Source: Parcubacteria group bacterium GW2011_GWA2_42_14 (lineage in GTDB: Bacteria; Patescibacteriota; Minisyncoccia; Sungbacterales; GWA2-42-14). Taken from it: a stretch of 64,000 nucleotides of DNA. Made by a program: the position numbers and the translations under genes. How positions within the stretch are numbered: the stretch's first letter is position 1; each line of letters opens with the position of its first letter. This document shows, piece after piece, positions 1 through 64,000 of this stretch. Below the pieces are notes generated by a model. The model worked only from the letters and a program-made list of their open reading frames with translations. It did not search any database and had not been told where the DNA came from. The stretch spans positions 72,958 through 136,957 of the forward strand of contig LCCV01000001.1 of NCBI GenBank assembly GCA_000998135.1, given 5' to 3'.

Positions 1-182
1 CTGGCCTTATCCACCGGCTTATGGTCCAACTGCATTGATTCAAGGACCATTTCAAAATCAGTCGTTTTACCCTTAATATGAATGTTGTCGCCGTGTTCCA
101 GGCCTTCGTCTGAAATTTTTACCACAGCAACTCCTATTTTGTCATAATAATGCAAAACTTTTCCCGCTTCTTTTTCTTCCAT
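1..182 (-). CDS. Small EF-Tu-domain-2-like hypothetical protein; C-terminus truncated by the window edge (MEEKEAGKVLHYYDKIGVAVVKISDEGLEHGDNIHIKGKTTDFEMV...)
   Basis: ATG at 182 on the minus strand, open to the window edge. Resembles small beta-barrel 'translation elongation factor-like' proteins. Not in the ORF track because it is partial. Confidence 0.45.
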   Translation of the reverse strand, partial: MEEKEAGKVLHYYDKIGVAVVKISDEGLEHGDNIHIKGKTTDFEMVLESMQLDHKPVDKA

Positions 183-191
183 GTTTTTACA

Positions 192-282
192 TCTCTAATC
201 AATCGCTAATTTTATTCGCGAATAGTTCGACAAGCTCACCACAGGCATTCGCGGAATAATTCGAGATTGATTAGTGATATTA
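192..282. repeat. ~90-bp repeat element with terminal inverted repeats (ctaatcaatc...gattgattag) and inner inverted repeats ttcgcgaat/attcgcgaa. Further copies lie at 47462-47550 (reverse orientation) and 58506-58570 (reverse orientation, shortened).
   Basis: Direct comparison: the reverse complement of 192-282 aligns along its whole length with 47462-47550. The third copy shares both ends but has a shortened core. Confidence 0.7.
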
Positions 283-771
283 TATCTCTATAACTTTTTC
301 TTTTTTCACCAATTCTAAAACTTTTTCCACTAGTATTTTGGGGTCGGAATCATAAACTATTTTTCCTTCACCTCTGCGCGCTTTATCAACTATATTCTTA
401 ATCTCATCGGCAATACCCCCGGTTCCGGTCAAAACCCCGATGGGCTTATTATCTTCAAAAGCAATGGTAAATTCATTAAGGGTCCCCATACGCCCGCAGG
501 TAATTATTACGGCGTCGGCAGCGCGCGTCAACAAAAGATTTCTCCCCGAATAACCAAACCCGGTATAAACAATCAAGTCATGATAATCAACCGGGAGATT
601 ATAGGTCTTAATATGGTCAAACTCGTTATAAGCCGGGGACAAGCCGATTACAATTCCACCTTCTTCTTTGGCGCCAATTGCGGCCCAAAAAGGAGAGCCG
701 GTTGTGGCTCCGGTTACCAATACCGAATTATGCCTGGCAATTTCCCTGCCAAGTTCTTTGGTTATCTCCAA
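280..771 (-). CDS. LOG-family / TIGR00725-type Rossmann-fold nucleotide-binding protein
   Basis: 163-aa ORF with the PGGxGTxxE-like motif (CGRMGTLNEF) and a glycine-rich nucleotide-binding N-terminus (LVTGATTGS). Confidence 0.7.
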   Translation of the reverse strand: MEITKELGREIARHNSVLVTGATTGSPFWAAIGAKEEGGIVIGLSPAYNEFDHIKTYNLPVDYHDLIVYTGFGYSGRNLLLTRAADAVIITCGRMGTLNEFTIAFEDNKPIGVLTGTGGIADEIKNIVDKARRGEGKIVYDSDPKILVEKVLELVKKEKVIEI

Positions 772-919
772 AGCACTAGAAACGCAGTGTCCGGTTTCCG
801 CCGCGCCCGATACGGCAATTTTAAATTTTAGATGTGTGTGGGGAGTTGGCTTTATAAATTTGTCTAAATTTTGAGGTCCGATTGCGCCAGGACCGAAAAA
901 ATTTAGGTATAAATTTATA

Positions 920-1033
920 ACCCAGCACCAATTCTAAATAAAATCTATTGCATGGCTTTATGTAAGCCGCAGGCGATACCGCGGAAGAAGCTATTGCAGA
1001 TATTATTGCTTTTCCGGAATTCGGTGCTGGGTC
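920..1033. repeat. ~115-bp structured repeat with 14-15-bp terminal inverted repeats (acccagcaccaattc...gaattcggtgctgggt) and a conserved core tgtaagccgcRggcgataccgcg. A second copy lies at 17283-17397.
   Basis: The two copies share the termini and the core. The terminal stems differ between copies by compensatory changes (ACC/GGT versus CTT/AGG). This is either a MITE or a small ncRNA family. Confidence 0.55.
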
Positions 1034-1097
1034 ATTTATTAAGTTTCAATATTTTTATTATATCTTATTTAAATCCTTTCCACACTTGACAAATGCT

Positions 1098-1574
1098 TAA
1101 AAACCTATTATTATAAATTTAACGGCTCTTTGACCCAAACCCAAAAGGAATAAAAAAATGAGGGGATTATCCGGATACTCTAAACGGGGAATTTTGGGAA
1201 ATTTTTGGCAAGCCACAAGTCCGGCTGATTTCTGGAGCAAATGGAATCCGGGTGTGCACAATGGTTTTGTCATGTTTTTAAAGGGCTGGGCTAGGTTATT
1301 TGGTAAAAAAGCTATATTTTTGGCGGTCCCTTTCATTTTCCTTGTAAACGGATTATTTCACGACATAATAATTGTCCGGATAATTTCCGGAAATGACGGG
1401 TTCCCTTTTACCATGTTCTTTTCACTAAATTTAATAGTGGTATTAATTGAGAGAGGAATCAGAAAGATAACCCGAACAAAACTATTATTGCCGATTCCCA
1501 ATATCTTTAAAACACTTTTAACCTTTGTTTTGCTTGTAATTTTGTGGAAGATATCTATGTTTATTGCGAATTAG
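1098..1574 (+). pseudogene. MBOAT (membrane-bound O-acyltransferase, AlgI/DltB-like) C-terminal fragment
   Basis: The 138-aa ORF carries the MBOAT C-terminal signature (FWSKWNPGVHNGF, resembling FWRRWHISL) and hydrophobic helices. The frame closes with a stop at 1098-1100, so only about the last third of a ~450-aa enzyme is present. Confidence 0.5.
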
Positions 1575-1650
1575 ATGCCGGACACGATTCATTCGCAACC
1601 GGCTATTTTATTTTTGACTTCTTATTCCAAAATATGCTATCCTTAAATTT

Positions 1651-1932
1651 ATGAATACCCTTACTATCCCAAAAACGTTAACCCGGGGCGAAGAACTTAT
1701 TGTGATTCCTCGTAAAGAATATGAGGAGTTTTTGCGTTCAAAAAATGTAATAAGCCGTAATATTGTTGTAAAACGTTCGAAATCGTTCCGTGTTCCAAAA
1801 AAATACGAAAAATTTTATGATGAACTGGATAAAGAACTTACTAAGTCTCTAAAGGATTACTACGAAGGCAGGTATTACGGCCCTTTTGAAACAGCAAACG
1901 AACTTATTCAATCTTTACACCGTAAAAGATGA
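1651..1932 (+). CDS. Type II antitoxin (partner of the downstream RelE/ParE toxin)
   Basis: 93-aa ORF whose stop overlaps the toxin start (ATGA at 1929). N-terminal motif ELIVIPRKEYEEF is typical of antitoxins. Confidence 0.6.
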   Translation: MNTLTIPKTLTRGEELIVIPRKEYEEFLRSKNVISRNIVVKRSKSFRVPKKYEKFYDELDKELTKSLKDYYEGRYYGPFETANELIQSLHRKR

Positions 1933-2174
1933 AGTCCCGCACCACCAAACAATTTGAAGAAAATTACGCCTCGTTGCTAAAATCTCTTCAAAAGAAAACC
2001 GATAAACAATTAAGGTTCCTTTTGGCCGACTTAAATCATCCGTCATTGCACGCCAAGAAATATGACGAATCAACAGATATTTGGCAAGCCCGAATTGATA
2101 AAAAATACCGCTTCTATTTCAAAATTGACGGCAACACATATATCTTGATAAAGATAAAAACCCATAAAGATTAA
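1929..2174 (+). CDS. RelE/ParE-family type II toxin
   Basis: 81-aa ORF. The C-terminal YRFYFKIDGNTYILIKIKTHKD matches the RelE/ParE core; 4-bp overlap with the upstream gene. Confidence 0.7.
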   Translation: MKSRTTKQFEENYASLLKSLQKKTDKQLRFLLADLNHPSLHAKKYDESTDIWQARIDKKYRFYFKIDGNTYILIKIKTHKD

Positions 2175-2175
2175 C

Positions 2176-2211
2176 GCAATCGCCGCCTTTAAAGCGGCGA
2201 TTGTTTTTTAA
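2176..2211. terminator. Bidirectional rho-independent terminator (caatcgccgcctttaaagcggcgattg + T-run) between convergent genes
   Basis: Perfect 10-bp stem with a T-tract, directly after the toxin stop and facing the beta-CASP gene. Confidence 0.7.
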
Positions 2212-2219
2212 TCTTCTTA

Positions 2220-3578
2220 TCAAAGTTCGTGTTTCTCGCCAAATCTCGGCGCTTCCGCCCAAATACCGAAATTATCTTTTACCGTCTGCGCCAAACTCAT
2301 AGACGCGTCCGGCTCGCCCTGCACCACAAAAACTTTCTCCAATGAATCCTTTGTTTTGGCAATAAGATTGGTAAGTTCCAATTCATCCGCGTGCGCCGAA
2401 TAACCGTCAATAATACGGATTTCGGCTCGGACCTTCACCATCTGACCCCTGATTTTCACTTCTTTGGCATGGTCCAAAAGCCGCCTTCCCAAAGAACCGG
2501 CCGCCTGCCATCCTACAATCAATAAAATACTCGCCGGGTCAGGCAAATATCTTACGGCATGGTGCAAAATCCTTCCGCCTGTCATCATACCGGCTCCGGC
2601 CAAAACCATTTTAGGCGCCGGAACATTATTTATCTTTTTGGAGTCATCTTTGGACTCCACGAATTTCAAATGCTTGAAATCGAAAAGATGCTTATGCGCC
2701 CTTAAAAGCATTTTTATTTCATCCTTGTATAAATCCGGGTGGCGCTTAAAAACTTCGGTAACGCGGACAGCCAACGGAGAATCCAAAAACACCGGTATGT
2801 CGGGGATTCTTTTAAATTCCAGCATGGTGTTGATTTCAAATAAAACATCCTGAGTTCTTTCCGTGGCAAAAACCGGCATCATCAGCGTTCCCTTTCTTCT
2901 GGTAACATCCTCAATGGCGCGCTCCAGCATCATGGTTTTATCCATAGTATGCTTATGAATCCTGTTTCCATAAGCTGATTCAATAATCAAAATGCTGGCG
3001 TTGCGGATATCATCATGCAGGGGCAATAAAACGCTCGTGGTGGAGCCGACATCTCCGGTAAAAATTATGATTTTGCCGCCAATACTAAATTTTATAAATG
3101 AAGAACCGAGAATATGGCCGGAATTTAAAAGTTCAAAATAGCCCGCGTCTCCTATTTCAATTTTTTGGTAATAATCAACTTGCTGAAAAAGTTTTAATAC
3201 TCCGCGCACATCATCAATGGAATAAAGCGGTTCTTCTTTGTGAAATTTACATTCTTTTTCCATCAGCATAAGGGCATCGGTAAGCACGACCTCCATCAAA
3301 TCCTTGGTGGCAAGGGTTGAATAAATTTTTCCCCTGAATCCGTCGTGGTACAGCTTGGGAATACGGCCGATATGGTCAATATGCGCGTGAGTGACAATAA
3401 GTATTTCTATTAACTTAGGGTCAAAAGGAAAAGAATTTCGGTTTTTTTCATCGGCAAAACGCGAACCCTGAAAAAGCCCGCAATCCACAAGAATTTTGTG
3501 ACCGTCTATTTCCAGCAAATAACAAGCGCCAGTTACTTCCTGCGCCCCCCCAAAAAAAGATAGTGAAACATTTTTCAT
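2220..3578 (-). CDS. MBL-fold beta-CASP ribonuclease (RNase J / CPSF-like RNA-metabolising metallo-beta-lactamase)
   Basis: HAHIDHIGRIP (HxHxDH) motif plus the beta-CASP C-terminal region. Start chosen at MKNVSLSFFGG (ATG at 3578) rather than the upstream ORF-track Met. Confidence 0.8.
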   Translation of the reverse strand: MKNVSLSFFGGAQEVTGACYLLEIDGHKILVDCGLFQGSRFADEKNRNSFPFDPKLIEILIVTHAHIDHIGRIPKLYHDGFRGKIYSTLATKDLMEVVLTDALMLMEKECKFHKEEPLYSIDDVRGVLKLFQQVDYYQKIEIGDAGYFELLNSGHILGSSFIKFSIGGKIIIFTGDVGSTTSVLLPLHDDIRNASILIIESAYGNRIHKHTMDKTMMLERAIEDVTRRKGTLMMPVFATERTQDVLFEINTMLEFKRIPDIPVFLDSPLAVRVTEVFKRHPDLYKDEIKMLLRAHKHLFDFKHLKFVESKDDSKKINNVPAPKMVLAGAGMMTGGRILHHAVRYLPDPASILLIVGWQAAGSLGRRLLDHAKEVKIRGQMVKVRAEIRIIDGYSAHADELELTNLIAKTKDSLEKVFVVQGEPDASMSLAQTVKDNFGIWAEAPRFGEKHEL

Positions 3579-3603
3579 AACTTTACTAACTACAAATAAA
3601 TAC

Positions 3604-3757
3604 AAACTCATGACTTGGGTAGGCACATCTTGCCACTACCGAATGGAATATGACCATGACAGCAATATTTCTGAAGAAAAACGGGAGTTATGCGGTCAAT
3701 TCAGAGCCGATAAGGACCCCTTTTGCGTTGAGGTGGCATAAAGCGCCTACCCATGAC
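3604..3757. repeat. ~150-bp element closed by 17-bp imperfect terminal inverted repeats (tcatgacttgggtaggc...gcctacccatgactcatga), sitting in the 5' leader of the beta-CASP gene
   Basis: Long-range complementary ends seen directly. Either a MITE-like insertion or a structured 5' UTR / ncRNA. Confidence 0.4.
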
Positions 3758-4148
3758 TCATGAATACTTTAAGTATAAATGAAATTCGTACATTCGTAAA
3801 AATTCGTTCCAAACCCGCCCATTTCAAATTAAGATAATTCGTAAATGAAAAGGGCTCCGAAGAGCCCTCTATGAGAAAGAATAAGTGCTTTATATTTTAT
3901 AGCAAAGAACTAAGTATGTTTCTCGGCCTAAAAGGCCTTGAAACGCAAACGTATACGTCGTATATTAATTATAGCATATTTGGGGAAAGTAAAACAGGAG
4001 TTATCCACAGCGCACGTTCAAAAACATGCTTTTTGAAAACGCTCCAAATTACCAAATACTGCTTCGCTTCTTAAAAAATTTGATTTTTTACACCATATTT
4101 TATACAGATAGAATATCAGCTCTTTTAAATTTAAATACGGAAAACGGC

Positions 4149-5165
4149 ATGAAAGCAATACGCGTTTTACTATTAGTTTTAGCACTTGCTGGATGCGCGG
4201 TTTTATATAAACCTCCTCCTGATATAACGCCAAAAACAGTTAACTTCAAAGAAGAAATTCCGATATTCTCATACAAAAAGGTACCGCTTAACAAAACAAT
4301 AACGCCCGCCTGGAATTATGGCTCAAAAACGCATGACGTATTCAATTTATCTTTTGATTCGGCCATGCCTGGAGAATCAATCAAGGCGGAATATTGGAAA
4401 AACAAAGCCCCCGGAAGAAAAAAACTGATTATAGTTCTTCCCATTGCCGACAGTACGCGCTTTCCCGGAGAACACTATACCAACGTAATGACATCGTGGA
4501 ACGGCAATACCGAATTCAATGTGCTTTTACTTGAAGACACCAGAAAAATTTCCTGGCTGGAAGAATTAAGAAATTCCGAAGACGAAAAAGAATTTCTTGG
4601 ATGGATGCGCATCGTCTCAATCGCCATAAAAAATTATGTTGTTGACACAAGACGGCTGATTGACTGGGCGGAAACGCGGCAAGAATTAGATTCTTTAAAT
4701 ATCGGCATTATCGGCGCCTCCATCAGTTCCAATTTGGCCGCCTTAATTATGGCCGCCGATTCAAGAATTAAAGCCGGAGTGTTTGACAAAGGCGGAGGAA
4801 GTTTTGCCGATTTATTCAGCTATTCAAAACAGCAGGAACTTAAAGAAAGCCGGGAACTTGTCATGAAAAAATTCAGCTGGACGCGACAAAAATTTGATGA
4901 AAAAATCCGTCCGATTTTACAACCGGTTGAAGCAATTAATTGGGCCGGAAGAATTAATCCCCAAAAAGTTCTTTTCTTAAACGCCAAATATGATACCTGG
5001 ATTCCCAAATTTTCCATTGAAAATTTTTGGAACGCTTTGGGCAAGCCGGAACGGATAGAACATAAAACCGAACATAAAACCGCTTTTCTCTTGTCGCTGA
5101 CCCCTTTCGGAGGCCACTACGCTGATTTCAAAATTTTTAACCATTTCCAAAAAAATCTTCAATAA
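4149..5165 (+). CDS. Lipoprotein, possible alpha/beta-hydrolase fold
   Basis: Start at MKAIRVLLLVLALAGC (lipobox LAGC). The ORF-track start at 4026 is an upstream in-frame extension without a signal peptide. Contains an IGIIGASISSN nucleophile-elbow-like segment. Confidence 0.6.
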   Translation: MKAIRVLLLVLALAGCAVLYKPPPDITPKTVNFKEEIPIFSYKKVPLNKTITPAWNYGSKTHDVFNLSFDSAMPGESIKAEYWKNKAPGRKKLIIVLPIADSTRFPGEHYTNVMTSWNGNTEFNVLLLEDTRKISWLEELRNSEDEKEFLGWMRIVSIAIKNYVVDTRRLIDWAETRQELDSLNIGIIGASISSNLAALIMAADSRIKAGVFDKGGGSFADLFSYSKQQELKESRELVMKKFSWTRQKFDEKIRPILQPVEAINWAGRINPQKVLFLNAKYDTWIPKFSIENFWNALGKPERIEHKTEHKTAFLLSLTPFGGHYADFKIFNHFQKNLQ

Positions 5166-5195
5166 AAGTAGCACGACATCGTGCTATTTTTCAAT
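5166..5195 (+). terminator. Rho-independent terminator (agcacgacatcgtgct + T-run)
   Basis: Hairpin immediately after the lipoprotein stop. Confidence 0.65.
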
Positions 5196-5319
5196 ATCTT
5201 TACGGGTTAGTGTATGAAGATTATGTCTTTGAAAAAGATACCTATCCAAAGCGGATTTTAGTTTTCTTGTATGGTAAACTCAGCAATATAAAAAGATGGC
5301 AGTTGCCACCCAAAATATT

Positions 5320-5670
5320 TTAGTCATAAAGAGAAACGAGCCGCCCTACTACAGTAGCGGTAAATTCTTTTGGAAACAGATAGGCCTGTTTGTAGCTTTG
5401 TGACGAATAATCGCGGTCATAGGGAAGGTGTTGTCTTTCTCCGACTGGTTTGCCGTGCTTTTCAACAAACTTCTGCAGTTTCACCGCTTGGTAGCGAGCG
5501 CGCCACACGCTCTTACCGCAAGAGAACTTCAAGTCAGCTGCATCATCGCGGTCGTGGCCCAACGGCATACCTCCACCCCCAAAATCATAGCGGTAATACC
5601 GCGTGAGAACTACCATGACCCCTATTGCCTGTTTCCGGGATTTTACGGTCTTTGCGCTCTTTGTTTTCAC
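5320..5670 (-). CDS. Hypothetical protein (GC-rich, GTG start, GAGG Shine-Dalgarno) inside the GC-rich island
   Basis: 116-aa ORF. Atypical composition relative to its neighbours; no recognisable domain. Confidence 0.4.
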   Translation of the reverse strand: MKTKSAKTVKSRKQAIGVMVVLTRYYRYDFGGGGMPLGHDRDDAADLKFSCGKSVWRARYQAVKLQKFVEKHGKPVGERQHLPYDRDYSSQSYKQAYLFPKEFTATVVGRLVSLYD

Positions 5671-5824
5671 TTTCCGTTCCTCTCAATTCAATTGGGAAGT
5701 AGCTAATATAATTGGTTGCATAAAGATAAAAACTTGTCAAGCGGTTCCGATTTTTCTCTTTCTGCTTTTTGAGAAAATTTTCTACAATAAAAATTAGTAA
5801 AAAGAATCAAAACTGAATTAAAAA

Positions 5825-5896
5825 CGTCCCCACGGGGACTCGAACCTCGATTTCAGCCTTCGGAGGGCTGCGCTCTATCCATTGAGCTATGGGGAC
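5825..5896 (-). tRNA. tRNA-Arg (anticodon CCG)
   Basis: Cloverleaf folded by hand: acceptor GTCCCCA/TGGGGAC, D-arm GCTC..GAGC, anticodon stem CAGCC/GGCTG with loop CTCCGAA (anticodon CCG), 4-nt variable loop, T-arm CGAGG-TTCGAGT-CCCCG with one A.C mismatch. No CCA is encoded. Confidence 0.8.
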
Positions 5897-5944
5897 ATAT
5901 CTTAACCAACAACTTACAACATACAACCCGCAACATAAAAAAGC

Positions 5945-5975
5945 AAAACCGAGTGTATTGAATACTCGGTTTTGC
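5945..5975 (-). terminator. Rho-independent terminator on the minus strand (aaaaccgagtattcaatacactcggtttt + T-run), closing the structured region upstream of the tRNA
   Basis: 12-bp stem followed by GCTTTTTT on the minus strand. Confidence 0.65.
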
Positions 5976-6306
5976 CCTTATGAATAAATTCGATGGCTCA
6001 CGGGCGACCCTAGACCGATCCGCCACTGGCGGATTTAGGTCGGGCTTGCCTAACACATACAACCATCCAATGCCCAACAAAGTTACATTTTTATTGAGTA
6101 TTGGATAGCCCCGAACCCCATCGCCGGATACAGACCGCAAGACGCGGTCAATATAAGCGATTTAGGGTTCGGGTTTTCCGCGACTACTTGTCGCGGCTTT
6201 GGTCAGGGTGGCGCTGCTCCACATACTCCTTGGGAGTAACGACCTGACCGGTCTTTTAATCCACGGGCCGGCGGCGAAAATCAACGACGACTTTACGAGT
6301 TTTCAT
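5976..6306 (-). ncRNA. Unclassified GC-rich, highly structured region (nested hairpins). It contains an SRP-RNA domain-IV-like motif (GGTCAGGTCG...GGAGCAGCG) at 6201-6251.
   Basis: Nested perfect stems: GACCGC/GCGGTC, CCCGAACCC/GGGTTCGGG, CCGCGAC/GTCGCGG. The motif resembles the conserved SRP GUCAGGUCC...GGAAGCAGC but carries an extended apical hairpin instead of a GNRA tetraloop. A 16-aa ORF led by AGGAGA sits at 6256-6306. The assignment is uncertain. Confidence 0.3.
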
Positions 6307-6331
6307 CAGGGTCTCCTTTTTTTTCGGTTTT

Positions 6332-6517
6332 TTAGCCGAACATCCGGCCGAACATCCGGTTTATTCCCCAAAGTTCGATCCCTAGCAACTCCGGGAAATA
6401 CTTCTCCGGTTTGCCTGGCCACCACGCCGGATTCTCCAAATTCTCCAAACCCTGTATGCTACCGCTCATCAGATTCCACTTACGGTGCTCCAGAATCAGG
6501 AAATCAGACCAGTACAT
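6332..6517 (-). CDS. 61-aa hypothetical protein with a perfect Shine-Dalgarno (AAAGGAGG, 6 nt spacer). The C-terminus ends in a tandem 12-bp duplication (RMFGRMFG).
   Basis: MYWSDFLILEHRKWNLMSGSIQGLENLENPAWWPGKPEKYFPELLGIELWGINRMFGRMFG. The ORF-track 113-aa version is an upstream in-frame extension. Confidence 0.45.
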   Translation of the reverse strand: MYWSDFLILEHRKWNLMSGSIQGLENLENPAWWPGKPEKYFPELLGIELWGINRMFGRMFG

Positions 6518-6869
6518 CTGGCGCCTCCTTTCTTTTTTGGTTTGCTTGTTTCCTGGCTCAAATGGGGCTCCTCCCCCACACCCAAAATGGCATAAAAAAT
6601 TGCTATAAAATATAGGAGAAAAGTGATTGCTTAAAATAATCTTTAACCTTTTGATTATTGCAGTTATAACCATTGGCTATAATGCCATTTTAAGTGTGGG
6701 GGGATTCGCCGAGGAGGGTCGGGAATCTCTTAAGAACCCCATTTGAACCAGGAAAATTGCGTATAAAAGAGCTTTTTCCTTATGTTTTCATTATACACTA
6801 TTTTAAGAAGTTTGTCAAATCCAAAAACAAAATAAAAGCTACGGAAAATCCGTAGCAAAATTTTAAATG

Positions 6870-7484
6870 TTATGGAATAAACAACCTTACAGGATTAACT
6901 GCGTTCAAAAGGAATTCAAGAACGTTGCCGCCGAATCTCTTATTCACGCCAGGCACGTTTTTATCTTTTACCCCGCCGAAATCATTGTTGTATAAAATCT
7001 TATCGCGACAAACAATATAATACTCTCCGTCAGGCCCCGTGGTCAAAAGGTCTTGTTTGTTAAAATAAACCGCTTGCTTATTCTTCTTGGGGTCGCGAAT
7101 CGGATAAACTACGGTATAGTATCTATTGAACTCGCTGGAAAATTTTTCAATATCTTCCGGTTTATCTAATTTGATTTGGGGATTATCAACTCCTAAAATA
7201 TATTTTAATCCTTTGTTCCCTGGCAACTGAATTACGTTTTTGGCATCCGGGTCAAAACCAGCATCCTTAAGTCCAACAGGACAAGACGTCTCTCCCACCT
7301 TAAGATTTTCTTTCGCTTTATTTATAGCCTCATCCGCGGTCATAAACAATCCGGTCATTTCAGTACTCTTTTCGAAATTGGTATTAATACTGCCGGCGGT
7401 ATTACCCACACCCTTCATGGTGGCACAACCGGAAATCAAAACCACAAACAGAGGAATAGCCAAAAACGCATGCTTCTGTCTCAT
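6870..7484 (-). CDS. Lipoprotein (lipobox LISGCA), unknown function
   Basis: AAGGAG ribosome-binding site 7 nt upstream of the start. A terminator hairpin (gctacggattttccgtagc) follows at 6838-6856 on the minus strand. Confidence 0.7.
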   Translation of the reverse strand: MRQKHAFLAIPLFVVLISGCATMKGVGNTAGSINTNFEKSTEMTGLFMTADEAINKAKENLKVGETSCPVGLKDAGFDPDAKNVIQLPGNKGLKYILGVDNPQIKLDKPEDIEKFSSEFNRYYTVVYPIRDPKKNKQAVYFNKQDLLTTGPDGEYYIVCRDKILYNNDFGGVKDKNVPGVNKRFGGNVLEFLLNAVNPVRLFIP

Positions 7485-7606
7485 TTTTTACTCCTTTTTA
7501 GCACTTTTAGCGCTTTTCAAGGTTCACGTATTCTCACTGGTAAACTATTTTAAAAAAAAGTCAATACACTTTGGCATTGACATAAAAATTATTTATTGTA
7601 TAAAAT

Positions 7607-7780
7607 TTAGGGTGATTTTTCTGCTTTTGCTTCCTTTTTCCTAAAGCGCTCTGAAATTTCCCTTAATAATTCCTCAATTTTCTTTTCCGCCTCTTCTGTA
7701 TCCAAAAACTGCCGGCGGATTTCAGCTTTTTTTCTCCGCAAAAATTTGCGAATAGATTTTGGCAGTTTAGTTTTGGACAT
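7607..7780 (-). CDS. Small basic protein, 57 aa (MSKTKLPKSIRKFLRRKKAEIRRQFLDTEEAEKKIEELLREISERFRKKEAKAEKSP); not in the ORF track
   Basis: Open frame found by manual translation. Lysine/arginine-rich; weak ribosome-binding site. Tentative. Confidence 0.3.
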   Translation of the reverse strand: MSKTKLPKSIRKFLRRKKAEIRRQFLDTEEAEKKIEELLREISERFRKKEAKAEKSP

Positions 7781-8140
7781 TACTAAACCTTGTAACGTAT
7801 AACATGAAACATGAATGTTCCATGATTAATGTTATATACTTTATTATGACTTAATTACGACGACAAGTTTAAAATAGGCAACATTCTTGGCGGTTCCCGC
7901 CCCCTTAACAACCTTCATCGCTTCATCAACATCTTTATACGCCAACGGAGCTTCTTCGGCAAGTCCGAAAAAAATGCTGACCCTATGGCGTCTGGCCGAC
8001 GCCGGGCTATCCTTAACTATAACTTACCAGGTGTTGCACTTACTTATTGAACTCGCCTTGCATAATGTTGATTTTCATTCCGGTTCATGGTACTTATTAT
8101 GCACCTGACAAGTTCGTTGAAATCCATAAAAAGGCGCTAA

Positions 8141-9202
8141 ATGAACTCACAAAAAACCGGACAATACGCCCTAAACATAATTGAAAACGAATATGAAATC
8201 AAGGGGGGACTGATTGACTGCCACCAGCACCTTGACCGAAGAAATACGCTGAATAAAGAGGGTTACACGCTTATAGAAAACGGCGCGACCCTCAGACAAA
8301 AACAGGATTATATAGACGAATTCAAGCGAAAACCAGATTATAAAGCCGCTCTATACGATAGGATTTTAGAAGGCGTATCAGACATGGGGATTCAGGGCAT
8401 CAAAGGATGCAGAAGCTATATTGACGCTGACGCGACTATCGGTCTTGAGGCAATCAATGCCGCCCTTAAAGTAAAAGGACAGGCAATGAATCAAGGTTTT
8501 TATCTGCAGATTGCCGCTTCCCCGGTCAAAGGATTGTTTTTCAATGAAGACAGAATTCAATTTGAACTGGGATGCGAACTGGCAGATGTTATCGGCGTTA
8601 TTCCTTCAAGAGGAATCAAAATTCCCGACCCTACTCTGCCCTTTGACTACCAAACCCTTCAGGAAAATATGAAATATTTTTTTGAAGTTGCCTGGAGGCT
8701 CAAAAAACCCATTGATTTGCAAATTGACCAGGCCAATGACACGCGGGAATGGGAAAGCAAAATTCTTTGCGGAGTTGCCCGCGAATTTCGAAACCGCGGT
8801 TATACTCATTCCATTGCCACAACCCATTGCATTTCTCTTGGCGCTCAAACCCTTGTAGAAATCAAAAGAATTGCCAAAGAATTCAAGGCGCTCGGAATCC
8901 ACGTGATTGTCTGCCCGGGCGCGGCTCTTGATATGAAACAGGACCGAAAACAGCACGGCCCAACAAGAAATTCCATTGCTCCGGTTAAAGAACTGCTTGA
9001 AGAAGGGGTGGTGGTGGCTTTGGGAACAGACAACGTCAGCGATATTTTTATGCGATTTTCCAGCGGAGATTTCCGGACAGAAATTGAGAAACTAACCAAT
9101 GCCGTCCGCTGGCAAGAAGATCTTTCACTACTTGCCGACCTTGCCACAACCAATGGCCGTCTGGTGCTCGGCCTTCCCCTACCCCACGAAAAAGAGGAAT
9201 AA
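8141..9202 (+). CDS. Cytosine-deaminase (CodA)-like amidohydrolase
   Basis: IDCHQHLD aligns with CodA VEPHIHLD; FYLQIAAS with IDLQIVAF; SIATTHC with SHTTAMH; ALGTDNV with FGHDDV. The CodA HCDE histidine is replaced (QIDQ). Confidence 0.7.
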   Translation: MNSQKTGQYALNIIENEYEIKGGLIDCHQHLDRRNTLNKEGYTLIENGATLRQKQDYIDEFKRKPDYKAALYDRILEGVSDMGIQGIKGCRSYIDADATIGLEAINAALKVKGQAMNQGFYLQIAASPVKGLFFNEDRIQFELGCELADVIGVIPSRGIKIPDPTLPFDYQTLQENMKYFFEVAWRLKKPIDLQIDQANDTREWESKILCGVAREFRNRGYTHSIATTHCISLGAQTLVEIKRIAKEFKALGIHVIVCPGAALDMKQDRKQHGPTRNSIAPVKELLEEGVVVALGTDNVSDIFMRFSSGDFRTEIEKLTNAVRWQEDLSLLADLATTNGRLVLGLPLPHEKEE

Positions 9203-9205
9203 AAA

Positions 9206-10081
9206 ATGAGAGTTTTAATGTGTCCGCCGCTTTACTACGCGATTAATTGGGAAGATCCGGCAAAAAATCCGTGGATGAAAATGAATAAACAGCCGGATCG
9301 CGGCAAGGCCATCGCCCAATGGGGCAAACTATGGCATCTTTATGAATTTCTCGGCGCGAAAATCCGCACCCTTGAAACGGTTCCCTGTCTTGGGGACCAA
9401 ATATTTACCGCCAACATTGCCTGGAGCATGCCTATTTGGAGCGAAGAAGGAAATGAAAACCGAAGAACATTTATCATGGCCAATCTTGCTCCGGAACTCC
9501 GCAGGCCCGAAATAATTATCGCGGCGCGCTGGTTTGCCGAAAACCGTTTCAGCACTTATTTCCTGCCAGAAGAAATGCTTTTTGAAGGACAAGGAGATAT
9601 CATCACCACCAAAGAGGCCTATCTTTATTGCTACGGCGTAAGAAATTCGCTTGAAGCCATTGAAGAAATCAGGAAAGTATTCAATCTTAAAAAGCCAATT
9701 ATTCCGCTCCGATTAATTGACCCGCGTTTTTATCACGGGGATGTCTGCATACGCTATTCAAAACGGCGCGATGCTGTTCTTTTTTATCCCGGAGCGTTTG
9801 ACGCCGAAAGCGTAAAAGCCATTGAAAAATTAAAAGCAAAGAAAAAAGATGTTTCCCGCGAATTCATGGTGCAGGAACTTTTTGACGGAAGAAACTTCCC
9901 GCTTAACGGTTCTTACATCAATAATGTGGAAACCTTTCCTTGGAATGATGAGATTGAGGAATTTCCCCGAAACCTTAAGGGGTGGATTGAAAGAGACGGC
10001 GGCGAAGTGGTTACTCTTAACTTCAGCCAATTCGGGCTTTCCGGGGCAGGACATCGATGCGTTACTCTGTTTCTGGATTAA
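9206..10081 (+). CDS. Amidinotransferase / DDAH-like enzyme of the guanidino-group-modifying (pentein) superfamily
   Basis: C-terminal catalytic-Cys motif SGAGHRCVTL (G.GG.HC.T-like). Lies 4 bp downstream of the amidohydrolase, so probably the same operon. Confidence 0.6.
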   Translation: MRVLMCPPLYYAINWEDPAKNPWMKMNKQPDRGKAIAQWGKLWHLYEFLGAKIRTLETVPCLGDQIFTANIAWSMPIWSEEGNENRRTFIMANLAPELRRPEIIIAARWFAENRFSTYFLPEEMLFEGQGDIITTKEAYLYCYGVRNSLEAIEEIRKVFNLKKPIIPLRLIDPRFYHGDVCIRYSKRRDAVLFYPGAFDAESVKAIEKLKAKKKDVSREFMVQELFDGRNFPLNGSYINNVETFPWNDEIEEFPRNLKGWIERDGGEVVTLNFSQFGLSGAGHRCVTLFLD

Positions 10082-10159
10082 TATTAATTTAAGCAACACT
10101 CAGTGTTGTTTGGTTTATCAAAAAGTCAAGGAAAATGGCCAATTTTTGCCAAAATACTT

Positions 10160-10190
10160 GACTTTTTTCTTATTTTTGGTATAATATAAG
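10160..10190 (+). promoter_or_regulatory. Near-consensus sigma70-type promoter (TTGACT - 17 nt - TATAAT) upstream of a small lipoprotein operon
   Basis: ttgact tttttcttatttttggt ataata, seen directly. Confidence 0.55.
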
Positions 10191-10285
10191 TATAGCTGAA
10201 GGTAGCTTCGTAACTTGACAAATACGACCTAAAACACAAAAAACAGAAACCGGGTTCGAAAGATCCTGGAAACAGGAGGGATATC

Positions 10286-10408
10286 ATGTGGCTTTTACTG
10301 TTTCTTGCTGTATTGGCGCTGGTGGCGATAGTTTTTGGTATCGACAAAATAATCACTCTCCTCGAAGAAATCCTCGCCGAGCTGAAAAAGCTCAACGAGA
10401 AAAAATAA
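10286..10408 (+). CDS. 40-aa single-transmembrane peptide (MWLLLFLAVLALVAIVFGIDKIITLLEEILAELKKLNEKK)
   Basis: Strong Shine-Dalgarno AGGAGGG 5 nt upstream. GC-richer than its surroundings. The ORF track shows a different overlapping frame. Confidence 0.5.
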   Translation: MWLLLFLAVLALVAIVFGIDKIITLLEEILAELKKLNEKK

Positions 10409-10435
10409 CCCAAACCAACATCAAGGAGAAACTCC

Positions 10436-10624
10436 GTGATAAAGAAACTTGTCCGTGTATTCACTGTATTGTTTCTCGCAACTTCTCTTTCCGGGTGCCT
10501 TGCGTTCAACGCCGCATATCTCGCCGTACAGGGAGCGGCTATGATCTACGAAAAAACGTCGCGACCAGCCAAAACAAAACAAACACCGCCAGATTCTAAA
10601 ACAAACAAAGAGGAAACGAGATGA
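10436..10624 (+). CDS. Small lipoprotein, 62 aa (GTG start, lipobox LSGC)
   Basis: AAGGAGA Shine-Dalgarno 6 nt upstream. Its stop overlaps the next start. Confidence 0.55.
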   Translation: MIKKLVRVFTVLFLATSLSGCLAFNAAYLAVQGAAMIYEKTSRPAKTKQTPPDSKTNKEETR

Positions 10625-11127
10625 AAAGGATTTTTTCCACGGTTTGGATATTCGTAATCTTCGTAATCACGGTATTGCTTTTCTACGGCTGCGCCGGGGT
10701 GATAAGCGGTCCAAAGTACCAGCCCCCGACCGCCAACCTTTCTTTAGCAGTAGCCAGCTTTCTGAAGAGCAAGGAGGTGGCGATTTCCGGCGATAACAGC
10801 GCACGCGGAATCATTGCCGATGCCGTGCTTAATGCCGGCGGCATTCCGATAGAGCGCAAAAAGGCCGAAGTTGAAATCAAAGCGGACATTCGCAAGGATT
10901 CAAGCTCCGGCGGCTACAACCATGGCTACTCGCCGGTTCCGCTGGTTTCGTCCGGTCCGGCCTACCGGATAAAGGTAGAAATCTGGGTAAGCCAGAACGG
11001 GGCGGTGCGTTTTCACGGAGTAGGAGCGGAATCCTACTTCGACCCAGGGTCCATATCCAAAACCCTGGCCACCGAAAACGCAACGCGATACGCGCTTCGT
11101 AACCTGCGGGGGCGAGGCCCTCGATAA
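10621..11127 (+). CDS. Lipoprotein, 168 aa (lipobox FYGCAG), LpoB/CsgG-like fold possible
   Basis: Translationally coupled to the previous gene (ATGA). GC-rich. A terminator-like hairpin follows at ~11145-11190. Confidence 0.6.
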   Translation: MKRIFSTVWIFVIFVITVLLFYGCAGVISGPKYQPPTANLSLAVASFLKSKEVAISGDNSARGIIADAVLNAGGIPIERKKAEVEIKADIRKDSSSGGYNHGYSPVPLVSSGPAYRIKVEIWVSQNGAVRFHGVGAESYFDPGSISKTLATENATRYALRNLRGRGPR

Positions 11128-11230
11128 GCACCAACACCCCAAAGCGGGATGAGCCAACGAAAGCTCACTCCCGCCTCGGGGTTCTTTTTTATTCGTAAAT
11201 TTATACTTTATTTGCTAACCTTAAATTATA

Positions 11231-11797
11231 ATGAATGAACAAATTATAACAACAACAAGGGCCGTTAAAACCAAACGCCTTGCCTACGCTCTTGCAAAAA
11301 AAATCCTAAAAAACCGCCATCAAAAACCTGCGATCATTATTGCACTTTCCGGCAATCTCGGCTCAGGAAAAACAACCTTTGTTCAGGGATTTGCCAAAGA
11401 ACTCGGCATCAAAGAAATTCCCAAAAGCCCCACTTTCATTTTAATGCAAATTTTTCCAATACCGCCTAAAAGCTATAAGCTAAAAGCTAAAAGCTTAATA
11501 CACATTGACGCCTACCGCCTAGAAAAACCGAAAGAACTTATACATCTCGGTCTGAAAGAAATTCTTCGCGACCCGCACAATATTGTGATAATTGAGTGGG
11601 CAGAGAAAGTAAAAGCACTATTGCCCAAAGATGCAATTTGGATATCATTTAGGCATGCCGGAAAAGATAAACGCCACATTGCTATAAAATCCCAATATCA
11701 AAAATTTGCCCCCTCGGCAAATTCCGGGGCTTCGCCCGTCGAAAGCCAAATAGTTGGCTTTCGACCCAAATCCCAAACAAAATCAAAATCCAAATAA
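11231..11797 (+). CDS. tsaE: tRNA threonylcarbamoyladenosine biosynthesis protein TsaE, with a C-terminal extension created by an in-frame repeat
   Basis: P-loop GNLGSGKTTFVQGFAKELGI and the HIDAYRL motif. The last ~35 aa (KSQYQKFAPSANSGASPVESQIVGFRPKSQT...) are encoded by the repeat at 11691-11778. Confidence 0.8.
   Translation: MNEQIITTTRAVKTKRLAYALAKKILKNRHQKPAIIIALSGNLGSGKTTFVQGFAKELGIKEIPKSPTFILMQIFPIPPKSYKLKAKSLIHIDAYRLEKPKELIHLGLKEILRDPHNIVIIEWAEKVKALLPKDAIWISFRHAGKDKRHIAIKSQYQKFAPSANSGASPVESQIVGFRPKSQTKSKSK
11691..11778. repeat. ~90-bp palindromic repeat element (three internal hairpins, e.g. gtcgaaagccaaatagttggctttcgac) inserted in frame in tsaE. A second copy lies in frame in the Mur ligase at 25165-25253.
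   Basis: About 90% nucleotide identity between the two copies. Both are translated as ...QKFA(P/F)SANSGASPVESQIVGF(R/Q)PKSQT. Confidence 0.8.
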
Positions 11798-11868
11798 CCA
11801 AAAACAATTTGAATTTTGAAATTTGAATTTATTTGGGATTTAGTGCTTGGGATTTTGGATTTTTTTCG
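11765..11868. repeat. Imperfect palindrome built from aaatcccaaa / tttgggattt motif repeats. A related copy lies at 48976-49097, after ruvB.
   Basis: Shared blocks ttgaattttgaaa and ttatttgggattt. Both copies overlap gene ends or starts. Confidence 0.6.
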
Positions 11869-11869
11869 T

Positions 11870-14476
11870 ATGAAATACATAATTATAGATTCCAACGCCA
11901 TAATTCATCGGGCATTTCATGCTTTGCCCCCGTTTACCGCTCCCGACGGTTCTCCTACTGGCGCTGTTTACGGTTTTACTTCTATTCTTATAAAAATTCT
12001 CAAGGACTTGAAACCGGATTATGTCTTGGCCGCTTTTGACACGGCCGCCCCGACTTTCCGTCATATTGCCTATGAAAAATACAAAGCGCAAAGAGAAAAA
12101 GCGCCGGATGAGCTCTACGCGCAATTTCCCAAAACCAAGGAGGTGCTTGGCGCTTTTAATATCCCCATTTTGGAAAAAGACGGATTTGAAGCAGATGATA
12201 TAATCGGAACATTAGCCAAAAAAATTCCTCAAGAAGACAAAACGGCTGAAATTATAATTGTTACAGGGGATATGGATACATTTCAGCTCGTTAATAAAAA
12301 TGTTTCGGTATTTACCATGCGAAGGGGCATTACCGATACTGTTTTATACGACGAAAGGGCGGTTCGCGAAAGATTTGGCTTTGGACCCGAAACAATGATT
12401 GACTACAAGGCCCTAAGGGGAGACCCATCCGACAATATCCCCGGAGTTAAAGGAATCGGAGAAAAAACCGCGACCGAGCTTCTAAAAAAATATAAAAAAC
12501 TTGAAAATATATATAAACTTCTAAAAAAGAAAAAACTGAAAGAGTCTGCCTCTTTGCTGGAAAAACTAAAAGCATCAGAAAACGAGGCGATTCTTTCCAA
12601 AAATCTTGCAACAATAAATACGGCCGTTACCCTTAAAATATCTTTACAAAATTTGCCTCATCCCCAAACTGGGGCAACGCCGGAAATTAAAGCTGTATTA
12701 GAAAAATTCGGGTTTCGAAGCTTGCTGGCAAGATTGACAGGCGAAAAAAAGGAAGTAAAAAAGGAGGAGCAAAAACAGGCCCTGCCGTTTTCGGCCATGT
12801 CTCCGACAGCAAATTTAAAAACTGCGGACGGCCCCCAATTACAAAAACTCTTTCAAGCAAAACAAATTGCCATTATTTTTGATGAAACCAATGGATTGCT
12901 GCTTATTTCTGACGGAAAAAACGTTTTTAAAACAAACGCAAAAGATATTGCCAGAATCGAAAAAACCGTTTTAGAAAACTGCCAAAAAATTATTTTTGAT
13001 GCCAAACCCCTTATCAAAGAGTTTAAAAAACAGCATGGAATTCTTCTTGAAAATAATTTTTTTGACCTTAAAATCGCGGGTTTTCTTTTATATATTGACA
13101 CGCGGGAAATAACCCCGGAACGGCTTATTTCCGTGTATCTCGCCGAAATTACCGCAAGCCAACCGGAAGAATTGATTAAAAAATTTTTTCAACTCCGTGA
13201 AATTCTGGAAAAAAAATTAAAAGAAGAAAACGCCTGGTTTGTATTCTCGGAAATAGAATCGCCTCTTATTTCGATTCTTTCCCAAATGGAAAATAAGGGA
13301 ATAAAAATTGATACGGCTCATCTTAAAAAAGCCGCCTCTTTTTTCAAAAAAAATCTTGATAAGTTAACCGGAGAAATTTATAAAGAAGCCGGGGAAGAAT
13401 TTAATATTAATTCTCCGCAACAGCTTTCTGAAATCCTTTTTACAAAATTAGGCGTTAGCGCGGATAATAAAAAAATAAAAAGAACTGGAGGAGGAAAACT
13501 TTCAACTAACCAAGAACAATTATTGGAGCTGCAAAACTTCCATCCCATAATTAAAAAAATTATTGAGTATAGAGAGATTGCCAAACTCAAAACTACTTAT
13601 AGCGACACTCTTCCCGAACTCATCTCTAAAGACGGAAGAATTCACACAACTTTTGGCCAAACAGGAACCGTTACCGGACGCATGAGCTCCCGCGACCCCA
13701 ACCTACAAAATGTTCCCATAAAAACTCCGCTCGGGAAAGAAATAAGAAGGGCCTTTGTCGCTGAAAAAGGATTTATTTTTGCGTCTTTTGATTATTCGCA
13801 GCTTGAATTAAGAATTGCGGCTGAACTTGCCCAAGACCTTAAAATGATTGAGGCGTTTTCAAATGGGGTTGATATTCATAAACTTACCGCCGCGGAAATA
13901 AATAATGTTCCGCTTGAAAAAGTAACGCCGGAGATGCGAAGAGCGGCCAAAACCCTTAATTTTGGAATTCTTTACGGCATGGGCGTAAAAGCTTTTGCCA
14001 GGGGTTCGGGTTTTTCCGAAAGTGAAGCCAAAAAATTTTTTGAAGAATATTCCAGAGATTTTTCCGGAATTGAAGCTTATATAGAAAAAACAATAGAATT
14101 TGCCAAAGAAAAGGGATATGTGGAGACATATTACGGAAGACGGCGGTATCTGGAAGGCCTTCTTAGCGGAGGTTTTCGTGTGAAGAAAGAGGCCGAAAGA
14201 ATGGCTATAAATATGCCGATTCAGGGCACGGCGGCGGATATGGTAAAACTTGCCATGATTAGTGTTTCCAATATGTTAAAAAATAAGTATAATGAAAAAG
14301 ACATAAGAATGTTGCTGCAGATCCATGACGAACTTCTTTTTGAAATAGCCGATAAAAAAGACATTTCAGAATCGGTAATAAAAGATATAAAGAACGCAAT
14401 GGAAGGCGTTTGGAAAGGCAAAGTGCTGTTCAAGGTTGATGTAAAACTTGGAAAAAACTGGGCAGACCTTACTTAA
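11870..14476 (+). CDS. polA: DNA polymerase I (5'-3' exonuclease + 3'-5' exonuclease-like + polymerase domains)
   Basis: N-terminal MKYIIIDSNAIIHRAFH 5'-nuclease motif; C-terminal pol A motifs (RRAAKTLNFGILYG, QIHDELLFE). Start moved to ATG 11870; the ORF-track start 11816 lies inside the repeat. Confidence 0.9.
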   Translation: MKYIIIDSNAIIHRAFHALPPFTAPDGSPTGAVYGFTSILIKILKDLKPDYVLAAFDTAAPTFRHIAYEKYKAQREKAPDELYAQFPKTKEVLGAFNIPILEKDGFEADDIIGTLAKKIPQEDKTAEIIIVTGDMDTFQLVNKNVSVFTMRRGITDTVLYDERAVRERFGFGPETMIDYKALRGDPSDNIPGVKGIGEKTATELLKKYKKLENIYKLLKKKKLKESASLLEKLKASENEAILSKNLATINTAVTLKISLQNLPHPQTGATPEIKAVLEKFGFRSLLARLTGEKKEVKKEEQKQALPFSAMSPTANLKTADGPQLQKLFQAKQIAIIFDETNGLLLISDGKNVFKTNAKDIARIEKTVLENCQKIIFDAKPLIKEFKKQHGILLENNFFDLKIAGFLLYIDTREITPERLISVYLAEITASQPEELIKKFFQLREILEKKLKEENAWFVFSEIESPLISILSQMENKGIKIDTAHLKKAASFFKKNLDKLTGEIYKEAGEEFNINSPQQLSEILFTKLGVSADNKKIKRTGGGKLSTNQEQLLELQNFHPIIKKIIEYREIAKLKTTYSDTLPELISKDGRIHTTFGQTGTVTGRMSSRDPNLQNVPIKTPLGKEIRRAFVAEKGFIFASFDYSQLELRIAAELAQDLKMIEAFSNGVDIHKLTAAEINNVPLEKVTPEMRRAAKTLNFGILYGMGVKAFARGSGFSESEAKKFFEEYSRDFSGIEAYIEKTIEFAKEKGYVETYYGRRRYLEGLLSGGFRVKKEAERMAINMPIQGTAADMVKLAMISVSNMLKNKYNEKDIRMLLQIHDELLFEIADKKDISESVIKDIKNAMEGVWKGKVLFKVDVKLGKNWADLT

Positions 14477-14584
14477 ATGAATAATGAATTAAGAATTAAG
14501 AGATTTTAGACCATAATTCATAATTCCTAATTCTTGATTCCCAAAAGCTTTGCCTTTTAATTCCTTAATTGTTATTATCTAAAC

Positions 14585-15010
14585 ATGGCCGAATCAAACA
14601 CCCCTCCCGCACAAGGGGTAGAACAACCTAAACAAACCTCAATACTGGTGGTAGAAGACGACATTTTTTTGAGGAACCTAATCATTAAAAAACTGATGAA
14701 TGAGAATTATGTTATTTGGGATGCCACTGACGGGACATCCGCGCTAAAAGTGCTTGAAACCAAAAAACCGCACCTGATTCTACTTGATATTCTTTTGCCC
14801 GGCATCGACGGATTTGAAGTTTTGTCCCTACTGAAAAAAAACTCTGAACTCGCACAAATTCCGGTCATAATTCTTTCCAACCTTGGCTCCCAGGACGACA
14901 TTGAAAAAGCAATGAAACTGGGTGCTACCGATTATATTATCAAGGCCAATTTTACTCTTGAAGAAATAGCGGAACGGATAAAAAAGATTTTAGGAGAGAA
15001 ATACTTTTAA
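14585..15010 (+). CDS. Stand-alone response-regulator receiver (CheY-like REC) domain protein
   Basis: ILVVEDD...LILLDILLPGIDGFEV...DYIIK receiver-domain signature. Confidence 0.8.
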   Translation: MAESNTPPAQGVEQPKQTSILVVEDDIFLRNLIIKKLMNENYVIWDATDGTSALKVLETKKPHLILLDILLPGIDGFEVLSLLKKNSELAQIPVIILSNLGSQDDIEKAMKLGATDYIIKANFTLEEIAERIKKILGEKYF

Positions 15011-15107
15011 TAATTTAATCAACAAATAACGAATTCATTACGAATAAGCGAATAACGAATTCGTAATTCGTAAATTCGTACAAATTCGTTATTCGCTGAT
15101 AAATATA

Positions 15108-15914
15108 TTGCCGGAGTTACCCGAAGCAGAAACAATCGTAAAATATCTTAGGCCAAAAATCCGCGGCAAGCGGGTTTTAAAATTATGGTCAAACACGCCG
15201 CGGCTTTTCAGACAAGGAAAAAATCTTCATAAAATAAGCATCCTGATAAAAGGAAAAACAATTTTGGATACAACCCGAGTCGGAAAAAATATTGTTTTAG
15301 CTTTAAACAATCAATATAATCTCTATATCCATCTTATGATGACGGGTAAATTATTATGGAATTATTCCAAATTGAGAGAACGCCATATAAGATTTTCTAT
15401 GGAACTTAACGGCAAAAACACCCTGGCCCTGCACGATATCCGCAAATTCGGATGGATAAGATTAATTAAAAAAGAAAATTTTTCCGACGCGCGCGTAAAC
15501 AAGGACGCGCTTTCTATTTCATTTGAAGATTTTAAAAACTCGCTTAATTTACGAAAAATGAAAATAAAAAACGCGCTTTTAAACCAAAAAATTGTCCAAG
15601 GAATCGGCAATATCTACTCGGATGAGATTTTATGGTACGCTGGAATAGAACCGCTCCGGCCCGCAAACTCCCTGAATAGCAAAAAAATAAAAAGAATTTA
15701 TTCGGCCATGAAAAAGGTATTAAAAATGGCGATCCGGAAAGGCGGCACAAGTATGCGCGATTACCGAAAACCAAACGGAAAAAAGGGCGGATACTACCCA
15801 ATCCGCAGGGTTTACCAAAGAGAAGGAGAAAAGTGCGCGCGTGACGGCGCAATAATTAAACGAATTAAAATAGGAGGAAGGTCTGCGCATTTTTGCCCCT
15901 ATCACCAGACATGA
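15108..15914 (+). CDS. mutM: Formamidopyrimidine-DNA glycosylase (Fpg/Nei family), TTG start
   Basis: N-terminal (M)PELPE catalytic proline; C-terminal zinc finger CARDGAIIKRIKIGGRSAHFCPYHQ. Confidence 0.85.
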   Translation: MPELPEAETIVKYLRPKIRGKRVLKLWSNTPRLFRQGKNLHKISILIKGKTILDTTRVGKNIVLALNNQYNLYIHLMMTGKLLWNYSKLRERHIRFSMELNGKNTLALHDIRKFGWIRLIKKENFSDARVNKDALSISFEDFKNSLNLRKMKIKNALLNQKIVQGIGNIYSDEILWYAGIEPLRPANSLNSKKIKRIYSAMKKVLKMAIRKGGTSMRDYRKPNGKKGGYYPIRRVYQREGEKCARDGAIIKRIKIGGRSAHFCPYHQT

Positions 15915-15971
15915 AACATGAAACCTGAAACACGAAAAAACTCTGGTTTTATGCTTTATGCTTCATGATTC

Positions 15972-16907
15972 ATGATATATGTACTTTACGGCCCGGACAC
16001 CTACCGAAGCCGGCAAAAATTAAAGGAAATAATTGACGGATTCCGCAAAAAATATGGTTCGACTTCGCTCACCACAGGCGGAAATTTAAGTTTGGAAAAA
16101 TTTGATGCCGAAGAAAATGACTTTTCAAAAATCTCCGCCGCCGCGGAAAACCAATCGCTTTTCCAGGAAAAAAAACTCGTGGTTATTGAACGATTTTTTA
16201 CCTCAAAAAAGGTCGCTTATGAAACACTGAAAAAGAAGTTAAAATCGTGGCAGGAATCAAAAATAAATGTCTTTATTTTTTGGGACGAAAACGTGGCCAC
16301 CAAAAAAGAATTTAAAGAATTTTTGAAATTCGCCGAAAAGTCGCAGGAATTCAAAGAATTAACGCCGCAACAAACAAAATTATTTTTGGAAAAAGAAATG
16401 CTTAATCGCAAATTACGCCTGTCGGAAAAAGAAAAAACGGCCTTAATGAACCGCTTTAAAAATAATCTTTGGGGACTTGCTAATGAATTGGATAAAATAA
16501 CGCTTGGCTCGAACCTATCAACAGAAATTATCCTTAATAAAGAAGAAAAAATTTATAATTTCCTTGACGCTTTGATAGAAAGGCGCATAAACACTCCGCG
16601 GCTGCTTCTTTCTTTATACGAGGCCGGGGCCGAGGAACTCTATATTTTTGCCGCCATAGTCAATTCTTTCCGAAATCTTCTTTTGCTGAAAAAATATGCC
16701 GATAAACCGGCGCTGCTTTCTAAAATTGAAAAAGAGTTCGGAATTCATCCATATGTTTTCAAAAAACTTTTAGCCCAATCGCAAAGATATGGCCTAAAAA
16801 CTCTTACCATAATTTACAAAAAACTGCTGGAATACGATATTGCTTTAAAACTCGGCAAAACAAAACTAGAGTATATAGTTTTTGACCTAATGAACAAAAA
16901 ATTATAA
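15972..16907 (+). CDS. holA: DNA polymerase III delta subunit
   Basis: N-terminal MIYVLYGPDTYRSRQKL, typical of HolA. 311 aa. Confidence 0.7.
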   Translation: MIYVLYGPDTYRSRQKLKEIIDGFRKKYGSTSLTTGGNLSLEKFDAEENDFSKISAAAENQSLFQEKKLVVIERFFTSKKVAYETLKKKLKSWQESKINVFIFWDENVATKKEFKEFLKFAEKSQEFKELTPQQTKLFLEKEMLNRKLRLSEKEKTALMNRFKNNLWGLANELDKITLGSNLSTEIILNKEEKIYNFLDALIERRINTPRLLLSLYEAGAEELYIFAAIVNSFRNLLLLKKYADKPALLSKIEKEFGIHPYVFKKLLAQSQRYGLKTLTIIYKKLLEYDIALKLGKTKLEYIVFDLMNKKL

Positions 16908-16950
16908 ACAAAAGGCCCGGTCCCCAAAAAAGACCGAGTCTTGATTATTG

Positions 16951-17211
16951 CTATAGAGAATTAACTAATTTTGTCAATCTAGATTTTTTGCGGCTGGCGG
17001 CATTCTTCTTGATGACGCCGGTTTTGGCGGCTTTATCAAGGGCTTTATACAAAGCCGGAAGCAGTTTTTGCGCTTCGGCTTTTTTCTTTTGTTCCGCAAG
17101 TTTCCGTACATCCCGCGCCAACTTCTTAAGGGCACCGCTTTTTTTGAGGTTTTGGGCGCGCCTTTTCAACGACTGACGCAGAGCTTTTTTTGCTGAACGA
17201 GTTATGGGCAT
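16951..17211 (-). CDS. rpsT: 30S ribosomal protein S20
   Basis: MPITRSAKKALRQSLKRR... Basic, 86 aa. Start at the internal Met rather than the ORF-track extension. Confidence 0.85.
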   Translation of the reverse strand: MPITRSAKKALRQSLKRRAQNLKKSGALKKLARDVRKLAEQKKKAEAQKLLPALYKALDKAAKTGVIKKNAASRKKSRLTKLVNSL

Positions 17212-17282
17212 GCCAATTTTGCCCAAGAAAGCGAGTCCGAAGCATCGCAAGGGCGAAGCTTGATTGGCTTGCAAAATTGAGC

Positions 17283-17397
17283 ACCCAGCCTTAATTCTAA
17301 ATAATTACTCATGTCTTCCGTCAATGTAAGCCGCGGGCGATACCGCGATTCAACCTGTTGCGCACCTACAAACTAATTTTGGAATTAGGGCTGGGTA
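17283..17397. repeat. Second copy of the ~115-bp element with terminal inverted repeats (see 920-1033), located in the rpsT upstream region
   Basis: Shares the core tgtaagccgcgggcgataccgcg and the termini cccagcc...ggctggg. Confidence 0.55.
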
Positions 17398-17417
17398 GTC
17401 TTTATTTTTAAAATTAA

Positions 17418-17699
17418 TTATCTTCGATAAAGATTTTTATACGCCTTATCCCTTCTGTCAATATCGTAAAGAACAATCTCTTCTTTTTTGTAGTCAACCC
17501 AAAAGAACAATCGCCAATCTCCAATCCTAATTTTATGCAATCCTCTAAGGTCTGGCGGTAAATTTCCCATCGGGGCGCCGATGGTTTCTGGATTTAGCGC
17601 CAACTGATCAAGTTTTTCCGCAACTCTTGCCTTATCACCTTGAGTGAGCTTAGAAAAAGGACGCTCAAATGCGAAATGATGCCGGATGCTATAAGCCAT
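17418..17699 (-). CDS. RelE/ParE-family type II toxin
   Basis: KIRIGDWRLFFWVDYKKEEIVLYDIDRRDKAY, the classic RelE/ParE C-terminus. Confidence 0.75.
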   Translation of the reverse strand: MAYSIRHHFAFERPFSKLTQGDKARVAEKLDQLALNPETIGAPMGNLPPDLRGLHKIRIGDWRLFFWVDYKKEEIVLYDIDRRDKAYKNLYRR

Positions 17700-17898
17700 A
17701 TTTTGCTTTTAGTTTTTGCCAGTTTCCGAGGCGTCCACTATTATGCGCTACGCGTAAACGCCTCATTTTTTTAAGAAAATCTTGATTGGTAGCCAATAAA
17801 AAATCTTCCAGCTCGTCCTCTGCCACGCTAAATTTACGCCCTGCCTCTATAATATCCTCAAAGATGTGTTTGGGTATTTGTATAGTGGTTTTTGACAT
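17689..17898 (-). CDS. Antitoxin (ribbon-helix-helix-like) of the adjacent ParE/RelE toxin
   Basis: 11-bp overlap with the toxin. Start at MSKTTIQIPKHIFEDIIE. Confidence 0.6.
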   Translation of the reverse strand: MSKTTIQIPKHIFEDIIEAGRKFSVAEDELEDFLLATNQDFLKKMRRLRVAHNSGRLGNWQKLKAKYGL

Positions 17899-17935
17899 AT
17901 ACAACCATAATATCGAAATAAAATCTTTTGTCAAA

Positions 17936-18490
17936 TCACAACAATGATCTTGATTTTAATAAAACTCCTAAAAAGGAAACTACGGCCAGGGCCGACATTG
18001 TTAAGAACAAAATCTGAAATCCAAATTTTGAAACAACTAATCCGCCGATTACAGCCGCAACGGCAACGGTCAGATTTTCAATCAATTTCCAATCGGCATA
18101 TTCTTCAACATATCTGCCCTTATCAAGGTGTTCCGCAAAAATGGTATCAAATGAGGGGTTACCAACGGCCTCGCCCACACCAAGCAAAATTAGTAATAAA
18201 ATTAGTAAAATAAAATTATTCACAAATGCAAACAATAACCAAGCAATAGCTCTAATCAGATAACCGCTCATTAAAAGATATTCCTTTTCTATAATTCTGT
18301 CGCCAACTTTGGATATCAAAAAAGTGAAAACTGTTGTGGAAATAAGAAAAGTTGCCCAAGAAAGACTAATCACCAAAATACTCTTCTCAAAATTTTGAAT
18401 GAATACTGCATAAAGCGGCCCCAATAGTCCTCCAGCCAAAACAAAAATAGCATTATATAAAAATAAAACTTTTAATGCTTTATTGCCCAT
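17936..18490 (-). CDS. Membrane protein, about 6 transmembrane helices, MFS-half-like, 184 aa
   Basis: Hydrophobic helices throughout. Ends 2 bp before the toxin-antitoxin cassette and may be a truncated transporter. Confidence 0.45.
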   Translation of the reverse strand: MGNKALKVLFLYNAIFVLAGGLLGPLYAVFIQNFEKSILVISLSWATFLISTTVFTFLISKVGDRIIEKEYLLMSGYLIRAIAWLLFAFVNNFILLILLLILLGVGEAVGNPSFDTIFAEHLDKGRYVEEYADWKLIENLTVAVAAVIGGLVVSKFGFQILFLTMSALAVVSFLGVLLKSRSLL

Positions 18491-18534
18491 ATTTTAATGA
18501 TAATACGCTACGCCAAAATTACCAATGGGATAAA

Positions 18535-20583
18535 TCAAGGTTTTGAAATTTTCTTAATCTGATCCCTAATCCGCGCCGCTAACTCGAAGTTCATTTCCTT
18601 TGCAGCCCGCTTCATTTCTCTTTCCAGCGCTTTTAAAACATCTTTTTTCGGGCCTTGCGGAATCAACGGCGCCAACTCTTCCTCCTGACGCCCTTTTGCT
18701 TCTTCAAGCAGTGATTTTCTTATTTCTTTTTGAATTTGTTGGGGGGTAATGCTGTGTTCAGCGTTATAGTCAGCTTGAATTTGGCGACGACGTTCGGTTT
18801 CGCCCATCGCTCTTTTCATGGAATCGGTAACGGTATCTGCATACATAATTACTTCGCCGTTCAAATGGCGCGCGGCCCGACCGGTAATTTGTAAAAGGGT
18901 GCGCTCGTTTCGCAAAAATCCTTCTTTGTCTGCGTCCAATATCGCAATAAAAGAAACCTCCGGCAAATCAAGGCCTTCCCGCAATAAATTAATACCGACA
19001 ACAGCGTCATAATTTCCAAGACGCAGGTCTTTTAAAATTTCCGGCCGGTCAAGGGTTTTGATTTCAGAATGAAGATAAGTTGTTTTAATTCCCGCTTCGG
19101 CCAAATACTCGGCAATATCTTCGGCCAAACGCTTGGTTAAAGCCAATACAAGCGACCTCTCTTTTTTTGCAACGCGCTTTTTTATTTCGCGAATAACATC
19201 TTTGATTTGGCCTGCGGTTTTACGGACTTCAATTTTTGGGTCAAGAAGGCCAGTGGGACGGATTAGTTGCTCTGCTATCGCAACTTCCGACTTCCGACTT
19301 CCAGCTTCCAACTTTTTGCACACACTCATTTTTAGCTCGTAATCTGCTGGCGTTGCCGAAACATAAATAATCGGCCCGACTTTTTTGTTAAATTCCGGAA
19401 ATTTAAGAGGACGGTTATCTATTGCCGAAGGCAAGCGAAAACCGTATTCCACAAGGGTTTTTTTACGGGCAAAATCGCCTTCATACATTCCTCTTAACTG
19501 CGGAACGGTTGCGTGCGATTCGTCTATGAAACAGAGCCAGTTTTTGGAGACCGGGACTCCTAAGGAGTCCCGGTCTCCTTGTTGACCATAAGCATAATTA
19601 AAATAATCAATCAATGTATAAGGCGGGCTTCCCGGCTCGCGAAAAGAAAGGTGGCGCGAATAATTTTCAATGCCATTGCAATATCCAGTTTCTTTAAGCA
19701 TCTCCATATCAAAGTTGGTACGCTCGGCCAATCTTTGCGCTTCAAGAAGCTTTCCTGATTTTTTAAAATAGGCAACGCGCTCTTTTGCTTCCTGCTTGAT
19801 GTTTTTGATAGCAAGCTCCAGTTTTTGACGGGGAGTAACGAAGTGTTTGGCGGGGAAAATTTTAATAGGGTTTGGGGTATAGGGTTTAGGGTTTAGGGTG
19901 CCGACTTTTCTTACGGTAATTTTTTCAATGCTGTTGCCGGAAAATTCTACAACTATTATTTCTTCGCCGGAGGGAGAATGGATTTCAACCATATCTCCGC
20001 GGATACGGAATTCCCCTTGTCTGGGGTCAAAATCATTACGATGATACTGCAAAAGCACTAAATAGCGAGCAACTTCGCGTGGAGAAATTTTCTGGCCGAT
20101 TTTCAATTCGTTTGCCACTTTTTCATATTCTTCCGGGTCCCCAATTCCGTAAATGCAAGAAACAGAAGCAACAATAATTACATCATTACGAGTAAGTAAA
20201 CTTGCAGTTGAAGCATGACGCAAACCGTCAATCAATTCATTGATTTTGGCATCTTTTTCAATATAGGTATCGGTTGAAGGAATATAGGCCTCTGGCTGAT
20301 AATAATCATAATAAGAAACAAAATAATGCATCGCGCTCTCCGGAAAAAATTCCTTGAATTCCTGATACAATTGCGCGGCCAGGGTTTTATTGTGAGAAAT
20401 AACAAGCGTTGGTTTTTGCACGCGCTCAATCACGTTAGCCATGGTGAATGTTTTGCCCGAACCGGTAACGCCGAGGAGAGTCTGGCGCAACACCCCCATA
20501 TCCAAATTTGCCACGAGCTTTTCAATGGCTTGTGGTTGGTCCCCCATGGGTTTAAATTTTGAAACGAGTTTGAAGCTTGGCAT
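18535..20583 (-). CDS. uvrB: Excinuclease ABC subunit B (UvrB), carrying in-frame palindrome and simple-repeat insertions
   Basis: N-terminal KPMGDQPQAIEKLV; helicase motifs GVTGSGKT and FIDESHATVPQ; C-terminal UvrB/UvrC interaction region. Confidence 0.9.
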   Translation of the reverse strand: MPSFKLVSKFKPMGDQPQAIEKLVANLDMGVLRQTLLGVTGSGKTFTMANVIERVQKPTLVISHNKTLAAQLYQEFKEFFPESAMHYFVSYYDYYQPEAYIPSTDTYIEKDAKINELIDGLRHASTASLLTRNDVIIVASVSCIYGIGDPEEYEKVANELKIGQKISPREVARYLVLLQYHRNDFDPRQGEFRIRGDMVEIHSPSGEEIIVVEFSGNSIEKITVRKVGTLNPKPYTPNPIKIFPAKHFVTPRQKLELAIKNIKQEAKERVAYFKKSGKLLEAQRLAERTNFDMEMLKETGYCNGIENYSRHLSFREPGSPPYTLIDYFNYAYGQQGDRDSLGVPVSKNWLCFIDESHATVPQLRGMYEGDFARKKTLVEYGFRLPSAIDNRPLKFPEFNKKVGPIIYVSATPADYELKMSVCKKLEAGSRKSEVAIAEQLIRPTGLLDPKIEVRKTAGQIKDVIREIKKRVAKKERSLVLALTKRLAEDIAEYLAEAGIKTTYLHSEIKTLDRPEILKDLRLGNYDAVVGINLLREGLDLPEVSFIAILDADKEGFLRNERTLLQITGRAARHLNGEVIMYADTVTDSMKRAMGETERRRQIQADYNAEHSITPQQIQKEIRKSLLEEAKGRQEEELAPLIPQGPKKDVLKALEREMKRAAKEMNFELAARIRDQIKKISKP
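19546..19578. repeat. Perfect 33-bp palindrome (ggagaccgggactcc taa ggagtcccggtctcc) inserted in frame in uvrB and translated as GDRDSLGVPVS
   Basis: Seen directly. It lies just before the conserved FIDESH helicase motif. Confidence 0.8.
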
Positions 20584-20642
20584 TTTTATTATTTTTACTA
20601 ATATTAATACGCTTCATTGACAAAACAAAAAGGGCACAAAAG

Positions 20643-21215
20643 ATGAGAAAATTTAACGCAATCCTAGTAATCTCTTGTATCCTATTCTTAATTTTGGCGG
20701 TTGGATTGATTCCAATAAACTCTGCCTCCGCCAACGAACCTGGCCCCGACTTCAAAAACTGGACCAAGTCGCGTGAGTGGGTAGAACAAAATGATGTTGA
20801 TATCGTCAAAAGAACATTTCAAGGCCCGAGCAATCACGATAACGAAGTATTTACCCTTTCCCTAAGAACAGAAAAAAATGAAACCCTATTCAAAGAATGG
20901 GACTATAAACAAAAGGGTTCGATTAAATCCGCTCTCCGCCTCCCCAGCGGGGAATGGTTTGTGGGAGATACGGGGAAGAGGGTAGATATACATATGGAAC
21001 TAGGCCTGTTCGGTTACAATCTATTTATTCATGTGTTTAAGTTAGAAAATAAGTGGTTTGCAAAATGCAAGAAAGAAAATGAGGAAATGAAAAAGAAGCA
21101 AGCGTGGCCATGGAGTAAGGTTGAAAGCGAAGACTGCAACAAATTTCTCGATGATAAAAAATACAACGGTATGTATATTTCAATTCCGGTTCGAAAATAC
21201 GACTGGAAAGAGTAA
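20643..21215 (+). CDS. Secreted or membrane-anchored hypothetical protein
   Basis: Signal peptide or transmembrane anchor MRKFNAILVISCILFLILAVGL. A terminator hairpin (gccggtaccactgccggc + T-run) follows at 21225-21255. Confidence 0.5.
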   Translation: MRKFNAILVISCILFLILAVGLIPINSASANEPGPDFKNWTKSREWVEQNDVDIVKRTFQGPSNHDNEVFTLSLRTEKNETLFKEWDYKQKGSIKSALRLPSGEWFVGDTGKRVDIHMELGLFGYNLFIHVFKLENKWFAKCKKENEEMKKKQAWPWSKVESEDCNKFLDDKKYNGMYISIPVRKYDWKE

Positions 21216-21303
21216 TTTCGAACCCCTGCCGGTACCACTGCCGGCTTTTTGTTTGGCCTAAAAATGCTATACTAAAAGATAGATTCGTAATTCATAGGAA
21301 TAC

Positions 21304-21891
21304 ATGATTTCTATCATTGAAGGCACAATTGAGTTCAAGGCGCAAAAATCTGTGGTGGTAAAAACTGTAAGCGGGGTTGGTTATAAAATTTTTGCGCCCG
21401 AAGAAACTCTACATAAAATACCAGAAAAAGGGGCTTCCGTCAAATTGTGGACGCATTTATATGTTCGCGAAGATGCTCTTGAACTTTACGGATTTATTCA
21501 TTTTGCCGAACTTGAACTCTTTGAAACGCTCATTGGTATTTCTGGAATTGGTCCAAAGGGGGCTTTGGGCGTTTTAGGGATTGCCCCGGTTGATACTTTA
21601 AAAAAGGCCATTGCCACCGGAGACACTTCGTATTTAACCCGCGTATCCGGCATCGGCAGAAAGACCGCGGAAAAAATTGTTTTGGAATTAAAAGAAAAAA
21701 TGGCCGGCAAAGGAATTTCCACCATGGAAGCGCCGGAGCTCAAAGAAGAGGCTGACGCACTTGACGCCCTAATTCAACTCGGCTATTCACAGCGCGAAGC
21801 TCGCGAAGCATTGCAACAAGTGCCCAAAGAAATAACCGGAACGGAAAAACGCCTGAAAGAAGTACTAAAAATGTTAGGCTCGAAAAAATGA
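21304..21891 (+). CDS. ruvA: Holliday junction branch migration protein RuvA
   Basis: MISIIEGTIE...; the helix-hairpin-helix pair IGISGIGPKGAL and VSGIGRKTAEKI. Confidence 0.9.
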   Translation: MISIIEGTIEFKAQKSVVVKTVSGVGYKIFAPEETLHKIPEKGASVKLWTHLYVREDALELYGFIHFAELELFETLIGISGIGPKGALGVLGIAPVDTLKKAIATGDTSYLTRVSGIGRKTAEKIVLELKEKMAGKGISTMEAPELKEEADALDALIQLGYSQREAREALQQVPKEITGTEKRLKEVLKMLGSKK

Positions 21892-21907
21892 GTATTGACT
21901 GACTTTA

Positions 21908-21953
21908 GCAACACTCGGTGTTGCTTACTATAAGCAACACCGAGTGTTGCTAA
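21908..21953. repeat. Two tandem copies of the palindrome agcaacactcggtgttgct. A third copy (agcaacactcagtgttg) lies at 10096-10112. A terminator hairpin (aaccgcctattggcggtt) follows.
   Basis: Seen directly at gene 3' ends. Confidence 0.6.
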
Positions 21954-22065
21954 AACAAAACCGCCTATTGGCGGTTTACTACTGCGGACAATTAAATGTT
22001 ATGCAACGTAATATTATAGTGCTGAAGCCAGACGGCCTCCGCGGCCTCACCTGACGCAATAACGG

Positions 22066-22425
22066 CTAATTCATTGTTTTTAAGCATATCACAACCAATT
22101 CATACGTATGAAATTCCTTGGAAACAGAACCACCGGGAACCGCAAAAACAATCCGCGCCCACATGGTATCGGAACATTTCAAGCGAACAGGCGAGTGGAC
22201 ACCGCCGGTTAATTCATTGAATTCTTCCGGGGTTCGTATGGCAACCGTAACGCCGGGGTCATGGTTTCGCAAAAAAACTTCAGTCACATAACCAAGCCAT
22301 GGTTTCCCTTCGTCAACAGCGTGCTTAATGTCAATCGGGTCAAGCGTTATCAAAACCATGTTTCCCGGTTTAACCGGAAATTCATTCATTAAAATTCGCT
22401 CGCTTTCCGAAACGATTCCGCTCAT
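22066..22425 (-). CDS. Hypothetical protein, about 120 aa
   Basis: Start chosen at MSGIVSESERI. No confident domain assignment. Confidence 0.4.
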   Translation of the reverse strand: MSGIVSESERILMNEFPVKPGNMVLITLDPIDIKHAVDEGKPWLGYVTEVFLRNHDPGVTVAIRTPEEFNELTGGVHSPVRLKCSDTMWARIVFAVPGGSVSKEFHTYELVVICLKTMN

Positions 22426-22482
22426 TTTCCAACCGCTTTTTTTATTAAAGAAGGTATAACCAGCATAATAAAAATAAAAAAA

Positions 22483-23391
22483 ATGCAAGAGTTCGCAAAT
22501 TCAAAACCCAATATAACTCACTCTTTCTTGCAATCCTACGAATGGGAAAAATTGCAGGAAGCGCTAGGCAGAAAAAACTGGCGCATTGAAGGGCACTTGG
22601 TAATTCAGCACGACCTGCCGCAGGGTTTTAATTATCTTTACGCCCCGCACCTGCCGCATCTTACCGACCAATTTTTGCACCAAATCAGGAATATCGCGCT
22701 CCAAGAAAAATCGCTATTTCTTAAAATTGACCCGCACGGAAAAACCGAGGAATGGGAAATGGATATAAGGGGCTGGCAATTTTCTGATTTCCTGCAGCCG
22801 CAAAAAACAATCATTCTTGATTTAACCAAAACCGAAAATGAACTGCTGAAGGAAATGCATCCCAAAACCCGCTATAACGTGCATCTCGCGGAAAAACACG
22901 GCGTAAATGTTTTCAAATGTAAAACCCATGATATAAAAGAGCATCTTGATATGTTTTGGGACCTGCTTACCGAAACTGCCGGCCGCGACGTTTTCCATCT
23001 TCATGTAAAGCATTACTATCAAAAATTGCTGACACTGCAGGGGCAAAATTTTTCCAATCGCCTTGTTGTGGCCGAGCACCGCGGCAAAGCTCTGGCGGCT
23101 GCCATTATCAATTATTACCACGATACAGCCACTTATTTACACGGAGCATCTGCTTCAATCAACCGCGAAATAATGGCCCCGCACCTTCTGCATTGGAAAA
23201 TAATTCAGGACGCCAAAAAGGACGGTTTTAAAAAATACGACCTCTGGGGAATTGACGAAGAAAAATGGCCCGGTGTTACGCGATTCAAACTTGGATTCGG
23301 CGGACAGGTAATTGAATATCCGCGGTCAATAGACATTATTTTCAGACCGATGTGGTATAGAGCGTATAAAGTATTAAGAAAAATTGTTTAA
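22483..23391 (+). CDS. FemAB-family peptidoglycan bridge-formation aminoacyltransferase
   Basis: 302 aa with FemABX-like GNAT-duplication architecture (LTKTENELLKEMHPKTRYNVHLAEKHGV, ATYLHGAS, KYDLWGI). Confidence 0.65.
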   Translation: MQEFANSKPNITHSFLQSYEWEKLQEALGRKNWRIEGHLVIQHDLPQGFNYLYAPHLPHLTDQFLHQIRNIALQEKSLFLKIDPHGKTEEWEMDIRGWQFSDFLQPQKTIILDLTKTENELLKEMHPKTRYNVHLAEKHGVNVFKCKTHDIKEHLDMFWDLLTETAGRDVFHLHVKHYYQKLLTLQGQNFSNRLVVAEHRGKALAAAIINYYHDTATYLHGASASINREIMAPHLLHWKIIQDAKKDGFKKYDLWGIDEEKWPGVTRFKLGFGGQVIEYPRSIDIIFRPMWYRAYKVLRKIV

Positions 23392-23466
23392 TCAACCAAC
23401 AACCGACAACCCACAACTAACAACACATGTTGTAAGTTGTAAGTTGTAAGTTGTAAGTTACAAGGG

Positions 23467-23961
23467 TTGGCTTGGTGGGACCAATTAACTGAATTTTTAT
23501 ACAGGTCAAATCCGGGCAAGGAACCGGCCCCGCCTTCCAGTCCTCAAAATCTAATGGAAGCGGTCAGGCGCGTCTTTATAACAGAGGCCATTGACTGGCT
23601 TTATTTCGCCCTTTCTTTTTTTACTCAATTTTATTTCTGGTCAATCGCTTTTTTATTTTTTTCAGGCAGAGGTGGATATTATTTTATTTCAACCAAACTC
23701 TTAGGAGCTATTTCCGAACCATACTTGGGGGCCGTGGGTATTTACGTAATTTTAAAAGAAATCAGAAAAAGAAAAATAGCGCGGGAATCGCGCCATTACG
23801 GAGAAATATATGTGTGGCTATGGCTGATTTTGCTTCTTAGCAGTTCCTCTCTTGTATTGCTTACTAAAAATTTTCATTTTGATACTATTATGAGATTGAT
23901 TATAACCAACAGCTTGGCTTCGTTAGTAATTTATATTGCGGGAAAAATACATAGGCCATAA
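23467..23961 (+). CDS. Membrane protein, hypothetical
   Basis: Three to four hydrophobic helices. Confidence 0.4.
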   Translation: MAWWDQLTEFLYRSNPGKEPAPPSSPQNLMEAVRRVFITEAIDWLYFALSFFTQFYFWSIAFLFFSGRGGYYFISTKLLGAISEPYLGAVGIYVILKEIRKRKIARESRHYGEIYVWLWLILLLSSSSLVLLTKNFHFDTIMRLIITNSLASLVIYIAGKIHRP

Positions 23962-23999
23962 AACGAAATTTTCAATTTTTAATTTCCAAACAACTTTCA

Positions 24000-25427
24000 A
24001 TGAATCAATTTTTTGGTATTTTTAAAAAAATAATTCCGCGGTCATTAGCGGTTTTTTTTCGACCTGCTTATCACTACATTTTAGCATTGCTGGCGGCAAT
24101 TTTTTATTGGTTTCCTTCACAAAATCTTATTGTTATAGGTGTTACGGGCACCAATGGCAAATCAACCGTTGTGGAACTAATTCACGCGATTTTAACCGAA
24201 GCCGGATTTAAAACCGGCTCAATTTCGTCCTTGCGGTTTAAAATCGGAAACAAAGAACAACAAAACAAACTAAAAATGACCATGCCGGGAAGATTTGCCT
24301 TGCAAAAATTCCTGCGGGAAAGCGTTTCCGCCGGATGCGAATACGCAGTTTTGGAAGTAACTTCAGAAGGAATAAAACAATACCGCAACAAATTCATAAA
24401 ATTTGATGTAGCAGTTATAACTAATGTTACTCCGGAACATATTGAATCCCACGGAAGTTTTGAAAATTACTTAGCGGCAAAAATGAAGCTTTTTGAACAG
24501 GTTTCGTGTTCAAGACCCGACCTTTTTCGTTCAAGGTCGGGTCTTAACGACGGCGTTTTAATCATCAACAGCGACGACCCCAATGCCCAAAAATTTCTGC
24601 AATTCCCGGCTAATGTAAAATATGTTTATAATTCGGGTTTTATTAGTATAGAAAAAAATGGTTCCACACAAAAAATCTCGCTCACCGAAAAACTGGTAAC
24701 TCCGGAAAGAATAAGTTTTAAACTGCAAAATACGGTAATTTCTTCGCGCTTAATCGGCGAATTTAATTTTTATAATATTTTAGCGGCGGTTTCAATAGCC
24801 ATCTCTCAAAATATCGGCTTGGAAAAGATAAAAACGGCTTTGGCAAAAATTTATGGAATTCCTGGCCGTCTTGAATTTGTGCAAAAAAAACCATTTGCGG
24901 TAGTAGTGGATTATGCTCACACGCCAGACGCGTTGCGTAAGGTTTACGAAACATTAAAAGAAACATGTCTCATGTCCCATGTCCCCTGTCGCATGATTTG
25001 TGTTCTTGGTTCAGCCGGAGGAGGCAGAGACAAATGGAAAAGGCCGGAGATGGGTAAAATTGCCGCGGAGTTTTGCGATGAAATTATTTTAACCAATGAA
25101 GACCCCTACGATGAGAGCCCTCTCGATATTATAAAAGATATTGAGAAAGGGTTCTCGTCGAAATCCCAAATCCAAAAATTTGCCTTCTCGGCAAATTCCG
25201 GGGCTTCGCCCGTTGAAAGCCAAATTGTTGGCTTTCAACCCAAATCCCAAACCATAATTAATAGGCGGGAAGCCATACGCGAAGCCATAAAATCGGCAAG
25301 GGTTGGAGATACCGTTATAATTACCGGCAAAGGCGCCGAGCCCTACATCATGGGTCCGAATAACACAAAAATTCCCTGGGACGATAGAAAAATAGTTCAA
25401 GATATATTGGAAAATGTAAAAAAGTAA
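24000..25427 (+). CDS. Mur-ligase-family protein (MurE/MurF-like UDP-N-acetylmuramoyl-peptide ligase) with an in-frame repeat insertion at 25165-25253
   Basis: P-loop VIGVTGTNGKSTV; Mur ligase C-terminal domain (VGDTVIITGKGAE). The same repeat is found in tsaE. Confidence 0.75.
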   Translation: MNQFFGIFKKIIPRSLAVFFRPAYHYILALLAAIFYWFPSQNLIVIGVTGTNGKSTVVELIHAILTEAGFKTGSISSLRFKIGNKEQQNKLKMTMPGRFALQKFLRESVSAGCEYAVLEVTSEGIKQYRNKFIKFDVAVITNVTPEHIESHGSFENYLAAKMKLFEQVSCSRPDLFRSRSGLNDGVLIINSDDPNAQKFLQFPANVKYVYNSGFISIEKNGSTQKISLTEKLVTPERISFKLQNTVISSRLIGEFNFYNILAAVSIAISQNIGLEKIKTALAKIYGIPGRLEFVQKKPFAVVVDYAHTPDALRKVYETLKETCLMSHVPCRMICVLGSAGGGRDKWKRPEMGKIAAEFCDEIILTNEDPYDESPLDIIKDIEKGFSSKSQIQKFAFSANSGASPVESQIVGFQPKSQTIINRREAIREAIKSARVGDTVIITGKGAEPYIMGPNNTKIPWDDRKIVQDILENVKK

Positions 25428-25458
25428 AAACCCGCGAGAAATCGCGGGGTTTATTTTA
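25428..25458. terminator. Bidirectional terminator (aaacccgcgagaaatcgcggggttt + T-run) between convergent genes
   Basis: Seen directly. Confidence 0.7.
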
Positions 25459-25463
25459 AAAAA

Positions 25464-27677
25464 TTATGACTTGTTTTTAACAATTTCTTTGACTGCGTTT
25501 GCAATCCTGTCCGGCTGGGGTTCATAATGATGCCAATCCGGCGGCGGAGGATTATAGCATCTCGGCGGCCCGACGCGCACCAACGGAACAGAAAGGCGTT
25601 CAAAAGATTTTTGATTCTCATAAACGGTTGCCGCGATTTCCGCGCCGGTTCCGGCAAAAACCGGCTCTTCCTGAACAATTACCAGACCGCCGGTCTTGGC
25701 CACGGAAGAAATAAGCGTTTCCTTATCCAAGGGCGCGAACACGCGAATATCCAAAACCTCCGCCGAAATTCCTTCTTTTTCCAGCATATCCGCGGCCTCA
25801 AGGCACGAATAAACCAATCGGCCGTAAGCGGTAATCGTGACATCACGGCCTTCACGGGCAATTCTAATGCCGAAGTCTTCAATCGGCTTAGCTGCGGGGC
25901 GACGCGCTAAATCGCTTCTTACGATATTTTTTCTGATTTCCGCTTCCTTGCCGTCTATAACATATTTAAACTTCACTTCGCCCCGATATAAATTCTTGTC
26001 CTCAAAAAACAGTACGGGCTTATCGGAAGCGACAGCGGCCCAAAGCATGTCATAAAAATCCTGAACGGTTGAAGGGCACACGATTACAAATCCAGGCAAA
26101 TTCATAAAAGCCGGAGCTTCAAACTCGCGATGGCTTTCAATATAGCTTCCCCCGCCGTAAGGCAGGCGCACTACCACCGGCATCTTTACCAAACCGCCGC
26201 TTCTCTGGCGCATTCTCGGCAACTCAACGAAAACATGGTCCCCGCAGCCGTAAACAAAACCGGAATATTGAATTTCCACAATCGGCCTGAAACCGGCCAT
26301 GGCCCAGCCAATAGCGTGCCCCATAATTCCCCACTCATCAAGCGGAGTATCAATAATGCGATTTTTACCGAAAATCGCCTGCTGAGGAAGATGCTGAACA
26401 AGAATCTCCGATTCATACTTGGGTAAATGCTTCTTAATGAATTCTTCCGGCAGCGACACGGCAAGATTTACCGAACCGGCCGCGCCCACGTCTTCCCCCA
26501 TAACAACCACTCTCGGGTCATGAGTTAAAATATCATAGTGGGCAAAATTAATGGCATCGCGCGGCGTTGAGTCCGCGATTGTTTCCGGAGGAAAAGAAAC
26601 AGTTGAAAAATCGCGGTATTTTTCATCAACAAAAGATTTTTCGTTCAATTCAACGCTTTTTTCAATGGCTCCGGCGCCATTTATCTCTTTCAATGCCGCG
26701 TAAGTTTTCTTGGCAACCCCGATAACGAGCAATTCAATTTCCCGCGCGCGCATATCGTCTTTTTCCTTGTTCCATTCAATCCCCAGCCGTTTCGCGCGCT
26801 CACTCATCAAAAAAATCTTCATCCGCACCAAAGGGTCTTCCAAATCCCTGCGTTTTTTTTCCTCTTCCGGAATTTTAATAAGTTCGCCGACGGCGGTCGT
26901 ATGGCGGTCAAGCCGATAAGTTACCGCCTCAATCAGAGTAGCGCCTTCGCCGCCCATTGCCCTTTGGCGCGCCCGTTTGGCCGCGGCATAAACGGCAAAA
27001 GGGTCATTTCCGTCAACACGCTCCGAAGCGATGCCGTAAGCTACCGCTTTTTCGGCAAAGGTTTTCGTGGCCGTCTGCATTCTGGTCGGAGTAGAAATCG
27101 CCCATTGGTTATTTTCACAGATGAAAATCGTGGGAACCTTATGAACGCCGGCAAAATTCATTGCCGAATGGAAATCCGCCCGCGAAGTCGCGCCATCGCC
27201 GAAATAGGAAACGGACACGAGAGCCGGCTTGCCATGCTGAAAAAATTTTGCCCAAGCAAAACCAACGGCATGAGTAAGGTGGACGCCGACCAGAACATAG
27301 GGAATCATTGAATTATGCTCCAAATTATTTTCAACGGACTTAGTGTCAGCTATGCCGTAAAAAATCCTCCACATTGCCTCAATGGAAACTCCATGGGTAA
27401 AAGGGCCCGCTTGCGAACGCGTATACCAAAATATCCAATCCTCTGGCATCAAGGCATAAGCGCTTGCGACCTCGGCAGCTTCCTGCCCCTTGGGAGAAAT
27501 ATAAAGCGGCATATGCTTATCAACCTGCGCTTCCCGAGTCGCCCTCTTTTCAAAGGATCTCATTAAAAGCATATACTCATAAATCTTCACGCAATCGGCG
27601 GCCATAAGGCCGGTATCCATAAAAAGCTCTTCATTGATGGCGCCATCGGGCCTTAAAATCTGATACATTTCAGACAT
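25464..27677 (-). CDS. Fused alpha+beta E1 component of a TPP-dependent 2-oxo acid (pyruvate / branched-chain) dehydrogenase
   Basis: Alpha part with the TPP-binding GDGATSRADFHSAMNFAG; beta part with transketolase-like pyrimidine-binding and C-terminal domains. Start at MSEMYQ. Confidence 0.8.
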   Translation of the reverse strand: MSEMYQILRPDGAINEELFMDTGLMAADCVKIYEYMLLMRSFEKRATREAQVDKHMPLYISPKGQEAAEVASAYALMPEDWIFWYTRSQAGPFTHGVSIEAMWRIFYGIADTKSVENNLEHNSMIPYVLVGVHLTHAVGFAWAKFFQHGKPALVSVSYFGDGATSRADFHSAMNFAGVHKVPTIFICENNQWAISTPTRMQTATKTFAEKAVAYGIASERVDGNDPFAVYAAAKRARQRAMGGEGATLIEAVTYRLDRHTTAVGELIKIPEEEKKRRDLEDPLVRMKIFLMSERAKRLGIEWNKEKDDMRAREIELLVIGVAKKTYAALKEINGAGAIEKSVELNEKSFVDEKYRDFSTVSFPPETIADSTPRDAINFAHYDILTHDPRVVVMGEDVGAAGSVNLAVSLPEEFIKKHLPKYESEILVQHLPQQAIFGKNRIIDTPLDEWGIMGHAIGWAMAGFRPIVEIQYSGFVYGCGDHVFVELPRMRQRSGGLVKMPVVVRLPYGGGSYIESHREFEAPAFMNLPGFVIVCPSTVQDFYDMLWAAVASDKPVLFFEDKNLYRGEVKFKYVIDGKEAEIRKNIVRSDLARRPAAKPIEDFGIRIAREGRDVTITAYGRLVYSCLEAADMLEKEGISAEVLDIRVFAPLDKETLISSVAKTGGLVIVQEEPVFAGTGAEIAATVYENQKSFERLSVPLVRVGPPRCYNPPPPDWHHYEPQPDRIANAVKEIVKNKS

Positions 27678-27939
27678 TTTTGAGTCCCTATTGTTAAATG
27701 TCAAAAAACCGTATATTCCCTTAGTTACATATTTTTTGCAAAAAATCAACCCCGTAGTAGAATTTCGGCTATTTGCTTTTGCCGCTGCAAAAGCAAAAAT
27801 TTTCACAGCCTACTGCGTAATTTTCATAAAAACAGCAGCAGAGTTTTAACCCGTATGTTGCTGTACCTAATTTAAGCCGAAATTTCACTACGGGGTCAAG
27901 CCGTAAAAAATTCTGTAATTTGTCTAAAAATGTTTTAAA

Positions 27940-28878
27940 ATGTATGATAAAAAAGCTGCTATGTCAAATAAAATAGATTTACAAATACAATCAAACGTTT
28001 CAGACGGCAAATATTCCCCGGCTGAATTGGTGCGCCGAGCCAAATCACTCGGCCTTGAAACAATTGCCATAACCGACCACGATACTGTGGACGGAATACT
28101 AGAAGCATGGGAAGAAGGAAAAAATCAGAGAATAAAAGTGATACCGGGAATTGAGATGTCCTGCCGTTTTATGGAACACGGAATCCATATTCTTGGATTT
28201 GGAATTGACCGGAGAAACCCCGCTCTTGTTTCCCGCCTCAAAGAATTCCAGGAAGAACGCAAGAAAAAAACCGAACGTATAGTAGAATTACTTCAAAAAG
28301 CAGGATTTAAAATAACTTTTGAAGATGTTCAAAAAGAAGCAACCGGTTCAACCATGGCCCGCCCTCACATTGCTTTAGCCCTTCTTCATAATCCGGAAAA
28401 CAAAGAAAAACTCGGCTCGCTTAATACAGTACATAAAGTAATTGAGGAGTGGCTCGTTACCGGCAAACCGACTTATGTTGATAGGAAAGAAATTGAAACC
28501 AAAGAAGCAATTAAGTTGATCCATAATGCCGGCGGAGTCGCGATTTGGTCGCACCCCACAGTTTCCATACGCAACAACTTTCAAAAAACCGAAGAAGTGT
28601 TAAAAGCATTCATTTCCTATGATATTGACGGCTTAGAAGCATTTCACCCGGACTATTCCGAAGACGAAACAGAATTTTTAAACACTCTTACCGGACAATA
28701 CGGACTTCTGCGAAGCGCGGGCTCGGATTTTCACCGCGAACCCGGACCCGGAGAAACTACAGAAGGCGGAGATACGCTTGCCTCCTTCGAAACTTACGGC
28801 TTTGATATTTCCGACATCATCTCCAAACTTGAATCCGCCATTTTAAAGCGCCAGTTAAAATCCGAAATGCAAACATAA
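27940..28878 (+). CDS. PHP-domain phosphoesterase (TrpH / RNase AM-like)
   Basis: ITDHDTVDG PHP motif; additional His/Asp motifs (WSHPT, DGLEAFHPDY). Confidence 0.75.
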   Translation: MYDKKAAMSNKIDLQIQSNVSDGKYSPAELVRRAKSLGLETIAITDHDTVDGILEAWEEGKNQRIKVIPGIEMSCRFMEHGIHILGFGIDRRNPALVSRLKEFQEERKKKTERIVELLQKAGFKITFEDVQKEATGSTMARPHIALALLHNPENKEKLGSLNTVHKVIEEWLVTGKPTYVDRKEIETKEAIKLIHNAGGVAIWSHPTVSIRNNFQKTEEVLKAFISYDIDGLEAFHPDYSEDETEFLNTLTGQYGLLRSAGSDFHREPGPGETTEGGDTLASFETYGFDISDIISKLESAILKRQLKSEMQT

Positions 28879-29040
28879 AATCCGCCATGAATTTATTGAA
28901 GGACGGATTTTTTTAAAACAAATTGGCATTATGTTATTTATTTGCCGTTTCCAAGTCGCTTCTTAAACATTCGCGCGCGTATGTAAAATTTATAATAAAT
29001 CAATAAGGGTGTCCGGCACTATTTTTTATGACACCGTTTT

Positions 29041-29514
29041 CTACGGCTCTTTTATAAGACCGATTTCGTAATCACGATAACCGGCTTTGTGATAAAAATT
29101 TGTTGCCTTAGTATTTTTAGCAAGTACATATACTTTAATGTGTTCAATATCCTTAGACGCAGTAAGCTCTTCAGCCTTTTTCATCAAAGCTTCCCCAATA
29201 CCTCTATTGCGATATTGTAACAACACAACCAAATCGGAAATATACATATAGGTATGGTTTTTTACCGCAAGCGCGGCCTCTGGATCGACTTCAATCCATA
29301 AAGATATAAACCCAACAACTTCATTATCTTCCTCAGCAACAAATATCCACTGTTTATCTTTTCCTCTTTCTCGAAGCAGGTATTCCAAATATTTCTCGGC
29401 CATTCGCTTACCCTCCAGTCGGTCCGATTCTAACATTCGTTCAAAATCCTGCAATTCAATAATGCATTTTAACAACTTCTCTCTATCCGTATTTTTATAT
29501 TCTCGAATAATCAT
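29041..29514 (-). CDS. GNAT-family N-acetyltransferase
   Basis: Acetyl-CoA-binding motif LLQYRNRGIGEALM. Confidence 0.8.
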   Translation of the reverse strand: MIIREYKNTDREKLLKCIIELQDFERMLESDRLEGKRMAEKYLEYLLRERGKDKQWIFVAEEDNEVVGFISLWIEVDPEAALAVKNHTYMYISDLVVLLQYRNRGIGEALMKKAEELTASKDIEHIKVYVLAKNTKATNFYHKAGYRDYEIGLIKEP

Positions 29515-29975
29515 ACCCTACAATAAGAAAGCAGCAGCCTCGGCTCCCCATCGCCGTAATAATTATCTTTCCATGATTCAATAGCAAAACCGAGAGAAAG
29601 ATACAGCATTAAAGCGCGGGTATTGCGCGGATGCGTAACAAGGTCAATTCGTTTCATATTCTTTAACTTCTGAAGAATACGTTTACTTGCTTCGCGTCCG
29701 ATGCCTTGTCCTTGAAAACGCGGACAAATCACCAGCCCGCTTAAATACGCGTGACTCTGACCCTTCATTTCATACTGAACAGTTCCGGCTATTTTGCCGT
29801 CCTTTTTTATAAAATACACCTGATTGTTTTTGAGTTCTTCTTTTGCTTCGTCTTCACCCGTAATTCCTGAATACGTCTTTGGCCCCACAACACTTTTTTC
29901 GATGGCTAAATATTGGTTCACATCTTCCGGCGTTGCTAATACTAATGAAATTTTTTGATTGCCTTTTTTCATCAT
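29511..29975 (-). CDS. GNAT-family N-acetyltransferase
   Basis: ICPRFQGQGIGREASK motif. 4-bp overlap with the downstream GNAT. Confidence 0.8.
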   Translation of the reverse strand: MMKKGNQKISLVLATPEDVNQYLAIEKSVVGPKTYSGITGEDEAKEELKNNQVYFIKKDGKIAGTVQYEMKGQSHAYLSGLVICPRFQGQGIGREASKRILQKLKNMKRIDLVTHPRNTRALMLYLSLGFAIESWKDNYYGDGEPRLLLSYCRV

Positions 29976-30018
29976 AACTTTTTATTTTTATTTTGCCTCT
30001 CCGGCATAAAAAACTATT

Positions 30019-30540
30019 TTATAGTATCAAGGTTGTGGGGTTGTTCATAACATTATATTCGCACACCTTTACGCCTTCAAGTTTTGCGGTTTCGTCAATG
30101 GGAATTAGCGAGATTCCATCTGTGTCAAATGGCTTAATGCCTTCTTTAATAGAAATCGGAACTTCATGAAGAATAATTTTCTTAACCATGCCGTTTTTCA
30201 GTAAAAAATTATTTAACATTGGCCCGCTTGATACCAAGGCATCCGGCGCTAACACTAAAGCGTCTTTCGGAGAATGAACGACAATATATCCTTTCTTTGG
30301 AAGAAAATTCCGATTACCGCTTATTACTATTTTTTTAATTGGCAATTCTTCAAATGACCGGAAAAATTCTTTGCCGTAGTTCTGAATTGCATCATACGTT
30401 TTCCGGCCCATTATCAATGCTCCGTATTCCCGGCAAAGATTAAGAAAGTTCGGCCACAGATTGTCCGGAATAAAATCCTCACTTCCATCCTTTCGGGCAA
30501 TAAAGCCATCGGATGATATTACATTATATAAAGTCAGCAT
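30019..30540 (-). CDS. RibD C-terminal domain / dihydrofolate-reductase-like reductase
   Basis: MLTLYNVISSDGFIARKDGSEDFIP...IMGRKTY signature. Start at the internal Met. Confidence 0.7.
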   Translation of the reverse strand: MLTLYNVISSDGFIARKDGSEDFIPDNLWPNFLNLCREYGALIMGRKTYDAIQNYGKEFFRSFEELPIKKIVISGNRNFLPKKGYIVVHSPKDALVLAPDALVSSGPMLNNFLLKNGMVKKIILHEVPISIKEGIKPFDTDGISLIPIDETAKLEGVKVCEYNVMNNPTTLIL

Positions 30541-30547
30541 AATATTG

Positions 30548-30742
30548 TTAAATTCCCAAATTGCTGTAGGTATTGATAAATTGAGGGATGAGAAAAAATA
30601 GCCCGATAAGAGGAAAAACGACCACCGCCAGCGAAATAATAAGCGTCCAAAAAAAATACCGCCGCATCTGCCGAACCATCTTTGCATTTTCCTCGAGTTT
30701 TTTCTCAATCTCCTCAAGTTTTCGTAAAATTTCCTGTTCCAT
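30548..30742 (-). CDS. Small coiled-coil + transmembrane protein (~65 aa)
   Basis: MEQEILRKLEEIEKKLEE... followed by one transmembrane helix. Confidence 0.35.
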   Translation of the reverse strand: MEQEILRKLEEIEKKLEENAKMVRQMRRYFFWTLIISLAVVVFPLIGLFFLIPQFINTYSNLGI

Positions 30743-30789
30743 AATTTTGAAGGATAAAAAGACGCCTGACACTAATTCTTATAAAAATA

Positions 30790-31134
30790 CTATGCAAATA
30801 TTTTCCACGCGCCGTTCTCAAAATGCGCAACTGAGCGTGTCGCCACAGGCATTCCGTCGGCGTCAAAAAAGGCGCCGTGGATTGCTGTCCGCGATGCTTG
30901 ACCTTCCGGATAACGGCCCTTTCTCATATAAAAGTATTCGGTGTAGCCACCTTCTTCCGCGATTTTGATATTCCACAAATAAAGACCCTTCCCATCTTCA
31001 CGCGTTCTCACCTGCTCAAATTCTGCATTTTTCAACAACCGCTCAAAAACAGAGCGCACCTCTTCCATGGCCGGAACATGCTCCGGCCCACTCTCAAAAG
31101 AATTTATTTGTTCTGGTGGTCCTTCAAATGACAT
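30790..31134 (-). CDS. Hypothetical protein, 114 aa
   Basis: ORF starting at MSFEGPPEQ; no recognisable domain. Confidence 0.4.
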   Translation of the reverse strand: MSFEGPPEQINSFESGPEHVPAMEEVRSVFERLLKNAEFEQVRTREDGKGLYLWNIKIAEEGGYTEYFYMRKGRYPEGQASRTAIHGAFFDADGMPVATRSVAHFENGAWKIFA

Positions 31135-31144
31135 AATTTTATTT

Positions 31145-31830
31145 TTAATTATCTTTTTCAATATCTTCGTCAAAAAGGGTCCGAACCGCAAAAAACTGCA
31201 AATCGGATTTAATCAAAATCCTTTTTATATCGGTTTGGGCAATAAGTGAAATCAATGGATTGGTAGAATTTTTCGGAACAACCTCGTCCGGAATAGAAAA
31301 CCCTATGTATTCAATTGTTTTCTTTGCTCTATGCCTGATCCAATCAATTGCCGGTATTAAATCCGAATCCGAACTGACTATTATGGCAGTATCATATTTA
31401 TTATCAATTGCCCCCACTATTAAATCTGTGGCCAATTTCACATCAATACCCTTTTCTCTTAATCGTTCAATCTTAATCTTGTTAATGCCGAGTTGCAAAA
31501 GATTTTTATAATCGGCAACACGATTATCAATATATATTTCTTCTGTTCTTCTCTTTAATTTGCTGGTCTTTATTTTCCACTTATTATTTTTTAAAAATGT
31601 AAACAAGAAAGTCTGTTTAGCCATAGCTTCTTTGCTTCGCAAATCTCCTTCTCGTTCACTCACTGTTCCTGTATAGTATCTCTTGCCCATATCGGAAATA
31701 ATCCTGCCGTTAGCAAGAAAGACCGCAAACTTTTCAAAATCAAACTGCGTTTCGTCTAAATTGAGCTTTTCAAAACAAGATGGTAGAAATTACTGCCGTC
31801 AATATATATAGAAACCCGTTTTTTCTCCAT
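31145..31830 (-). pseudogene. NYN-domain (LabA/DUF88-like PIN-type nuclease) gene, disrupted by a -1 frameshift in an A4 run near 31768
   Basis: The N-terminal 24 aa, MEKKRVSIYIDGSNFYH (the canonical NYN start), are in one frame and stop at 31757. The remainder (LVGAIDNKYDTAIIVSSDSDLIPAI) continues in the -1 frame. One extra A would restore a ~225-aa protein. Confidence 0.6.
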
Positions 31831-32040
31831 TTTTCCATTATGCACTAAAAACGAAAACCTGCACACTACCGAAGTAGGCGCAGGCGACTTTCACTTACTT
31901 TATACACCCATCCTAATCTATTGTCAAGCGGTCAAAAAATCCTCATATTTACTGATTATAATACTGCTCTGTGGATAAAAAATATTCCGCCTCCTTCGCC
32001 AAAACCTCCGCCTTCACTCCCCGCTTCACCCAAGACCGCG

Positions 32041-32081
32041 CTCGTGCCGCGTAGCGAAGTTACTTCAAAGAGCGGTGCGAG
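32041..32081 (+). ncRNA. Candidate structured RNA hairpin: 10-bp stem (CUCGUGCCGC/GCGGUGCGAG) with two G.U pairs that form only in plus-strand RNA, and an inner GAAG-UUAC-CUUC mini-hairpin. Part of a non-coding gap at 31850-32260.
   Basis: Strand-specific pairing seen directly. A TATAAT at 31965-31970 and a perfect DnaA box (tgtggataa, 31978-31986) are nearby. Confidence 0.3.
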
Positions 32082-32260
32082 GCGAGAAAGTTTCAACGAA
32101 ATAGAAAGATACTTGAATAGAAAGGTACCTGACACCAATTTCCATAGTTTTATTTTTAATTTAGCTGATAAATATGAAATCCCGCCCCTTATACCAAAAC
32201 CGCGTACAGACAACAAAAAGGCGCTTGACATCAATTTTATTTACATTGTTTTTTGAAAGA

Positions 32261-32503
32261 TTAAAAACGGTAAGTACTTTCCTGTCGTCTTTCAATCATT
32301 AAAATAAATATTTTTCCATGCGCCACCAGGCGATAAACTATTCGAATATCGCTTTTTCGAACACGAAAAATATCTTCTCTTCCTTTGAGCTTCTTAATAT
32401 CAAGACCTTCTGTTTTTCCAGAAGAAAGCCGCTCAAGTATTTCCTTAGCCCATTCTCGCTCTTTTTGAGTAAGTTTTTGCAGCGCTTTTTCAATCTTGTC
32501 CAC
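32261..32503 (-). CDS. RelE/ParE-family type II toxin
   Basis: GREDIFRVRKSDIRIVYRLVAHGKIFILMIERRQESTY. Confidence 0.75.
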   Translation of the reverse strand: MDKIEKALQKLTQKEREWAKEILERLSSGKTEGLDIKKLKGREDIFRVRKSDIRIVYRLVAHGKIFILMIERRQESTYRF

Positions 32504-32509
32504 AAAAAT

Positions 32510-32728
32510 TTAGAGACATGATAGCAAGCCCCTCAAGCCGACACCGCCCTTTTTAATCTTAGTAAAGTCAATAACCGTCTCCCACAACCCAACATCATCG
32601 TCGGGCGGAGAAAGCTTAAATACGGGCCTTGAACGGCGCATAACGATAAAAGATTTCCCTTTTTGAACCTCGGAAATATAAATATCCGCATTTTCCCGAA
32701 GCTCTTTTAATCCAATAAGATTTCCCAT
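32510..32728 (-). CDS. Phd/YefM-family antitoxin
   Basis: LKELRENADIYISEVQKGKSFIVMRRSRPVFKL. Confidence 0.7.
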   Translation of the reverse strand: MGNLIGLKELRENADIYISEVQKGKSFIVMRRSRPVFKLSPPDDDVGLWETVIDFTKIKKGGVGLRGLLSCL

Positions 32729-32831
32729 AATACCCTAAGTTTACTCTTAGATAATCTTTAAGTCAAGCGCACCAAACCCCTTCCCCACGGCGTCTAATGT
32801 TGCGTATTTGCGATTGCGTTTAACATTGCTT

Positions 32832-33308
32832 CTACGTGTGTTTATCCGCCACCGTTGAGGCCCCGAATGAGTTCGGTTTGATTACCGCTTCAAAACCGTA
32901 TCCCTTTACCATTCCCACGACCGTATCAATCAATTCTCTGGTAGGCCCGTTTTCTCCCACATCAATATGCACCTGATTATCCCAAAAAGCTTCATCTCCA
33001 AGGCGGTCACGAAGCCGAGAGCGCACTTCCTGCGCCAAAGTTATGGAATTCATGGTTTCGGCATAAATTCTGTCGCGAAGGGTCAAAAAAACTTTGGGCT
33101 CGGCTTTAGTCCAAAAATGAATGGCTCCGTTCCCAACGCGCCAAACCGTAACCGCGGTAACCAACTCAACCGGACTTGAAGAAGCCGAATCCGAACCGAT
33201 TATAATATGGTACCACTTGCCGGGTTCGGCTTTTACAAATTCAATTACTTCGGTGATGACTTCATCGAGAGTAAGTATTCCTTTTGATTGACTATAAAAA
33301 TGTGACAA
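32832..33308 (-). CDS. YkuK-family (DUF458) RNase-H-like protein
   Basis: IIIGSDS motif; 158 aa, typical size. Confidence 0.5.
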   Translation of the reverse strand: MSHFYSQSKGILTLDEVITEVIEFVKAEPGKWYHIIIGSDSASSSPVELVTAVTVWRVGNGAIHFWTKAEPKVFLTLRDRIYAETMNSITLAQEVRSRLRDRLGDEAFWDNQVHIDVGENGPTRELIDTVVGMVKGYGFEAVIKPNSFGASTVADKHT

Positions 33309-33419
33309 GTAAACCGATGCAAATATACTAATGAATACTAATGATACAAATAATCATACGAATAACGGATTTGTATAGTTATTCGTATAATTCGTATGCA
33401 TTTGTATATTGGTATCGCA

Positions 33420-34241
33420 TTAAAATAATGAAGCTTGCAAATCCTGCGGGGCTTTGTAAAACTCATTTATTGGCTCGGCCGCGAGAATTCCTTCCATTTT
33501 GAATTTGCGAAGGCCTTGTCGAAGGTGGCAATACGCGGAAATTTCTTTACCGTTTATTCCATAAATATCTATCTTCCTTTTTTTCTTAAAATCCTCGCCC
33601 TTGGAGGCCTGCCTGGAAACATATTCAATGAAAAGCCGCTGGCGGTTCTTAAAAGCATTTTCAATGGTATTAAACAAAGAAAGTTCCGGCATTTTCTGCC
33701 AATTTACCGCAACCGCCCTTTTTTGTTTTTCATACAATGATTCAAAAAGAAGGTGGCCATGTTTTTTTCCGTATTCATACAGGTCGCGGGTCAATTCAAC
33801 ATCTTTCAAACAATATTTTTTTATATCGTCAATTCTGCCTTCTTTAAACCATTGAAGAGCTTGCAAGCCATCGGCGGATTTTTTCGCGCCAAGCGTTGCT
33901 CCGGCTAAACTTTGCAAAGACAAACGGTGGCCCAATTTTGTCGTAACATCTTCAAAAATATCAAGGGTCGGAAGCAAAGCAATATTTACATTTTTAAAAT
34001 ACGGCTGAAGCACCTGATAATCAAAACTTTTAGTGTTAAAACCTATTAAAAGTTCGGCATTCTCAATAGCTTCTTCAAACTGCGGAATTTCTCGCTCCTC
34101 ATACGCCTGAAATTTAGCGGTTTCATAAAAATAAGCGCCCACAACCGAGACGCCAAGAGCGCTAACATTATTCCTTCCCCCGACTTCATCAAATGATTTT
34201 TTTGTCTCTACGTCAAATACTATCTCTTTCATAATTTCCAC
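33420..34241 (-). CDS. DEDD-type 3'-5' exonuclease (DnaQ/PolB-exonuclease-like, YprB/COG3359-like) with a C-terminal extension
   Basis: Exo I IVFDVET; Exo II GFNTKSFDYQVL; Exo III YCLKDV. Confidence 0.6.
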   Translation of the reverse strand: MEIMKEIVFDVETKKSFDEVGGRNNVSALGVSVVGAYFYETAKFQAYEEREIPQFEEAIENAELLIGFNTKSFDYQVLQPYFKNVNIALLPTLDIFEDVTTKLGHRLSLQSLAGATLGAKKSADGLQALQWFKEGRIDDIKKYCLKDVELTRDLYEYGKKHGHLLFESLYEKQKRAVAVNWQKMPELSLFNTIENAFKNRQRLFIEYVSRQASKGEDFKKKRKIDIYGINGKEISAYCHLRQGLRKFKMEGILAAEPINEFYKAPQDLQASLF

Positions 34242-34269
34242 TCTATCACAGGGTTTTTAAAACTGCAAT

Positions 34270-34405
34270 GGCGGGGCCGTTGAATAATTAATTTTATTCC
34301 CTGAGCGAAGTCGAAGGGATACCATACTTAAGCCCAAAAGTTATCCTTCGATAAACTCAGGAAATAACTTTTGGGCGATTATTCAACGATCTCATGACGG
34401 GGCTT
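34270..34405. repeat. ~135-bp nested inverted-repeat element (cgttgaataat...attattcaacg outer; cccaaaagttat...ataacttttggg inner)
   Basis: Perfect 11-12-bp inverted repeats seen directly. Confidence 0.5.
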
Positions 34406-34491
34406 GTGTAATTTATGAAATTATGATACAGATAAAAAGCCGATTCAAAGCCCCCCTTAAACAAAACTAGAGGGCAAAGGAGGAAACGGCA

Positions 34492-35004
34492 ATGAAAAAA
34501 GCTCTTATTCTTGTTCTTTTACTTATCGGTCTTGCGATTATTGTCCCTGTAATATCGCTCGCTGAAACCGTGGCTGAAAAACCCAATTTGCCTGCTGGTT
34601 ATGAATCTTGGCCAAACAAATACGAAGGCAGCTGCCAAATAAAGCAAGATGAAGGGGTTAGCATGTCAGCATTTGTCAGAACTTTTCCTAAGGAAAAAAG
34701 GGTTGAAGTTGTCTTAACTCTGACGCAAGAAAAAAACTTGTTCTTTGCTACACATGCAATAGGGACAAAAAATGCACCAGATTTTATTAAGAGCTACATC
34801 AAAACTAATACAAAATGGCTAGATATAGATAATCTACCCAAAGGAGACCTGATCCTCATGGAAGAATTCAAACAAAAAAATCAGAAGTTAAACGAATATG
34901 TCGAATCAGTAATGACGAGTGGCGATTGTGGGGAAGATAACATAAAAGGGTTTAAAAAATTTTGGGAGCCTCAGTTTGAATTTGAATCTGGTTCACAAAA
35001 ATAA
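34492..35004 (+). CDS. Secreted hypothetical protein (signal peptide)
   Basis: AAAGGAGG Shine-Dalgarno. A terminator hairpin (aaatcccgcttccgcgggattt) follows at 35011-35035. Confidence 0.6.
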   Translation: MKKALILVLLLIGLAIIVPVISLAETVAEKPNLPAGYESWPNKYEGSCQIKQDEGVSMSAFVRTFPKEKRVEVVLTLTQEKNLFFATHAIGTKNAPDFIKSYIKTNTKWLDIDNLPKGDLILMEEFKQKNQKLNEYVESVMTSGDCGEDNIKGFKKFWEPQFEFESGSQK

Positions 35005-35142
35005 TATTTAAATCCCGCTTCCGCGGGATTTTGTATTGCCTTTATTTTAATTAGTTTCCGCGTAAATCCGCGTTACCATCTGCGTAAATCCGCTTCTACG
35101 AGCCGCAAATGCTGGCTGCAAAAAAATGAAAGTTGCCAAATT

Positions 35143-35568
35143 TTAATACCCATAGAGCAAATAATATTCAAGCGACCAAGAGCCCGAACCCCAAAACAAA
35201 AGTGCCAGTGCTGAAGCAAAATAAATCATATCAAGTTCCCATCCCTTGCCGTCTTTGAGAATATATGGCTCTTTGCCCCATTTAATTTTGGTCAATATAA
35301 CTAAAAATTGTATACAAACGGCCAAAGCCGCAAGCTCGGTTAAAAAACCGACAGCTATCATAATTCCTCCGACAAATTCGGTAAGACCTACGGGCCACGC
35401 CCAAAACCATCCGGGCTTGAACCCAAGCGTTTCCAGCCATCCGGAGAACTGCTCCTTCATCTTGAAAAGCTTGGGATAGCCGTGATAAATAAGGGCAATA
35501 CCTAAAGCAAGGCGCAAAACCAGGGGCGCCCAATCAGGGTCAATGGTGAATAAAAGAGAGGTTAACAT
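35143..35568 (-). CDS. DoxX-family membrane protein
   Basis: LVLRLALGIALIYHGYPKLF DoxX signature. Confidence 0.7.
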   Translation of the reverse strand: MLTSLLFTIDPDWAPLVLRLALGIALIYHGYPKLFKMKEQFSGWLETLGFKPGWFWAWPVGLTEFVGGIMIAVGFLTELAALAVCIQFLVILTKIKWGKEPYILKDGKGWELDMIYFASALALLFWGSGSWSLEYYLLYGY

Positions 35569-35857
35569 GAATCTTGAATCTTGAATCCTAAAACATAATT
35601 AATTTTTAACTATGTTTCATGATAAATGATTCATGGTTTATTGTTTTTATTATACTTCTCCCCGGCATTACCAACAACATTTTCTTATTAAGTTTTTTTT
35701 CCGGCTTTTTCAATTCTTCTTTTTGCCTCTTCAATATGGGTCTTTACCCATAAATCTTTGGTTTTTTTCTCCCGCTTCCTTTTAATCTCTCCGGGGTTTT
35801 TGGGATATTCTTTGGATTTTTCGCCCGTGAAAATATCCAATTGTTCAAATTTTTCTT

Positions 35858-36517
35858 TCATAATGATTTTAGCCATTTAATAACAATATCCATCAACTCC
35901 GAATGCGTTTCAAAAAGTTTGGTACCATGCCCCCCTTCATCAAAAAGCTTAAGCTCTCTAAAAATCTCTTCCGGCAAAACATCATAAAGCTTCTGAACCG
36001 TTTCATAAGAATAATCATCATCTTTGGCCGCTGTCAGATAAATTGCTTTGGTATGATAAACTTTTTTTACCAATTCATCGGTTTTAATTCCGCGATAATT
36101 CAAACCGGGCGATAAAAGAACCGCCGCAGCGGCATCCGCGTGCTCCGCCAAATATTGAAGCGATAAATTCGCCCCGATGGACGCGCCAACCAGATAAATT
36201 TCTTTTGCTCCTTTTGATTTTAAAAATTCTGCTCCGGCTTCAACGTCTAAAATAGATTTTTGATGGTCTTCGTCTTTGAAAAGCTGGTAGCCGGAAAGGC
36301 CCCCTTGCGATTCTCCATGCCCCCTTAAATCAATGGCCAGCCCCTGCCAGCCGGCCTGCTGGATTTTTTCGGCAAAAACCGCAAAACTTTTTCTTACGGC
36401 CGGCATCATGTGCAACATTAAAACGCCGATTTCATTCGGTTTGCTTACTTCAAAAAAATCTCCGACAATTTCAACGCCGTCTTCGGTTTTTAATTTTATA
36501 ACTTCTGATTTTGCCAT
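35858..36517 (-). CDS. Alpha/beta hydrolase (dienelactone-hydrolase / BAAT-like)
   Basis: GASIG nucleophile elbow; C-terminal catalytic His/Asp region. A possible N-terminal transmembrane anchor lies in another frame upstream. Confidence 0.7.
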   Translation of the reverse strand: MAKSEVIKLKTEDGVEIVGDFFEVSKPNEIGVLMLHMMPAVRKSFAVFAEKIQQAGWQGLAIDLRGHGESQGGLSGYQLFKDEDHQKSILDVEAGAEFLKSKGAKEIYLVGASIGANLSLQYLAEHADAAAAVLLSPGLNYRGIKTDELVKKVYHTKAIYLTAAKDDDYSYETVQKLYDVLPEEIFRELKLFDEGGHGTKLFETHSELMDIVIKWLKSL

Positions 36518-36719
36518 ATTTTTTTCTTCGGCGGGAACTGCTATCTTATCCCCGATGATTTCTTCCGGCTCCTTTCTTAAAAACAAAAACTCCCGCCATA
36601 ATTATTATAACAGCAATAGCAACAATAAGAAAATTTCTATTAAAAGGCATATTACCTTATTATTTTAATACAAAAAACTAATTCAAAAACAAAAGGCCCT
36701 TTCGGGCCAAAATCTATAA

Positions 36720-38792
36720 TTATTCTTCTTTCTTCGGCTTAATACCGAAGAAAAGGGCATACATCCTGCTGAAAAAATTATTGACGGCATCCATAGCCCT
36801 GAATCCAATAGCCGGTTTCCCGCGAAAATTTGTAAAAAATAGAATGGTGACAAGCGGGAGGATGAGCGAAATAAGTCCGACCGTTATCGTGAGCGGACCA
36901 AGATCATTATAGATGCCCGGTTTTACGATAACATTGTTATTATCATAAACGGGCTTAGTAATCACGAAGGTCTCGTTCAAGTATTTTGTGCCGAGGGTGG
37001 AGGCCGAAAGAGCTAAATTGGTAAATGAAGCCATTACGGCAAAATACGTCGCTTTGTATTTTGCGGGCGCCTCTTTAGAAATCCAGGCGAGCATTGGCAC
37101 CATCGCAAGCTGTCCGAAGGGAGATACCGCGACCGTATCTATGAACGCAATGGTTCTTGCCATGGCATATGGGTCAGAGGAAAAAAACGCCGCCAGCCAC
37201 TTATGCGCTCCGTACACAAGCCCCAAACTCGGCAAGAGAAAAACAGTGTACAAAAAGGTCAGAAAAACAAAAATCCACGTAAGAGATTTTTTAGCCATCA
37301 TGGGACGCAAAACAAAAAGTCCGAAAAGGCCGATAATGGAACTGGCTTGCCCTAGCGTTCCCATGAAATCTTCTTCAAACCGTAAAATTTCAATGTTGAA
37401 GAAACTCATACCGGCGCCGACGGATGGCGTCATGCGATACACGAAGATGACGATAGCGGTACCGATAAGAGTCCGCCGCGTTTCTTTCGGCAGCTCTTTC
37501 GTAACTCTTGCGATAAGCCAGGAAATAATTATAAATGAAACAGCAAAAAGCAGAGTATCGGCGTGCGCTGGCAGCCAAGCGCCGAGACCAAACGGCAAAT
37601 TATTGACATCAAGTCCGCCATCCGCAATAAAGCCGGACAACGGAACAATTTTGAGGTGCCGCTGATAAGTCAGAGACAGGAGGCCCAAGGGAACTACGAA
37701 ACACAATAACATGACGCTTCCGCCCATAATCCACCAGTTCAATTCTTTTTTTTCTTCCGACTCCGGATTGAGCATGGCAACGATCTGTTTCGAGGAGAAA
37801 CCGCGTTCCATAAACTCTTTCTTTTTCTTTCTTCGAATCATGGCCGCGATAACTACGCCGGCCATAGACATCAGGGGAATAAGCATGGCGAGCCAATAAA
37901 TCATTTCATACGACTTGACGCTTGCAAGCCAGCCGCCGGCAGAAAATTTGTAAGCAAAGAAGCTTGAGGCCACCCAATAAACGAAAAAGACAAAGATCCC
38001 AACGACAGCAACATACGCAAATAAAAAAACGATTCTTATAAAATTTATCCTTACTGCCTTAATCTTTCGCCCGATAACCCCACGGCGGTAAACCGCTATT
38101 GCTTCATAGATTGCTACCGCAAGAATCGATAAGAGGAGTACTTTGGTTAGAATAAAGCCGGTTTCTGGGGCTGGCATCTTAGCGAACCATCCGGCTGCGC
38201 CAGCCGTGATGAGCGCCCCAAAAAGAATCGCCGCACGCCCCAAAAGCTGCATAGTAGTATGTTCCGATTTTAGTTCTGCTTCTCCGACCGGTGTTCCGTC
38301 TTGCCCGACCCTTGACACGGCCTCAACAGTCATCGCGTCAGCGACCACATCCTGCAAAATATAGGCAAAAGGCGTTATGAGTGCCGCAACAATGTACCAG
38401 GTTTCCGCGCTCATATATTTCATAATGCCGTCAAAACGATTTCCCGTGAGCCCAACCATAACCGCAAAACTTAAACCCATTAAAACAGCGCCAAAAGCCA
38501 CGAAGACGGCCTTGAAACGCCAAAAACGGTCAACGAGATTGCCCAAGGGCATCTTAAACGCCCACCAGATACCGGCCCAATAACCCAATACCGCGAGAAA
38601 CGCGGCTTCCATCCCAAGGACTTTTGTAACAAAAAACGAGTCAACAACCCCGGTCAGCCCGGACACTCCCGCCGCAAAATAAACCATCAGAGGCGGCAAA
38701 TAACTTAACCGAATTGACTTAACCGGTATTACGAACTCATTAATCCAAATTTTTCTTATTGATTCTAGCGCGGCCTTCAAGAAAACAAGCAT
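36720..38792 (-). CDS. Polytopic membrane transporter (MFS superfamily, BT1 folate-biopterin-transporter-like), 690 aa
   Basis: At least 14 transmembrane helices; WAFKMPLGNLVDRFWRFK resembles the BT1 loop motif. Confidence 0.5.
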   Translation of the reverse strand: MLVFLKAALESIRKIWINEFVIPVKSIRLSYLPPLMVYFAAGVSGLTGVVDSFFVTKVLGMEAAFLAVLGYWAGIWWAFKMPLGNLVDRFWRFKAVFVAFGAVLMGLSFAVMVGLTGNRFDGIMKYMSAETWYIVAALITPFAYILQDVVADAMTVEAVSRVGQDGTPVGEAELKSEHTTMQLLGRAAILFGALITAGAAGWFAKMPAPETGFILTKVLLLSILAVAIYEAIAVYRRGVIGRKIKAVRINFIRIVFLFAYVAVVGIFVFFVYWVASSFFAYKFSAGGWLASVKSYEMIYWLAMLIPLMSMAGVVIAAMIRRKKKKEFMERGFSSKQIVAMLNPESEEKKELNWWIMGGSVMLLCFVVPLGLLSLTYQRHLKIVPLSGFIADGGLDVNNLPFGLGAWLPAHADTLLFAVSFIIISWLIARVTKELPKETRRTLIGTAIVIFVYRMTPSVGAGMSFFNIEILRFEEDFMGTLGQASSIIGLFGLFVLRPMMAKKSLTWIFVFLTFLYTVFLLPSLGLVYGAHKWLAAFFSSDPYAMARTIAFIDTVAVSPFGQLAMVPMLAWISKEAPAKYKATYFAVMASFTNLALSASTLGTKYLNETFVITKPVYDNNNVIVKPGIYNDLGPLTITVGLISLILPLVTILFFTNFRGKPAIGFRAMDAVNNFFSRMYALFFGIKPKKEE

Positions 38793-38861
38793 CTATTGTT
38801 TCCTTACGTTATGTCAAAGTACTGATATCTGCTATAACTCAAGCATGTTTTAGAATATCTG

Positions 38862-39326
38862 TCAAGGGCGGTTTTTGGGCAGTGCGTATGCCGCGACCCC
38901 AAAAGCAACGGCAACATTCAACGATTCCTTTTTCCCTTTCATTGGGATTTCTAAAACCTTGTCGCATTGCTTTAAAATTCTGGGCGGAATGCCGGAAACT
39001 TCATTTCCGAGAATTAATACCAGCGGTTTTTTAGGATTATATCGAAATTTTGATATGTCAATATGCCGGGAGCGGTTATTCTCAAGCGCTATAATCAAAA
39101 AACCTTCGCTTTTTAATTTTTTTATCAGGCGCGTTGTGGAAAAAACTTTTTCCCAGGGAATCAAATTTTCCGCGCCCAGCGCGGTTTTAGAAATTTTAGG
39201 ATGAGGTGGAGCGGGCGTGTATCCCGCCAAAAAAATTTTACCAATTCCAAAAGCATCGGAGGTGCGAAAAATGGAACCGACGTTTTCACGAGAACGTATG
39301 TTATGGCAAATTATAAAAAGTTTCAT
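38862..39326 (-). CDS. SpoU/TrmH-family RNA 2'-O-methyltransferase (TrmL-like)
   Basis: NVGSIFRTSDAFG, LILGNEVSGI and ESLNVAVAFGVAAY SPOUT motifs. Confidence 0.8.
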   Translation of the reverse strand: MKLFIICHNIRSRENVGSIFRTSDAFGIGKIFLAGYTPAPPHPKISKTALGAENLIPWEKVFSTTRLIKKLKSEGFLIIALENNRSRHIDISKFRYNPKKPLVLILGNEVSGIPPRILKQCDKVLEIPMKGKKESLNVAVAFGVAAYALPKNRP

Positions 39327-39402
39327 TGTTTTTTTGTAACCATAACTAAAAAATAGCGCAAGCTCAAAACAAATGCAAAAAGGCTAAAAAATTAGCCTTT
39401 TA

Positions 39403-40500
39403 CTATTTTGAAAAAATCCTGGAAATATCGTTGAACACCGCAAAAGCCATGATTAAGAGAAGTATGGCCAAACCGATTCTAAAGAATTTTTCCCGCGTCT
39501 TAATTGATACCGGTTTTCCGCGAACGGCCTCAATAAGCAAAAACGGAATATATCCTCCATCAAGCATAGGAATAGGCAGAAGATTCAAAATGCCCAGGTT
39601 AATGCTGAAAATGGCGGTAAAAAACATGATACCGATAAAACCGGCCGTACTGTAAGCGTTACTTCCGGCCTGACCTATCAAAATGGGCCCGCCCAAAGAA
39701 TCCTTAACGGCAAGCTGTCCCGTCATCAATTTCCAAAACCCCAACCCGACAATTTTCAGCATATTGCTCGTTATGTTAACACCTAATGGAACGGCAGAAA
39801 CAGGGTCTTTAATAAACACCGGATCGGCCGGCTGAATGCCGATAACATAACGCTTTTCACTTTCGCCAAATAAGTTTTTTGTATCCTTCAGCTCCGGAAC
39901 AACATGAATTTCAACCGCGGGAGGCATCCCTTTTGGCAGAACAAAAAAAATTAACTCTTTCTTTTCGTTATTTTTTATGAAATCCGTTAATTCTTCCCAT
40001 TTCCAAACCGAAGTGAACCCATTTCCACTTACGGGAGTTACGATTTCAACACCAATAACAATATCTCCTTTAACCAAACCGGATTTTTCCGCAGGAGAAC
40101 CTGCGACAACTCCGCCAATCTTGGTGGTAAGCGTCGGAATTCCATAAATAAGGTTAGCAAAAACAATAAGGACCAAAGCGAATAAAATGTTAAAAACGGG
40201 ACCGGCAAGACAAATAACAATTCTTTTCCAAACAGGTTTTTTATCAAATGATTTTCCGGAATTGACCGGCTTTTCATCATTATCGCCCTCGCCAGCCATT
40301 TTTACATAACCGCCAAGAGGCACAAGCGACAAAACGTATTCGGTTTCGCCCATTTTTTTTGAAAAAAGCGCCGGGCCAAAACCGATGGAAAATCTTTCCA
40401 CGCCGACACCAAACAATTTCGCAAAAACAAAATGGCCGAATTCATGAACCGCGATAAGAACACCGATAACCAAAACCGCAACAAGAATGCCTGTTATCAC
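39403..40500 (-). CDS. rseP: RIP metalloprotease RseP (site-2 protease, M50)
   Basis: HEFGHF zinc motif, PDZ-like middle region, LDGG motif. Confidence 0.85.
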   Translation of the reverse strand: MITGILVAVLVIGVLIAVHEFGHFVFAKLFGVGVERFSIGFGPALFSKKMGETEYVLSLVPLGGYVKMAGEGDNDEKPVNSGKSFDKKPVWKRIVICLAGPVFNILFALVLIVFANLIYGIPTLTTKIGGVVAGSPAEKSGLVKGDIVIGVEIVTPVSGNGFTSVWKWEELTDFIKNNEKKELIFFVLPKGMPPAVEIHVVPELKDTKNLFGESEKRYVIGIQPADPVFIKDPVSAVPLGVNITSNMLKIVGLGFWKLMTGQLAVKDSLGGPILIGQAGSNAYSTAGFIGIMFFTAIFSINLGILNLLPIPMLDGGYIPFLLIEAVRGKPVSIKTREKFFRIGLAILLLIMAFAVFNDISRIFSK

Positions 40501-40571
40501 AGCGCTACTCCATAAGAATTGTAAAGGATACTAAATAAGCGGTAACACGCTATTGAAATTTCTGCAAATTT

Positions 40572-41723
40572 TTAAATTTCGCCGTTTTTGATTCTCTCCC
40601 GGATACCGGCCACGAGATTATTTATAAAATAAAGATTGTGAATGCTTGCCAATCGATAAAAAAGCAATTCTTTTTCTTTGTATAAATGGCGTAAATACGC
40701 TCGGTTAAAATTTTGGCAGGTATAACAACCGCAACCTTCTTCAATTGGTAAGAAATCCTGGCGATATTCAGATTTTTGGATAGAAATTCTTCCTCCTTTT
40801 ACGTATAAAGTACCGTTTCTTGCTTCTCTGGTTGGCGCCACGCAATCAAAAGTATCCACGCCAAGTTTTACAATTTCCGGAATATCTTCAGGGTAACCGA
40901 TGCCCAAAAGATGACGGGGTTTATTGTCAGGCAGGCGCGTATTTATAAATTCAATAAGTTCAAACATCCGTTCTTTGGTTTTTCCCATAGCGCCCCCAAG
41001 GCCGAAGCCGTCAAACGGCAAATTGCTTATAGTTCGCACCGATTCTTCACGCAAATCATTCCACTCTCCTCCCTGAACAATTCCCCAAAGAGCTTGGTCG
41101 TTTCGGGTTTTTGCTTTAATACAGCGCTCGGCCCATCTATGCGTCCTGCCCATCGCTTCTTTTACGTATTCTTTTGAGGCCAACGGCGAAGTGCACTCAT
41201 CAAAAGAAAACATTATGTCAGCCCCGATTGCTTCTTGAATTTCAATTGATTTTTCCGGAGTTAGAACTGTTCTCTTGCCGTCGGGCAGGCGAAAAACAAC
41301 GCCCTCATCCAAAATTTTAATATACTGTGATTCTTTAATGGATTCGGCCTTGACCATTTTTTGCAAATCCTCTCCGGGAAACAAGGTAGAATATCTGCCG
41401 ATTTCATGGTCTTTGCCAAACCCGAGACTGAAAACCTGAAAACCGCCGGAATCAGTCATGGTAATACCTTGCCATCGCATAAAATTATTTAAACCTCCGG
41501 CTTGTTTAATAACTTCATGTGTTTTTGAAGTATAAAGATGGTAAGTATTGGCAAGAACAATTTGCGTTCCGACTCTTTCCAAATCATCCGGCCCCAGCGC
41601 CTTAACCGTAGCTTTCGTCCCCACCGCCACAAAACACGGCGTTTCAATTTTTCCGTGCGGAGTTTCCAAAACCCCGACTCTGGCCAACGATTTTTCCGAT
41701 TTATGAGTAATTGAAAATTGCAT
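40572..41723 (-). CDS. tgt: Queuine tRNA-ribosyltransferase
   Basis: TGT fold with the zinc site CGCYTCQNF...H. Start at MQFSITHK. Confidence 0.9.
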   Translation of the reverse strand: MQFSITHKSEKSLARVGVLETPHGKIETPCFVAVGTKATVKALGPDDLERVGTQIVLANTYHLYTSKTHEVIKQAGGLNNFMRWQGITMTDSGGFQVFSLGFGKDHEIGRYSTLFPGEDLQKMVKAESIKESQYIKILDEGVVFRLPDGKRTVLTPEKSIEIQEAIGADIMFSFDECTSPLASKEYVKEAMGRTHRWAERCIKAKTRNDQALWGIVQGGEWNDLREESVRTISNLPFDGFGLGGAMGKTKERMFELIEFINTRLPDNKPRHLLGIGYPEDIPEIVKLGVDTFDCVAPTREARNGTLYVKGGRISIQKSEYRQDFLPIEEGCGCYTCQNFNRAYLRHLYKEKELLFYRLASIHNLYFINNLVAGIRERIKNGEI

Positions 41724-41845
41724 ATAACAAACAATAGGGTATTTTTTAAACAACAGCAAACAAAAAACCCGCAAAAAATTACGGGCATAAAAATACTCCA
41801 GTTCAGCACTATTGAAAGATTTCTAAATATATCCCTGACAATCGA

Positions 41846-42160
41846 TTAAAACATTCCGTGTCGGCGAAGCTTCAAACGCAATAACTCTTCCAGAATTTCA
41901 ATTTGTCCGTCTGAAAACAGCTTAGAACCACGAAATCTTCCAATCGCCTCCTTAATCTCTTCCTCATCAACCCCGCGCTCCGAAGACCCTGCTGACGTAG
42001 TCAAATCTAAATCCGTTTCAAGAACCGCCCGGACAAATTTTTTCTGTGTGTCGGTAAAAGCGCCCCTGCGAGAAAGCTCCGACATTACCTCGTCCACCCC
42101 CCTTGAAGAAATATGCGGTTTTATTACATCAAAAAGACCCATAAATACCATAAATTCCAA
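41846..42160 (-). CDS. Hypothetical protein
   Basis: ORF only. Confidence 0.35.
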   Translation of the reverse strand: MEFMVFMGLFDVIKPHISSRGVDEVMSELSRRGAFTDTQKKFVRAVLETDLDLTTSAGSSERGVDEEEIKEAIGRFRGSKLFSDGQIEILEELLRLKLRRHGMF

Positions 42161-42304
42161 AACATAAAATACAAATTATAAAAATTGTATTTTGCGCCCT
42201 AAAAAAGCATTATTAAAAGCACGATTATAATCAATATCCGTTTGTTATTATTATATACCATGCGTTTTTAAATTCAATACAACCACTCTTACCACTCTAC
42301 CACC

Positions 42305-43138
42305 CTACCTAACTTCGTACGTTACACTCACCGTCACTTTCACCTCATTTTGGCCCGGCTCTATGGACGGCGCCGGCGCGGGCATATCCCCCCCTCCTTT
42401 CCCAAACGCCTCCATGGTACGCGCGTAATAAATCGGCGGATATCCTCCAGATTCGGAAAAGCCGGTAATTTTAATCAGGCGCACGCCGAGATCGCGCGAA
42501 AGTTTCTTAGCTGATTCTTTTGCCCTTTCAATGGCAATTTTCTTGGCTTCTTCTTTTAATTTATTTTCATCGTCAATGGAAAACGACGGCCCATTAACCT
42601 CATTTGCCCCGGCGCTTACAACTCCGTCAAGAATATTGCCCACACTATCAAGATTTCTAACCCTTACCTCAAGAGTTGAAGATACCTCATACCCGACGAT
42701 CTTGGGCGGCTCTGGCGGGAGGCAGGGATAAAGCGCTCCTCCAATCAAAGGACAAGGCCGATTATCATACTGATACTGCGGATTAACATTATAATACCTG
42801 GTTTTAATGTCTTTAGCTTCCACGCCATTTTCTTTTAAGAACGCAATAACGTTATTGTATTTTTGGGTATTTTCGTTTTGCGCTGATTTAAGGGTTTTTT
42901 CCTGGCTCCTCACCCCGACCGATAAAACCGCGATATCCGGCACGGCATAAACCGTTCCTTCGCCGGAAACGGAGATTTGAAATTTTTCCGACTCGCGAAC
43001 CGATTTCCACGCATCAACGCCCAAAGCGCCGTAATAAAAGGTATAAACTGCCGCAAAAACGATTACTAAAACAATTAAAAGAATAAAAAGGCGTTTAACG
43101 AGTTTTTTCTGATTATCGCTTAATTCTTGGTAAATCAT
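42305..43138 (-). CDS. SIMPL-domain (DUF541) membrane-anchored protein
   Basis: N-terminal transmembrane helix plus the SIMPL family pattern. Confidence 0.65.
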   Translation of the reverse strand: MIYQELSDNQKKLVKRLFILLIVLVIVFAAVYTFYYGALGVDAWKSVRESEKFQISVSGEGTVYAVPDIAVLSVGVRSQEKTLKSAQNENTQKYNNVIAFLKENGVEAKDIKTRYYNVNPQYQYDNRPCPLIGGALYPCLPPEPPKIVGYEVSSTLEVRVRNLDSVGNILDGVVSAGANEVNGPSFSIDDENKLKEEAKKIAIERAKESAKKLSRDLGVRLIKITGFSESGGYPPIYYARTMEAFGKGGGDMPAPAPSIEPGQNEVKVTVSVTYEVR

Positions 43139-43268
43139 TATTATTTAATCCTGAAACATGAATCATATAACATGCTATTAAATACAGATTATATGTTTCA
43201 AGTTTCAAGATACAGGTTTCAACCCCAATGATAACACAATATAAAAAAAGAAACAAAAGGAGCTGCCA

Positions 43269-43697
43269 TTAAGTAGCTCCGCTATTTTTTACTCTGTCTT
43301 CAAACCTCTTTATCATTTCCGCGGCCAAGATTTCTATTTCGGAACGGGAATGCTGTCTGAATATTTCTATAAACATCCTTTCGCGAGCCGGATGCTTTAT
43401 ACTTATGTCCCTCAAAATCTTGGTATCAAGGGTAAAAAAGAAACAAATCAATGATGGAAAATATAAGTCACTTAATTTAATTGCGTAATTAAGAAGTTCC
43501 GGATCTTTCATCCGGTTCAAAATTTTTCCTTTTTCAAAAATATTTTTTCGATTGCCCAAAAAAACTAATTTAGCATTCCCCCTTAACGGGCTGAGGTGTT
43601 TTATCAACCTTCTTTTAGGCATATTAACATCAAAAAAAATAATGTATTTGGGAACCGGCCGATTTGAACAGATCTCTCTTCCGTCAGAACCGTCCAC
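43269..43697 (-). CDS. Hypothetical protein
   Basis: ORF only; degenerate receiver-like N-terminus possible. Confidence 0.35.
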   Translation of the reverse strand: MDGSDGREICSNRPVPKYIIFFDVNMPKRRLIKHLSPLRGNAKLVFLGNRKNIFEKGKILNRMKDPELLNYAIKLSDLYFPSLICFFFTLDTKILRDISIKHPARERMFIEIFRQHSRSEIEILAAEMIKRFEDRVKNSGAT

Positions 43698-44547
43698 GGC
43701 AACCTTCTTTTATCAAAAGAGCTTTAAGTTGAGCGTAGCAAAATAAAAAAATTTGTCAACCCCGTTAGAAGTCCGGCAGAGCACAAATTTTTGCAAGACA
43801 ATAAAAAGCAAAGTATCTCGCGCCTTACGCCTTCATTAAACAATAGCACAACTTGGGCTTCTGATAAGGCCGGGGGCATAATCATGAACACTTACCAATT
43901 TAAACATAAATATCACGAATATTATTCGTGATATTTATAGGGTATTCGCGTATATTAATATCGCTAATCAAACCTTTCCTCCGCAATATGCCTTTTTATT
44001 TCCAAAGCCAGCATTTTTACGTGCTTTTCATCATCCCGTTCAAGAGTTAACCAGAGAATTGAACAATGTTTACAGCCCTTCGACACTTTTTTATAATGAT
44101 TTTTGTATCTCCATAGCGCGTCGTTTTTTTCTGAAAGCGCGTGTACAAGGTCATGATTCCAGTCTTTCATCATTTTTTTAGAAGCTGATTTAACGCTGAT
44201 AAGTACGCGGATTTGACGCTAATTTTTTCAGCGTGTTTTCAGCGTACTCAATCAGCGTTGTTCTGCCTCTATAAATTTTTTAATAATAAACAGCTTATAA
44301 TCAAATAATAAAAAATTTACACGACAATAACAATGTGTTGTTTTATAAAAACTATCCACAGCCAACATTGACCATACAATACAGAAGCACTACCAATAGA
44401 ACTATGACATCGGGAAAGAAAATTCAAAACATAAAATCCTAAATCTTAATTTGAAACCCAAATATAGTATATTAAACAAGTTAAGTGAATTAAGTAAATT
44501 AAGCTTAACCCGCTTAACTCGCTTAATTAACTTAATAAGCTATAACA

Positions 44548-45690
44548 ATGGATTACAACCCAGCCATACAACTCCTTAAAAAAAGCCGCTTTATAGGAAT
44601 AGCGGTTTATGAAAGGGGGGGAGGAGATGAAATGGGTTCGGCTTTGGCTATTGCTTCCATCCTTAAAAAAGCCGGCAAAACCGTTAGTTTTCTCTTTTCC
44701 GGCGTTATTGAAGAAAAATGGAAAGCTTTATTCATGGCGCCAAACACCTTGCCAATGGCAGAACCGCAAAACAACAACGAACATATTCACGATTTTATTA
44801 TTGCCATAAACTCCAAAGAATCGCCGGTCGGAGAAATAAAATATGAAATGAAGCAAAATAATGAGCTTTTTATAATTCTTTCGCCTCAAAAAACATCCAT
44901 TAAAAAAGAACATGTTAAATTCATAGAGGACATTCCGGCTTATGATTGCCTCATATCCATTGGAATCGAGAGTCCGGAACATTTTGGCAAAGAATTCGAA
45001 GAAAATCCCCTTCTTTTTTATGAAAAACCAATTATCAACATTGATACTTCTCCCCGAAATGAACATTTCGGAGAAATTAATCTCGTAGATATAACCAAAA
45101 GCTCTAACGCTGAGATTACCTACGAACTATTTGATAATCTAGCCGGGGAAAAAATCGGACCGCTCGAGGCCACAAGAATCCTTGCCGGAATCATAGAAAA
45201 AACTGACAACTTCAAAAACCATAAAACAACGCCCCGTGTTCTTGAAATCGCTTCCTTCCTTATGGAAGCCGGGGCAGACAAAGAATCGATTATAAAAATA
45301 CTTTATAAAACAAGGCCTCTTAATTTGCTTCAGCTTTGGGGCAGAGCATCCATTCGTTCACGGTTTGACGCTCAAACAGGAATTCTATGGACATTTCTAC
45401 CTAAAGACGACTTTGAAAAAACAGGAACCAAAACCCAGGATATCCATTTTGTGATTGAGCACATGAAAGAGTATTTTAAAAGCCCGAAAATTCACGCGCT
45501 TCTTTTTGAAAACCCGAGGAAAAACCACGTCAGAGCAATTATAAAATCCGAACCGGAAACAATTAAAGAAGTCGCCGCCAAAGAGCCCGGCGAAGAAAAA
45601 AACGGCGTTTTGTTCCTTAAAAATGGTTTTACAAGTTTCCCGGAAGCGGAAAACTATGTTGATAACATTCTAAAGAGGTTGGAAACATAA
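44548..45690 (+). CDS. DHH-family (NrnA-like) phosphoesterase homolog with degenerate catalytic motifs
   Basis: N-terminal GD..GS motif retained, but the DHH motif reads IDTS. Probably inactive. Confidence 0.55.
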   Translation: MDYNPAIQLLKKSRFIGIAVYERGGGDEMGSALAIASILKKAGKTVSFLFSGVIEEKWKALFMAPNTLPMAEPQNNNEHIHDFIIAINSKESPVGEIKYEMKQNNELFIILSPQKTSIKKEHVKFIEDIPAYDCLISIGIESPEHFGKEFEENPLLFYEKPIINIDTSPRNEHFGEINLVDITKSSNAEITYELFDNLAGEKIGPLEATRILAGIIEKTDNFKNHKTTPRVLEIASFLMEAGADKESIIKILYKTRPLNLLQLWGRASIRSRFDAQTGILWTFLPKDDFEKTGTKTQDIHFVIEHMKEYFKSPKIHALLFENPRKNHVRAIIKSEPETIKEVAAKEPGEEKNGVLFLKNGFTSFPEAENYVDNILKRLET

Positions 45691-45799
45691 AATGGTATAA
45701 TAAAAGCGACCCCAATATACAAATTACACTCGAATGGCTCGAATAAACTAAACCGGTATTAGAGTCATTCGGGTGAATTAGAGTATTAGAGTCGCCCTT

Positions 45800-47461
45800 A
45801 TGGTAACTTTTGAAGAATCAAAACAACAAAAAAAACTGGGGGAAATCAGAAAAAAAGAAGAAGAAGATACGATAAAAATTATCGCAACCAAATACAAACT
45901 GCCCTATCAAAATCTTCTTACGATTCCCGTTGACATCGATGCTTTAAGAATCGTACCCATAGAAGACGCTAAGGCGGGAGGACTTGCCGTGGTGCAGCGC
46001 GTAGGCAAAAATCTCCAGATTGCGGTAAGAAACCCGACTAAAAACGAAACTAAAAAAATTTTGGAAGACCTGACGCGCCAGCGCTTCACTTATACTCTTT
46101 TTATGGTTTCCGGACAAGGACTGGAACATGCATGGGAAATGTATAAACAGATTCCAAAAGAGCTTGTGGTTATCGAGGGGGAAATAAAAATTTCCGAAGC
46201 AAAAATAGAAGAATTCGAAAAAAACATCCGGTCATTTGAGGCCATCAGCAAACTTCTTGAATACGTTTCGGAAAAATCAATTACCGAAGCACTGGAAATC
46301 ATTATCGGAGGATCATTAGCTATTGATGCTTCCGACGTACACGTCGAGCCCCAGCCGGAAGGGGCGCGGCTCCGCTATCGCCTTGACGGAACATTGCACG
46401 ACCTGACAATTATCACCAAGACCATGTATAAATTTATTCTGTCAAGGATTAAGCTCACTTCCGGCCTTAAAATCAACGTACATAACCAGGGACAGGACGG
46501 ACGATTTACCATAAAAATGCGGGAAGCAGAAGTGGAAGTTCGCACCTCCACCCTGCCCGGACCTTACGGAGAAAATATCGTTCTTAGAATTCTGAACCCG
46601 AAAACCATTTCGCTTGAACTCGAAAATCTCGGCATGCAGCCCTGGGTTGAAGAACAAATGGCCGAAGAGATTGCCAAGCCAAACGGAATGATTTTAACCA
46701 CCGGCCCCACCGGCTCTGGCAAAACCACAACGCTTTACGCCTTCTTAAAAAAAGTTCACAACCCGGAAATCAAAATCATAACGCTCGAAGACCCGATTGA
46801 GTATCACCTAAAAGGCGTCGAGCAAACACAAATTGACGCCAAGCGCGGATATGACTTCGCCTCCGGGTTGCGCTCAATTCTGCGACAAGACCCTGACGTA
46901 ATACTTTTAGGAGAGATACGGGATATTGAAACGGCGGAAACTTCAATGCACGCGGCACTTACCGGACACTTGGTATTTTCCACCATACACACGAACAACG
47001 CCGCAGGAACAATACCGCGCCTTATTGACATAGGCGTAAGACCAAATATCATTGCCCCGGCCATAAATGTTGTTATGGCCCAACGACTTCTCCGGAAACT
47101 TTGCGTCGCCTGCAAAAAAGAACATTCGCTTAGCGCGGCAGAACTAAAATTGACCAAGGAAGAAATAGAAAATCTCCCAGAAAATATTAAAAAACCGGAC
47201 ATTAAAAGCGCGAAAATTTATGAACCGAGCATCGCTGGATGCGAACGATGCCGAAATACTGGCTATAAGGGCCGTATCGGCGTTTTTGAGATATTTTTAA
47301 TAAACGACAGCGTCGAGGGATTAATATTAGCTTCTCCTTCAGTAAGCGAAATTAAAAAAGCCATGTTTGACCAAGGACAAATCACCATAAAACAAGACGG
47401 GACATTGAAAGTATTGGCGGGAATAACGGATTTTGAGGAACTGAAGAAAGTAGTCGGATAA
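45800..47461 (+). CDS. GspE/PilB-family type II/IV secretion ATPase
   Basis: Walker A TTGPTGSGKTT; the Asp/His boxes; C-terminal tetracysteine (CVACKK...CERCRNTGYKGRIGVFE). Confidence 0.85.
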   Translation: MVTFEESKQQKKLGEIRKKEEEDTIKIIATKYKLPYQNLLTIPVDIDALRIVPIEDAKAGGLAVVQRVGKNLQIAVRNPTKNETKKILEDLTRQRFTYTLFMVSGQGLEHAWEMYKQIPKELVVIEGEIKISEAKIEEFEKNIRSFEAISKLLEYVSEKSITEALEIIIGGSLAIDASDVHVEPQPEGARLRYRLDGTLHDLTIITKTMYKFILSRIKLTSGLKINVHNQGQDGRFTIKMREAEVEVRTSTLPGPYGENIVLRILNPKTISLELENLGMQPWVEEQMAEEIAKPNGMILTTGPTGSGKTTTLYAFLKKVHNPEIKIITLEDPIEYHLKGVEQTQIDAKRGYDFASGLRSILRQDPDVILLGEIRDIETAETSMHAALTGHLVFSTIHTNNAAGTIPRLIDIGVRPNIIAPAINVVMAQRLLRKLCVACKKEHSLSAAELKLTKEEIENLPENIKKPDIKSAKIYEPSIAGCERCRNTGYKGRIGVFEIFLINDSVEGLILASPSVSEIKKAMFDQGQITIKQDGTLKVLAGITDFEELKKVVG

Positions 47462-47562
47462 TCGCTAATCAGTCGCGAATTACTTCGCGAATGCCTGTGG
47501 CGAGCTTGTCGAACCATTCGCGAAAAAAATTCGAGATTGATTAGAGATATAAAAAATCGCCT

Positions 47563-47713
47563 CCTAAAGCTGTGGGCAATTACTCCGGTTTGGGAACGCG
47601 GAGGTCAGGATTTTAGCGTGAAATAAACCAGTCGTAACCGGTTTACCCAACGTTGAAAAACCCCCATTAAGGCTAAAAGGTATTTAAAACCTTAATTGCC
47701 CACAGCCTTAGGA
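47563..47713. repeat. ~150-bp element bounded by 18-bp inverted repeats (cctaaagctgtgggcaatt...aattgcccacagccttagg)
   Basis: Seen directly. Intergenic, between pilB and ruvB. Confidence 0.5.
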
Positions 47714-47964
47714 GACGAGTTTATTAGACGCCATGTTAGACGCCCTTTTGGCGTTATAATGGCGTATGAAATTCCCCAATTAGGGATTTCTGGCGTACCA
47801 ATTGGCTTCTATCAAATAGAAAGAGGCCCTCCCCGGCCCCCCCTTATAACGCTTTAAAATTGCTATTGTGGTATGATTATAGCAAAGTCATTATTTAATG
47901 TCAATAGCCGCCATAACTTACAACCTATAACGCTAAAATGTTGTTGGTGGTTGGTTGTTGATAA

Positions 47965-48975
47965 TTGGTTATGATAACCGCCCCCAAGCAAAAAAATGAA
48001 GACAAAAATCTTGATTTAACCCTTCGCCCCCAGAAGTGGGATGAATATATTGGCCAAAAAAATATCAAGGACAATTTAAAAATTCTGATACAGGCCGCTG
48101 CGCAAAGGGGCCAGCCGATTGAACATGTCCTTTTATACGGTCCGGCCGGACTCGGGAAAACATCGCTTGCCCATTTAATCGCGCGGGAAATGAATACCAA
48201 CATCCGGGTAACATCCGGCCCCGCGATTGAACGCGTAGGAGATCTTGCTTCCATCCTTACCAATCTTATGCCCAACGACATTTTATTCGTTGATGAGGCA
48301 CATCGGCTTAATAAAATGATTGAGGAGGTGCTTTATCCGGCAATGGAATCACGCACTCTTGATATAATCATCGGCAAAGGGCCTTCGGCTAAAACAATCC
48401 AGCTTGACCTTCCGCCGTTTACCCTTATTGCGGCAACGACAAGAATAGGACTTTTATCGGGCCCGCTTCGTTCCAGATTCGGAGGAATATTCCGCCTGGA
48501 TTTTTACAAGGAAGAGGATATCCAAAAAATTCTTGAGCGCTCCGCTTCCCTTCTTAGAATTACGCTTGAGCCGGAGGCAAAAAAATTAATTGCCAAATCC
48601 TCCAGATTCACTCCACGGGTCGCCAACCGCCTTTTAAAAAGAGTGCGCGATTGGGCAGAAGTTCACGGCACCGGCGTTATTACGACTGAAGCCGCGAATA
48701 AAGCCTTGGCCTTACTCGAGATTGACGAACAAGGGCTTGAGCCCACGGACAGAAAAATAATTGACGCCATCATTAAAAAGTTCCATGGAGGACCGGTAGG
48801 ACTTCAGGCCCTGGCCGCGGCCACATCCGAAGAGGAAGAAACCATTATTGAGGTTTATGAACCGTATTTAATGCAAATCGGCTTTATAGAAAGAACCCCG
48901 CGGGGACGAGTCGCAACCCATATGGCCTATAACCACTTAGGACTTGTGCCGCCGGCGCAAGGACAGTTAGTATAA
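47965..48975 (+). CDS. ruvB: Holliday junction DNA helicase RuvB
   Basis: AAA+ motifs [11 protein letters not shown] and [10 protein letters not shown]; sensor and winged-helix C-terminus. Confidence 0.95.
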
Positions 48976-49104
48976 AAAATCCAAAATCCAAAGCACTGAA
49001 TCCCGAATAATATCAAAATCACAATAACCGAAAGGCGGGTTTTGAATTTTGAAAATTGGAGCTTATTTGGGATTTGGGATTTTGAAATTGGGATTTTAAC
49101 AAAA

Positions 49105-49299
49105 ATGTTTTACATTTTTCTCTCTATCTTTATTGCATTTACCGCTATCTGGGGTTTTTTCGCCACCTCCACCATTTATCACCTTAAACAATATTCTTTA
49201 CCCGGCTGGAGCGCTTACAAATTAGCCATGCCGACCTTTTTCCTGATATCCGCGGCTTTCTTTGGTTTCGCGGTTTATTTTTTGTTTCAAATTTCCTAA
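49105..49299 (+). CDS. Small two-transmembrane-helix membrane protein (64 aa)
   Basis: Start at MFYIFLSIF. The ORF-track start lies inside the repeat. Confidence 0.35.
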   Translation: MFYIFLSIFIAFTAIWGFFATSTIYHLKQYSLPGWSAYKLAMPTFFLISAAFFGFAVYFLFQIS

Positions 49300-49469
49300 G
49301 CAATGATGCCAATGCAATGCGAATTTAATGCGAACCTGGCGAATTGCGAATAACTATTCTTCAAACCGAGCTGAGAAGTTCACCTATTCGATAAACTCAG
49401 AACAGATATTAATGTAAAGTTCTCGACAAGCTCGAACAGTATTCGTAATTTGTAGATTAGCATCACAGC

Positions 49470-50003
49470 ATGATTAAACTAAATCCTGATGAAAAAATTT
49501 TAATGGTTATACGGCGTCACTGGTTCGTTATGGTCGGACCGGTGGTTCTTTTGATTATTTTGCTTGTTTTTCCTTCTATTTTTTTAACTACAGTTCCCTA
49601 TTTTTATCCGGCCCTAAACAATAGTCCAGAAATTCAACCAATGATTAATTTTTCTCTGGCTCTTTACATTTTAACCGTTATCCTGTATCTATTTATCTGG
49701 TGGTCTGACTATTATCTTGATATCTGGATAATAACCAATAAAAGATTGGTTGATATTGAACAAAAAGGGCTATTCAACAGGCACATTTCCGAAATGAATG
49801 TAGAAAATATTCAAAACGTCACATTGCAAATTGAAGGTCTAATTCCGACACTTCTTAAATTCGGCAACCTGCTGGTGGAAACGGCCGGAGAGGGACAGTT
49901 TAAAATAAAAGACGCGCCGAATTTGTATGAGGCAAAAGATTTACTTTTGAGATTTTCAAACCACCATACCAACCAACAACCCACAACCAACAACCCACAA
50001 TAG
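49470..50003 (+). CDS. Bacterial PH-domain (YdbS/YdbT-like) membrane protein
   Basis: Two N-terminal transmembrane helices then a bPH_2-like region. The C-terminal tail (QQPTTNNPQ) is encoded by (caacc)-type repeats. Confidence 0.55.
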   Translation: MIKLNPDEKILMVIRRHWFVMVGPVVLLIILLVFPSIFLTTVPYFYPALNNSPEIQPMINFSLALYILTVILYLFIWWSDYYLDIWIITNKRLVDIEQKGLFNRHISEMNVENIQNVTLQIEGLIPTLLKFGNLLVETAGEGQFKIKDAPNLYEAKDLLLRFSNHHTNQQPTTNNPQ

Positions 50004-50043
50004 GTGTTATAAGTTATTAGTTGTAAGTTGTAAGTTATGAGGA

Positions 50044-50787
50044 ATGTCCGGACATTCTAAATGGGCGCAAATAAAACACAAAAAGGCCTTGACCGACGCC
50101 AAGAAGGGAAAGGCCTTTTCCAAAATATCCAGAATGATTACGGTCGCGGTAAAAGAAAAACAAAACCGCGACCCCTCGACCAATTCCAAATTAAGAACCG
50201 CTATTGAAAAAGCAAGATCTCTTGGTATGCCCGGAGAAAACGTGGAACGGGCAATGGCCAAAGGACTTGGCGAAGGAAAAGAAGGAGAAGGGCTCAAAGA
50301 AGTTTTGTATGAAGCTTTCGGCCCTGAGGGAACAGCATTGATAATTGCCGGCATTACCGACAACAAAAACAGGACAACCGCAGAAATAAAACACCTTCTT
50401 TCCGAACACGGCGGGCGCTTGTCCGAAAAAGGAAGCGTGGAGTGGATGTTTAACCATGTCGCGGCATTTGATTTTAACGCGAAGGACTTCTTAAAAACAG
50501 AAGAGGCTGAGCTTTTTCTAATTGATGCCGGAGCAGAAGACATTTCTAAAAACGATTCATTAATGACGGCTTACGTATCCCCGCAATCATCAGATATTTT
50601 TAGAAAAAAACTTGAGGCCAAATCCATAAAACCCAAAGAAGAATATTTTGACTATATGCCCAAAAACAAACTCTCTTTATTAAATGAGGAAACAAAGCAA
50701 AAGGTAATCGGCCTTATGGATGCCCTGGATGATAATGATGACGTGCAGGAGGTTTATACCAACATAGAGATAGAACATGAAACCTGA
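50044..50787 (+). CDS. yebC: YebC/PmpR-family transcriptional regulator
   Basis: MSGHSKWAQIKHKK N-terminus. Confidence 0.9.
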   Translation: MSGHSKWAQIKHKKALTDAKKGKAFSKISRMITVAVKEKQNRDPSTNSKLRTAIEKARSLGMPGENVERAMAKGLGEGKEGEGLKEVLYEAFGPEGTALIIAGITDNKNRTTAEIKHLLSEHGGRLSEKGSVEWMFNHVAAFDFNAKDFLKTEEAELFLIDAGAEDISKNDSLMTAYVSPQSSDIFRKKLEAKSIKPKEEYFDYMPKNKLSLLNEETKQKVIGLMDALDDNDDVQEVYTNIEIEHET

Positions 50788-50848
50788 ATCATGTAACATG
50801 ATAGTTAAAAATTGTGTTTCCTGGTTCATGATTTATGATTCATGATTC

Positions 50849-51328
50849 ATGATTATTTTAGGAGTTGACCCCGGAACCACTACTGTAGGTTACTGCCTCT
50901 TGCAAAAAAACGGCAGAGCTCTTAAATTGGTTGAAGCCGGCGCGATTAAAACGGTGCCCAAATCGGAACAAGCGGAAAAAATCCTTATAATCTCCAATAA
51001 ATTGAAGGAAATAATAGATATCCACAGGCCAAGTATTTTAGCTATTGAAAAGGTCTTCTTTTTTAAGAATAATAAGACAGCGATGTCGGTTGCCGAAGCC
51101 AAAGGAGCCATACTCTTGACAGCCAAAAATTTAGGCCTTAAAGTGTATGAATACACGCCCCTTGAAGTAAAAATGGCTCTAACCGGCTACGGAAGAGCGG
51201 ACAAAAAACAGGTTGAATATATGGTTAAAAACGTCCTTAAGCTCGAAACAGCGCCCAAACTTGATGACATAACCGACGCTATGGCCATAGCCATTACTTG
51301 CGCCAATAGTATTGCCAATTTGCAGTAA
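50849..51328 (+). CDS. ruvC: Crossover junction endodeoxyribonuclease RuvC
   Basis: MIILGVDPGTTTVGY; catalytic Asp/Glu pattern. Confidence 0.9.
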   Translation: MIILGVDPGTTTVGYCLLQKNGRALKLVEAGAIKTVPKSEQAEKILIISNKLKEIIDIHRPSILAIEKVFFFKNNKTAMSVAEAKGAILLTAKNLGLKVYEYTPLEVKMALTGYGRADKKQVEYMVKNVLKLETAPKLDDITDAMAIAITCANSIANLQ

Positions 51329-51558
51329 AAAATAACAGTGCCCCGCACCAATTTCAGCCATGATTAACAATTACATTGCTTTTGCCCGAATCGCCTGCGG
51401 CTTACACCAATTTATTCAAACAACATCTTAAAATTGGTGAGGGGTTCTCATAATTTTAACTAAATTTTGTTCGCCTCTTGGCTCCAAAATTTAGAAAATT
51501 ATGGAAAAAGGTCGATAAGAATATTTAAATATTATAGATTTAAATATTTCATTCAAAT

Positions 51559-51687
51559 ATGTACTACAATACATTTAACCAAGGAGATGATGACTTAAAC
51601 GAAAACGTTGACGACGACAAGCTTGATGATGAAGAGGATCCGGAAAAGGATGAGGAAGATTTTGGATTGGAGTCGGAAGACGAATAA
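51559..51687 (+). CDS. Highly acidic 42-aa peptide (MYYNTFNQGDDDLNENVDDDKLDDEEDPEKDEEDFGLESEDE)
   Basis: Found manually. Followed by a hairpin terminator (atgcccctccgcatgtatgcggatgggcat + T-run, 51694-51736). No clear Shine-Dalgarno. Confidence 0.25.
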   Translation: MYYNTFNQGDDDLNENVDDDKLDDEEDPEKDEEDFGLESEDE

Positions 51688-51756
51688 CAGATGAAACTAA
51701 TAAAATGCCCCTCCGCATGTATGCGGATGGGCATTTTAATTTGCTTATTTGGACAT

Positions 51757-52956
51757 TCAAAGCACCCGCACGAACTTTTTCTTGCCAACTTTTAAAACTT
51801 GCCCGCTTGAGGGTGCTACGACAAATTTCGGATCTTTTCTCGTCTTTCCATCAATATCAATCGCGCCCGCCAAAACCAATCTCCGCGCCTCTGCCTTTGA
51901 CTTGGCTAAACCTTGTGAAAAAATAAATTCCACCAATACCGTGTTTCCTTTTATCCTAACCCCGGGAACACCGGAATCTTTGATGCTTTTTTCAGAAAAT
52001 CTTTTTACAAATTCTTGTTCGGCAAGCTTTGCTTTTTCTTCTCCGTAAAACTTCTTTACAATTTCAAAAGCAACGCGAGCTTTTGCAATCCTCGGCCCTA
52101 AGGCCATAATCTTGTCCTTTTCAACAAGAGGAATTCTTGTATTATTGATAAAAAACAGTTCAATCATTTCGTCCGGCTGGGCCATAATCGCGCCGAACAT
52201 TTCGTTTGGCGGAGAAGATAAAAGTACTCCAGTTCCTTTGCTTTTTGACATTAACTCGCCGGTTTTCGGATTAGCCATTAAATTCACAACAATGATAAAC
52301 TTATCTTTATTTTTCAGCCGTTTCATCAGCGTGCGCCCGGCTAAAGCGTTAAATATCTGATCCGTACCGCACAATTCAATATCAACATCTATTGCTACGC
52401 TGTCATATCCCTGCATAAGCGGATATAAAAATTCGTGCAAATAAATTGGGATATTACTCTCCAGCCGTTTTTCAAACATATCCCGCTCAATCATTTGCTG
52501 AACAGTAAAATGCGCGGCCAGGAAAATAACATCTTTCAAAGATAATTTTGAAAGCCACTCGCTGTTAAAAAGGATGCGTGGCGGATTTTCCTTATTATCA
52601 AAATCCATTAAAGGTTTAATTTGGGAAATCCAGCCCTTAACATTTTCTTTTACCTGTTTCTCGCTTAACTGCGGCCTGGTATCACTCCTGTTGGCTGGGT
52701 CTCCAATTTGAGCCGTTAAGTCGCCGAAGAGGATAAATACTTCGTGCCCAAGCTGACGCAACTCCTCAAGAAGCATGTAGTTCTTTGCGTGACTCAAATG
52801 GAGAGCGCTTGAGGTCGGATCAGCGCCAATATAAATTTTCAGCCTCTCACCAGATAATAAACGACTAAACAACTCTTCTTTGGTAGGAATAACATCGACC
52901 ACAATGCCGCGATTGAAAATTCTATCTATTAAATTTTTATCAGTAATGATTTTCAT
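51757..52956 (-). CDS. tyrS: Tyrosyl-tRNA synthetase with a C-terminal S4 domain
   Basis: GADPTSSALHLSHAK (HIGH region), KTGELMSKSKGT (KMSKS), C-terminal S4-like RRLVLAGAIDIDG. Confidence 0.85.
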   Translation of the reverse strand: MKIITDKNLIDRIFNRGIVVDVIPTKEELFSRLLSGERLKIYIGADPTSSALHLSHAKNYMLLEELRQLGHEVFILFGDLTAQIGDPANRSDTRPQLSEKQVKENVKGWISQIKPLMDFDNKENPPRILFNSEWLSKLSLKDVIFLAAHFTVQQMIERDMFEKRLESNIPIYLHEFLYPLMQGYDSVAIDVDIELCGTDQIFNALAGRTLMKRLKNKDKFIIVVNLMANPKTGELMSKSKGTGVLLSSPPNEMFGAIMAQPDEMIELFFINNTRIPLVEKDKIMALGPRIAKARVAFEIVKKFYGEEKAKLAEQEFVKRFSEKSIKDSGVPGVRIKGNTVLVEFIFSQGLAKSKAEARRLVLAGAIDIDGKTRKDPKFVVAPSSGQVLKVGKKKFVRVL

Positions 52957-53172
52957 GTTTTAATTTAATTAAACCGCCCACTCTAACACTTTCAAATTCA
53001 ATTACTTCTTCGGCTCGCGCTTCCAAAAAACTTTTTAATTTTTAGATTCATAAAAACCGCGATAAAAGCTATCCTGATATACTATATTAAGCACCGACTA
53101 TTAAAAGCATACCATTTTATGAAAAACTACTCAATTGCGCTTTGGCATAAAAATTGCTATAAATAATAAATA

Positions 53173-55680
53173 ATGAAGCGTCTCATCTTTTTTATTTTTG
53201 GCATGTCCCTACTCGGCCTTTCTCTGGCCGGCCTTTTTGTAATTTTCATTGCCCGCGGCCTGCCGGATCCGGCTAAAATTACCGAGCGTCAGGTTGCCGA
53301 ATCAACCAAAATTTTTGACCGCACCGGAAAAATAATACTTTATGAAATACACGGAGAAGAAAAAAGAACCGTAATTCCGCTTGAAGAAATGCCGGAAATC
53401 ATAAAACAGGCAACCATTGCCATAGAAGACGCGGATTTTTATAAACACTCTGGAATAAGTTTAAGAGGAATTGCGCGCGCAATTTTTATTGATATTCTAC
53501 GAAAGGGTTTTGTTCAGGGCGGCTCCGGCATTACCCAGCAACTCGTAAAAAACTCTTTTTTGGGAAGAGAACGAACTATCACCAGAAAAATAAAAGAAGC
53601 AATACTGGCTATACAACTTGAACGAAAATACACCAAAGATGATATCTTGGAACTTTACTTAAACCAAATTCCGTACGGAAGCAACGCTTACGGAATTCAG
53701 GCGGCATCCCGCACATTTTTCGGAAAAGACGCCAAGGACTTAACACTGGCAGAAGCTGCCGCTCTGGCTTCGCTTCCCAAAGCGCCGACCTATTATTCTC
53801 CTTACGGCTCGCGCAAAAATGAACTAATGGCAAGAAAAAATTACGTGCTGGACCGAATAATAATCGCCGGGCATATAACCGCGGAAGAAGCGGAAATTGC
53901 CAAAAAAGAAAATATAAATTTCTTGGCTCCCCGCCAAAATATCAGAGCGCCGCACTTTATCATGCTGGTTCGGGAATATTTGAACGAAAAATACGGCGAT
54001 GATATTGTGGAAGCGGGCGGACTTAATGTGATTACAACTCTTGACTGGGAACTTCAGGAAATGGCGGAAAATATTGTTAAAGAGGGTGCTACAAGAAACG
54101 AAAAACTAATCAAGGCGCATAATGCGGCCCTTGCGGCTTTAAACCCAAAAACCGGAGAAATTCTGGCCATGGTAGGGTCCAGAGATTATTTTGACATAGA
54201 AAACGAAGGAAATTTTAATGTGGCAACCGCGTTTAGACAACCTGGTTCAGCATTCAAACCTTTTGTCTATGCCGCGGCCTTTAAAAAAGGATTCACGCCC
54301 GATACCGTGCTTTTTGACGTTCCAACGGAATTCAATCCTGGATGTGGTTCAGGAGCGACCTCAACCGTTATAGGCGATAGAATTCTTAGGCCCAACGAAG
54401 AGCCGGCAGAATACGAAAAATGCTACCATCCTGGAAACTATGATGAAAAATTCCGGGGACCGGTAACACTTCGCCAAGCTATTGCCCAATCAATAAATGT
54501 CCCGTCAGTAAAACTTTTATATCTTACCGGAGTAAACGATGCCATTGAACTTGCCCGGGGACTGGGAATCACGTCTCTTACCGACCCCAAACGATATAGT
54601 TTATCTTTGGTGCTTGGCGGAGCCGAGGTTCAGTTGCTCGAAATGCTCAGCGCTTACGGAGTTTTTGCCAACGACGGCATACTTGCCCCAAAAACATTCA
54701 TTCTGGAAGTAAAAAGCGGTGAAGAAATACTTGAAGAAAAAAAAGACGAGCCAAGAGCGGCCCTGGATACCAACATTGCCAGAACAATCAATGATGTTTT
54801 ATCAGACAATGAAGCCCGCATCGGCGTTTTTCAAAGATATTCAAGCTTGTATTTTTCCGACAGGCAGGTGGCTGCCAAAACAGGAACCACCCAGGAATAC
54901 CGCGATGCCTGGACAATAGGATATACCCCCAGTATTGTTGCCGGTGTTTGGGTTGGGAATAATGATAATACGCCGATTCAACAAAAAGGGTCTGGTGTTT
55001 TAGCGGCAGCGCCAATTTGGCACGCTTTTATGGCTTCAGCCACGGCCAAAATGCTTCCCGAAGAATTCCCCAGGCCTGAATACCAAAGACCGGAAAAACC
55101 GATTTTGCGCGGACTTTGGCAAGGAGGAGAAATTGTAAAATTAGACAAAATTTCCAAAAAACTTGCTTCCACCTCAACTCCACCGGAATATATTGAAGAC
55201 GTGGCCATAGGAGAACCGCATGATATTTTATACTGGATTGATAAGGATAACCCCACGGGAGACAAACCGGAAAATCCGGAAAAGAATTCGCAATACGAAA
55301 ATTGGGAATGGGCCTTTCAGGAATGGCTGAAAACATCGGGGTTTAAGCAAATGAGCAGGGAAGAATTGCCCAAAGATTACGACGATGTTCACACTGAAGC
55401 CAATCGGCCGGTTATCACTAAAATTTCCCTGGAAGAAGCAACCAGCACCATCCCAGAAGCCACCAGCACTTTAAAATTAATCATCTCAATAAAATCCAAT
55501 TTTTCTTTAAAAGAAATAGATGTTTTTTCCAATAATGAACTAGTTCAAAGTTTTTCCTTGCCAGAAAAAGATAAGCCGTATGAAATCATTATCCACAAGA
55601 TCGAGGGCGCGGAAGAATTTCCTCAAATAAAAATTAAAGCATACGACAATGTGGGGAACTGGAACGAATTAATTTTATAG
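53173..55680 (+). CDS. Class A penicillin-binding protein (PBP1A-type transglycosylase/transpeptidase) with a C-terminal extension
   Basis: Glycosyltransferase motifs (EDADFYKH, GGSGITQQLVKN); transpeptidase SAFKPF, SINV, KTGTT. Confidence 0.9.
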   Translation: MKRLIFFIFGMSLLGLSLAGLFVIFIARGLPDPAKITERQVAESTKIFDRTGKIILYEIHGEEKRTVIPLEEMPEIIKQATIAIEDADFYKHSGISLRGIARAIFIDILRKGFVQGGSGITQQLVKNSFLGRERTITRKIKEAILAIQLERKYTKDDILELYLNQIPYGSNAYGIQAASRTFFGKDAKDLTLAEAAALASLPKAPTYYSPYGSRKNELMARKNYVLDRIIIAGHITAEEAEIAKKENINFLAPRQNIRAPHFIMLVREYLNEKYGDDIVEAGGLNVITTLDWELQEMAENIVKEGATRNEKLIKAHNAALAALNPKTGEILAMVGSRDYFDIENEGNFNVATAFRQPGSAFKPFVYAAAFKKGFTPDTVLFDVPTEFNPGCGSGATSTVIGDRILRPNEEPAEYEKCYHPGNYDEKFRGPVTLRQAIAQSINVPSVKLLYLTGVNDAIELARGLGITSLTDPKRYSLSLVLGGAEVQLLEMLSAYGVFANDGILAPKTFILEVKSGEEILEEKKDEPRAALDTNIARTINDVLSDNEARIGVFQRYSSLYFSDRQVAAKTGTTQEYRDAWTIGYTPSIVAGVWVGNNDNTPIQQKGSGVLAAAPIWHAFMASATAKMLPEEFPRPEYQRPEKPILRGLWQGGEIVKLDKISKKLASTSTPPEYIEDVAIGEPHDILYWIDKDNPTGDKPENPEKNSQYENWEWAFQEWLKTSGFKQMSREELPKDYDDVHTEANRPVITKISLEEATSTIPEATSTLKLIISIKSNFSLKEIDVFSNNELVQSFSLPEKDKPYEIIIHKIEGAEEFPQIKIKAYDNVGNWNELIL

Positions 55681-55692
55681 TTGCAAAAAAAC

Positions 55693-55722
55693 ATAATTTT
55701 AAATCCCGCGAAAGCGGGATTT
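55693..55722. terminator. Terminator hairpin (aaatcccgcgaaagcgggattt + T-run), same motif family as 35011-35035
   Basis: Seen directly. Confidence 0.65.
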
Positions 55723-55746
55723 TTTATTTTAAATAAATTATAAATA

Positions 55747-56847
55747 TCATAAATTCCTAATCGGCATTAACACATATATCAAAGATTCATCCGTTTTGGA
55801 GCGGAGAAGGGCAGGAGAAGATTCCCCGGAAACTCCAATAAAGATTTCTTCGTCTTGAATGGATTCCAGACCGTCCAAAAGATATCGGAAATTAAAACTC
55901 AAATTCACCGGCTTACCTGTAAATTTTTTCAATTTTATTTTAGAACTCATGGAGCCAAGTTCTGAATTGGAAGACTCAACTGTTAAAAATTCTCCTGAAA
56001 ATTTCAAAATAATATCATTAAGCTTGCTTGATAAAACAGAAGCGGCTCTTATTTTCTGAATCAATTCAGATTTTTCAATAAGCGCGGTTGATTCAAAATT
56101 TTTAGGAATAATTCCTGCGTACTCAGGAAAAATTCCATCAATCAGTCGAGATGTTATAACTTGATCCCCTACAATAAATACAACCTGATTGTCGGAATAA
56201 GTAATAATAACCTCATCTCCTTCCTCAAAAAATAATCTAGCTAGTTCTTCAACTGTTCTAACCGGAACCACAAAAGACGATTTAGTTTCATCGGAACTTG
56301 CCAAAGTTATTGTTTTTTCAGCAAGACGAAAGGTATCTGTTGCAACCAACTTTAACTTTTTTCCTTCAATTTTTAAAAGCACACCTGAAATTTCCGGTTT
56401 TAATTCTGAACGGGAAACAGCAGTAATAACACTTTTAATTCCGTCAACTAATAATAAAAACGCGGAATTTAATTTTTTACCGCCTTTTATTTTAGGAATA
56501 ATCGGAAAATCTTTGGAAGGATTACCATTTATGGTTATTTTTGAATTTTCGGAATTAATTAAAAGTATATTATTCTTTTCTTCAATGATAATGTTTTCTT
56601 CTTGAATGGTTTGAATTACTGTTGAAAGAATTTTTGCCGGAACAGTTATTATTCCTTCCTGAACAACTTTACAGGAAAAATCAGATTCTATGGCCATTTC
56701 AAGATTGGTGGCTATAATAGAGCATTTTTTTCCTTTTGCTTCAATTAACACATTTCCTAAAATAGGAAGATTAATATTTTTTCCGGTAAACCTTTCTGCT
56801 TGTATTACAATATTTTTAAAATTATTTCTTAAGGAAATTATTTTCAT
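55747..56847 (-). CDS. dnaN: DNA polymerase III beta sliding clamp
   Basis: Three-domain clamp, 366 aa, immediately downstream of dnaA. Confidence 0.9.
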   Translation of the reverse strand: MKIISLRNNFKNIVIQAERFTGKNINLPILGNVLIEAKGKKCSIIATNLEMAIESDFSCKVVQEGIITVPAKILSTVIQTIQEENIIIEEKNNILLINSENSKITINGNPSKDFPIIPKIKGGKKLNSAFLLLVDGIKSVITAVSRSELKPEISGVLLKIEGKKLKLVATDTFRLAEKTITLASSDETKSSFVVPVRTVEELARLFFEEGDEVIITYSDNQVVFIVGDQVITSRLIDGIFPEYAGIIPKNFESTALIEKSELIQKIRAASVLSSKLNDIILKFSGEFLTVESSNSELGSMSSKIKLKKFTGKPVNLSFNFRYLLDGLESIQDEEIFIGVSGESSPALLRSKTDESLIYVLMPIRNL

Positions 56848-57112
56848 TTTTTTAAAGCTATATTTTATATTTATATATTTAAACTATTATTGTTATTAGA
56901 TATTCAATTTTTGTTAATTAGTATAAAAATCATTTATTTATTTCATTTTTTGATTTTTTATCTTGTGTTTAAGATATAAAAGATATTGTTGATAACTTAT
57001 ATATAAATTTTTAACTTATTTTATATATATACATTTTACGGATTAAATTAATAAGTGTTGCTCAGGAGATTACCATGTTTTTACTATAGTGATTAACATA
57101 TTTATCAACATA
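56848..57112. promoter_or_regulatory. Putative chromosomal origin (oriC): an extremely AT-rich dnaA-dnaN spacer with DnaA-box-like 9-mers (tgttgataa at 56987-56995; ttatcaaca at 57102-57110)
   Basis: Classic dnaA-dnaN context, a ~110-bp run of nearly pure A/T (a DNA-unwinding-element candidate), and near-consensus TTATC[CA]ACA boxes. Another box-like TTATCCATA lies upstream of dnaA at ~58541. Confidence 0.5.
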
Positions 57113-58504
57113 TTACGAAGTATACATTTTTTCTTTTATAATTTTTATTTCTTCTTCTAAATCCAAATTAGATTTAATATTAGACAATATTTTTTTATAA
57201 GCATGAATGGCCGTAGTGTGGTCTTTTTTTCCTATTTTTTCTCCAATAAAAGGAAAAGAACATTTTAATTCTTCTCTTAAAAGATACATGGCTATTTGTC
57301 TTGGTTTCACGACTTCTTTTTTTCTTGATTTGTTCAGTATTTCTTTTTCGCTCAATTCATAAAAATCAGCCACGGTTTTAATGACTTTTTTAGGAGTGAC
57401 AAATTTTCTCGGAGCATAAATTATTTGGCTTATAATTTTTTTTACATACTCAAGTTCGGGTACGCAATTATTCATTTTTGCCGTAAGAACTATACGGTTT
57501 AGCGCTCCTTCTAATTCTCTGATGTTATTTTTTATAGTTCTGGCAATATAATCAAGAATATCTTCCGGAATTACTATGCCGGTTTTTTCCATTTTAATTT
57601 TAAGAATCGTCAGTTTGGTTTCATAATCAGGTTCTCCTATGTCCGCAATCATACCTCCTTCAAAACGAGATTTGAGCCTAGCTTCCAGTGTCGCGATTGC
57701 CGCCGGGGGTCGGTCTGAAGATATTATTATTTGTTTATTTTTTTCATATAACGCGTTAAAGGTATGGAAGAATTCTTCCTGCATTTTTTCCGTCCTGGCG
57801 ATGAATTGAATGTCATCCATTATTAAAAAATCATAAGCCCGATATTTTTCTTTTAATTGATTCATTTCCTGGTTTTTTAGGGCTTCCACTATTTCGCCCA
57901 TGAATTTTTCGGAAGAAACGTATTTTACTTTAGCTTTGGGATTCTGTTTTATTATTTCGTTTCCTATCGCTTGTATCAAGTGTGTTTTACCTAGTCCCAC
58001 TCCGCCATATAAAAAGAGCGGGTTATAAATTCCCGGCTTTATTACTATTGACTTTGCCGCAGCATGCGCCAGTTCGTTAAATGAGCCCACGATGAAAGAA
58101 TCAAAAGTATATTTGGGATTGAGGCTTGTTTCAGGGTTTATATTCAGGTCTTTAAGTTCGAATTCGGAAGAAAAAGATATGTCGTTTGCTGGTTTTACGG
58201 AAACCCTGGCAATTGTAGGCAAACCGTATTTGGTGTCGTTTTTTTGTGTTGCAAGCTGTTTTGTTCCGATTACGTAACTCACTTCTTTTACTTGGGAATT
58301 TATATTTCTAACAGCTCTTAATACGAATTTATTGTATTTATTTTCCAGCCATTCTTTTACAAATCCGTTAGGAACGGAAACAGAAACCCTATGGCCGTCC
58401 ATTTCAATTGCAGAAGTGTCTTTGAACCAAGTAAGAAAGGCCGCCCGGCTTATATTGAGTTCTATTTCGGCCAAAGCCGTTTTCCATAAATCATTAAGCT
58501 CCAT
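57113..58504 (-). CDS. dnaA: Chromosomal replication initiator DnaA
   Basis: AAA+ motifs GGVGLGKTHL and LIMDDIQF; C-terminal DnaA-box-binding domain. Confidence 0.95.
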   Translation of the reverse strand: MELNDLWKTALAEIELNISRAAFLTWFKDTSAIEMDGHRVSVSVPNGFVKEWLENKYNKFVLRAVRNINSQVKEVSYVIGTKQLATQKNDTKYGLPTIARVSVKPANDISFSSEFELKDLNINPETSLNPKYTFDSFIVGSFNELAHAAAKSIVIKPGIYNPLFLYGGVGLGKTHLIQAIGNEIIKQNPKAKVKYVSSEKFMGEIVEALKNQEMNQLKEKYRAYDFLIMDDIQFIARTEKMQEEFFHTFNALYEKNKQIIISSDRPPAAIATLEARLKSRFEGGMIADIGEPDYETKLTILKIKMEKTGIVIPEDILDYIARTIKNNIRELEGALNRIVLTAKMNNCVPELEYVKKIISQIIYAPRKFVTPKKVIKTVADFYELSEKEILNKSRKKEVVKPRQIAMYLLREELKCSFPFIGEKIGKKDHTTAIHAYKKILSNIKSNLDLEEEIKIIKEKMYTS

Positions 58505-58680
58505 AATCTCTAATCAATCTCTAATTTTTCCGCGAATTATCCATAATTCGCGATTATTTGAGATATCTTATTAACGGGTAATTCGAGATTTTCAAAACAC
58601 CTTTGTATTATAAATTGAATACGCAATACGGCAAAATTTCATAAACTGAATAATATGTTGAGAGACTGTTAATAACTCAA

Positions 58681-58760
58681 CCGACAACTTATAACCTACA
58701 ACCAATAACACGTTTCGCCGTTTAGCTGTTATGGGTTGTCAGTTGTCAGTTGTTAGTTTA
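58681..58760. repeat. Palindromic (acaac...)n / (gttgt...)n motif repeat flanking rpmH on the 5' side. A partner lies at 58910-58968, with family members at 23393-23465, 49961-50037, 47914-47972 and 5897-5940.
   Basis: The left half is tandem caac/acaac-type units and the right half is their reverse complement (gttgtaagttgtaag). Confidence 0.65.
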
Positions 58761-58770
58761 TATTATATGT

Positions 58771-58908
58771 ATGTCTATCACGTATCAGCCAAAAAAGAGA
58801 AAAAGAAAAAAGGTTCATGGATTTTTGAAAAGGATGGCCACGCCGACAGGAAGAAGGGTATTAAACCGGAGAAGGGGGAAAGGGAGAAAGAAGATTACTG
58901 TGGTATAA
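58771..58908 (+). CDS. rpmH: 50S ribosomal protein L34
   Basis: Manual translation gives [45 protein letters not shown] (compare E. coli [44 protein letters not shown]). The ORF track lists a different, overlapping frame (58731-58913). Confidence 0.85.
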
Positions 58909-58975
58909 ACTAACAACTAACAACTCACAACCAACAATGCGTGTTGTAAGTTATGGGTTGTAAGTTACGAAAAGT

Positions 58976-59329
58976 TTGGCTCTTCCCAGGCAATTCAGAT
59001 TAAAAAGAAAAGACGTCAGAAATGTTTTTATGGGTTCGCGCAGATTTTCTTCTGTCATCGGCACTTTTTTTTTGAAAAAGAATGGTTTTTTGTTTAATCG
59101 GTTTGGTTTTGCCGTGCCGGTCTCAGTGTCAAAAAAATCCAACGCAAGGAACAGGATAAAAAGAATGGCGGTCGAATGGACGTGTGCGCATTTTCGTGAA
59201 GTTGCCGGCGGCTTTGATGTTTTGGTCATTTTCAAAAAAGAAGTTGTAAATTTGAACAAAAAGGAATTTTATAAGCATCTGCGGGCGTCTTTTATTAATG
59301 CAGGGATTTTTAAGGGCTCTGCTCGTTAA
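58976..59329 (+). CDS. rnpA: Ribonuclease P protein component (TTG start)
   Basis: Basic N-terminus with RLKRKDVRNVF; the conserved rpmH-rnpA-yidD-yidC gene order. Confidence 0.8.
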   Translation: MALPRQFRLKRKDVRNVFMGSRRFSSVIGTFFLKKNGFLFNRFGFAVPVSVSKKSNARNRIKRMAVEWTCAHFREVAGGFDVLVIFKKEVVNLNKKEFYKHLRASFINAGIFKGSAR

Positions 59330-59404
59330 TTAACCACTAACAACCTCTTGAATCGTTGCGAATCGCAAGCAAGATTTATTCGAAAAAAATCAAGGACAAA
59401 ATTA

Positions 59405-59671
59405 ATGAATTATCAGAGAAATATGTTTTTAGCAATCATTATTAATTTAATAAAATTTTACCAAAAAATATTTTCTCCAGACCACGGGATTTTTAAAAAT
59501 GTTTTTGGATATTCAAGGTGCAGATTTTATCCTTCTTGTTCAGTTTATACACTTGAAGCTGTCAGTCAATATGGACTTTCTCTCGGTATTATGTTATCGC
59601 TAAAGAGAATTTTCAAATGCAATCCATTCAATGAAGGAGGTTATGATCCGGTAGTAAGGCGATTCGAATGA
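59405..59671 (+). CDS. yidD: Membrane protein insertion efficiency factor YidD
   Basis: CRFYPSCSVY motif. Start at MNYQRNMF. Confidence 0.85.
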   Translation: MNYQRNMFLAIIINLIKFYQKIFSPDHGIFKNVFGYSRCRFYPSCSVYTLEAVSQYGLSLGIMLSLKRIFKCNPFNEGGYDPVVRRFE

Positions 59672-59765
59672 CTCAAATTTTGCACGCGAATGACTCGAAT
59701 ATTTATGGCGGGTTAGGTTGAGTTATTAGAATCATTCGGGTGTCATTTGTATATTAGAGTCGCTT

Positions 59766-60494
59766 TTGATTTTGAATCCACTAATGCTTATCTATAATGA
59801 AGTTATTTACAGGCCGTTTTTAAACGGTCTTATTTTAATTTATTCGTTTTTGCCCGTACACGATATGGGTTTGGCAATTGTTATTTTTACCGTTTTGATA
59901 CGCGTTCTTATTTATCCTTTAAGCCATTATTCTTTGAAGGCCCAGAAAAAAATGGTTGTTATTCAGCCAAAAATCAAGGAAATTCAGGAAAAATACAAAG
60001 ATAAAAAAGAAGAACAGACACGCCGCATAATGGAATTATATAAGGAGCATAAAACCAATCCTTTTTCCGGATGCGTTTTGCTGATTTTGCAGTTGCCGGT
60101 TTTTATAGCCCTTTTTCAGGTTTTTCGTTATGGTTTTGATGTTTCATCTTTTTCATATCTTTATTCTTTTATGCCCCACCCGGACTCTATCAACCCTCTT
60201 TTTTTGGGAATTATTGATGTTACCAAAAGAAATATTTTTTTGTCGGTTCTTGTCGGGGCAAGTCAATATGTTCAAGCATTAACTATGCCGCAGCCCCAAA
60301 TTGGTGGCGGAGAGCAGGGTTCAAGTTTTGCCGGCGAATTTAGCAAAGCGATGCAGGCCAATACGAAATATATGCTGCCGATATTTATGGCATTTATTTC
60401 GTTTTCACTACCTTCGGCTTTGGCTCTCTACTTTACAGTTTCCAATGTTTTTGTTATACTGCAGCAGATGATTGTAAATAGAAAAACACAATGA
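59766..60494 (+). CDS. yidC: YidC/Oxa1-family membrane protein insertase (short form)
   Basis: Five transmembrane helices; conserved YidC core in synteny with yidD. Confidence 0.85.
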   Translation: MILNPLMLIYNEVIYRPFLNGLILIYSFLPVHDMGLAIVIFTVLIRVLIYPLSHYSLKAQKKMVVIQPKIKEIQEKYKDKKEEQTRRIMELYKEHKTNPFSGCVLLILQLPVFIALFQVFRYGFDVSSFSYLYSFMPHPDSINPLFLGIIDVTKRNIFLSVLVGASQYVQALTMPQPQIGGGEQGSSFAGEFSKAMQANTKYMLPIFMAFISFSLPSALALYFTVSNVFVILQQMIVNRKTQ

Positions 60495-60613
60495 TGCCAA
60501 TCTATAAATGAAATGTTAACTCTATAAATTATGAATTAGTTTTTCCTACAAATTACGAATTTTGCCGAATTACGAATTCGTAATTCGAATCCATTCATAA
60601 TTTATAGGATAAT

Positions 60614-61060
60614 ATGGAGCAGGCAAAAGAAAAAATTAAAGAGATGCTTACTATAATCGGAATTAATGCGGAGGTTGAAATTAAAGAACCGGGCGGATTT
60701 GAAACCGCCCATTTGGCAATTACGACAGATGATGCCCGGCTTTTGATAGGGCAAGGCGGTCAAAATTTACATTCATTTGAACATATTCTCAAAAGAATTC
60801 TTCATAAGAAACTTGGAACACTTCCCGCGTTTTATATTGATGTGAACGGATACAGGATGAACCGCATGGAAGAGTTAAGGGAAGAAGCAAGAGGCGTAGC
60901 CAAGAAAGTCAGGCTTTATCGCAAGGAAATTTGCCTTAGGCCGATGAATTCTTTTGAGAGAAGGGTGGTTCATACGGTTTTGGCTGAGTACCCCGATATT
61001 ACTACGGAGTCGGTCGGTGAAGATTTAAGTAGGGCGGTGGTTATTAAGCCGCTTCCATAA
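60614..61060 (+). CDS. Jag/KhpB RNA-binding protein (KH + R3H)
   Basis: C-terminal R3H (ICLRPMNSFERRVVH); downstream of yidC. Confidence 0.8.
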   Translation: MEQAKEKIKEMLTIIGINAEVEIKEPGGFETAHLAITTDDARLLIGQGGQNLHSFEHILKRILHKKLGTLPAFYIDVNGYRMNRMEELREEARGVAKKVRLYRKEICLRPMNSFERRVVHTVLAEYPDITTESVGEDLSRAVVIKPLP

Positions 61061-61236
61061 AATTTTCAATAAATTATTAAATTTATAAATTTTCAAACAC
61101 ACCGCGCCTCGTAATTGAAAACTAAATCGATTAAACTGTTTTAAAATTTTTTGTCTTATTACGCCAGAAACTGAAGGTTTCGGCATTGCTTTTTGAGACT
61201 GTTGCCGAATGACCCTTTTCCATTTAATTGTAATTT

Positions 61237-61270
61237 AAAAGCCCGCATTAATATGCGGGCTTTTGTTTTA
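61237..61270. terminator. Bidirectional terminator (aaaagcccgcattaatatgcgggcttttg) between jag and the convergent TolB-like gene
   Basis: Seen directly. Confidence 0.7.
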
Positions 61271-61290
61271 ATGCTATTATTGATAGATTC

Positions 61291-62472
61291 TTACAGCTTT
61301 AATCTCCACAATGTTTCGTCGTTTTTATCCTGGAAGAACAAAAATTGGTTATCCTGTGAAAGAAAAAGGTTGAACGCGTCAAAATTTTTCTCAGTATATA
61401 CTTCTTTTATTGAAATATTTCCCGATTGGCTATTGGCGGTATCGATTTGAACAAACCGGTCCTGGAAGAAACCGGTTCCCATGTACCAGTCGTCCGGCAG
61501 AATTCCGAAAAGGGTTATATTTTTTGGGACGGCGCAAAAAATTGAGGAGCCGTCCTTTTTAAAGACGCATTTTTCCGGAAGAGTCTGGGTTTCTATTTCT
61601 TGCGAATCGCTTCCGTCAATTTTGGAAAAATAAAGTTTGAGGTTTTTGCCCGAAGAGTTCGTTCCGGCAAAAAGCATGTTTTGTGCGTCTGGTGAGGGAA
61701 GAATTGTTAACCCGTAACTTTCAGTGAATATTTTGTTGAAAGTTTTTTTTGTCCTGTCGTAATAGAATAAAATTCCCGGAGCAGCCCCTGAAGGGCGCGA
61801 TGCCAGAAGTATTTTATCTTTGCTTGTCCAAAAAATATTAAAGTCCGGAATTGGTGTTGCATAAACTACTGCCGGTTTCTGGGCTTTATCGTCGGTGATG
61901 GTCAGATTAAATGACTCTTTTTGGTTGATGAAGTAAGCAATTTCTTTGCCGTCCGGGGACCAGCCGGTTGTGGTAACGCTTGCGGGGAGGAAAATAACTC
62001 CGCTGGTTGCGGTTGAACTTATGAATCTTTTCGCGGTCCCGGATTCAATATAGGTCAAAATTGCCGCTTCTTTATCAGGATTTTGCCACAAGGCCTCCAG
62101 TAGGCCGAGTATGGTGATGGTAGAAAGTTTCTCCTCATTTTTGCCGTCAAGCCCGACTGCTTCAAGGTTTCCGCCGGCCTTAGCGTAATAAAGAATTTTG
62201 GTTCCGTCTTGGGAAAGCGCCGGCGAAATAATCGGTTTGGAAACTATTTGAATAAGTTTTTGCTCTCTTTCCAATTCTTCTCTGGTTTTGGGCAGTTTAG
62301 GGGGTGTAGGCGGTGTTATGGTTATGCGGCGGGTTCCCGGTATGGGCAGTCCTCCGAATAAATCATTTATAGCTTTATCTCCCCCGCCGTAGAAATAATA
62401 ATAAGCCAGTCCTCCGAGGACAAGGAGGCCGGTTATGGCGCTGGTAATTTTGATGAGTTTTTTTCTTTCCAT
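61291..62472 (-). CDS. TolB-like periplasmic beta-propeller (PD40 repeats) protein
   Basis: N-terminal transmembrane or signal segment; repeated DGxK(I/E)... PD40 motifs (DGTKILYY, SPDGKEIAYF). Confidence 0.65.
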   Translation of the reverse strand: MERKKLIKITSAITGLLVLGGLAYYYFYGGGDKAINDLFGGLPIPGTRRITITPPTPPKLPKTREELEREQKLIQIVSKPIISPALSQDGTKILYYAKAGGNLEAVGLDGKNEEKLSTITILGLLEALWQNPDKEAAILTYIESGTAKRFISSTATSGVIFLPASVTTTGWSPDGKEIAYFINQKESFNLTITDDKAQKPAVVYATPIPDFNIFWTSKDKILLASRPSGAAPGILFYYDRTKKTFNKIFTESYGLTILPSPDAQNMLFAGTNSSGKNLKLYFSKIDGSDSQEIETQTLPEKCVFKKDGSSIFCAVPKNITLFGILPDDWYMGTGFFQDRFVQIDTANSQSGNISIKEVYTEKNFDAFNLFLSQDNQFLFFQDKNDETLWRLKL

Positions 62473-62603
62473 AGCTTTACGAATTACGAATTTTTACCTA
62501 GTCCGTTAAACGGGTTAGGACGAATTTAAGAATCGATATATTCTAACTTTAATATTCGTACATTCGTACTGATTAGTAATTCGTAAATATTTATTAATAC
62601 ATA

Positions 62604-63032
62604 TTAGGGTTTCAAATATTTACTTAAGTCTAGATTAGTAAATCCCTTGACCAAGTCCGGATTTATGGTATAAAGCAGAACATAAGAAAATGCCGCGAGC
62701 AAAAGGCCGTAAATGGCGTTTGAAATCCAGCCCTTGGCTTCTCCAAGTTTTGAAGGGTTGCCTGCGGCAACTATATAAAGAACTCCGCCGTAAACCATTG
62801 CTCCTAAAGCCGCAATTCCCACCAAGCCCAGAAGGTATTGGTAGAGATTGTCAAGATAGCCGGAGTAGCTTAGCGCCAAATACGGCGAGGCCGTTTGGGC
62901 CGTTGCTTCAACAACCACGCATTCTCCCTGGGTTTTGGTTGGGCAGGTGTTTTTGGCGTAAGAAATTTGTACCAACAGAACAGCTGACAAGATAAGTATG
63001 AGAAAAATTGTAATGTGTTTAAATATCTTCAT
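62604..63032 (-). CDS. Pilin-like / VirB2-TrbC-like small secreted two-helix membrane protein
   Basis: Signal peptide, Cys pair, two long hydrophobic helices (LGLVGIAALGAMVYGGVLYIVAAG). Confidence 0.4.
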   Translation of the reverse strand: MKIFKHITIFLILILSAVLLVQISYAKNTCPTKTQGECVVVEATAQTASPYLALSYSGYLDNLYQYLLGLVGIAALGAMVYGGVLYIVAAGNPSKLGEAKGWISNAIYGLLLAAFSYVLLYTINPDLVKGFTNLDLSKYLKP

Positions 63033-63247
63033 AATTTCTAATTAACCCAATTTCTAATTACCTGATAAAATACCGTAAGAATTTCTAATTGTCTAATTCA
63101 CCTAATTTCTAATAAAATAACCAAATTCCAAAATTTTAAATTAAGTATTTAAGAATTAGAAATTTTATTAGGTGAATTAGGTAATTAGGAATTAGGTGAA
63201 TTTTCATCATGGTTAATTAGAATAATAATTAGGTTTTTTTGGATTTT

Positions 63248-64000
63248 TCATCTATATCTCAGTCGAAAGGAGCTTGATACCGTTCCCCCGTTTCTAATTT
63301 TTTTATTTTCAACATTTAGCTGGATAAATTGTTCCGGAACGGAGCCGCTTTCAGAGCGTACGGAAAGGATGTTTGGCGAAGCGGGCTCTTTTGACGGCAC
63401 ATTTCTACTCCCCAGCTGCCATTGATAAGAAAGGTCGGACTCCGCGGTTGGCGGAAAAAAGAATAATTCAGCTATAAAATCAAGGATGGAAGCCGGAGCC
63501 GCCTCCAGAAAATCAATGTTTTTAGAAAAATCAATCCCTTCTAAAGGTTTAATTTGATAAAATTGGACTTTGGGCGTTACCGCGCTTATAGATACCGTTT
63601 TTTCTTTTTTAATGGCGCCGGACATATTTTCGGCCCTCACTGTAATGTTTTCCGTTATACCTTGAAACTGCGGAGAAAATACATAAGTTGACTTGCCGAA
63701 ACCGGATTTATTAACAACCGGCCCGTCATTGAATAACCACTTATAAATAAGATTGTTGGCGGGAATACCGGTTATTTCCGGAAGGGCGAGGATGGTTACT
63801 TTTGAATGAATAGAAGGCAGCGCTTTGCCCTTATACCATTGCGGAGTTATGGCATCGGTCCACCAGTAATAGGAAAGGTCATTTACGCGGATGGTCAGCG
63901 ATTGGGAATTGGTTGTTCCTTCCGGAAGCGTTATGTTTACCCGCACCCGATAGCTTTCGCCGAGTTTTCCTGTTTCCAAGTCAAAACTTTTTTCGCCGAT
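63248..64000 (-). CDS. Large secreted or surface protein (C-terminal part only; the N-terminus lies beyond the window)
   Basis: The ORF is open to the window edge on the minus strand. Confidence 0.5.
   Translation of the reverse strand: MGEKSFDLETGKLGESYRVRVNITLPEGTTNSQSLTIRVNDLSYYWWTDAITPQWYKGKALPSIHSKVTILALPEITGIPANNLIYKWLFNDGPVVNKSGFGKSTYVFSPQFQGITENITVRAENMSGAIKKEKTVSISAVTPKVQFYQIKPLEGIDFSKNIDFLEAAPASILDFIAELFFFPPTAESDLSYQWQLGSRNVPSKEPASPNILSVRSESGSVPEQFIQLNVENKKIRNGGTVSSSFRLRYR

Follow-up and report, generated by a model that had tools for sequence, protein, structure and literature searches.

A probable foreign-looking, strain-variable operon between a perfect promoter and tRNA-Arg(CCG) in an uncultured groundwater bacterium

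Organization of the locus

In the 64-kb stretch of DNA that was analyzed (the window), the locus is laid out on the minus strand in the order promoter, 207-nt hairpin, 61-aa ORF, 16-aa ORF, five hairpins, terminator, tRNA-Arg(CCG) and 116-aa gene. Nearly all the sequence features named by the initial annotation were found in the letters. The features are as follows.

6790-6818, minus strand: sigma-70 promoter with the perfect consensus TTGACA-17 nt-TATAAT, one of two perfect matches in 64 kb (0.04 expected)
6549-6755, minus strand: 5'-leader hairpin of 207 nt with two inverted-repeat arm pairs (fold z = -8.9)
6627-6746, plus strand: 39-aa ORF (MLKIIFNLLIIAVITIGYNAILSV...) with AGGAGA 7 nt upstream, from the ORF list
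6524-6531, minus strand: Shine-Dalgarno (SD) sequence AAAGGAGG, 6 nt upstream of the ATG of the 61-aa ORF
6332-6517, minus strand: 61-aa ORF (MYWSDFLILEHRKW...RMFGRMFG) in a strain-variable module (6322-6541); GC3 0.69
6335-6358, minus strand: exact tandem 12-bp duplication (GCCGAACATCCG x2), coding the C-terminal RMFG-RMFG
6256-6318, minus strand: SD AAGGAG (6313-6318) and 16-aa ORF MKTRKVVVDFRRRPVD (the ORF itself at 6256-6306)
6201-6249, minus strand: hairpin H1, a 7-bp stem GGUCAGG/CCUGACC closing two small hairpins (the 'SRP-like' motif), inside a 40-aa reading frame
6178-6196, minus strand: hairpin H2, predicted fold in the 3' UTR
6110-6173, minus strand: hairpin H3, predicted fold in the 3' UTR
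6062-6109, minus strand: hairpin H4, predicted fold in the 3' UTR
6013-6041, minus strand: hairpin H5, predicted fold in the 3' UTR
5936-5976, minus strand: predicted intrinsic terminator with a 12-13 bp perfect stem (5942-5954/5964-5976), a 9-nt loop and a U6 tail (-18.3 kcal/mol)
5898-5940, minus strand: single arm of an (ACAAC)n/(GTTGT)n low-complexity hairpin family, from sequence and repeat comparison
5824-5897, minus strand: tRNA-Arg, anticodon CCG (ARAGORN; Rfam RF00005, 63.7 bits)
5320-5670, minus strand: 116-aa gene with a GTG start, from the ORF list and homologues
5294-5311, minus strand: terminator-like hairpin and T-run directly 3' of the 116-aa gene

The shift toward GC-rich composition described for this region is real, since the window averages 0.404 GC (sd 0.055) and the stretches 5400-5700 and 6000-6600 reach 0.50-0.56; a few coding stretches elsewhere in the window are equally GC-rich, so that the composition of the island is not unique. 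The GC3 of the island ORFs is 0.51-0.69 versus 0.39-0.42 in the flanking host genes, and strong SD sequences stand before the island ORFs, whereas most host genes have none.

Transcription is predicted to start near 6783 on the minus strand. The second perfect consensus promoter of the window also stands before a structured non-coding stretch (locus 47904-47550). At the other end of the unit, the minus-strand terminator that had been placed at about 5945-5975 is present, and its stem and U-run are those of an intrinsic terminator; a consensus terminator scan missed 5936-5976 because its loop limit was 8 nt. The adjoining 'acaac' repeat (5897-5940), which had been taken as the left boundary of the region, exists as a sequence, but it is one arm of a hairpin family found at no fewer than four other intergenic sites in the window. 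This arm overlaps the only promoter-like hexamers before the tRNA, a weak pair read manually as TTGCTT-17-TATGTT (7/12 matches), and the promoter scan returned none before tRNA-Arg.

The identity of the tRNA as tRNA-Arg(CCG) was confirmed by both ARAGORN and Rfam RF00005. Its import to serve GC-rich codons was considered and rejected, since CGG makes up 14% of the Arg codons of the host. Assembly breaks at the tRNA anticodon (5861-5865) were likewise discarded as an integration junction; they are probably explained more simply by a nearly identical paralogue of the tRNA or by differences between strains in the assembly graph.

Structured flanks of the small ORFs

The leader holds the inverted-repeat pair of the initial annotation, which proved longer than claimed and consists of two arm pairs (6549-6570/6734-6755 and 6573-6593/6682-6702), a side hairpin with the loop CCCUCC branching from one arm. 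The arms mismatch at four positions, each of which reads G.U in the minus-strand RNA and C.A in its plus-strand counterpart, and the folding energy of the hairpin is -97.4 kcal/mol on the minus strand versus -83.9 on the plus strand. Because of G.U pairs, H3 and H4 are also more stable on the minus strand, by 5-8 kcal/mol, whereas H1, H2, H5 and the terminator have no strand preference. As G.U pairs stabilize the leader hairpin, H3 and H4 by 5-13 kcal/mol on the minus strand, the structure is taken to act as minus-strand RNA.

Downstream of the ORFs, the region 5990-6255 on the minus strand folds at -126.7 kcal/mol (z = -8.4; 0/200 shuffles fold as well), and after correction for GC no other part of the window departs as far from expectation in its structure (-5.1 to -5.5 sd); on the plus strand the same hairpins give z = -7.2. 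The hairpins described there as nested and perfect are thus real and strongly folding, but they form a series of five and are near-perfect. The body of the 61-aa ORF is mildly structured (z = -2.6) compared with the UTRs on either side (z = -8.9 and -8.4). Both H1 and the leader hairpin contain SD-like strings paired to anti-SD-like ones, and in a mostly SD-less genome the GGAGG strings could be structural instead of ribosome-binding. The fold also predicts that the SD region pairs at long range with 6006-6012, and variant strains have lost this pairing.

Besides the tRNA, Rfam gave nothing at the gathering score in the window, nothing at E<=10 in 5100-6900 and nothing at E<=10 for the 111-nt motif 6170-6280. 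The earlier failure to recognize RNase P, tmRNA or riboswitch signatures is therefore matched by the covariance models, which also returned no 6S RNA.

Small ORFs and strain variation

The 61-aa ORF and its perfect SD are present as claimed, according to both the ORF list and the sequence, and the 12-bp tandem duplication that ends the frame is exact. In contigs from metagenomes of the same species, a 65-aa allele stands in its place between near-identical flanks. The alleles align colinearly at 25% identity and share W3, W14 and W33-P34, and each is an SD-led open frame (61 or 65 codons) that closes ~25 nt before the next SD; from (61/64)^n, we roughly estimate the chance of both frames being open at ~0.05 x 0.04. 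Since alleles so divergent both keep an SD-led frame and three conserved Trp residues, and since the ORF body is far less structured than the UTRs, the variable ORF is taken as probably coding. A single-sequence AF2 model of the 61-aa product shows two helices (pLDDT 73).

The 16-aa ORF is likewise where it had been described, behind its SD, and four of its 16 codons are Arg codons, with a run CGC CGC CGG. In strain contig L026, its stop codon TAA (6258-6256) reads TCA through a SNP at 6257, which extends the frame to 6184, and a 40-aa gene is called on this contig. A degenerate pattern of the 16-aa ORF found no match in the scanned metagenome collection, evidently one without this organism. 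A JGI contig (L007) carries the identical sequence. Two features suggest weak constraint: the tandem repeat that closes the 61-aa frame, and the codon of the second ORF that is nonsense in one strain and sense in another.

Homologues of the 61-aa, 65-aa and 40-aa ORFs were not recovered by a word-indexed search with the 61-aa query, by viral protein-anchored scans or by further sequence searches, and none of the small ORFs had a match in Pfam, NCBIfam, PHROGs, PADLOC or PDB sequence searches.

Both alleles coexist within single samples, namely ERZ4903137 (contigs L003 and L022) and ERZ27254842 (L006 and L013), in flanks that are ~99.6% identical. The boundaries of the swap lie in the SD regions, not at a hairpin. 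In contig L006 the leader hairpin is absent or different, and in contig L014 the 61-aa module stands behind a different, GC-rich upstream gene. Most named Sungbacteria MAGs have 46-60% GC, and the source of the GC-rich parts was probably a higher-GC member of the Sungbacteria in the same aquifer.

Of the proposal that a small element sits beside the tRNA, what held up is the foreign GC3, the strong SDs and the replacement of the module between strains; an integrase, an att repeat and a second copy were not found. In particular, the Pfam hits of the neighbors include no integrase or transposase, 5180-6900 contains no partial tRNA repeat, and the locus thus does not qualify as a tRNA-targeting island. 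The hairpins and the inverted-repeat unit have no second copy in 64 kb. Phage and plasmid blastn searches and an exact viral pattern search gave no match to the DNA of the locus, viral protein-anchored scans found nothing, and no diverged homologue of the structured region was recovered.

The surroundings were compared through the neighboring genes. Two relatives of the flanking 204-aa lipoprotein were recovered, each on a short contig that stops shortly after the gene. On one of these contigs (L016, lipoprotein 57% identical), a terminator, promoter-like hexamers and the apparent 5' half of a class II tRNA follow directly 3' of the gene; this 'tRNA', truncated at the contig end, was not recognized by ARAGORN or Rfam. 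A scan anchored on the neighboring amidohydrolase found one Sungbacteria locus (53% identity), with no synteny, tRNA, or similar RNA or ORFs.

The 116-aa gene

The GTG-started ORF at 5320-5670 on the minus strand is present as first described, and its 14 homologues, their alignment and an AF2 model establish it as a real gene. The homologues, recovered by an exhaustive HMMER search, form a small uncharacterized family with the motif Y..YD..GGG.PFGH.R...GKPVG.R..LP.D.DY..SY.Q.F, and the model is confident (pLDDT 85, pTM 0.75). A word-indexed search with the 116-aa query returned only itself, the family alignment found nothing in the metagenome scan, the protein had no Pfam, NCBIfam, PHROG, PADLOC or PDB sequence match, and the model had no fold match in the PDB or BFVD.

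Neighbors of the homologues include the 3' end of argS, UDG with tRNA-Cys/Leu, an M50 peptidase, methyltransferases and DUF5672; on contigs L029 and L030, 160 nt separate the homologue from tRNA-Cys and tRNA-Leu upstream of it. A link of the family to tRNA-Arg was considered and rejected, as no neighbor is conserved among the homologues.

Interpretation and alternatives

The likeliest view of the locus is that of a foreign-looking, strain-variable operon, set between a perfect promoter and a tRNA-Arg in a groundwater bacterium that has not been cultured, and the most likely reading of its product is a horizontally acquired small-protein mRNA with stabilizing structured UTRs. The view of the stretch as one minus-strand unit of transcription, made up of tiny orphan genes and structured UTRs and not of a known RNA gene, is tentative, with a little less than an even chance.

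According to this reading, an mRNA of ~0.85 kb would begin at the consensus promoter 6818-6790 and end at the intrinsic terminator 5976-5936. It would carry the 207-nt 5' hairpin, the 61-aa ORF with its perfect SD, the SD-led 16-aa (in another strain 40-aa) ORF and then a 3' UTR of ~250 nt with stable serial hairpins ahead of the terminator, with tRNA-Arg(CCG) and the 116-aa gene next on the same strand. The minus-strand transcript is probably expressed, and the island ORFs are probably translated. The 5' and 3' hairpins would serve as RNA stability or processing elements, not as regulatory RNA, and may shield the transcript from exonucleolytic decay at its 5' and 3' ends or offer an RNase III site. 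The segment was presumably acquired horizontally, its GC-rich parts having settled between a strong promoter of the stable-RNA type and the tRNA of that promoter, and the 61-aa gene may be a fast-diverging cassette whose strain versions are exchanged by recombination through the conserved flanks. Five strong hairpins exceed the stability needs of a 3' UTR, which counts against the mRNA reading.

It is unlikely, though worth serious consideration, that the transcript is instead a new long structured or dual-function RNA of ~850 nt, RNAIII-like, with regulatory or scaffolding hairpins and with small ORFs that are incidental or secondary. The extreme fold on the transcribed strand would be expected of such an RNA, as would the minus-strand bias of the G.U pairs in three hairpins (leader, H3 and H4), a consensus promoter typical of stable RNAs (the other one of the window again preceding a structured non-coding stretch) and orphan ORFs under apparently weak constraint. 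However, it has no Rfam match, no diverged homologue and hence no covariation, H1, H2, H5 and the terminator favor neither strand, and the variant strains have lost the long-range pairing between the SD region and 6006-6012. The central 220 nt, moreover, can be replaced by weakly aligning DNA (product 25% identical) with the ORF kept, which fits coding better. A wider version appears a long shot: a Sungbacteria-specific locus in which a diversifying small-protein cassette lies in structured RNA flanks as a ~0.85-kb dual-function RNA, transcribed from a consensus promoter of a kind that is rare in the genome, and which, with 47904-47550, would represent an undescribed class of abundant structured RNAs in CPR bacteria.

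Distinctly unlikely, too, are DNA-level mobile relics with no RNA function, in which the 207-bp inverted-repeat unit would be MITE-like and the palindromes attC-, REP- or PATE-like structures for recombination or transposition, left from a decayed cassette array. Long terminal arms (22 and 21 nt, 90-91% complementary, as in MITEs) enclose the AT-rich core of the unit, contig L006 lacks the unit starting precisely at its outer end, the cassette-like ORF is exchanged between conserved flanks and recurs behind the other GC-rich upstream gene of L014, and the hairpins fold on both strands. Against this stand the single copy of hairpins and unit in 64 kb, the empty phage, plasmid and viral searches, the neighbors free of integrase or transposase hits, and mismatches biased to G.U on the transcribed strand. 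Nor is there a clear target-site duplication: the flanks TTGCTT and TTGCGT are a possible duplication only. The integron core-site consensus is GTTRRRY, and GTTAGGC at 6048-6054 on the minus strand fits it; a matching inverse core site was not found, and the matches to the consensus are isolated 7-mers away from the swap boundaries, with no neighboring integrase.

A pair resembling a type I toxin-antitoxin system, with the plus-strand 39-aa hydrophobic peptide of the inverted-repeat unit as toxin and the minus-strand transcript as antisense RNA, is highly improbable. The ORF, its SD spacing and its hydrophobic N-terminus exist, the transcript from the perfect promoter would overlap the ORF fully, and the long hairpin could sequester its SD. 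Both the promoter scan and manual reading, however, yielded no plausible plus-strand promoter, the hydrophobic part is coded by an AT-rich loop in which Ile, Leu, Phe and Asn codons arise from composition alone, the ORF has no family match and is left uncalled by gene callers on every public contig, and the repeat mismatches favor minus-strand RNA.

Extremely improbable is a leader-peptide attenuator in which the 16-aa ORF senses charged tRNA-Arg and governs read-through of the terminator into tRNA-Arg(CCG), as might be imagined from four Arg codons, CGG among them, ahead of a terminator that precedes this tRNA with its weak hexamers. The missing antiterminator largely refutes it: upstream RNA pairs with the terminator arms at -9.2 and -11.9 kcal/mol, compared with shuffled means of -10.7 and -12.0. 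In addition, ~280 nt and five independent hairpins separate the ORF stop from the terminator, this stop is polymorphic (TCA in L026), and CGG is not a rare codon in the genome.

Finally, an unusual SRP (4.5S/7S) RNA, domain IV with an extended apical hairpin, has practically no chance of being correct: the GGUCAGGUCG...GGAGCAGCG motif exists as a string, and the local similarity (UCAGGUC...GAGCAGC at 6201-6251), a likeness to E. coli 4.5S RNA, is all that favors it, but no small, large or archaeal SRP model matches even at E<=10, UCAGG is fully base-paired in the predicted fold, the motif lies in frame within the ORF of L026, and an mRNA-like unit encloses it with no discrete gene of ~100 nt (4.5S-type) or ~270 nt (large-type). 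GGUCAGG forms Watson-Crick pairs with CCUGACC, and the stem closes a three-way junction of small size, not the loop-and-tetraloop arrangement of domain IV; in the MFE and centroid folds the small-hairpin loops are CAA and AGCAGCG, with no GNRA tetraloop.

Significance and comparison with known systems

If the small-protein mRNA reading is true, the locus would be an ordinary though neat capture of orphan small genes of foreign composition behind a strong promoter and beside a tRNA in a reduced CPR genome, with allelic cassette turnover visible in natural populations. It also cautions that strings resembling SRP RNA, together with mini-ORFs behind an SD, do not amount to an RNA gene. The 116-aa family, modeled confidently but lacking a recognizable fold, joins the conserved unknowns of the CPR. 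Should the hairpins be a functional RNA, the locus would matter more, as few CPR-specific structured RNAs are known, very few to our knowledge. The two consensus-promoter loci are good targets for the Rifle metatranscriptomes.

The 7-nt and 8-nt strings of the motif resemble the conserved loop sequences of bacterial SRP RNA domain IV, but the motif fails all covariance-model tests, folds differently and lies within an ORF. As in integron cassettes and CALINs, a small promoterless ORF is exchanged in constant flanks with imperfect palindromes downstream; in contrast to them, the locus lacks an integrase, an R''/R' core-site pair and the repeated architecture of attC sites, and the boundaries of the exchange lie in SD regions. 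With Staphylococcus aureus RNAIII, SgrS and SR1 it shares the form of a multi-hairpin RNA of several hundred nucleotides with an SD-led small ORF and a terminator. It differs in having no sequence or Rfam relationship to them, no C-rich target-binding loops and two ORFs, one of them an exchangeable cassette, and any regulatory activity here is hypothetical.

In mixed tRNA-mRNA operons (E. coli thrU-tyrU-glyT-thrT-tufB; tyrT-tpr), genes and tRNA also lie on the same strand, probably under a common strong stable-RNA promoter; here, however, a strong terminator parts the upstream ORFs from the tRNA, and the tRNA linkage of the 116-aa family is not conserved. Unlike members of the REP family, the hairpins are not repeated, and their stabilizing role is a proposal. 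Compared with stable mRNAs (an ompA-type 5' stem-loop; REP or serial 3' UTR hairpins), their length and number are much greater, with a leader of 207 nt and five hairpins on the 3' side for ORFs of only 61 and 16-40 codons, but the unit has the same plan, with a strong 5' hairpin, a less structured coding body and several 3' hairpins before the terminator.

Organization of the tRNA-Arg locus

The GC-rich island that the initial annotation had described around tRNA-Arg(CCG) was confirmed, with a GC content of 0.50–0.56 on either side of the tRNA against a window mean of 0.404 (sd 0.055), a level also reached by a few ordinary coding stretches elsewhere in the window. Three ORFs were found as claimed, one of 116 aa with a GTG start and two of 61 and 16 aa that are led by strong Shine–Dalgarno (SD) sequences. 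So were the terminator, the inverted repeats and the tandem duplication, which is exact and 12 bp long. All parts of the locus lie on the same, minus strand.

Features of the locus in minus-strand order
6818–6790 (-): perfect TTGACA-17-TATAAT promoter, the upstream-most part
6549–6755 (-): leader hairpin, 207 nt, with two inverted-repeat arm pairs
6517–6332 (-): 61-aa ORF, ATG start, strong SD (AAAGGAGG) 6 nt before the ATG
6306–6256 (-): 16-aa ORF, ATG start, strong SD (AAGGAG) 6 nt before the ATG
6201–6249, 6178–6196, 6110–6173, 6062–6109 and 6013–6041 (-): predicted hairpins H1–H5
5976–5936 (-): intrinsic terminator, 13-bp stem and U6
5898–5940: single arm of a low-complexity ACAAC repeat, between terminator and tRNA
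5824–5897 (-): tRNA-Arg(CCG), by ARAGORN and Rfam
5670–5320 (-): 116-aa gene, GTG start
5311–5294 (-): terminator-like hairpin

Perfect TTGACA-17-TATAAT sites occur twice in the 64 kb, against 0.04 expected. The second (47904–47876, minus strand) lies upstream of some 320 nt of non-coding DNA (47550–47904) that separate ruvB from a pilB/gspE-like ATPase gene. This stretch has a G-rich 5′ part and 30-nt inverted-repeat arms (47553–47582/47693–47722), ends in GGAGGCGAUUUUUU, is a structure outlier (−5.3 sd) and matches no Rfam family; it is a candidate ncRNA outside known families. Intergenic low-complexity hairpins, with (ACAAC-like)n and (GTTGT-like)n arms around a loop, often lie right behind genes (23393–23460, 49960–50040, 58672–58760, 58905–58965 and 47905–47975, with the half copy at 5898–5940) and resemble a REP- or terminator-like element peculiar to this genome. 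A perfect 24-bp palindrome at 21904–21954 (TTTAGCAACACTCGGTGTTGCTTA and its complement) has a core similar to the terminator stem at 5943–5975.

RNA structure and known families

The Rfam comparison by which SRP or another known RNA was to be recognized returned only the tRNA: no other match fell in the locus when the window was scanned with Rfam 15 at gathering score, the tRNA was the sole matching family in 5100–6900 at E≤10, and the 111-nt piece with the SRP-like motif, scanned alone at E≤10, matched no family. In the predicted fold, GGUCAGG is the pairing partner of CCUGACC, and their stem closes a three-way junction of small size. On both grounds SRP RNA, the lead interpretation of the initial annotation, is ruled out; tmRNA, RNase P and riboswitches, already reported as absent, are excluded by the same scans, as are 6S and the large RNAs of Rfam.

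The region 5990–6255 (minus strand) folds at −126.7 kcal/mol with z = −8.4, so the hairpins are no chance effect, although their arrangement is serial and near-perfect (H1–H5 plus the terminator) rather than nested and perfect, as first described. The leader region (6500–6785) reaches z = −8.9, and a 200-nt scan of the entire window, corrected for GC, ranked these two regions as the strongest structure outliers (−5.1 to −5.6 sd). A genuinely novel RNA, structured or dual-function, is unlikely. Still less probable is a relic of a mobile element acting at the DNA level; all four mismatches in the leader-hairpin arms are G·U on the minus-strand RNA, which folds at −97.4 kcal/mol versus −83.9 for the plus strand. 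Only weakly entertained is a type I toxin encoded within the hairpin loop by a hydrophobic 39-aa ORF (6627–6746, plus strand), antisense to the main transcript and with AGGAGA 7 nt upstream, but uncalled in every public contig and probably a by-product of composition.

Strain variation and coding potential

Exact matches to proteins of the window lie on MHQY01000013.1 (GCA_001820775.1) and on numerous metagenome contigs from the Rifle aquifer. In five of these metagenome loci (L002, L006, L022, L023 and L026), with flanks 99.6–100% identical to the window on both sides, 6322–6541, including the 61-aa ORF, is swapped for a 243-nt segment in which an SD of the same type precedes an ORF of 65 aa. 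The two products are colinear, share 25% identity and conserve three Trp positions, and both alleles are found together in the same samples. L006 also lacks the inverted-repeat leader from its outer end onward, and in L014 the 61-aa module is preceded by a different, GC-rich upstream gene. The 16-aa stop is TCA in L026, giving a 40-aa ORF through H1, the SRP-like hairpin; the hairpin region holds one other SNP (6044, within a weak 2-bp helix).

Two highly diverged alleles have each kept an open frame, similar in length and led by an SD, which argues that the 61/65-aa ORF is coding, as does the mild structure of the 61-aa ORF body (z = −2.6); a single-sequence AF2 model of the 61-aa product (two helices, pLDDT 73) adds weak evidence. 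Against firm coding, searches found no homologues of the small ORFs, the tandem duplication is recent and a nonsense/sense polymorphism is present. Because most long host genes are without an SD, the GGAGG strings of the locus might be structural rather than ribosome-binding. Across the window most long ORFs have A/T-rich leaders; strong SDs are limited to the 204-aa and 62-aa lipoproteins, a 40-aa hydrophobic ORF (10286), a 170-aa ORF (34492) and the small ORFs of the locus.

Origin of the segment

This SD contrast with the host, together with a GC3 of 0.51–0.69 in the segment versus 0.39–0.42 in flanking genes, argues on compositional grounds for a higher-GC, SD-using donor. Most named Sungbacteria MAGs have 46–60% GC, and a neighbouring gene has its nearest genome match in a Candidatus Sungbacteria MAG (MHQW). 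The lineage is sparsely sampled: the flanking lipoprotein has two homologues only (57–58% identity), both on short contigs. On one of the two, from a related lineage (L016, 2278–2461), the region behind the homologous lipoprotein gene holds a terminator, promoter-like hexamers, a short G-rich hairpin (GGGCGGGGAGGG...CCCCGC) and a sequence that reads like a class II tRNA truncated to its 5′ half, unconfirmed by ARAGORN or Rfam because the contig stops there. This arrangement is a hint that the order lipoprotein gene, promoter and tRNA is the older one and that the ~0.85-kb unit sits within what was once a tRNA leader. The leader hairpin of the locus and the RNA at 47860 contain GGGGAGG strings similar to the L016 hairpin.

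The 116-aa family

The 116-aa ORF is a real gene: an exhaustive HMMER search found 14 relatives (about 100–120 aa, motif conserved), and AF2 on the family alignment gave pLDDT 85 and pTM 0.75, with three beta strands, a helix, two beta strands and a helix. The product matched no family in Pfam, NCBIfam, PHROG, PADLOC or PDB sequences, and its model no fold in PDB or BFVD. In one homologue, P0010 (1802 aa), the match falls into 25 separate stretches, suggestive of a repeated form of part of the domain. Members so far all come from metagenomic or MAG sequence (L028–L033), the window's own genome being a CPR Sungbacteria MAG; no collection scan revealed further loci with the RNA, the ORFs or this family. 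A functional tie to tRNA-Arg is unsupported, as homologues lie in unrelated housekeeping contexts, one after argS, one after tRNA-Cys/tRNA-Leu and others with no tRNA nearby.

Interpretation of the locus

Attenuation of tRNA-Arg was rejected because antiterminator pairing does not exceed chance, the stop codon is polymorphic and CGG is not rare. Our preferred, still tentative reading is a small-protein mRNA, acquired horizontally and polymorphic between strains, in which the large 5′ and 3′ hairpins would stabilise or process the transcript and the terminator would insulate the tRNA, at least partly, from upstream transcription. That the locus represents a novel structured RNA or a novel cassette system of CPR bacteria seems quite improbable; it is unclassified but probably ordinary in kind.

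Follow-up and report, generated by a model that had tools for sequence, protein, structure and literature searches.

A structured repeat embedded in heptamer tracts lies in frame in unrelated genes of Parcubacteria-like bacteria

Rickettsia, the first source of palindromic elements inserted in frame into coding genes, has a reduced genome. Other classes of small repeat are set apart by their ends, size and location: MITEs are defined by terminal inverted repeats and by target-site duplications from a parent insertion sequence, REPs are 20–40 nt long, extragenic and of high copy number, and lie at gene 3′ ends within transcripts, and the STRR heptamers of cyanobacteria are among the known short heptamer arrays. 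The Rickettsia palindromic elements (RPE; Ogata et al. 2000, 2002), in-frame palindromic repeats in coding genes, are reviewed in PMC10969869, and MITEs making in-frame fusions include, among the examples given there and in PMC5896051, QMITE1 of Coxiella as well as intragenic ERIC and BOX sequences. For the TAACTGA heptanucleotide repeats of Beggiatoaceae and Cyanobacteria, polymerase slippage was proposed as the origin (PMC4679880). Here we describe a repeat that shares features with each of these.

The window, by which we mean the whole 64,000-nucleotide stretch of DNA analysed, contains a 92-nt direct repeat with both copies on the + strand, copy A at 11687–11778 and copy B at 25161–25252 (covariance model scores of 116.7 and 117 bits, respectively), which are 91% identical, close to the ~90% given in the preliminary description of this DNA. 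A 24-nt core sequence occurs exactly twice in the window, versus 0.00 times expected from shuffles, and the element has a density of 2 copies per 64 kb. The fold of either copy consists of three hairpins, with energies of −33.2 and −31.7 kcal/mol (z about −6; 0/200 shuffles fold as well). Hairpin H1 has 8 bp and a 5-nt loop (11703–11710/11716–11723 in copy A, 25177–25184/25190–25197 in copy B), H2 has 4 bp in the form GGGC-UUC-GCCC (11727–11730/11734–11737 and 25201–25204/25208–25211), and H3 has 12 bp and a 4-nt loop (11738–11749/11754–11765 and 25212–25223/25228–25239), with the stem GTCGAAAGCCAA/TTGGCTTTCGAC. The three hairpins had been recognised before and are present in both copies, but the long stem, previously given as a perfect 10-bp stem, has 12 bp. 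The 8 differences between the copies comprise three in the left flank, two in the H1 loop, one in the H3 loop and one compensatory H3 pair; the five internal differences are therefore all in loops or in a single compensatory C-G to U-A pair. The core of ~65 nt consists of H1, a near-invariant centre AAUUCCGGGGCUUCGCCCG that holds H2, and H3, and is bordered by direct repeats such as AAATCCCAA...AAATCCCAA; together with its flanks of 7-nt tandem repeats with AAATCCS-type units (AAATCCC-type on the left and CCCAAATCCCAAAC on the right of copy A), it makes up the ~92-nt unit of the window copies.

Both copies are in frame, free of stop codons and in the same phase, with the common translation ...QKFA(P/F)SANSGASPVESQIVGF(R/Q)PKSQT... 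that had been noted earlier. Copy A lies in tsaE (11231–11797, + strand, 188 aa), which is identified by PF02367 (residues 13–149) and TIGR00150 (residues 20–154), and encodes the final ~33 residues of an ORF that ends ...KSQYQKFAPSANSGASPVESQIVGFRPKSQTKSKSK*; with the TsaE domain ending at residue ~149–155, the remainder is an element-encoded C-terminal tail, as had been proposed. The host of copy B, previously assigned to the Mur ligases in general, is specifically murE (24000–25427, + strand, 475 aa; TIGR01085, 370 bits, with Mur_ligase_M and Mur_ligase_C domains), of which copy B encodes residues ~388–418 as ...KSQIQKFAFSANSGASPVESQIVGFQPKSQT.... Its placement between conserved segments was borne out by solved MurE structures, since in a structure alignment residues 388–419 correspond to only about 6 residues of Thermotoga MurE (4bub), after which the C-terminal domain resumes. 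Copy B is predicted to encode a disordered surface loop of MurE, in agreement with the expectation that the insert would fall on such a loop, as residues 389–412 have a pLDDT <50 in an AlphaFold model (pTM 0.84) and are located between a helix and a strand of the C-terminal domain. In all, murE contains three nucleotide-type inserts, copy B being accompanied by a heptamer tract (24964–24995) and by a separate perfect hairpin with a 13-bp stem (24512–24545, + strand), which encodes ...SRPDLFRSRSGL..., corresponds to the other low-confidence loop of the MurE model (residues 172–182), and is absent from most MurE homologues.

Two such similar segments might be an artefact of assembly or binning, or the two halves of the template/variable repeat pair of a diversity-generating retroelement, and short-read metagenome contigs do break or become mosaic near the element (L010, P0002). 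The probability that we attach to this is close to nil, as the copies differ at 8 positions including a compensatory pair, and as each recurs elsewhere with its own flanks. The murE copy is found again in assemblies L005 and L010 and the tsaE copy in L016, and because both copies recur in independent assemblies they are not an assembly artefact, a possibility that the preliminary description had itself raised. No reverse transcriptase was found among the about 60 ORFs of the window, and the differences between the copies (T/A, A/T, T/C, C/T, G/A) are not adenine-specific, on which ground the retroelement was rejected.

The contigs concerned have further peculiarities. L010 is 99.8% identical to the window from the left edge of the element (25160) rightwards and unrelated leftwards, so that either the DNA was rearranged at the element or a third copy served as the bridge for a chimeric join. 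P0002 terminates in a fold-back that lies just upstream of the element, and the 5′ half of tsaE is mosaic in L016. We had considered L016 as a diverged orthologue with the same tail, but from position 11591 on it matches the window at 100% identity, and hence represents the same strain and gives no independent evidence.

Genome and metagenome collections were scanned with the 20-nt centre, which resulted in nine loci, four independent loci among them being true homologues; the other search routes were BLAST of L005 against the window, alignment of MurE homologues and an exhaustive peptide search. Scoring with a covariance model (R1) separated the true copies (86–119 bits) from chance 20-mer matches at 15–26 bits (L001, L003, L007 and L009), which were discarded. 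The count of further copies that the preliminary description proposed as a check came out in its favour: related Patescibacteria contain seven more, located in a second murE site (site 1), a GT4 glycosyltransferase gene, the uL3 gene, a pilin leader and at two gene 3′ ends, so that several lie inside genes with no relation to one another. The 20-mer scan detected a copy in frame in an 813-aa GT4 glycosyltransferase of a Patescibacteria MAG (L002, the same as L008), in the phase of the window copies; a copy that begins right after the stop codon of a GARS-like gene, in sense orientation and with a long heptamer hairpin after it (L006); a copy 64 nt downstream of a gene (L004); and, in a syntenic relative with a MurE 80% identical to that of the window, the orthologue of copy B (L005 site 2). 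A BLAST comparison of L005 with the window revealed a copy at a second murE site that has no element in the window (L005 site 1), and the alignment of MurE homologues added a copy at the same site 1 in L011 (86 bits; MurE 56% identical). The exhaustive HMMER peptide search had three true matches (P0001, P0242 and P0247), which include a copy in ribosomal protein uL3 giving about 24 extra residues (P0242) and one in the leader of a prepilin-like gene (L018, found as P0247). The other 7 matches (P0243–P0250) covered short query stretches only and were dismissed, P0246, the one inspected, being an NHL-type repeat protein with a chance 'RIQKFAPGS' match. A word-indexed peptide search with a tandem-doubled profile returned only P0001 and missed P0003 although the database contains it, and is therefore insensitive to short inserts. 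No match to the element was found in the viral contigs, plasmids and phages searched. The lineage is Parcubacteria-like; MAGs of Sungbacteria, Giovannonibacteria and Nealsonbacteria supply the nearest named proteins for both MurE and TsaE.

Close orthologues of TsaE (72–75% identical) and MurE (52–68% identical) lack the segment, which supports the earlier view that it is an insertion. The TsaE proteins P0125 and P0126 (72–75%) end at 155–159 aa without a tail, and the tsaE–polA spacer of L017 has a different heptamer hairpin and no element. Among the MurE homologues compared, site 2 has the element only in the window and L005; homologues of 52–68% identity have short heptamer-derived peptides or other inserts at this position, and most MurE and TsaE homologues are without the element-encoded inserts. 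Site 1 (24964–24995, + strand) is a (CATGTCC)x4.6 tract without element in the window and is occupied in L005 and L011. In L012 the same site consists solely of an uninterrupted (AAATCCG)x4 tract, and since AAATCCG is the unit that flanks the core in L011, L012 represents an empty or excised site.

The conserved unit is the nucleic acid and not the peptide, because copies are read in each of the three sense frames, and others lie between genes. The copies in tsaE, murE site 2, the glycosyltransferase and uL3 are read in frame 0, the L005 murE site 1 copy in frame +1 (peptide NPKSQNSPPRRIPGLRPSEANTFASDPNPK) and the L011 murE site 1 copy in frame +2 (peptide NPKSEIRPLGEFQGFARQKQRHLLPTQNPK), the latter two being separated by a one-base shift in each flank, while L004, L006 and the L018 leader copy are outside long ORFs. 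None of the intragenic copies contains a stop codon or disturbs the reading frame downstream, and this holds for tsaE, for murE sites 1 and 2 (two genomes each), for the glycosyltransferase and for uL3; copy A has a stop codon in the frame used at L005 site 1, where it is absent owing to a different H3 loop. The preliminary description was thus correct that the reading frame of the hosts is preserved, but the frame common to the two window copies is not a property of the family. A conserved protein module, whose nucleotide likeness merely follows selection on the peptide, would agree with the window, glycosyltransferase and uL3 copies, which have the same frame and a similar peptide (...KFA.SANSGASPV.SQ..GF.P...). 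This reading is refuted by the use of three reading frames, with unrelated peptides from the two other frames at murE site 1; there are also copies outside ORFs, synonymous positions are conserved and the encoded loop is predicted to be disordered, and we therefore hold it to be extremely improbable.

Another reading is that the insert remains untranslated, either through ribosome bypass as in T4 gene 60 and the mitochondrial 'byp' elements or through removal from the mRNA, with the flanking repeats serving as take-off and landing sites. Matched flanking codons do exist, as the direct repeats AAATCCCAA...AAATCCCAA could supply take-off and landing codons next to stable hairpins, but all intragenic copies are open and frame-preserving, without the stop or frame break of a non-coding gap, which would be needless if the insert were skipped, and the altered H3 loop of L005 site 1 avoids a stop codon. 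Moreover, no stop codon follows the putative take-off site, and for removal from the mRNA a length of 92 nt is far below the size of group I and II introns, with nothing detected by Rfam. We consider bypass or removal very unlikely, and an intein or intron was rejected because the insert is too small and is translated.

Conservation at the level of nucleic acid is also apparent from the pairing. In an alignment of seven copies, all 168/168 cells of the 24 pairs are standard, with 8 pairs changed on both sides and none on one side only; the covariation values were reached by 0/500 shuffles, and sliding the partners destroyed the signal. With nine copies, 211/216 cells are Watson-Crick, and the H3 of L004 has the same shape with a quite different sequence. 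The invariance of the centre arises partly by construction, as L002, L004 and L006 were found by exact match to it, and the independently found copies (L005 site 1, L011 and L018) match it at 19/20 positions.

The element is conserved beyond the gene in which it lies. Between the window and L005, the element at murE site 2 is identical at 89/92 positions, whereas the remainder of murE reaches 76%; an uninterrupted match of 77 nt coincides with the part from H1 to the right flank, and third codon positions are identical at 29/30 inside versus 243/428 outside the element (Fisher p=3e-6). Likewise, the murE site 1 copies of L005 and L011 agree at 83/91 positions, versus 64% for the rest of the gene (p=8e-9), with proteins that are 55% identical and with different frames. 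In contrast, heptamer hairpins in the intergenic regions show no conservation when the window is compared with L005. As the element outconserves its host gene, there is either purifying selection at the nucleotide level in place or recent entry from a shared pool, and on either reading the element sequence is more constrained than the essential gene. The label 'selfish' given to the repeat in the preliminary description goes further than the data, as orthologous copies much better conserved than the host point to nucleotide-level constraint or to very recent spread, and a functional cis-element would explain such conservation no less well than a selfish one.

The core could accordingly be a cis-acting nucleic-acid signal under purifying selection, for example bound by a protein that recognises RNA or DNA, governing mRNA stability or processing, or acting as an antisense small RNA, with its presence in coding loops tolerated because the signal outweighs the peptide. 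Conservation far above an essential host in two independent pairs, which extends to third codon positions and persists through a change of frame, agrees with such a function, as do the lack of conservation of the intergenic heptamer hairpins in the same two genomes, the perfectly kept pairing with compensatory changes in the seven copies and, in the window and L006, the placement of the element within terminator-like hairpins at the 3′ ends of genes. However, the 64 kb contain only 2 copies, the genes that carry them have no functional relation, and presence varies between close relatives (murE site 1 is occupied in L005 and not in the window), from which it follows that no gene depends on the element. 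The element has no Rfam match even at E≤10: Rfam 15 recognised only a tRNA in the window at the gathering threshold, and at E≤10 there were sub-threshold matches only (best 22 bits versus 95 required), chiefly to miRNA-precursor and other small-RNA models and located on the neighbouring heptamer hairpin or spanning the region. A promoter and terminator scan likewise gave no site belonging to the element itself. We regard a signal function as possible rather than probable; it overlaps with the explanation by a dispersed repeat set out below, since an exapted repeat could be both.

The orientation of the copies bears on the same question. All six informative copies (A, B with its counterpart L005 site 2, L005 site 1, L011 site 1, L002 and L006) are in sense orientation to the host or upstream gene, as would suit a cis-acting signal, and they were found without orientation bias (binomial two-sided p about 0.03, in a very small sample); L004 is located between convergent genes, which makes its orientation ambiguous. 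Avoidance of stop codons does not explain this sense bias, because antisense insertion leaves two of three frames open. L011 and L018 together account for the five cells that are not Watson-Crick pairs, each of them A.C when read on the sense strand and hence G.U or G.T on the antisense strand; this is a poor fit to selection on the sense mRNA, and thus speaks against the signal, and yet every informative copy is sense. The antisense strand is the lagging-strand template for both window copies, as the GC skew turns at about 57 kb in a window that holds the dnaA-dnaN / rnpA-yidD-yidC region. The sense bias and the antisense-side G.T mismatches pull in different directions, in a very small sample. 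Among the about 60 ORFs of the window there is no transposase, Y1/RAYT-type enzyme or reverse transcriptase, which, like the low copy number, weighs against the dispersed repeat set out below.

The surroundings of the core are as characteristic as the core. In all copies but L004, units of a single heptamer stand on either side of the core; this heptamer is AAATCCC in the window and L005, AAATCCG in L011, AATTTCY in L006 and L018, and CYTCCGA in L002; since L004 is without heptamer flanks, the tracts are not obligatory. Direct repeats of 9–13 nt border the core in most copies; they are themselves units of the heptamer tract, and are missing in L004. Period-7 arrays number 21 in the window, versus about 0.8 per randomisation (about 26-fold enriched), and most of these are paired hairpin arms at gene 3′ ends, with four located inside tsaE, uvrB (two) and murE, the internal tract of tsaE being CTAAAAG at 11466–11495. 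Perfect hairpins with a stem of at least 9 bp are also abundant, with 18 in the window versus 1–6 in random sequence; nine are inside ORFs, and uvrB holds a 15-bp palindrome. At the 3′ end of tsaE, a large heptamer-repeat hairpin of ~180 nt (11685–11866, + strand, MFE −63 kcal/mol, z −5.7) is formed by an AAATCCC left arm that pairs with a right arm of TTTGGGATTT units and is followed by a U-run, with polA starting at 11871. The three hairpins of copy A are nested in the 5′ arm of this structure, and the same composite of element and heptamer hairpin follows a different gene in L006. In relatives, the same two murE loops contain other heptamers and other GC-rich hairpin cores, the element being accordingly that module of a wider phenomenon which happens to occur twice in the window.

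The explanation that we consider probable is that of a dispersed repeat, conserved at the nucleic-acid level within a Parcubacteria-like clade, that is copied into heptamer tracts and read through in any frame. Heptamer tracts are abundant in these genomes, where they make up hairpin arms at gene 3′ ends and lie in variable protein surface loops; on this explanation the core has been copied into such tracts at many loci. The presence of same-unit heptamers on both sides of the core, together with the uninterrupted tract at the empty site, suggests that the tracts serve as landing platform. Where a tract lies in a coding loop or before a stop codon, the ribosome would read through the insert to give a loop or tail of ~30 residues, presumably disordered, with the frame set by the flanks, and only stop-free copies with a length divisible by three would survive. 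For the spread we favour copying between heptamer tracts, for which the flanking repeats may provide the homology for gene conversion or for template switching at replication forks; alternatively, an enzyme acting in trans may recognise the hairpins in single-stranded DNA. The hairpins would be the selected feature, and gain or loss of bases in the flanking tracts could shift the frame of the core without breaking the gene, as in L005 compared with L011.

A bolder version, which we put forward tentatively and believe to be rather unlikely, is that tracts and hairpin cores constitute a lineage-specific Parcubacteria system that continues to add new sequence to terminator hairpins and to the surface loops of essential proteins (MurE, UvrB, TsaE and uL3). 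The core would then be a nucleic-acid signal under stronger purifying selection than its hosts, maybe recognised by a protein on the strand that is antisense or serves as lagging-strand template, or passed horizontally between groundwater Patescibacteria that occur together. If such a tract/core system exists, it would amount to a previously undescribed route for the evolution of protein loops and the dispersal of cis-elements in ultra-small bacteria.

Patescibacteria have genomes of about 1 Mb that are thought to be poor in mobile elements. Here a structured repeat is written into genes for peptidoglycan synthesis, tRNA modification, ribosomal proteins and DNA repair without destroying them, so that the 'protein-coding palindrome' phenomenon, known from Rickettsia and Coxiella, now includes a phylum far removed from them. 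Two features are added, namely a heptamer-tract platform that makes the same nucleotide element readable in any frame, and nucleotide conservation above that of an essential host gene. At a practical level, protein families become inflated and fragmented by such inserts, short-read assemblies break at the edges of the inserts (L010 and P0002), and the low-confidence loops in structure models of this phylum's proteins find an explanation.

When set against the known classes of repeat, the element resembles MITEs in being small and non-autonomous, with strong secondary structure and a location that is sometimes inside ORFs, where it extends or modifies proteins. It fails the definition of a MITE because it has no terminal inverted repeats, its ends being direct heptamer repeats (AAATCCCAA...CCCAAATCCCAAA) with inverted repeats only as internal hairpins; no parent insertion sequence was found among the about 60 window ORFs. 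With the REP/BIME elements associated with RAYT and the palindrome-associated elements derived from IS200/IS605 it shares a hairpin unit and the lack of terminal inverted repeats, and it is consistent with their strand or orientation specificity, the mismatches being G.T-type on the one strand that is the lagging-strand template for the window copies, albeit in a very small sample. Unlike REPs it is 65–92 nt long with three hairpins and has intragenic copies at a density of 2 per 64 kb, and the window has no ORF of the Y1_Tnp type, for RAYT or for TnpA. An uptake signal sequence was rejected, as the element is too long and too rare, and a TIGR or CRISPR-like array, as the copies are single and not arrayed. 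The surrounding tracts are similar to the TAACTGA and STRR heptamers in being short arrays of 7-nt units, strongly over-represented and mostly intergenic, but differ from them in that the heptamer is specific to the locus, forms complementary pairs as hairpin arms, also occurs in frame in essential genes and hosts hairpin cores.

The closest likeness is that to RPE drawn in the preliminary description, which holds for behaviour: both are short, hairpin-forming palindromic repeats dispersed in a small genome, which lie in frame in unrelated housekeeping genes as well as in intergenic DNA and provide extra segments compatible with the protein fold. In the element described here, the hairpins are stable (z about −6) and comprise 24 base pairs, with covariation, and the in-frame copies are found in tsaE, two murE sites, the GT4 glycosyltransferase and uL3. 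The likeness does not extend to a fixed frame with a conserved peptide, as three sense frames give unrelated peptides, and the host phylum is Patescibacteria and not Alphaproteobacteria, the length is 65–92 nt versus ~100–150 nt, the element is embedded in heptamer tandem tracts, and orthologous copies outconserve the host gene. Full-text literature searches found no account of such elements in Patescibacteria. The novelty claimed earlier for this kind of reduced genome accordingly stands for the phylum and the architecture and not for the concept, since the genome of Rickettsia is reduced as well. While the concept has a precedent, there is none for the host phylum, for the use of three frames, for the platform of heptamers or for a conservation that exceeds that of the host gene.

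The two loops of MurE that carry a heptamer tract (site 1) and a copy of the three-hairpin element (site 2) in the window are also occupied in the murE genes of four contigs from other Parcubacteria (L011, L012, L014 and L015), where they hold different heptamer tracts, namely (AAATCCG)x4, (ACCAGTT)x3 and (AAAGCRC)x4. At site 2, some of these relatives have other GC-rich hairpin cores lying between AAATCCG-type units, as exemplified by the duplicated CCTGCC-cgtc-cGGCAGG of L015. Comparison of these sequences suggests that tract-embedded cores form a superfamily.

Further inserts were present in both host genes of the window. An additional hairpin in murE with a perfect 13-bp stem (24512–24545), encoding SRPDLFRSRSGL, coincides with a low-confidence loop (172–182) of the predicted structure model. 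Within tsaE, a (CTAAAAG)x4 tract (11466–11495) occupies a loop which bears long low-complexity inserts in other Parcubacteria TsaE proteins. Three nucleotide-type inserts, all in frame, were also observed in uvrB on the minus strand: an (ACCCTAA)x5 tract encoding LNPKPYTPNP (19866–19899), a perfect 15-bp palindrome encoding GDRDSLGVPV (19546–19578) and a (GTCGGAA)-type tract encoding LEAGSRKSEV (19281–19314). The glycosyltransferase gene of the Patescibacteria contig L002, which bears a full element, additionally contains a solo perfect hairpin resembling H3 of the element in its linker (GTTGAAGCAAA-tgtt-TTTGCTTCAAC, 5515–5540, minus strand); another small hairpin precedes this one on the upstream side. 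In L015, an intein splits the gene for the RNA ligase RtcB (3214–5922), with a match to Intein_splicing and only a faint match to LAGLIDADG.

The stem mismatches show a strand asymmetry. In the alignment of nine element copies, the two that have diverged furthest (L011 and L018) contain five mismatched stem positions, every one of them A.C on the sense strand, corresponding to G.T/G.U on the antisense strand, yet the copies lie sense to their host genes.

Two contigs from other assemblies diverge from the window over part of their length. L010 is 99.8% identical rightwards from the left edge of the murE element (25160), whereas its positions 1–1140, left of this edge, consist of unrelated DNA with a TSP3-repeat gene; either the DNA was rearranged at the element, or the junction is chimeric and formed via a third copy located at another place in the genome. 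L016 is 100% identical from 11591 onward, whereas the 5′ half of tsaE (L016 71–430, window 11231–11590) is only ~55–80% identical, a pattern that points to mosaicism by recombination, or to chimeric assembly, inside tsaE.

Long hairpins with tandem-heptamer arms were observed at nearly all gene 3′ ends and intergenic spacers of the window (among others 15909–15976, 23393–23465, 49970–50042, 50774–50854, 58678–58758 and 58908–58979), with the heptamer varying by locus (CAACCAA/GTTGTAA, ACATGAA/TTCATGA and others), and period-7 arrays are enriched ~26-fold. Such hairpins pack the dnaA-rnpA spacer within a replication-origin neighbourhood (55747–60494), where dnaN and dnaA lie on the minus strand, followed on the plus strand by rnpA, yidD, yidC and a gene of R3H (Jag-like) type, and GC skew changes sign at ~57 kb. 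Between the window and the syntenic relative L005, the heptamer hairpins at gene 3′ ends and in spacers are replaced rather than conserved.

Follow-up and report, generated by a model that had tools for sequence, protein, structure and literature searches.

In-frame palindromic and heptanucleotide repeats in uvrB of a Parcubacterium, probable representatives of two repeat classes of the Candidate Phyla Radiation

REPs are short (20–40 bp) stem-loops that are dispersed, mostly as inverted dimers able to form one larger hairpin and mostly outside of genes, with genic copies presumably tolerated in loops (PMC3733652). Intragenic REPs occur in uvrA, uvrB, uvrD, recBCD, and polA, including the uvrB gene of Rickettsia conorii (PMC3733652). 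Another type of palindrome is represented by the RPEs, in-frame elements of Rickettsia (Ogata et al., 2000, 2002, as cited in PMC10969869) which, in the account given there, are ~150 bp long and, by the first description, code for a conserved peptide; RPE-1 is mentioned in a further source as expressed as part of its host protein (PMC3733652), and the inserts have been judged compatible with the fold. Heptamers are quoted as the most over-represented long SSRs of prokaryotes (Mrazek et al., 2007, as cited in PMC4692102 and PMC4679880), examples being the heptameric repeats of cyanobacteria, GGGAATC of Xanthomonas and TAACTGA of Beggiatoaceae, and polymerase slippage with a step of ~7 nt has been proposed. 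A search of the full-text literature returned nothing specific on in-frame palindromes in the Candidate Phyla Radiation (CPR) and, for heptamer repeats in Patescibacteria, no CPR paper.

The window, which is the entire 64-kb stretch of DNA analyzed here and comes from a tiny groundwater bacterium (Candidatus Sungbacteria), encodes a UvrB protein (E = 5.8e-240 against Bacillus caldotenax UvrB, 2fdc) that is 100% identical to the UvrB of Parcubacteria GW2011_GWA2_42_14 and of two Candidatus Sungbacteria bins. Three repeats are located within this gene (sites A, B, and C in Table 1), all of them real and far beyond chance. Site A, a perfect palindrome found exactly where a previous, sequence-only reading had placed it, has the sequence GGAGACCGGGACTCCT-a-AGGAGTCCCGGTCTCC, with 16-nt arms that are 100% complementary and a 1-nt center, and can be viewed as an inverted pair of 15-mers, GGAGACCGGGACTCC and GGAGTCCCGGTCTCC. 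It is read in frame as GDRDSLGVPVS, ending five codons upstream of the FIDESH motif, and its RNA is predicted to fold with −33.4 kcal/mol (z = −7.7); sites B and C show no RNA structure (0 and −8.1 kcal/mol, z about 0 to 1). Site B is a (CTTCCGA)-type array with period 7, 4.9 copies, and 85% matches (TRF), consisting on the coding strand of the heptamers GGAAGCT, GGAAGTC, GGAAGTC, and GGAAGTT; it encodes KLEAGSRKSEVA and accounts for a 12-aa insertion upstream of EQLIRPTG. The array exists and is in frame, as had been reported, but TRF places it ~15 nt to the right of the original ~19265–19300. Site C, also seen in that reading (as a run near 19860–19895), is a (TTTAGGG)-type array with the same TRF parameters (period 7, 4.9 copies, 85% matches) that reads (CCCTAAA)n with a TAA-to-TAT patch on the coding strand and encodes TLNPKPYTPNPI. 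Since all three sites are in frame and stop-free in an intact ORF, they are presumably translated, so that, judging from the intact frames, repeat DNA is presumably read through as protein.

Table 1. Repeats and associated features of uvrB and of other parts of the window
Feature	Coordinates	Strand	Basis
uvrB CDS, 682 aa, host of sites A, B, and C	18535..20583	-	ORF list and B. caldotenax match
Site A: 33-bp perfect palindrome, 16+1+16	19546..19578	.	translated as G336-S346
Mosaic tract around palindrome, F328-F352, FNYAYGQQ[hairpin]KNWLCF	19528..19602	-	alignments, NJ tree, sliding window
Site B: heptanucleotide array, K424-A435	19281..19314	-	TRF, gap vs 2fdc
Site C: heptanucleotide array, T229-I240, domain-2 loop	19866..19899	-	TRF, codon alignment
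(CTAAAAG)n heptamer array in tsaE, 8-aa insertion PPKSYKLKAK	11465..11499	+	gap vs TsaE 6n9a
Sister palindrome GTCGAAAGCCAA-atag-TTGGCTTTCGAC, C-terminal extension of tsaE ORF	11738..11765	+	one compensated difference vs murE copy
Perfect hairpin, arms 13 nt, 8-nt loop tttcgttc, in frame in murE	24512..24545	+	gap vs MurE homologues
(CATGTCC)n heptamer array, in frame in murE	24963..24992	+	5-aa gap
Palindrome GTTGAAAGCCAA-attg-TTGGCTTTCAAC, in frame in murE	25212..25239	+	sister copy 11738-11765
Intergenic double palindrome, arms 24 nt, loop 3 nt	21904..21954	.	directly 3' of ruvA
Inverted heptamer-array pair (CAACCAA)n then (GTTGTAA)n, intergenic	23393..23465	+	hairpin fold, z = -3.3
Similar inverted array pairs	15909-15977, 49968-50036, 50774-50857, 58678-58762		

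Alignment with the UvrB of B. caldotenax leaves gaps of 17 aa at site A and 13 aa at site B; site C is free of gaps. In a set of 83 UvrB genes of Parcubacteria, the three segments have baseline lengths of 11–15, 11, and 23 aa (15 and 11 aa for sites A and B in Sungbacteria), as against 28, 23, and 23 aa in the window. The two hotspots vary among the UvrBs of Sungbacteria, with anywhere from 0 to about 60 aa that are unrelated in sequence, and the hotspot inserts of other lineages are perfect hairpins (arms of 8–25 nt) or heptamer arrays. Sites A and B are thus lineage-specific insertions at hypervariable hotspots of Parcubacteria UvrB; the suggestion that all three repeats are such insertions holds for these two and not for site C, which adds no length. 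Every hotspot insert in the 83 genes is in frame and stop-free, and introns or inteins were rejected on this ground, the stop-avoiding TAT at site C leading to the same conclusion and an 11-aa insert also being too short for an intein. The sites are located five residues before DESH, in the linker between domains 1a and 3, and in the UvrA-binding domain 2, respectively. In an AF2 model (mean pLDDT 65), all three segments are coil, with pLDDT below 50 at residues 340–344 and 424–432; sites A and B are thus modeled as low-confidence coil, in line with the expectation that the insertions fall in loops, and the three sites are variable, probably surface-exposed loops.

Site C, with 23 codons as in most Parcubacteria and in Bacillus, is a local version of a heptamer-coded loop of this length that is present in about half of the Parcubacteria UvrBs. 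Period 7 is the best period of the segment in 41 of 82 Parcubacteria genes, compared to 174 of 1786 control segments, and a self-match of at least 0.75 is reached in 16 of the 82 genes but in none of the 1786 controls, and the period-7 signal can thus not stem from protein constraints. The repeat units vary by lineage. The TAA-to-TAT patch is common to the window and two related loci (L081 and L082) in the codon alignment, and the loop is old, being shared with relatives of 81–88% identity. Site C is the form that this old domain-2 loop of UvrB, encoded by heptamers, takes in the present lineage, and its units are probably homogenized within lineages. The "telomere-like" character ascribed to it turns out to be a coincidental match of the unit, the heptamer units being diverse both at site C and genome-wide. 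A telomere function was rejected: the array, one heptamer among many, comprises 4.9 copies inside a CDS and lies 19.9 kb into the window, not at a replicon end.

At the codon position of site A, the UvrB genes of L081 (88% identical) and L083 (71%) carry GGAAGTCGGACTTCC-loop-GGAAGTCCGACTTCC. The arms of these two are identical, with about 7 differences in the flanking 30 nt (counted on the alignment), and the window arms differ from them at 6 of 15 positions, each change being mirrored in the opposite arm. The palindromes of the two relatives belong to a dispersed family, the prototype of which consists of two inverted 15-mers, GGAAGTC-S-GACTTCC, usually 3–4 nt apart. In a metagenome scan that used the prototype 15-mer as its only pattern, the GGAAGTCSGACTTCC doublet was detected in at least 120 stretches; the 15-mer is present in about 13 copies in 1.3 Mb of uvrB-centered loci, where by our own estimate about 0.003 chance occurrences of one given 15-mer are expected. 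A doublet this frequent indicates a family that is copied or selected for its sequence. Among the matches listed, 112 of 123 doublets are inverted pairs (center bases C..G or G..C) and 90 of the 123 (about 73%) lie within ORFs of at least 120 aa, mostly housekeeping genes, so the family is both dispersed and mostly intragenic. The hosts include UvrB (three times), UvrA, TopA (twice), PolX, PurL, LepA, five aminoacyl-tRNA synthetases, and ATP synthase beta, and 7 of 20 sampled hosts are DNA-metabolism genes. Within the loci, further exact copies of the 15-mer lie, among other places, in a femAB-like gene and in a Mur ligase, up to three doublets occur on a single 78-kb contig, and there are sister families with compensated half-sites. 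The prototype doublet has no match in viral contigs, and a phage origin was rejected on this basis.

The window 15-mer GGAGACCGGGACTCC itself is a singleton across the window, 210 loci, and the viral contigs; its arm does not recur in the 64 kb (chance expectation 0.53 at ≤3 mismatches), and the further copies of the 33-bp palindrome that the sequence-only reading proposed to look for were not found in any of these three sets. What assigns it to the family is accordingly its position, its architecture, and the shared flanks, not sequence identity, and by these marks the site A palindrome appears to be a diverged copy of the double-palindrome family. Its flanks read caaGGAG...CTCCaaa; an outer inverted repeat, CAATWT...AWATTG, accompanies only a subset of the doublets, and terminal inverted repeats and target-site duplications were looked for around the uvrB copy and not found. 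In L204 the doublet has decayed, which indicates that maintenance of the hairpin is not universal. Site B has as its unit the heptamer GGAAGTC, which also forms the half-site of the family whose palindromes occupy site A in the relatives, and the repeats are accordingly not cleanly the three independent insertions that had been supposed. Known RNA families were rejected, an Rfam scan of 18400–20700 giving only two sub-threshold chance hits and no family match, as was an intrinsic terminator or promoter role of the site A hairpin, which has no terminator-like tail and was not flagged by a terminator/promoter scan that found no more sites in the region than in shuffles.

The palindrome is embedded in a tract of roughly 75 nt that stands in place of the ancestral YRHRFGxDFLxx of the clade. 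An NJ tree (without bootstrap support) places the window and L081 in one clade, the remaining members of which have no site-A insert. In a sliding comparison, the 12-column segments starting at residues 320–330 and 341–348 (span about 320–359) form the sole stretch in which a distant clade is much nearer to the window than its sister clade. A tract of the same kind distinguishes filled and empty alleles of ATP synthase beta from near-identical strains: when L207 (filled) is aligned with L208 (empty) over 2,880 columns, 15 of the 19 mismatches fall in a single patch, in which 69 nt take the place of 39 nt. The patches are mosaic, and presence or absence of the element differs among strains. This allele pair, with the same type of tract, makes spread via short-patch recombination likely.

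Depending on the frame, the prototype 15-mer is translated as GSPTS, RKSDF, or EVGLP in different genes, and the only off-register base of the (CCCTAAA)n array at site C (TAA to TAT) coincides with the exact spot where a perfect array would have a stop. The stop-avoiding TAT and the variety of frames both suggest that purifying selection acts as the filter. The idea of a repeat process that itself preserves the frame finds nothing in its favor; the frame is probably kept by selection and not by the insertion process.

The uvrB repeats are part of a broader excess. The window contains 15 arrays of at least 28 nt at period 7, two at period 12, and none at periods 4–6 and 8–11, whereas 20 block shuffles yielded no period-7 arrays; in the Parcubacteria loci there are 64 period-7 arrays vs. 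at most 15 for any other period, and the period-7 excess is therefore both genome-wide and lineage-wide. Perfect hairpins (arm ≥11, loop ≤9) number 11 in the window vs. 0 in each of 10 shuffles and, over 1.34 Mb, 178 vs. 1–5, with 62 of the 178 located well within the bounds of ORFs of 150 aa or more. Out of 20 mapped period-7 arrays of the window, 5 are wholly within ORFs, namely two in uvrB and one each in tsaE, murE, and the 3′ end of ORF 49470–50003. The notion of a repeat invasion fits sites A and B, which are part of a repeated, lineage-wide colonization of genes by repeats. Like other heptamer SSRs, among them the cyanobacterial heptameric repeats called STRR, the arrays consist of 2–6 head-to-tail 7-nt units, exceed the neighboring periods, are mostly intergenic, and often form inverted pairs capable of folding into stem-loops. 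They differ in having many units and no single favored heptamer (a dominant unit recognized by a specific binding protein was rejected because of this diversity), in that several arrays are translated in essential genes even though 7 nt do not make a whole number of codons, and in the period-7 signal that the orthologous loop at UvrB site C holds across much of Parcubacteria. Contingency behavior, that is, copy-number variation among strains, is absent in four near-identical UvrB proteins, the insert sequences of which are the same; turnover of inserts was seen only between relatives of 81–88% identity.

The closest counterparts known are intragenic REPs, RPEs, and the heptamer repeats of prokaryotes. 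The REPIN concept is said to be due to Bertels and Rainey. The uvrB palindrome resembles REPs and REPINs in its palindromic stem-loop unit and in the inverted pairing of units, seen both in the window 15-mers and in most of the listed doublets. It differs from them in that the GTAG/CGTC tag of REPs is present neither in the site A flanks nor in 63 aligned doublets, the unit is only 15 nt long and is itself palindromic, the doublets are predominantly genic while REPs are mostly extragenic, the hosts are CPR bacteria, and the sequence variant of the window occurs in a single copy. A link to a RAYT (Y1/HUH) transposase or to another enzyme is not known for the doublets, with 11 of the about 65 window ORFs identified (10 by Pfam, plus uvrB). 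With RPEs, as far as these are described, the doublets share the appearance of selfish palindromes that reside in frame in unrelated housekeeping genes of a reduced genome; they depart from them in length (33–41 bp vs. ~150 bp), in being read in any frame instead of encoding a conserved peptide, in phylum, and presumably in sequence. The small dispersed repeats (SDR) of Nostoc, reportedly described by Elhai et al. in 2008, are said to avoid coding regions, and Davidsen et al. reportedly observed in 2004 that DNA uptake sequences are enriched in genome-maintenance genes. Going by these descriptions, both have in common with the doublets a size below 40 nt, dispersal, and, in part, hairpin formation, and uptake sequences further share the inverted pairs and the presence in coding regions of repair genes; the mostly intragenic doublets differ from SDRs in this last respect. 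A DNA uptake sequence, expected at roughly one copy per kb, was rejected given the far too low density of none to few copies per tens of kb.

We consider it probable that the uvrB features are DNA-level repeats of two Parcubacteria (CPR)-wide classes, with sites A and B inserted and site C an old loop, the repeats being carried by recombination and filtered by selection. Under this scenario, the double palindrome would be a very small, non-coding element, similar to REP/REPINs and RPEs, that is read in whatever frame it lands. The copy at site A would have arrived in uvrB within the roughly 75-nt patch, which a different Sungbacteria lineage would have donated through short-tract homologous recombination, and its arms would be held exactly complementary through templated arm-to-arm copying or hairpin selection. 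Site B, a 12-aa heptanucleotide array with the half-site of the palindrome family as the unit, would probably have expanded by slipped-strand or template-switch events, and the survivors of purifying selection would be only in-frame, stop-free versions in permissive loops. We infer that the arrays derive from slippage, that one arm of the palindrome is copied from the other, that recombination is the vehicle of spread, and that the inserts are neutral for UvrB function.

The strongest competitor, although in our estimation an unlikely one, is local origin de novo through replication errors in tolerant loops, with palindromes generated by fold-back or template switching, arrays generated by slippage, and the likeness between sites caused by convergence from one mutational bias with a 7-nt step. 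Such an origin would fit the equality of half-site length and array period (both 7 nt), the correspondence between the site-B unit and the palindrome half-site, the great diversity of units and palindromes, the uniqueness of the window 15-mer, and the nested "palindromes of palindromes" that iterated inverted duplication would yield; the examined hairpins of sites A and B are also fully Watson–Crick, as DNA-templated copying predicts, in a search for perfect pairing alone. However, it does not readily explain one exact 15-mer doublet in so many stretches, genes, and lineages or ATP-synthase alleles that differ by an imported patch.

Less probable than local origin is a selected cis-acting nucleic-acid element, such as a translation pause, an RNase III or nuclease site, or a site for cruciform protein binding, with the peptide as a by-product. 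The complementarity that stays perfect although the window and L081 differ by six mirrored changes in each arm, the paired change of the center bases in the ATP-synthase allele P0123, the identity of the L081 and L083 arms next to differing synonymous sites, and the very stable hairpin are all compatible with it, and the share of DNA-metabolism hosts recalls the repair-gene bias of intragenic REPs (Di Nocera et al., PMC3733652). Against it, the element comes and goes among close relatives and near-identical strains without other change, has decayed in L204, is replaced at the same hotspots by unrelated palindromes or arrays, lacks both an Rfam match and a terminator-like tail, and occurs in functionally unrelated genes. 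Adaptive protein loops, the peptides themselves modifying UvrB through contact with UvrA or the environment of helicase motif II, are very improbable: the sites do adjoin functional parts of the protein, and frames are intact in all relatives, but the hotspot peptides of close relatives are unrelated, one and the same DNA is translated in more than one frame depending on the gene, and the model shows coil at all three segments with low pLDDT at sites A and B. An assembly or sequencing artifact (chimeric inverted repeats or adaptor remnants), conceivable insofar as inverted-repeat chimeras can arise in metagenome-assembled genomes, is practically negligible and was rejected, since the identical protein with invariant inserts is found on 5+1+1+1 contigs from different samples and assemblies, related hairpins occupy the same codon in independent projects, all inserts are in frame, and, to our knowledge, the repeats match no common adaptor sequences.

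Probable membership in two repeat classes would extend the phenomenon of protein-coding palindromes from Rickettsia and a few REP-rich bacteria to the CPR, another reduced, gene-dense lineage, which suggests that repeats enter permissive protein loops when intergenic space is scarce. The GGAAGTCSGACTTCC doublet is a concrete and easily searchable element, the filled and empty allele pairs make the mode of spread testable, and heptamer arrays that persist and are homogenized inside an essential gene are relevant to the surplus of 7-nt repeats in prokaryotes, for which an explanation has long been wanting. On the practical side, alignments of CPR marker proteins are inflated and fragmented by the inserts, which also indicate permissive positions in UvrB, MurE, TsaE, TopA, and ATP synthase and can be used as strain or recombination markers. 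A broader proposal, which we advance tentatively and with more doubt than confidence, is that the CPR, or Parcubacteria, harbor an undescribed class of ultra-small (33–41 bp) double palindromes that reside mainly in essential genes, share a 7-nt block with the arrays, and spread in patches. If so, a single process with a 7-nt step could produce arrays by direct copying and palindromes by inverted copying, with additional arm-to-arm homogenization; patches would spread between strains and lineages, possibly aided by natural competence and perhaps by a dedicated hairpin-recognizing enzyme; selfish or structural DNA would find its "intergenic space" in the gene loops of these minimal genomes; and double-palindrome elements would steadily supply new protein loops.

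Other repeats of the window show the same phenomenon (Table 1). The search with the sister palindrome of murE and tsaE gave 2 matches vs. 0 expected by chance. The intergenic double palindrome at 21904–21954 is composed of two inverted copies of CAACACYSRGTGTTG, the same architecture as in the uvrB hairpin. The array pair at 23393–23465 is located 3′ of the femAB-like gene, and the fold of 15900–15985, around another such pair, has z = −4.3.

The uvrB gene of the window matches B. caldotenax UvrB (2fdc) with E = 5.8e-240, and its product shows 100% identity to the UvrB proteins of Parcubacteria GW2011_GWA2_42_14 and two Candidatus Sungbacteria bins. The palindrome (site A) and the two arrays (sites B and C) that the sequence-only reading had described in this gene are all found at the sequence level, the first array about 15 nt further right than that reading had placed it, and neither the palindrome nor the arrays are attributable to chance (the G+C content of the window is 40.4%). 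The three segments have the predicted peptides GDRDSLGVPVSK, LEAGSR and VGTLNPKPYTPNPIK. The site A palindrome lies five codons upstream of FIDESH and folds with an energy of -33.4 kcal/mol (z = -7.7). Its arm is unique within the window, where 0.53 near-matches are expected by chance.

Repeat features of the window and their host genes
Feature	Position	Strand	Description
uvrB	18535-20583	minus	682 aa; from the ORF list
uvrB site A, perfect palindrome	19546-19578		16-nt arms, 1-nt centre; read as G336-S346
uvrB site B, period-7 array	19281-19314		4.9 copies
uvrB site C, period-7 array	19866-19899		TTTAGGG-type; 4.9 copies
tsaE	11231-11797		in-frame (CTAAAAG)n array, an 8-aa insertion at a gap vs solved homologue
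murE	24000-25427		three in-frame repeat inserts
murE hairpin	24512-24545		13-nt arms; at a gap vs solved MurE homologues
murE array (CATGTCC)n	24963-24992		at a gap vs solved MurE homologues
murE palindrome	25212-25239		12-nt arms; at a gap vs solved MurE homologues
Intergenic perfect hairpin	21904-21954		24-nt arms; 13 nt past the ruvA stop codon
Inverted heptamer-array pairs	15909-15977, 23393-23465, 49968-50036, 50774-50857, 58678-58762; also 58904-58937		directly past gene ends
AT-rich inverted and tandem repeats	15009-15109, 33344-33421, 60541-60612, 62477-62569		ATTCGTA/TACGAAT-like motifs; intergenic

Alignment with Bacillus UvrB (2fdc) leaves gaps of 17 aa at site A and 13 aa at site B and no net gap at site C. 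Among 83 Parcubacteria UvrB genes (80 GTDB loci and three contigs), the site A segment (from IDYF to the residue before IDESH) is 11 aa long in most Parcubacteria and 15 aa in most Sungbacteria, against 28 aa in the window; the site B segment (from YEL to the residue before EQLIRPTG) has 23 aa against a baseline of 11 aa, and the domain-2 loop that contains site C has the baseline length, 23 aa. Based on this gap pattern and these lengths, sites A and B are to be regarded as insertions and site C is not, so that of the three lineage-specific insertions proposed earlier, the palindrome and the first array stand and the TTTAGGG-type array falls. In an alignment of 30 Sungbacteria proteins, sites A and B are hypervariable hotspots that accommodate 0 to ~60 aa of unrelated sequence. 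The expected loop placement is compatible with an AlphaFold model of moderate quality (mean pLDDT 65), in which A and B are low-confidence coil (pLDDT <50 at residues 340-344 and 424-432) and C is coil between two domain-2 strands.

The relatives reveal the structure of the site A insert. In a codon-level comparison, locus L081 (88% identical) carries GGAAGTCGGACTTCC-CACTAT-GGAAGTCCGACTTCC at this site and L083 (71%) has the same arms around the loop CAA; in L082 (81%), there is no insert. Each 15-mer is itself palindromic, a single centre base separating a 7-nt half-site from its reverse complement; the window hairpin, with the 15-mer GGAGACCSGGACTCC, is probably a diverged copy of this doublet (prototype GGAAGTC-S-GACTTCC). 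The window arms differ from those of L081 and L083 at 6 of 15 positions, each change being mirrored in the opposite arm, and the arms of the latter two are identical to each other, with differences at ~7 of the 30 flanking nt (counted on the printed alignment). The hotspots of other loci hold perfect hairpins with different arms (13 and 15 nt in L010, 16 nt in L042, 13 nt in L055), a 50-bp perfect palindrome of two inverted 17-mers (L206), heptamer arrays (L025, L026, L082) or a decayed doublet (L204). Site B of the window reads GGAAGCT, GGAAGTC, GGAAGTC, GGAAGTT on the coding strand, which is the half-site of the palindrome family in direct repetition, and the same unit family occupies site B of L021 in inverted orientation. 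Apart from site A, UvrB copies of the doublet occur in a third hotspot, after DPVIDIRPVTG and before QTQKGQVQDV (L139 and L187).

Outside uvrB, the exact 15-mer GGAAGTCSGACTTCC is present in a femAB-like gene, where it adds GSPTSI compared with window ORF 22483-23391, in the Mur ligase of L032 and L035 (RKSDFRESGSRTSG) and elsewhere in the compared loci. A metagenome scan for its doublet detected at least 120 matching stretches, mostly from groundwater samples; no copies of the 15-mer were found in viral contigs. Among the matches listed, which include 123 doublets, loop lengths peak at 4 nt (42/123) and 3 nt (21/123), 90 doublets lie within ORFs of at least 120 aa, and the centre bases are C..G or G..C in 112, so that the two units are reverse complements of each other. 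Depending on the frame, the doublet is read as GSPTS/GSRTS, RKSDF or EVGLP, and its conservation is accordingly at the nucleotide level. A subset of doublets is bounded by an outer inverted repeat, CAATWT...AWATTG, and there are sister families with compensated half-sites, e.g., GGAGGTC/GACCTCC, GGAAGCT/AGCTTCC and GGAAACC/GGTTTCC.

Twenty doublet-bearing ORFs were compared with Pfam, and for two of these no match was obtained. The hosts include aminoacyl-tRNA synthetases (CysRS, two IleRS-like, LeuRS, PheRS beta), proteins acting on DNA (TopA twice, at the same site, PolX, UvrA and three UvrB), alanine racemase, ATP synthase beta, PurL, LepA and two Wzy_C (O-antigen ligase)/TPR proteins. A 518-aa ORF of L086 (8470-10023), which has no Pfam match, harbors three separate GGAAGTCSGACTTCC doublets. 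In two doublet-containing IleRS-like class I genes of CPR contigs (L100, 1-3003, and L105, 289-3930, both minus strand), a His_Phos_1 (histidine-phosphatase) match interrupts the match to the tRNA-synt_1 catalytic domain, at a position where the editing domain of class I enzymes is normally found. Perfect hairpins number 178 in 1.34 Mb of Parcubacteria DNA, 62 of them well within long ORFs, compared to 1-5 in shuffled sequences, a ~40-fold (36- to 178-fold) excess; for the window alone (arms of at least 11 nt), the respective numbers are 11 and 0.

When the hotspot columns are excluded, a neighbor-joining tree of UvrB places the window and L081 in one clade with L082, L001 and L002-L011, which show the insert-free YYRHRFGxDFL, and the FNYAYG-hairpin-WLCF state is that of another clade (L083, L204-L206, L010, L015). 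In a sliding-window comparison along UvrB, only at residues ~320-359 does the window protein resemble this other clade more than its own sister lineages. ATP synthase beta (atpD) provides an independent test of the spread of the element: among relatives close to a doublet-bearing allele, the insert is present in some and absent in others. The filled allele of L207, with a perfect 41-bp palindrome, GGAAGTCCGACTTCC-CCACCTGGTGG-GGAAGTCGGACTTCC, and the empty allele of L208 differ by 19 mismatches in 2,880 alignment columns; 15 of these fall in one patch, where 69 nt replace 39 nt, and the altered flanking codons of the filled allele are those of other filled alleles. From the mosaic stretch of uvrB and this patch, we infer that short patches of homologous recombination probably carry the elements from one allele to another. 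Allele P0123 has the centre bases T..A instead of C..G, a joint change that leaves the hairpin perfect. In allele P0124 (L209), the same loop contains another dispersed palindrome, CTGCCTGCCGGCAGGCAG, read as LPAGRQ, which is also found in the site B insert of L040 uvrB, read as CLPAGR. At the protein level, a similar CLPAGR peptide is seen in site B of L057, and CTGCCTGCCGGCAGGCAG, a perfect palindrome, is found repeatedly, in unrelated genes and in different CPR lineages. A second atpD insert, DLPSSAKATGGQNN, near the N-terminus (L207, P0122/P0127), is present in both the filled and the empty alleles, other close relatives being without it.

Enrichment in the window is confined to period 7, with 15 arrays that have no counterparts in shuffled sequences; there are two arrays of period 12 and none of the other periods from 4 to 11. 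Across the Parcubacteria loci, 64 period-7 arrays with diverse units were detected, and no other period exceeds 15. Most window arrays are intergenic, often as inverted pairs just past gene ends that fold into hairpins. The 23-codon segment of site C has 7 as its best period in 41/82 uvrB genes of Parcubacteria compared to 174 of 1786 control segments, and a self-match of at least 0.75 is reached in 16/82 and 0/1786, respectively. The unit differs between lineages (CCCTAAA in the window, CTACAAA in L026, ATACTAA in L062, TTCTAAA in L018 and L047), and the proposed telomere likeness is therefore coincidental. This period-7 signal, together with the lineage-specific units, indicates that site C is an old heptamer-coded loop homogenized within lineages and not a recent insertion. 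The window, L081 and L082 share an off-register TAT exactly where perfect (CCCTAAA)n would give an in-frame TAA, which points to probable ribosome read-through of site C and selection against stops.

Thus, the original observation is confirmed and its interpretation partly supported. The postulated repeat invasion is real and lineage-wide, as seen in the doublets and in the hairpin and period-7 excess across Parcubacteria, but it is most likely selection, as in the stop-avoiding TAT of site C, that keeps the reading frame, not the insertion process itself. Intragenic REPs are known, many of them in uvrA, uvrB, uvrD, recBCD and polA, including uvrB of R. conorii, and frequently take the form of inverted dimers that encode 20-30 aa (Di Nocera et al., 2013, PMC3733652); in-frame palindromic elements of Rickettsia have been described by Ogata et al. 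(as cited in PMC10969869). Compared to these known repeats, the doublet element lacks the GTAG and CGTC tags, is smaller, consists of self-palindromic units, is mostly intragenic and resides in CPR bacteria; a full-text literature search found no description of in-frame palindromes in CPR. Among prokaryotic long simple sequence repeats, heptamers are the most over-represented, with slippage proposed as the cause (PMC4692102, PMC4679880), and a literature search that included Patescibacteria yielded no CPR paper on heptamer repeats.

Similar repeats are scattered over the rest of the window. The intergenic hairpin past ruvA consists of two inverted self-palindromic 15-mers (CAACACYSRGTGTTG), the same double-palindrome architecture as in the uvrB hairpin. 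The palindrome GTYGAAAGCCAA-ATWG-TTGGCTTTCRAC is present in two copies on the same strand, at 11738-11765 and as the last of the murE inserts, with one compensated difference, and no copies were found in the 206 compared loci. The loops of the murE hairpin (tttcgttc) and of a site A hairpin in L010 (ttttcgttc, 11016-11050) are nearly identical; the 13-nt arms differ and the hairpins are otherwise unrelated. The inverted heptamer-array pairs, for example (CAACCAA)n followed by (GTTGTAA)n, may be terminator-like or REP-like structures made from 7-nt units; two of these pairs were folded and form imperfect hairpins (z = -3.3 and -4.3). The ATTCGTA/TACGAAT-like repeats could be operators, promoters or a further repeat family.
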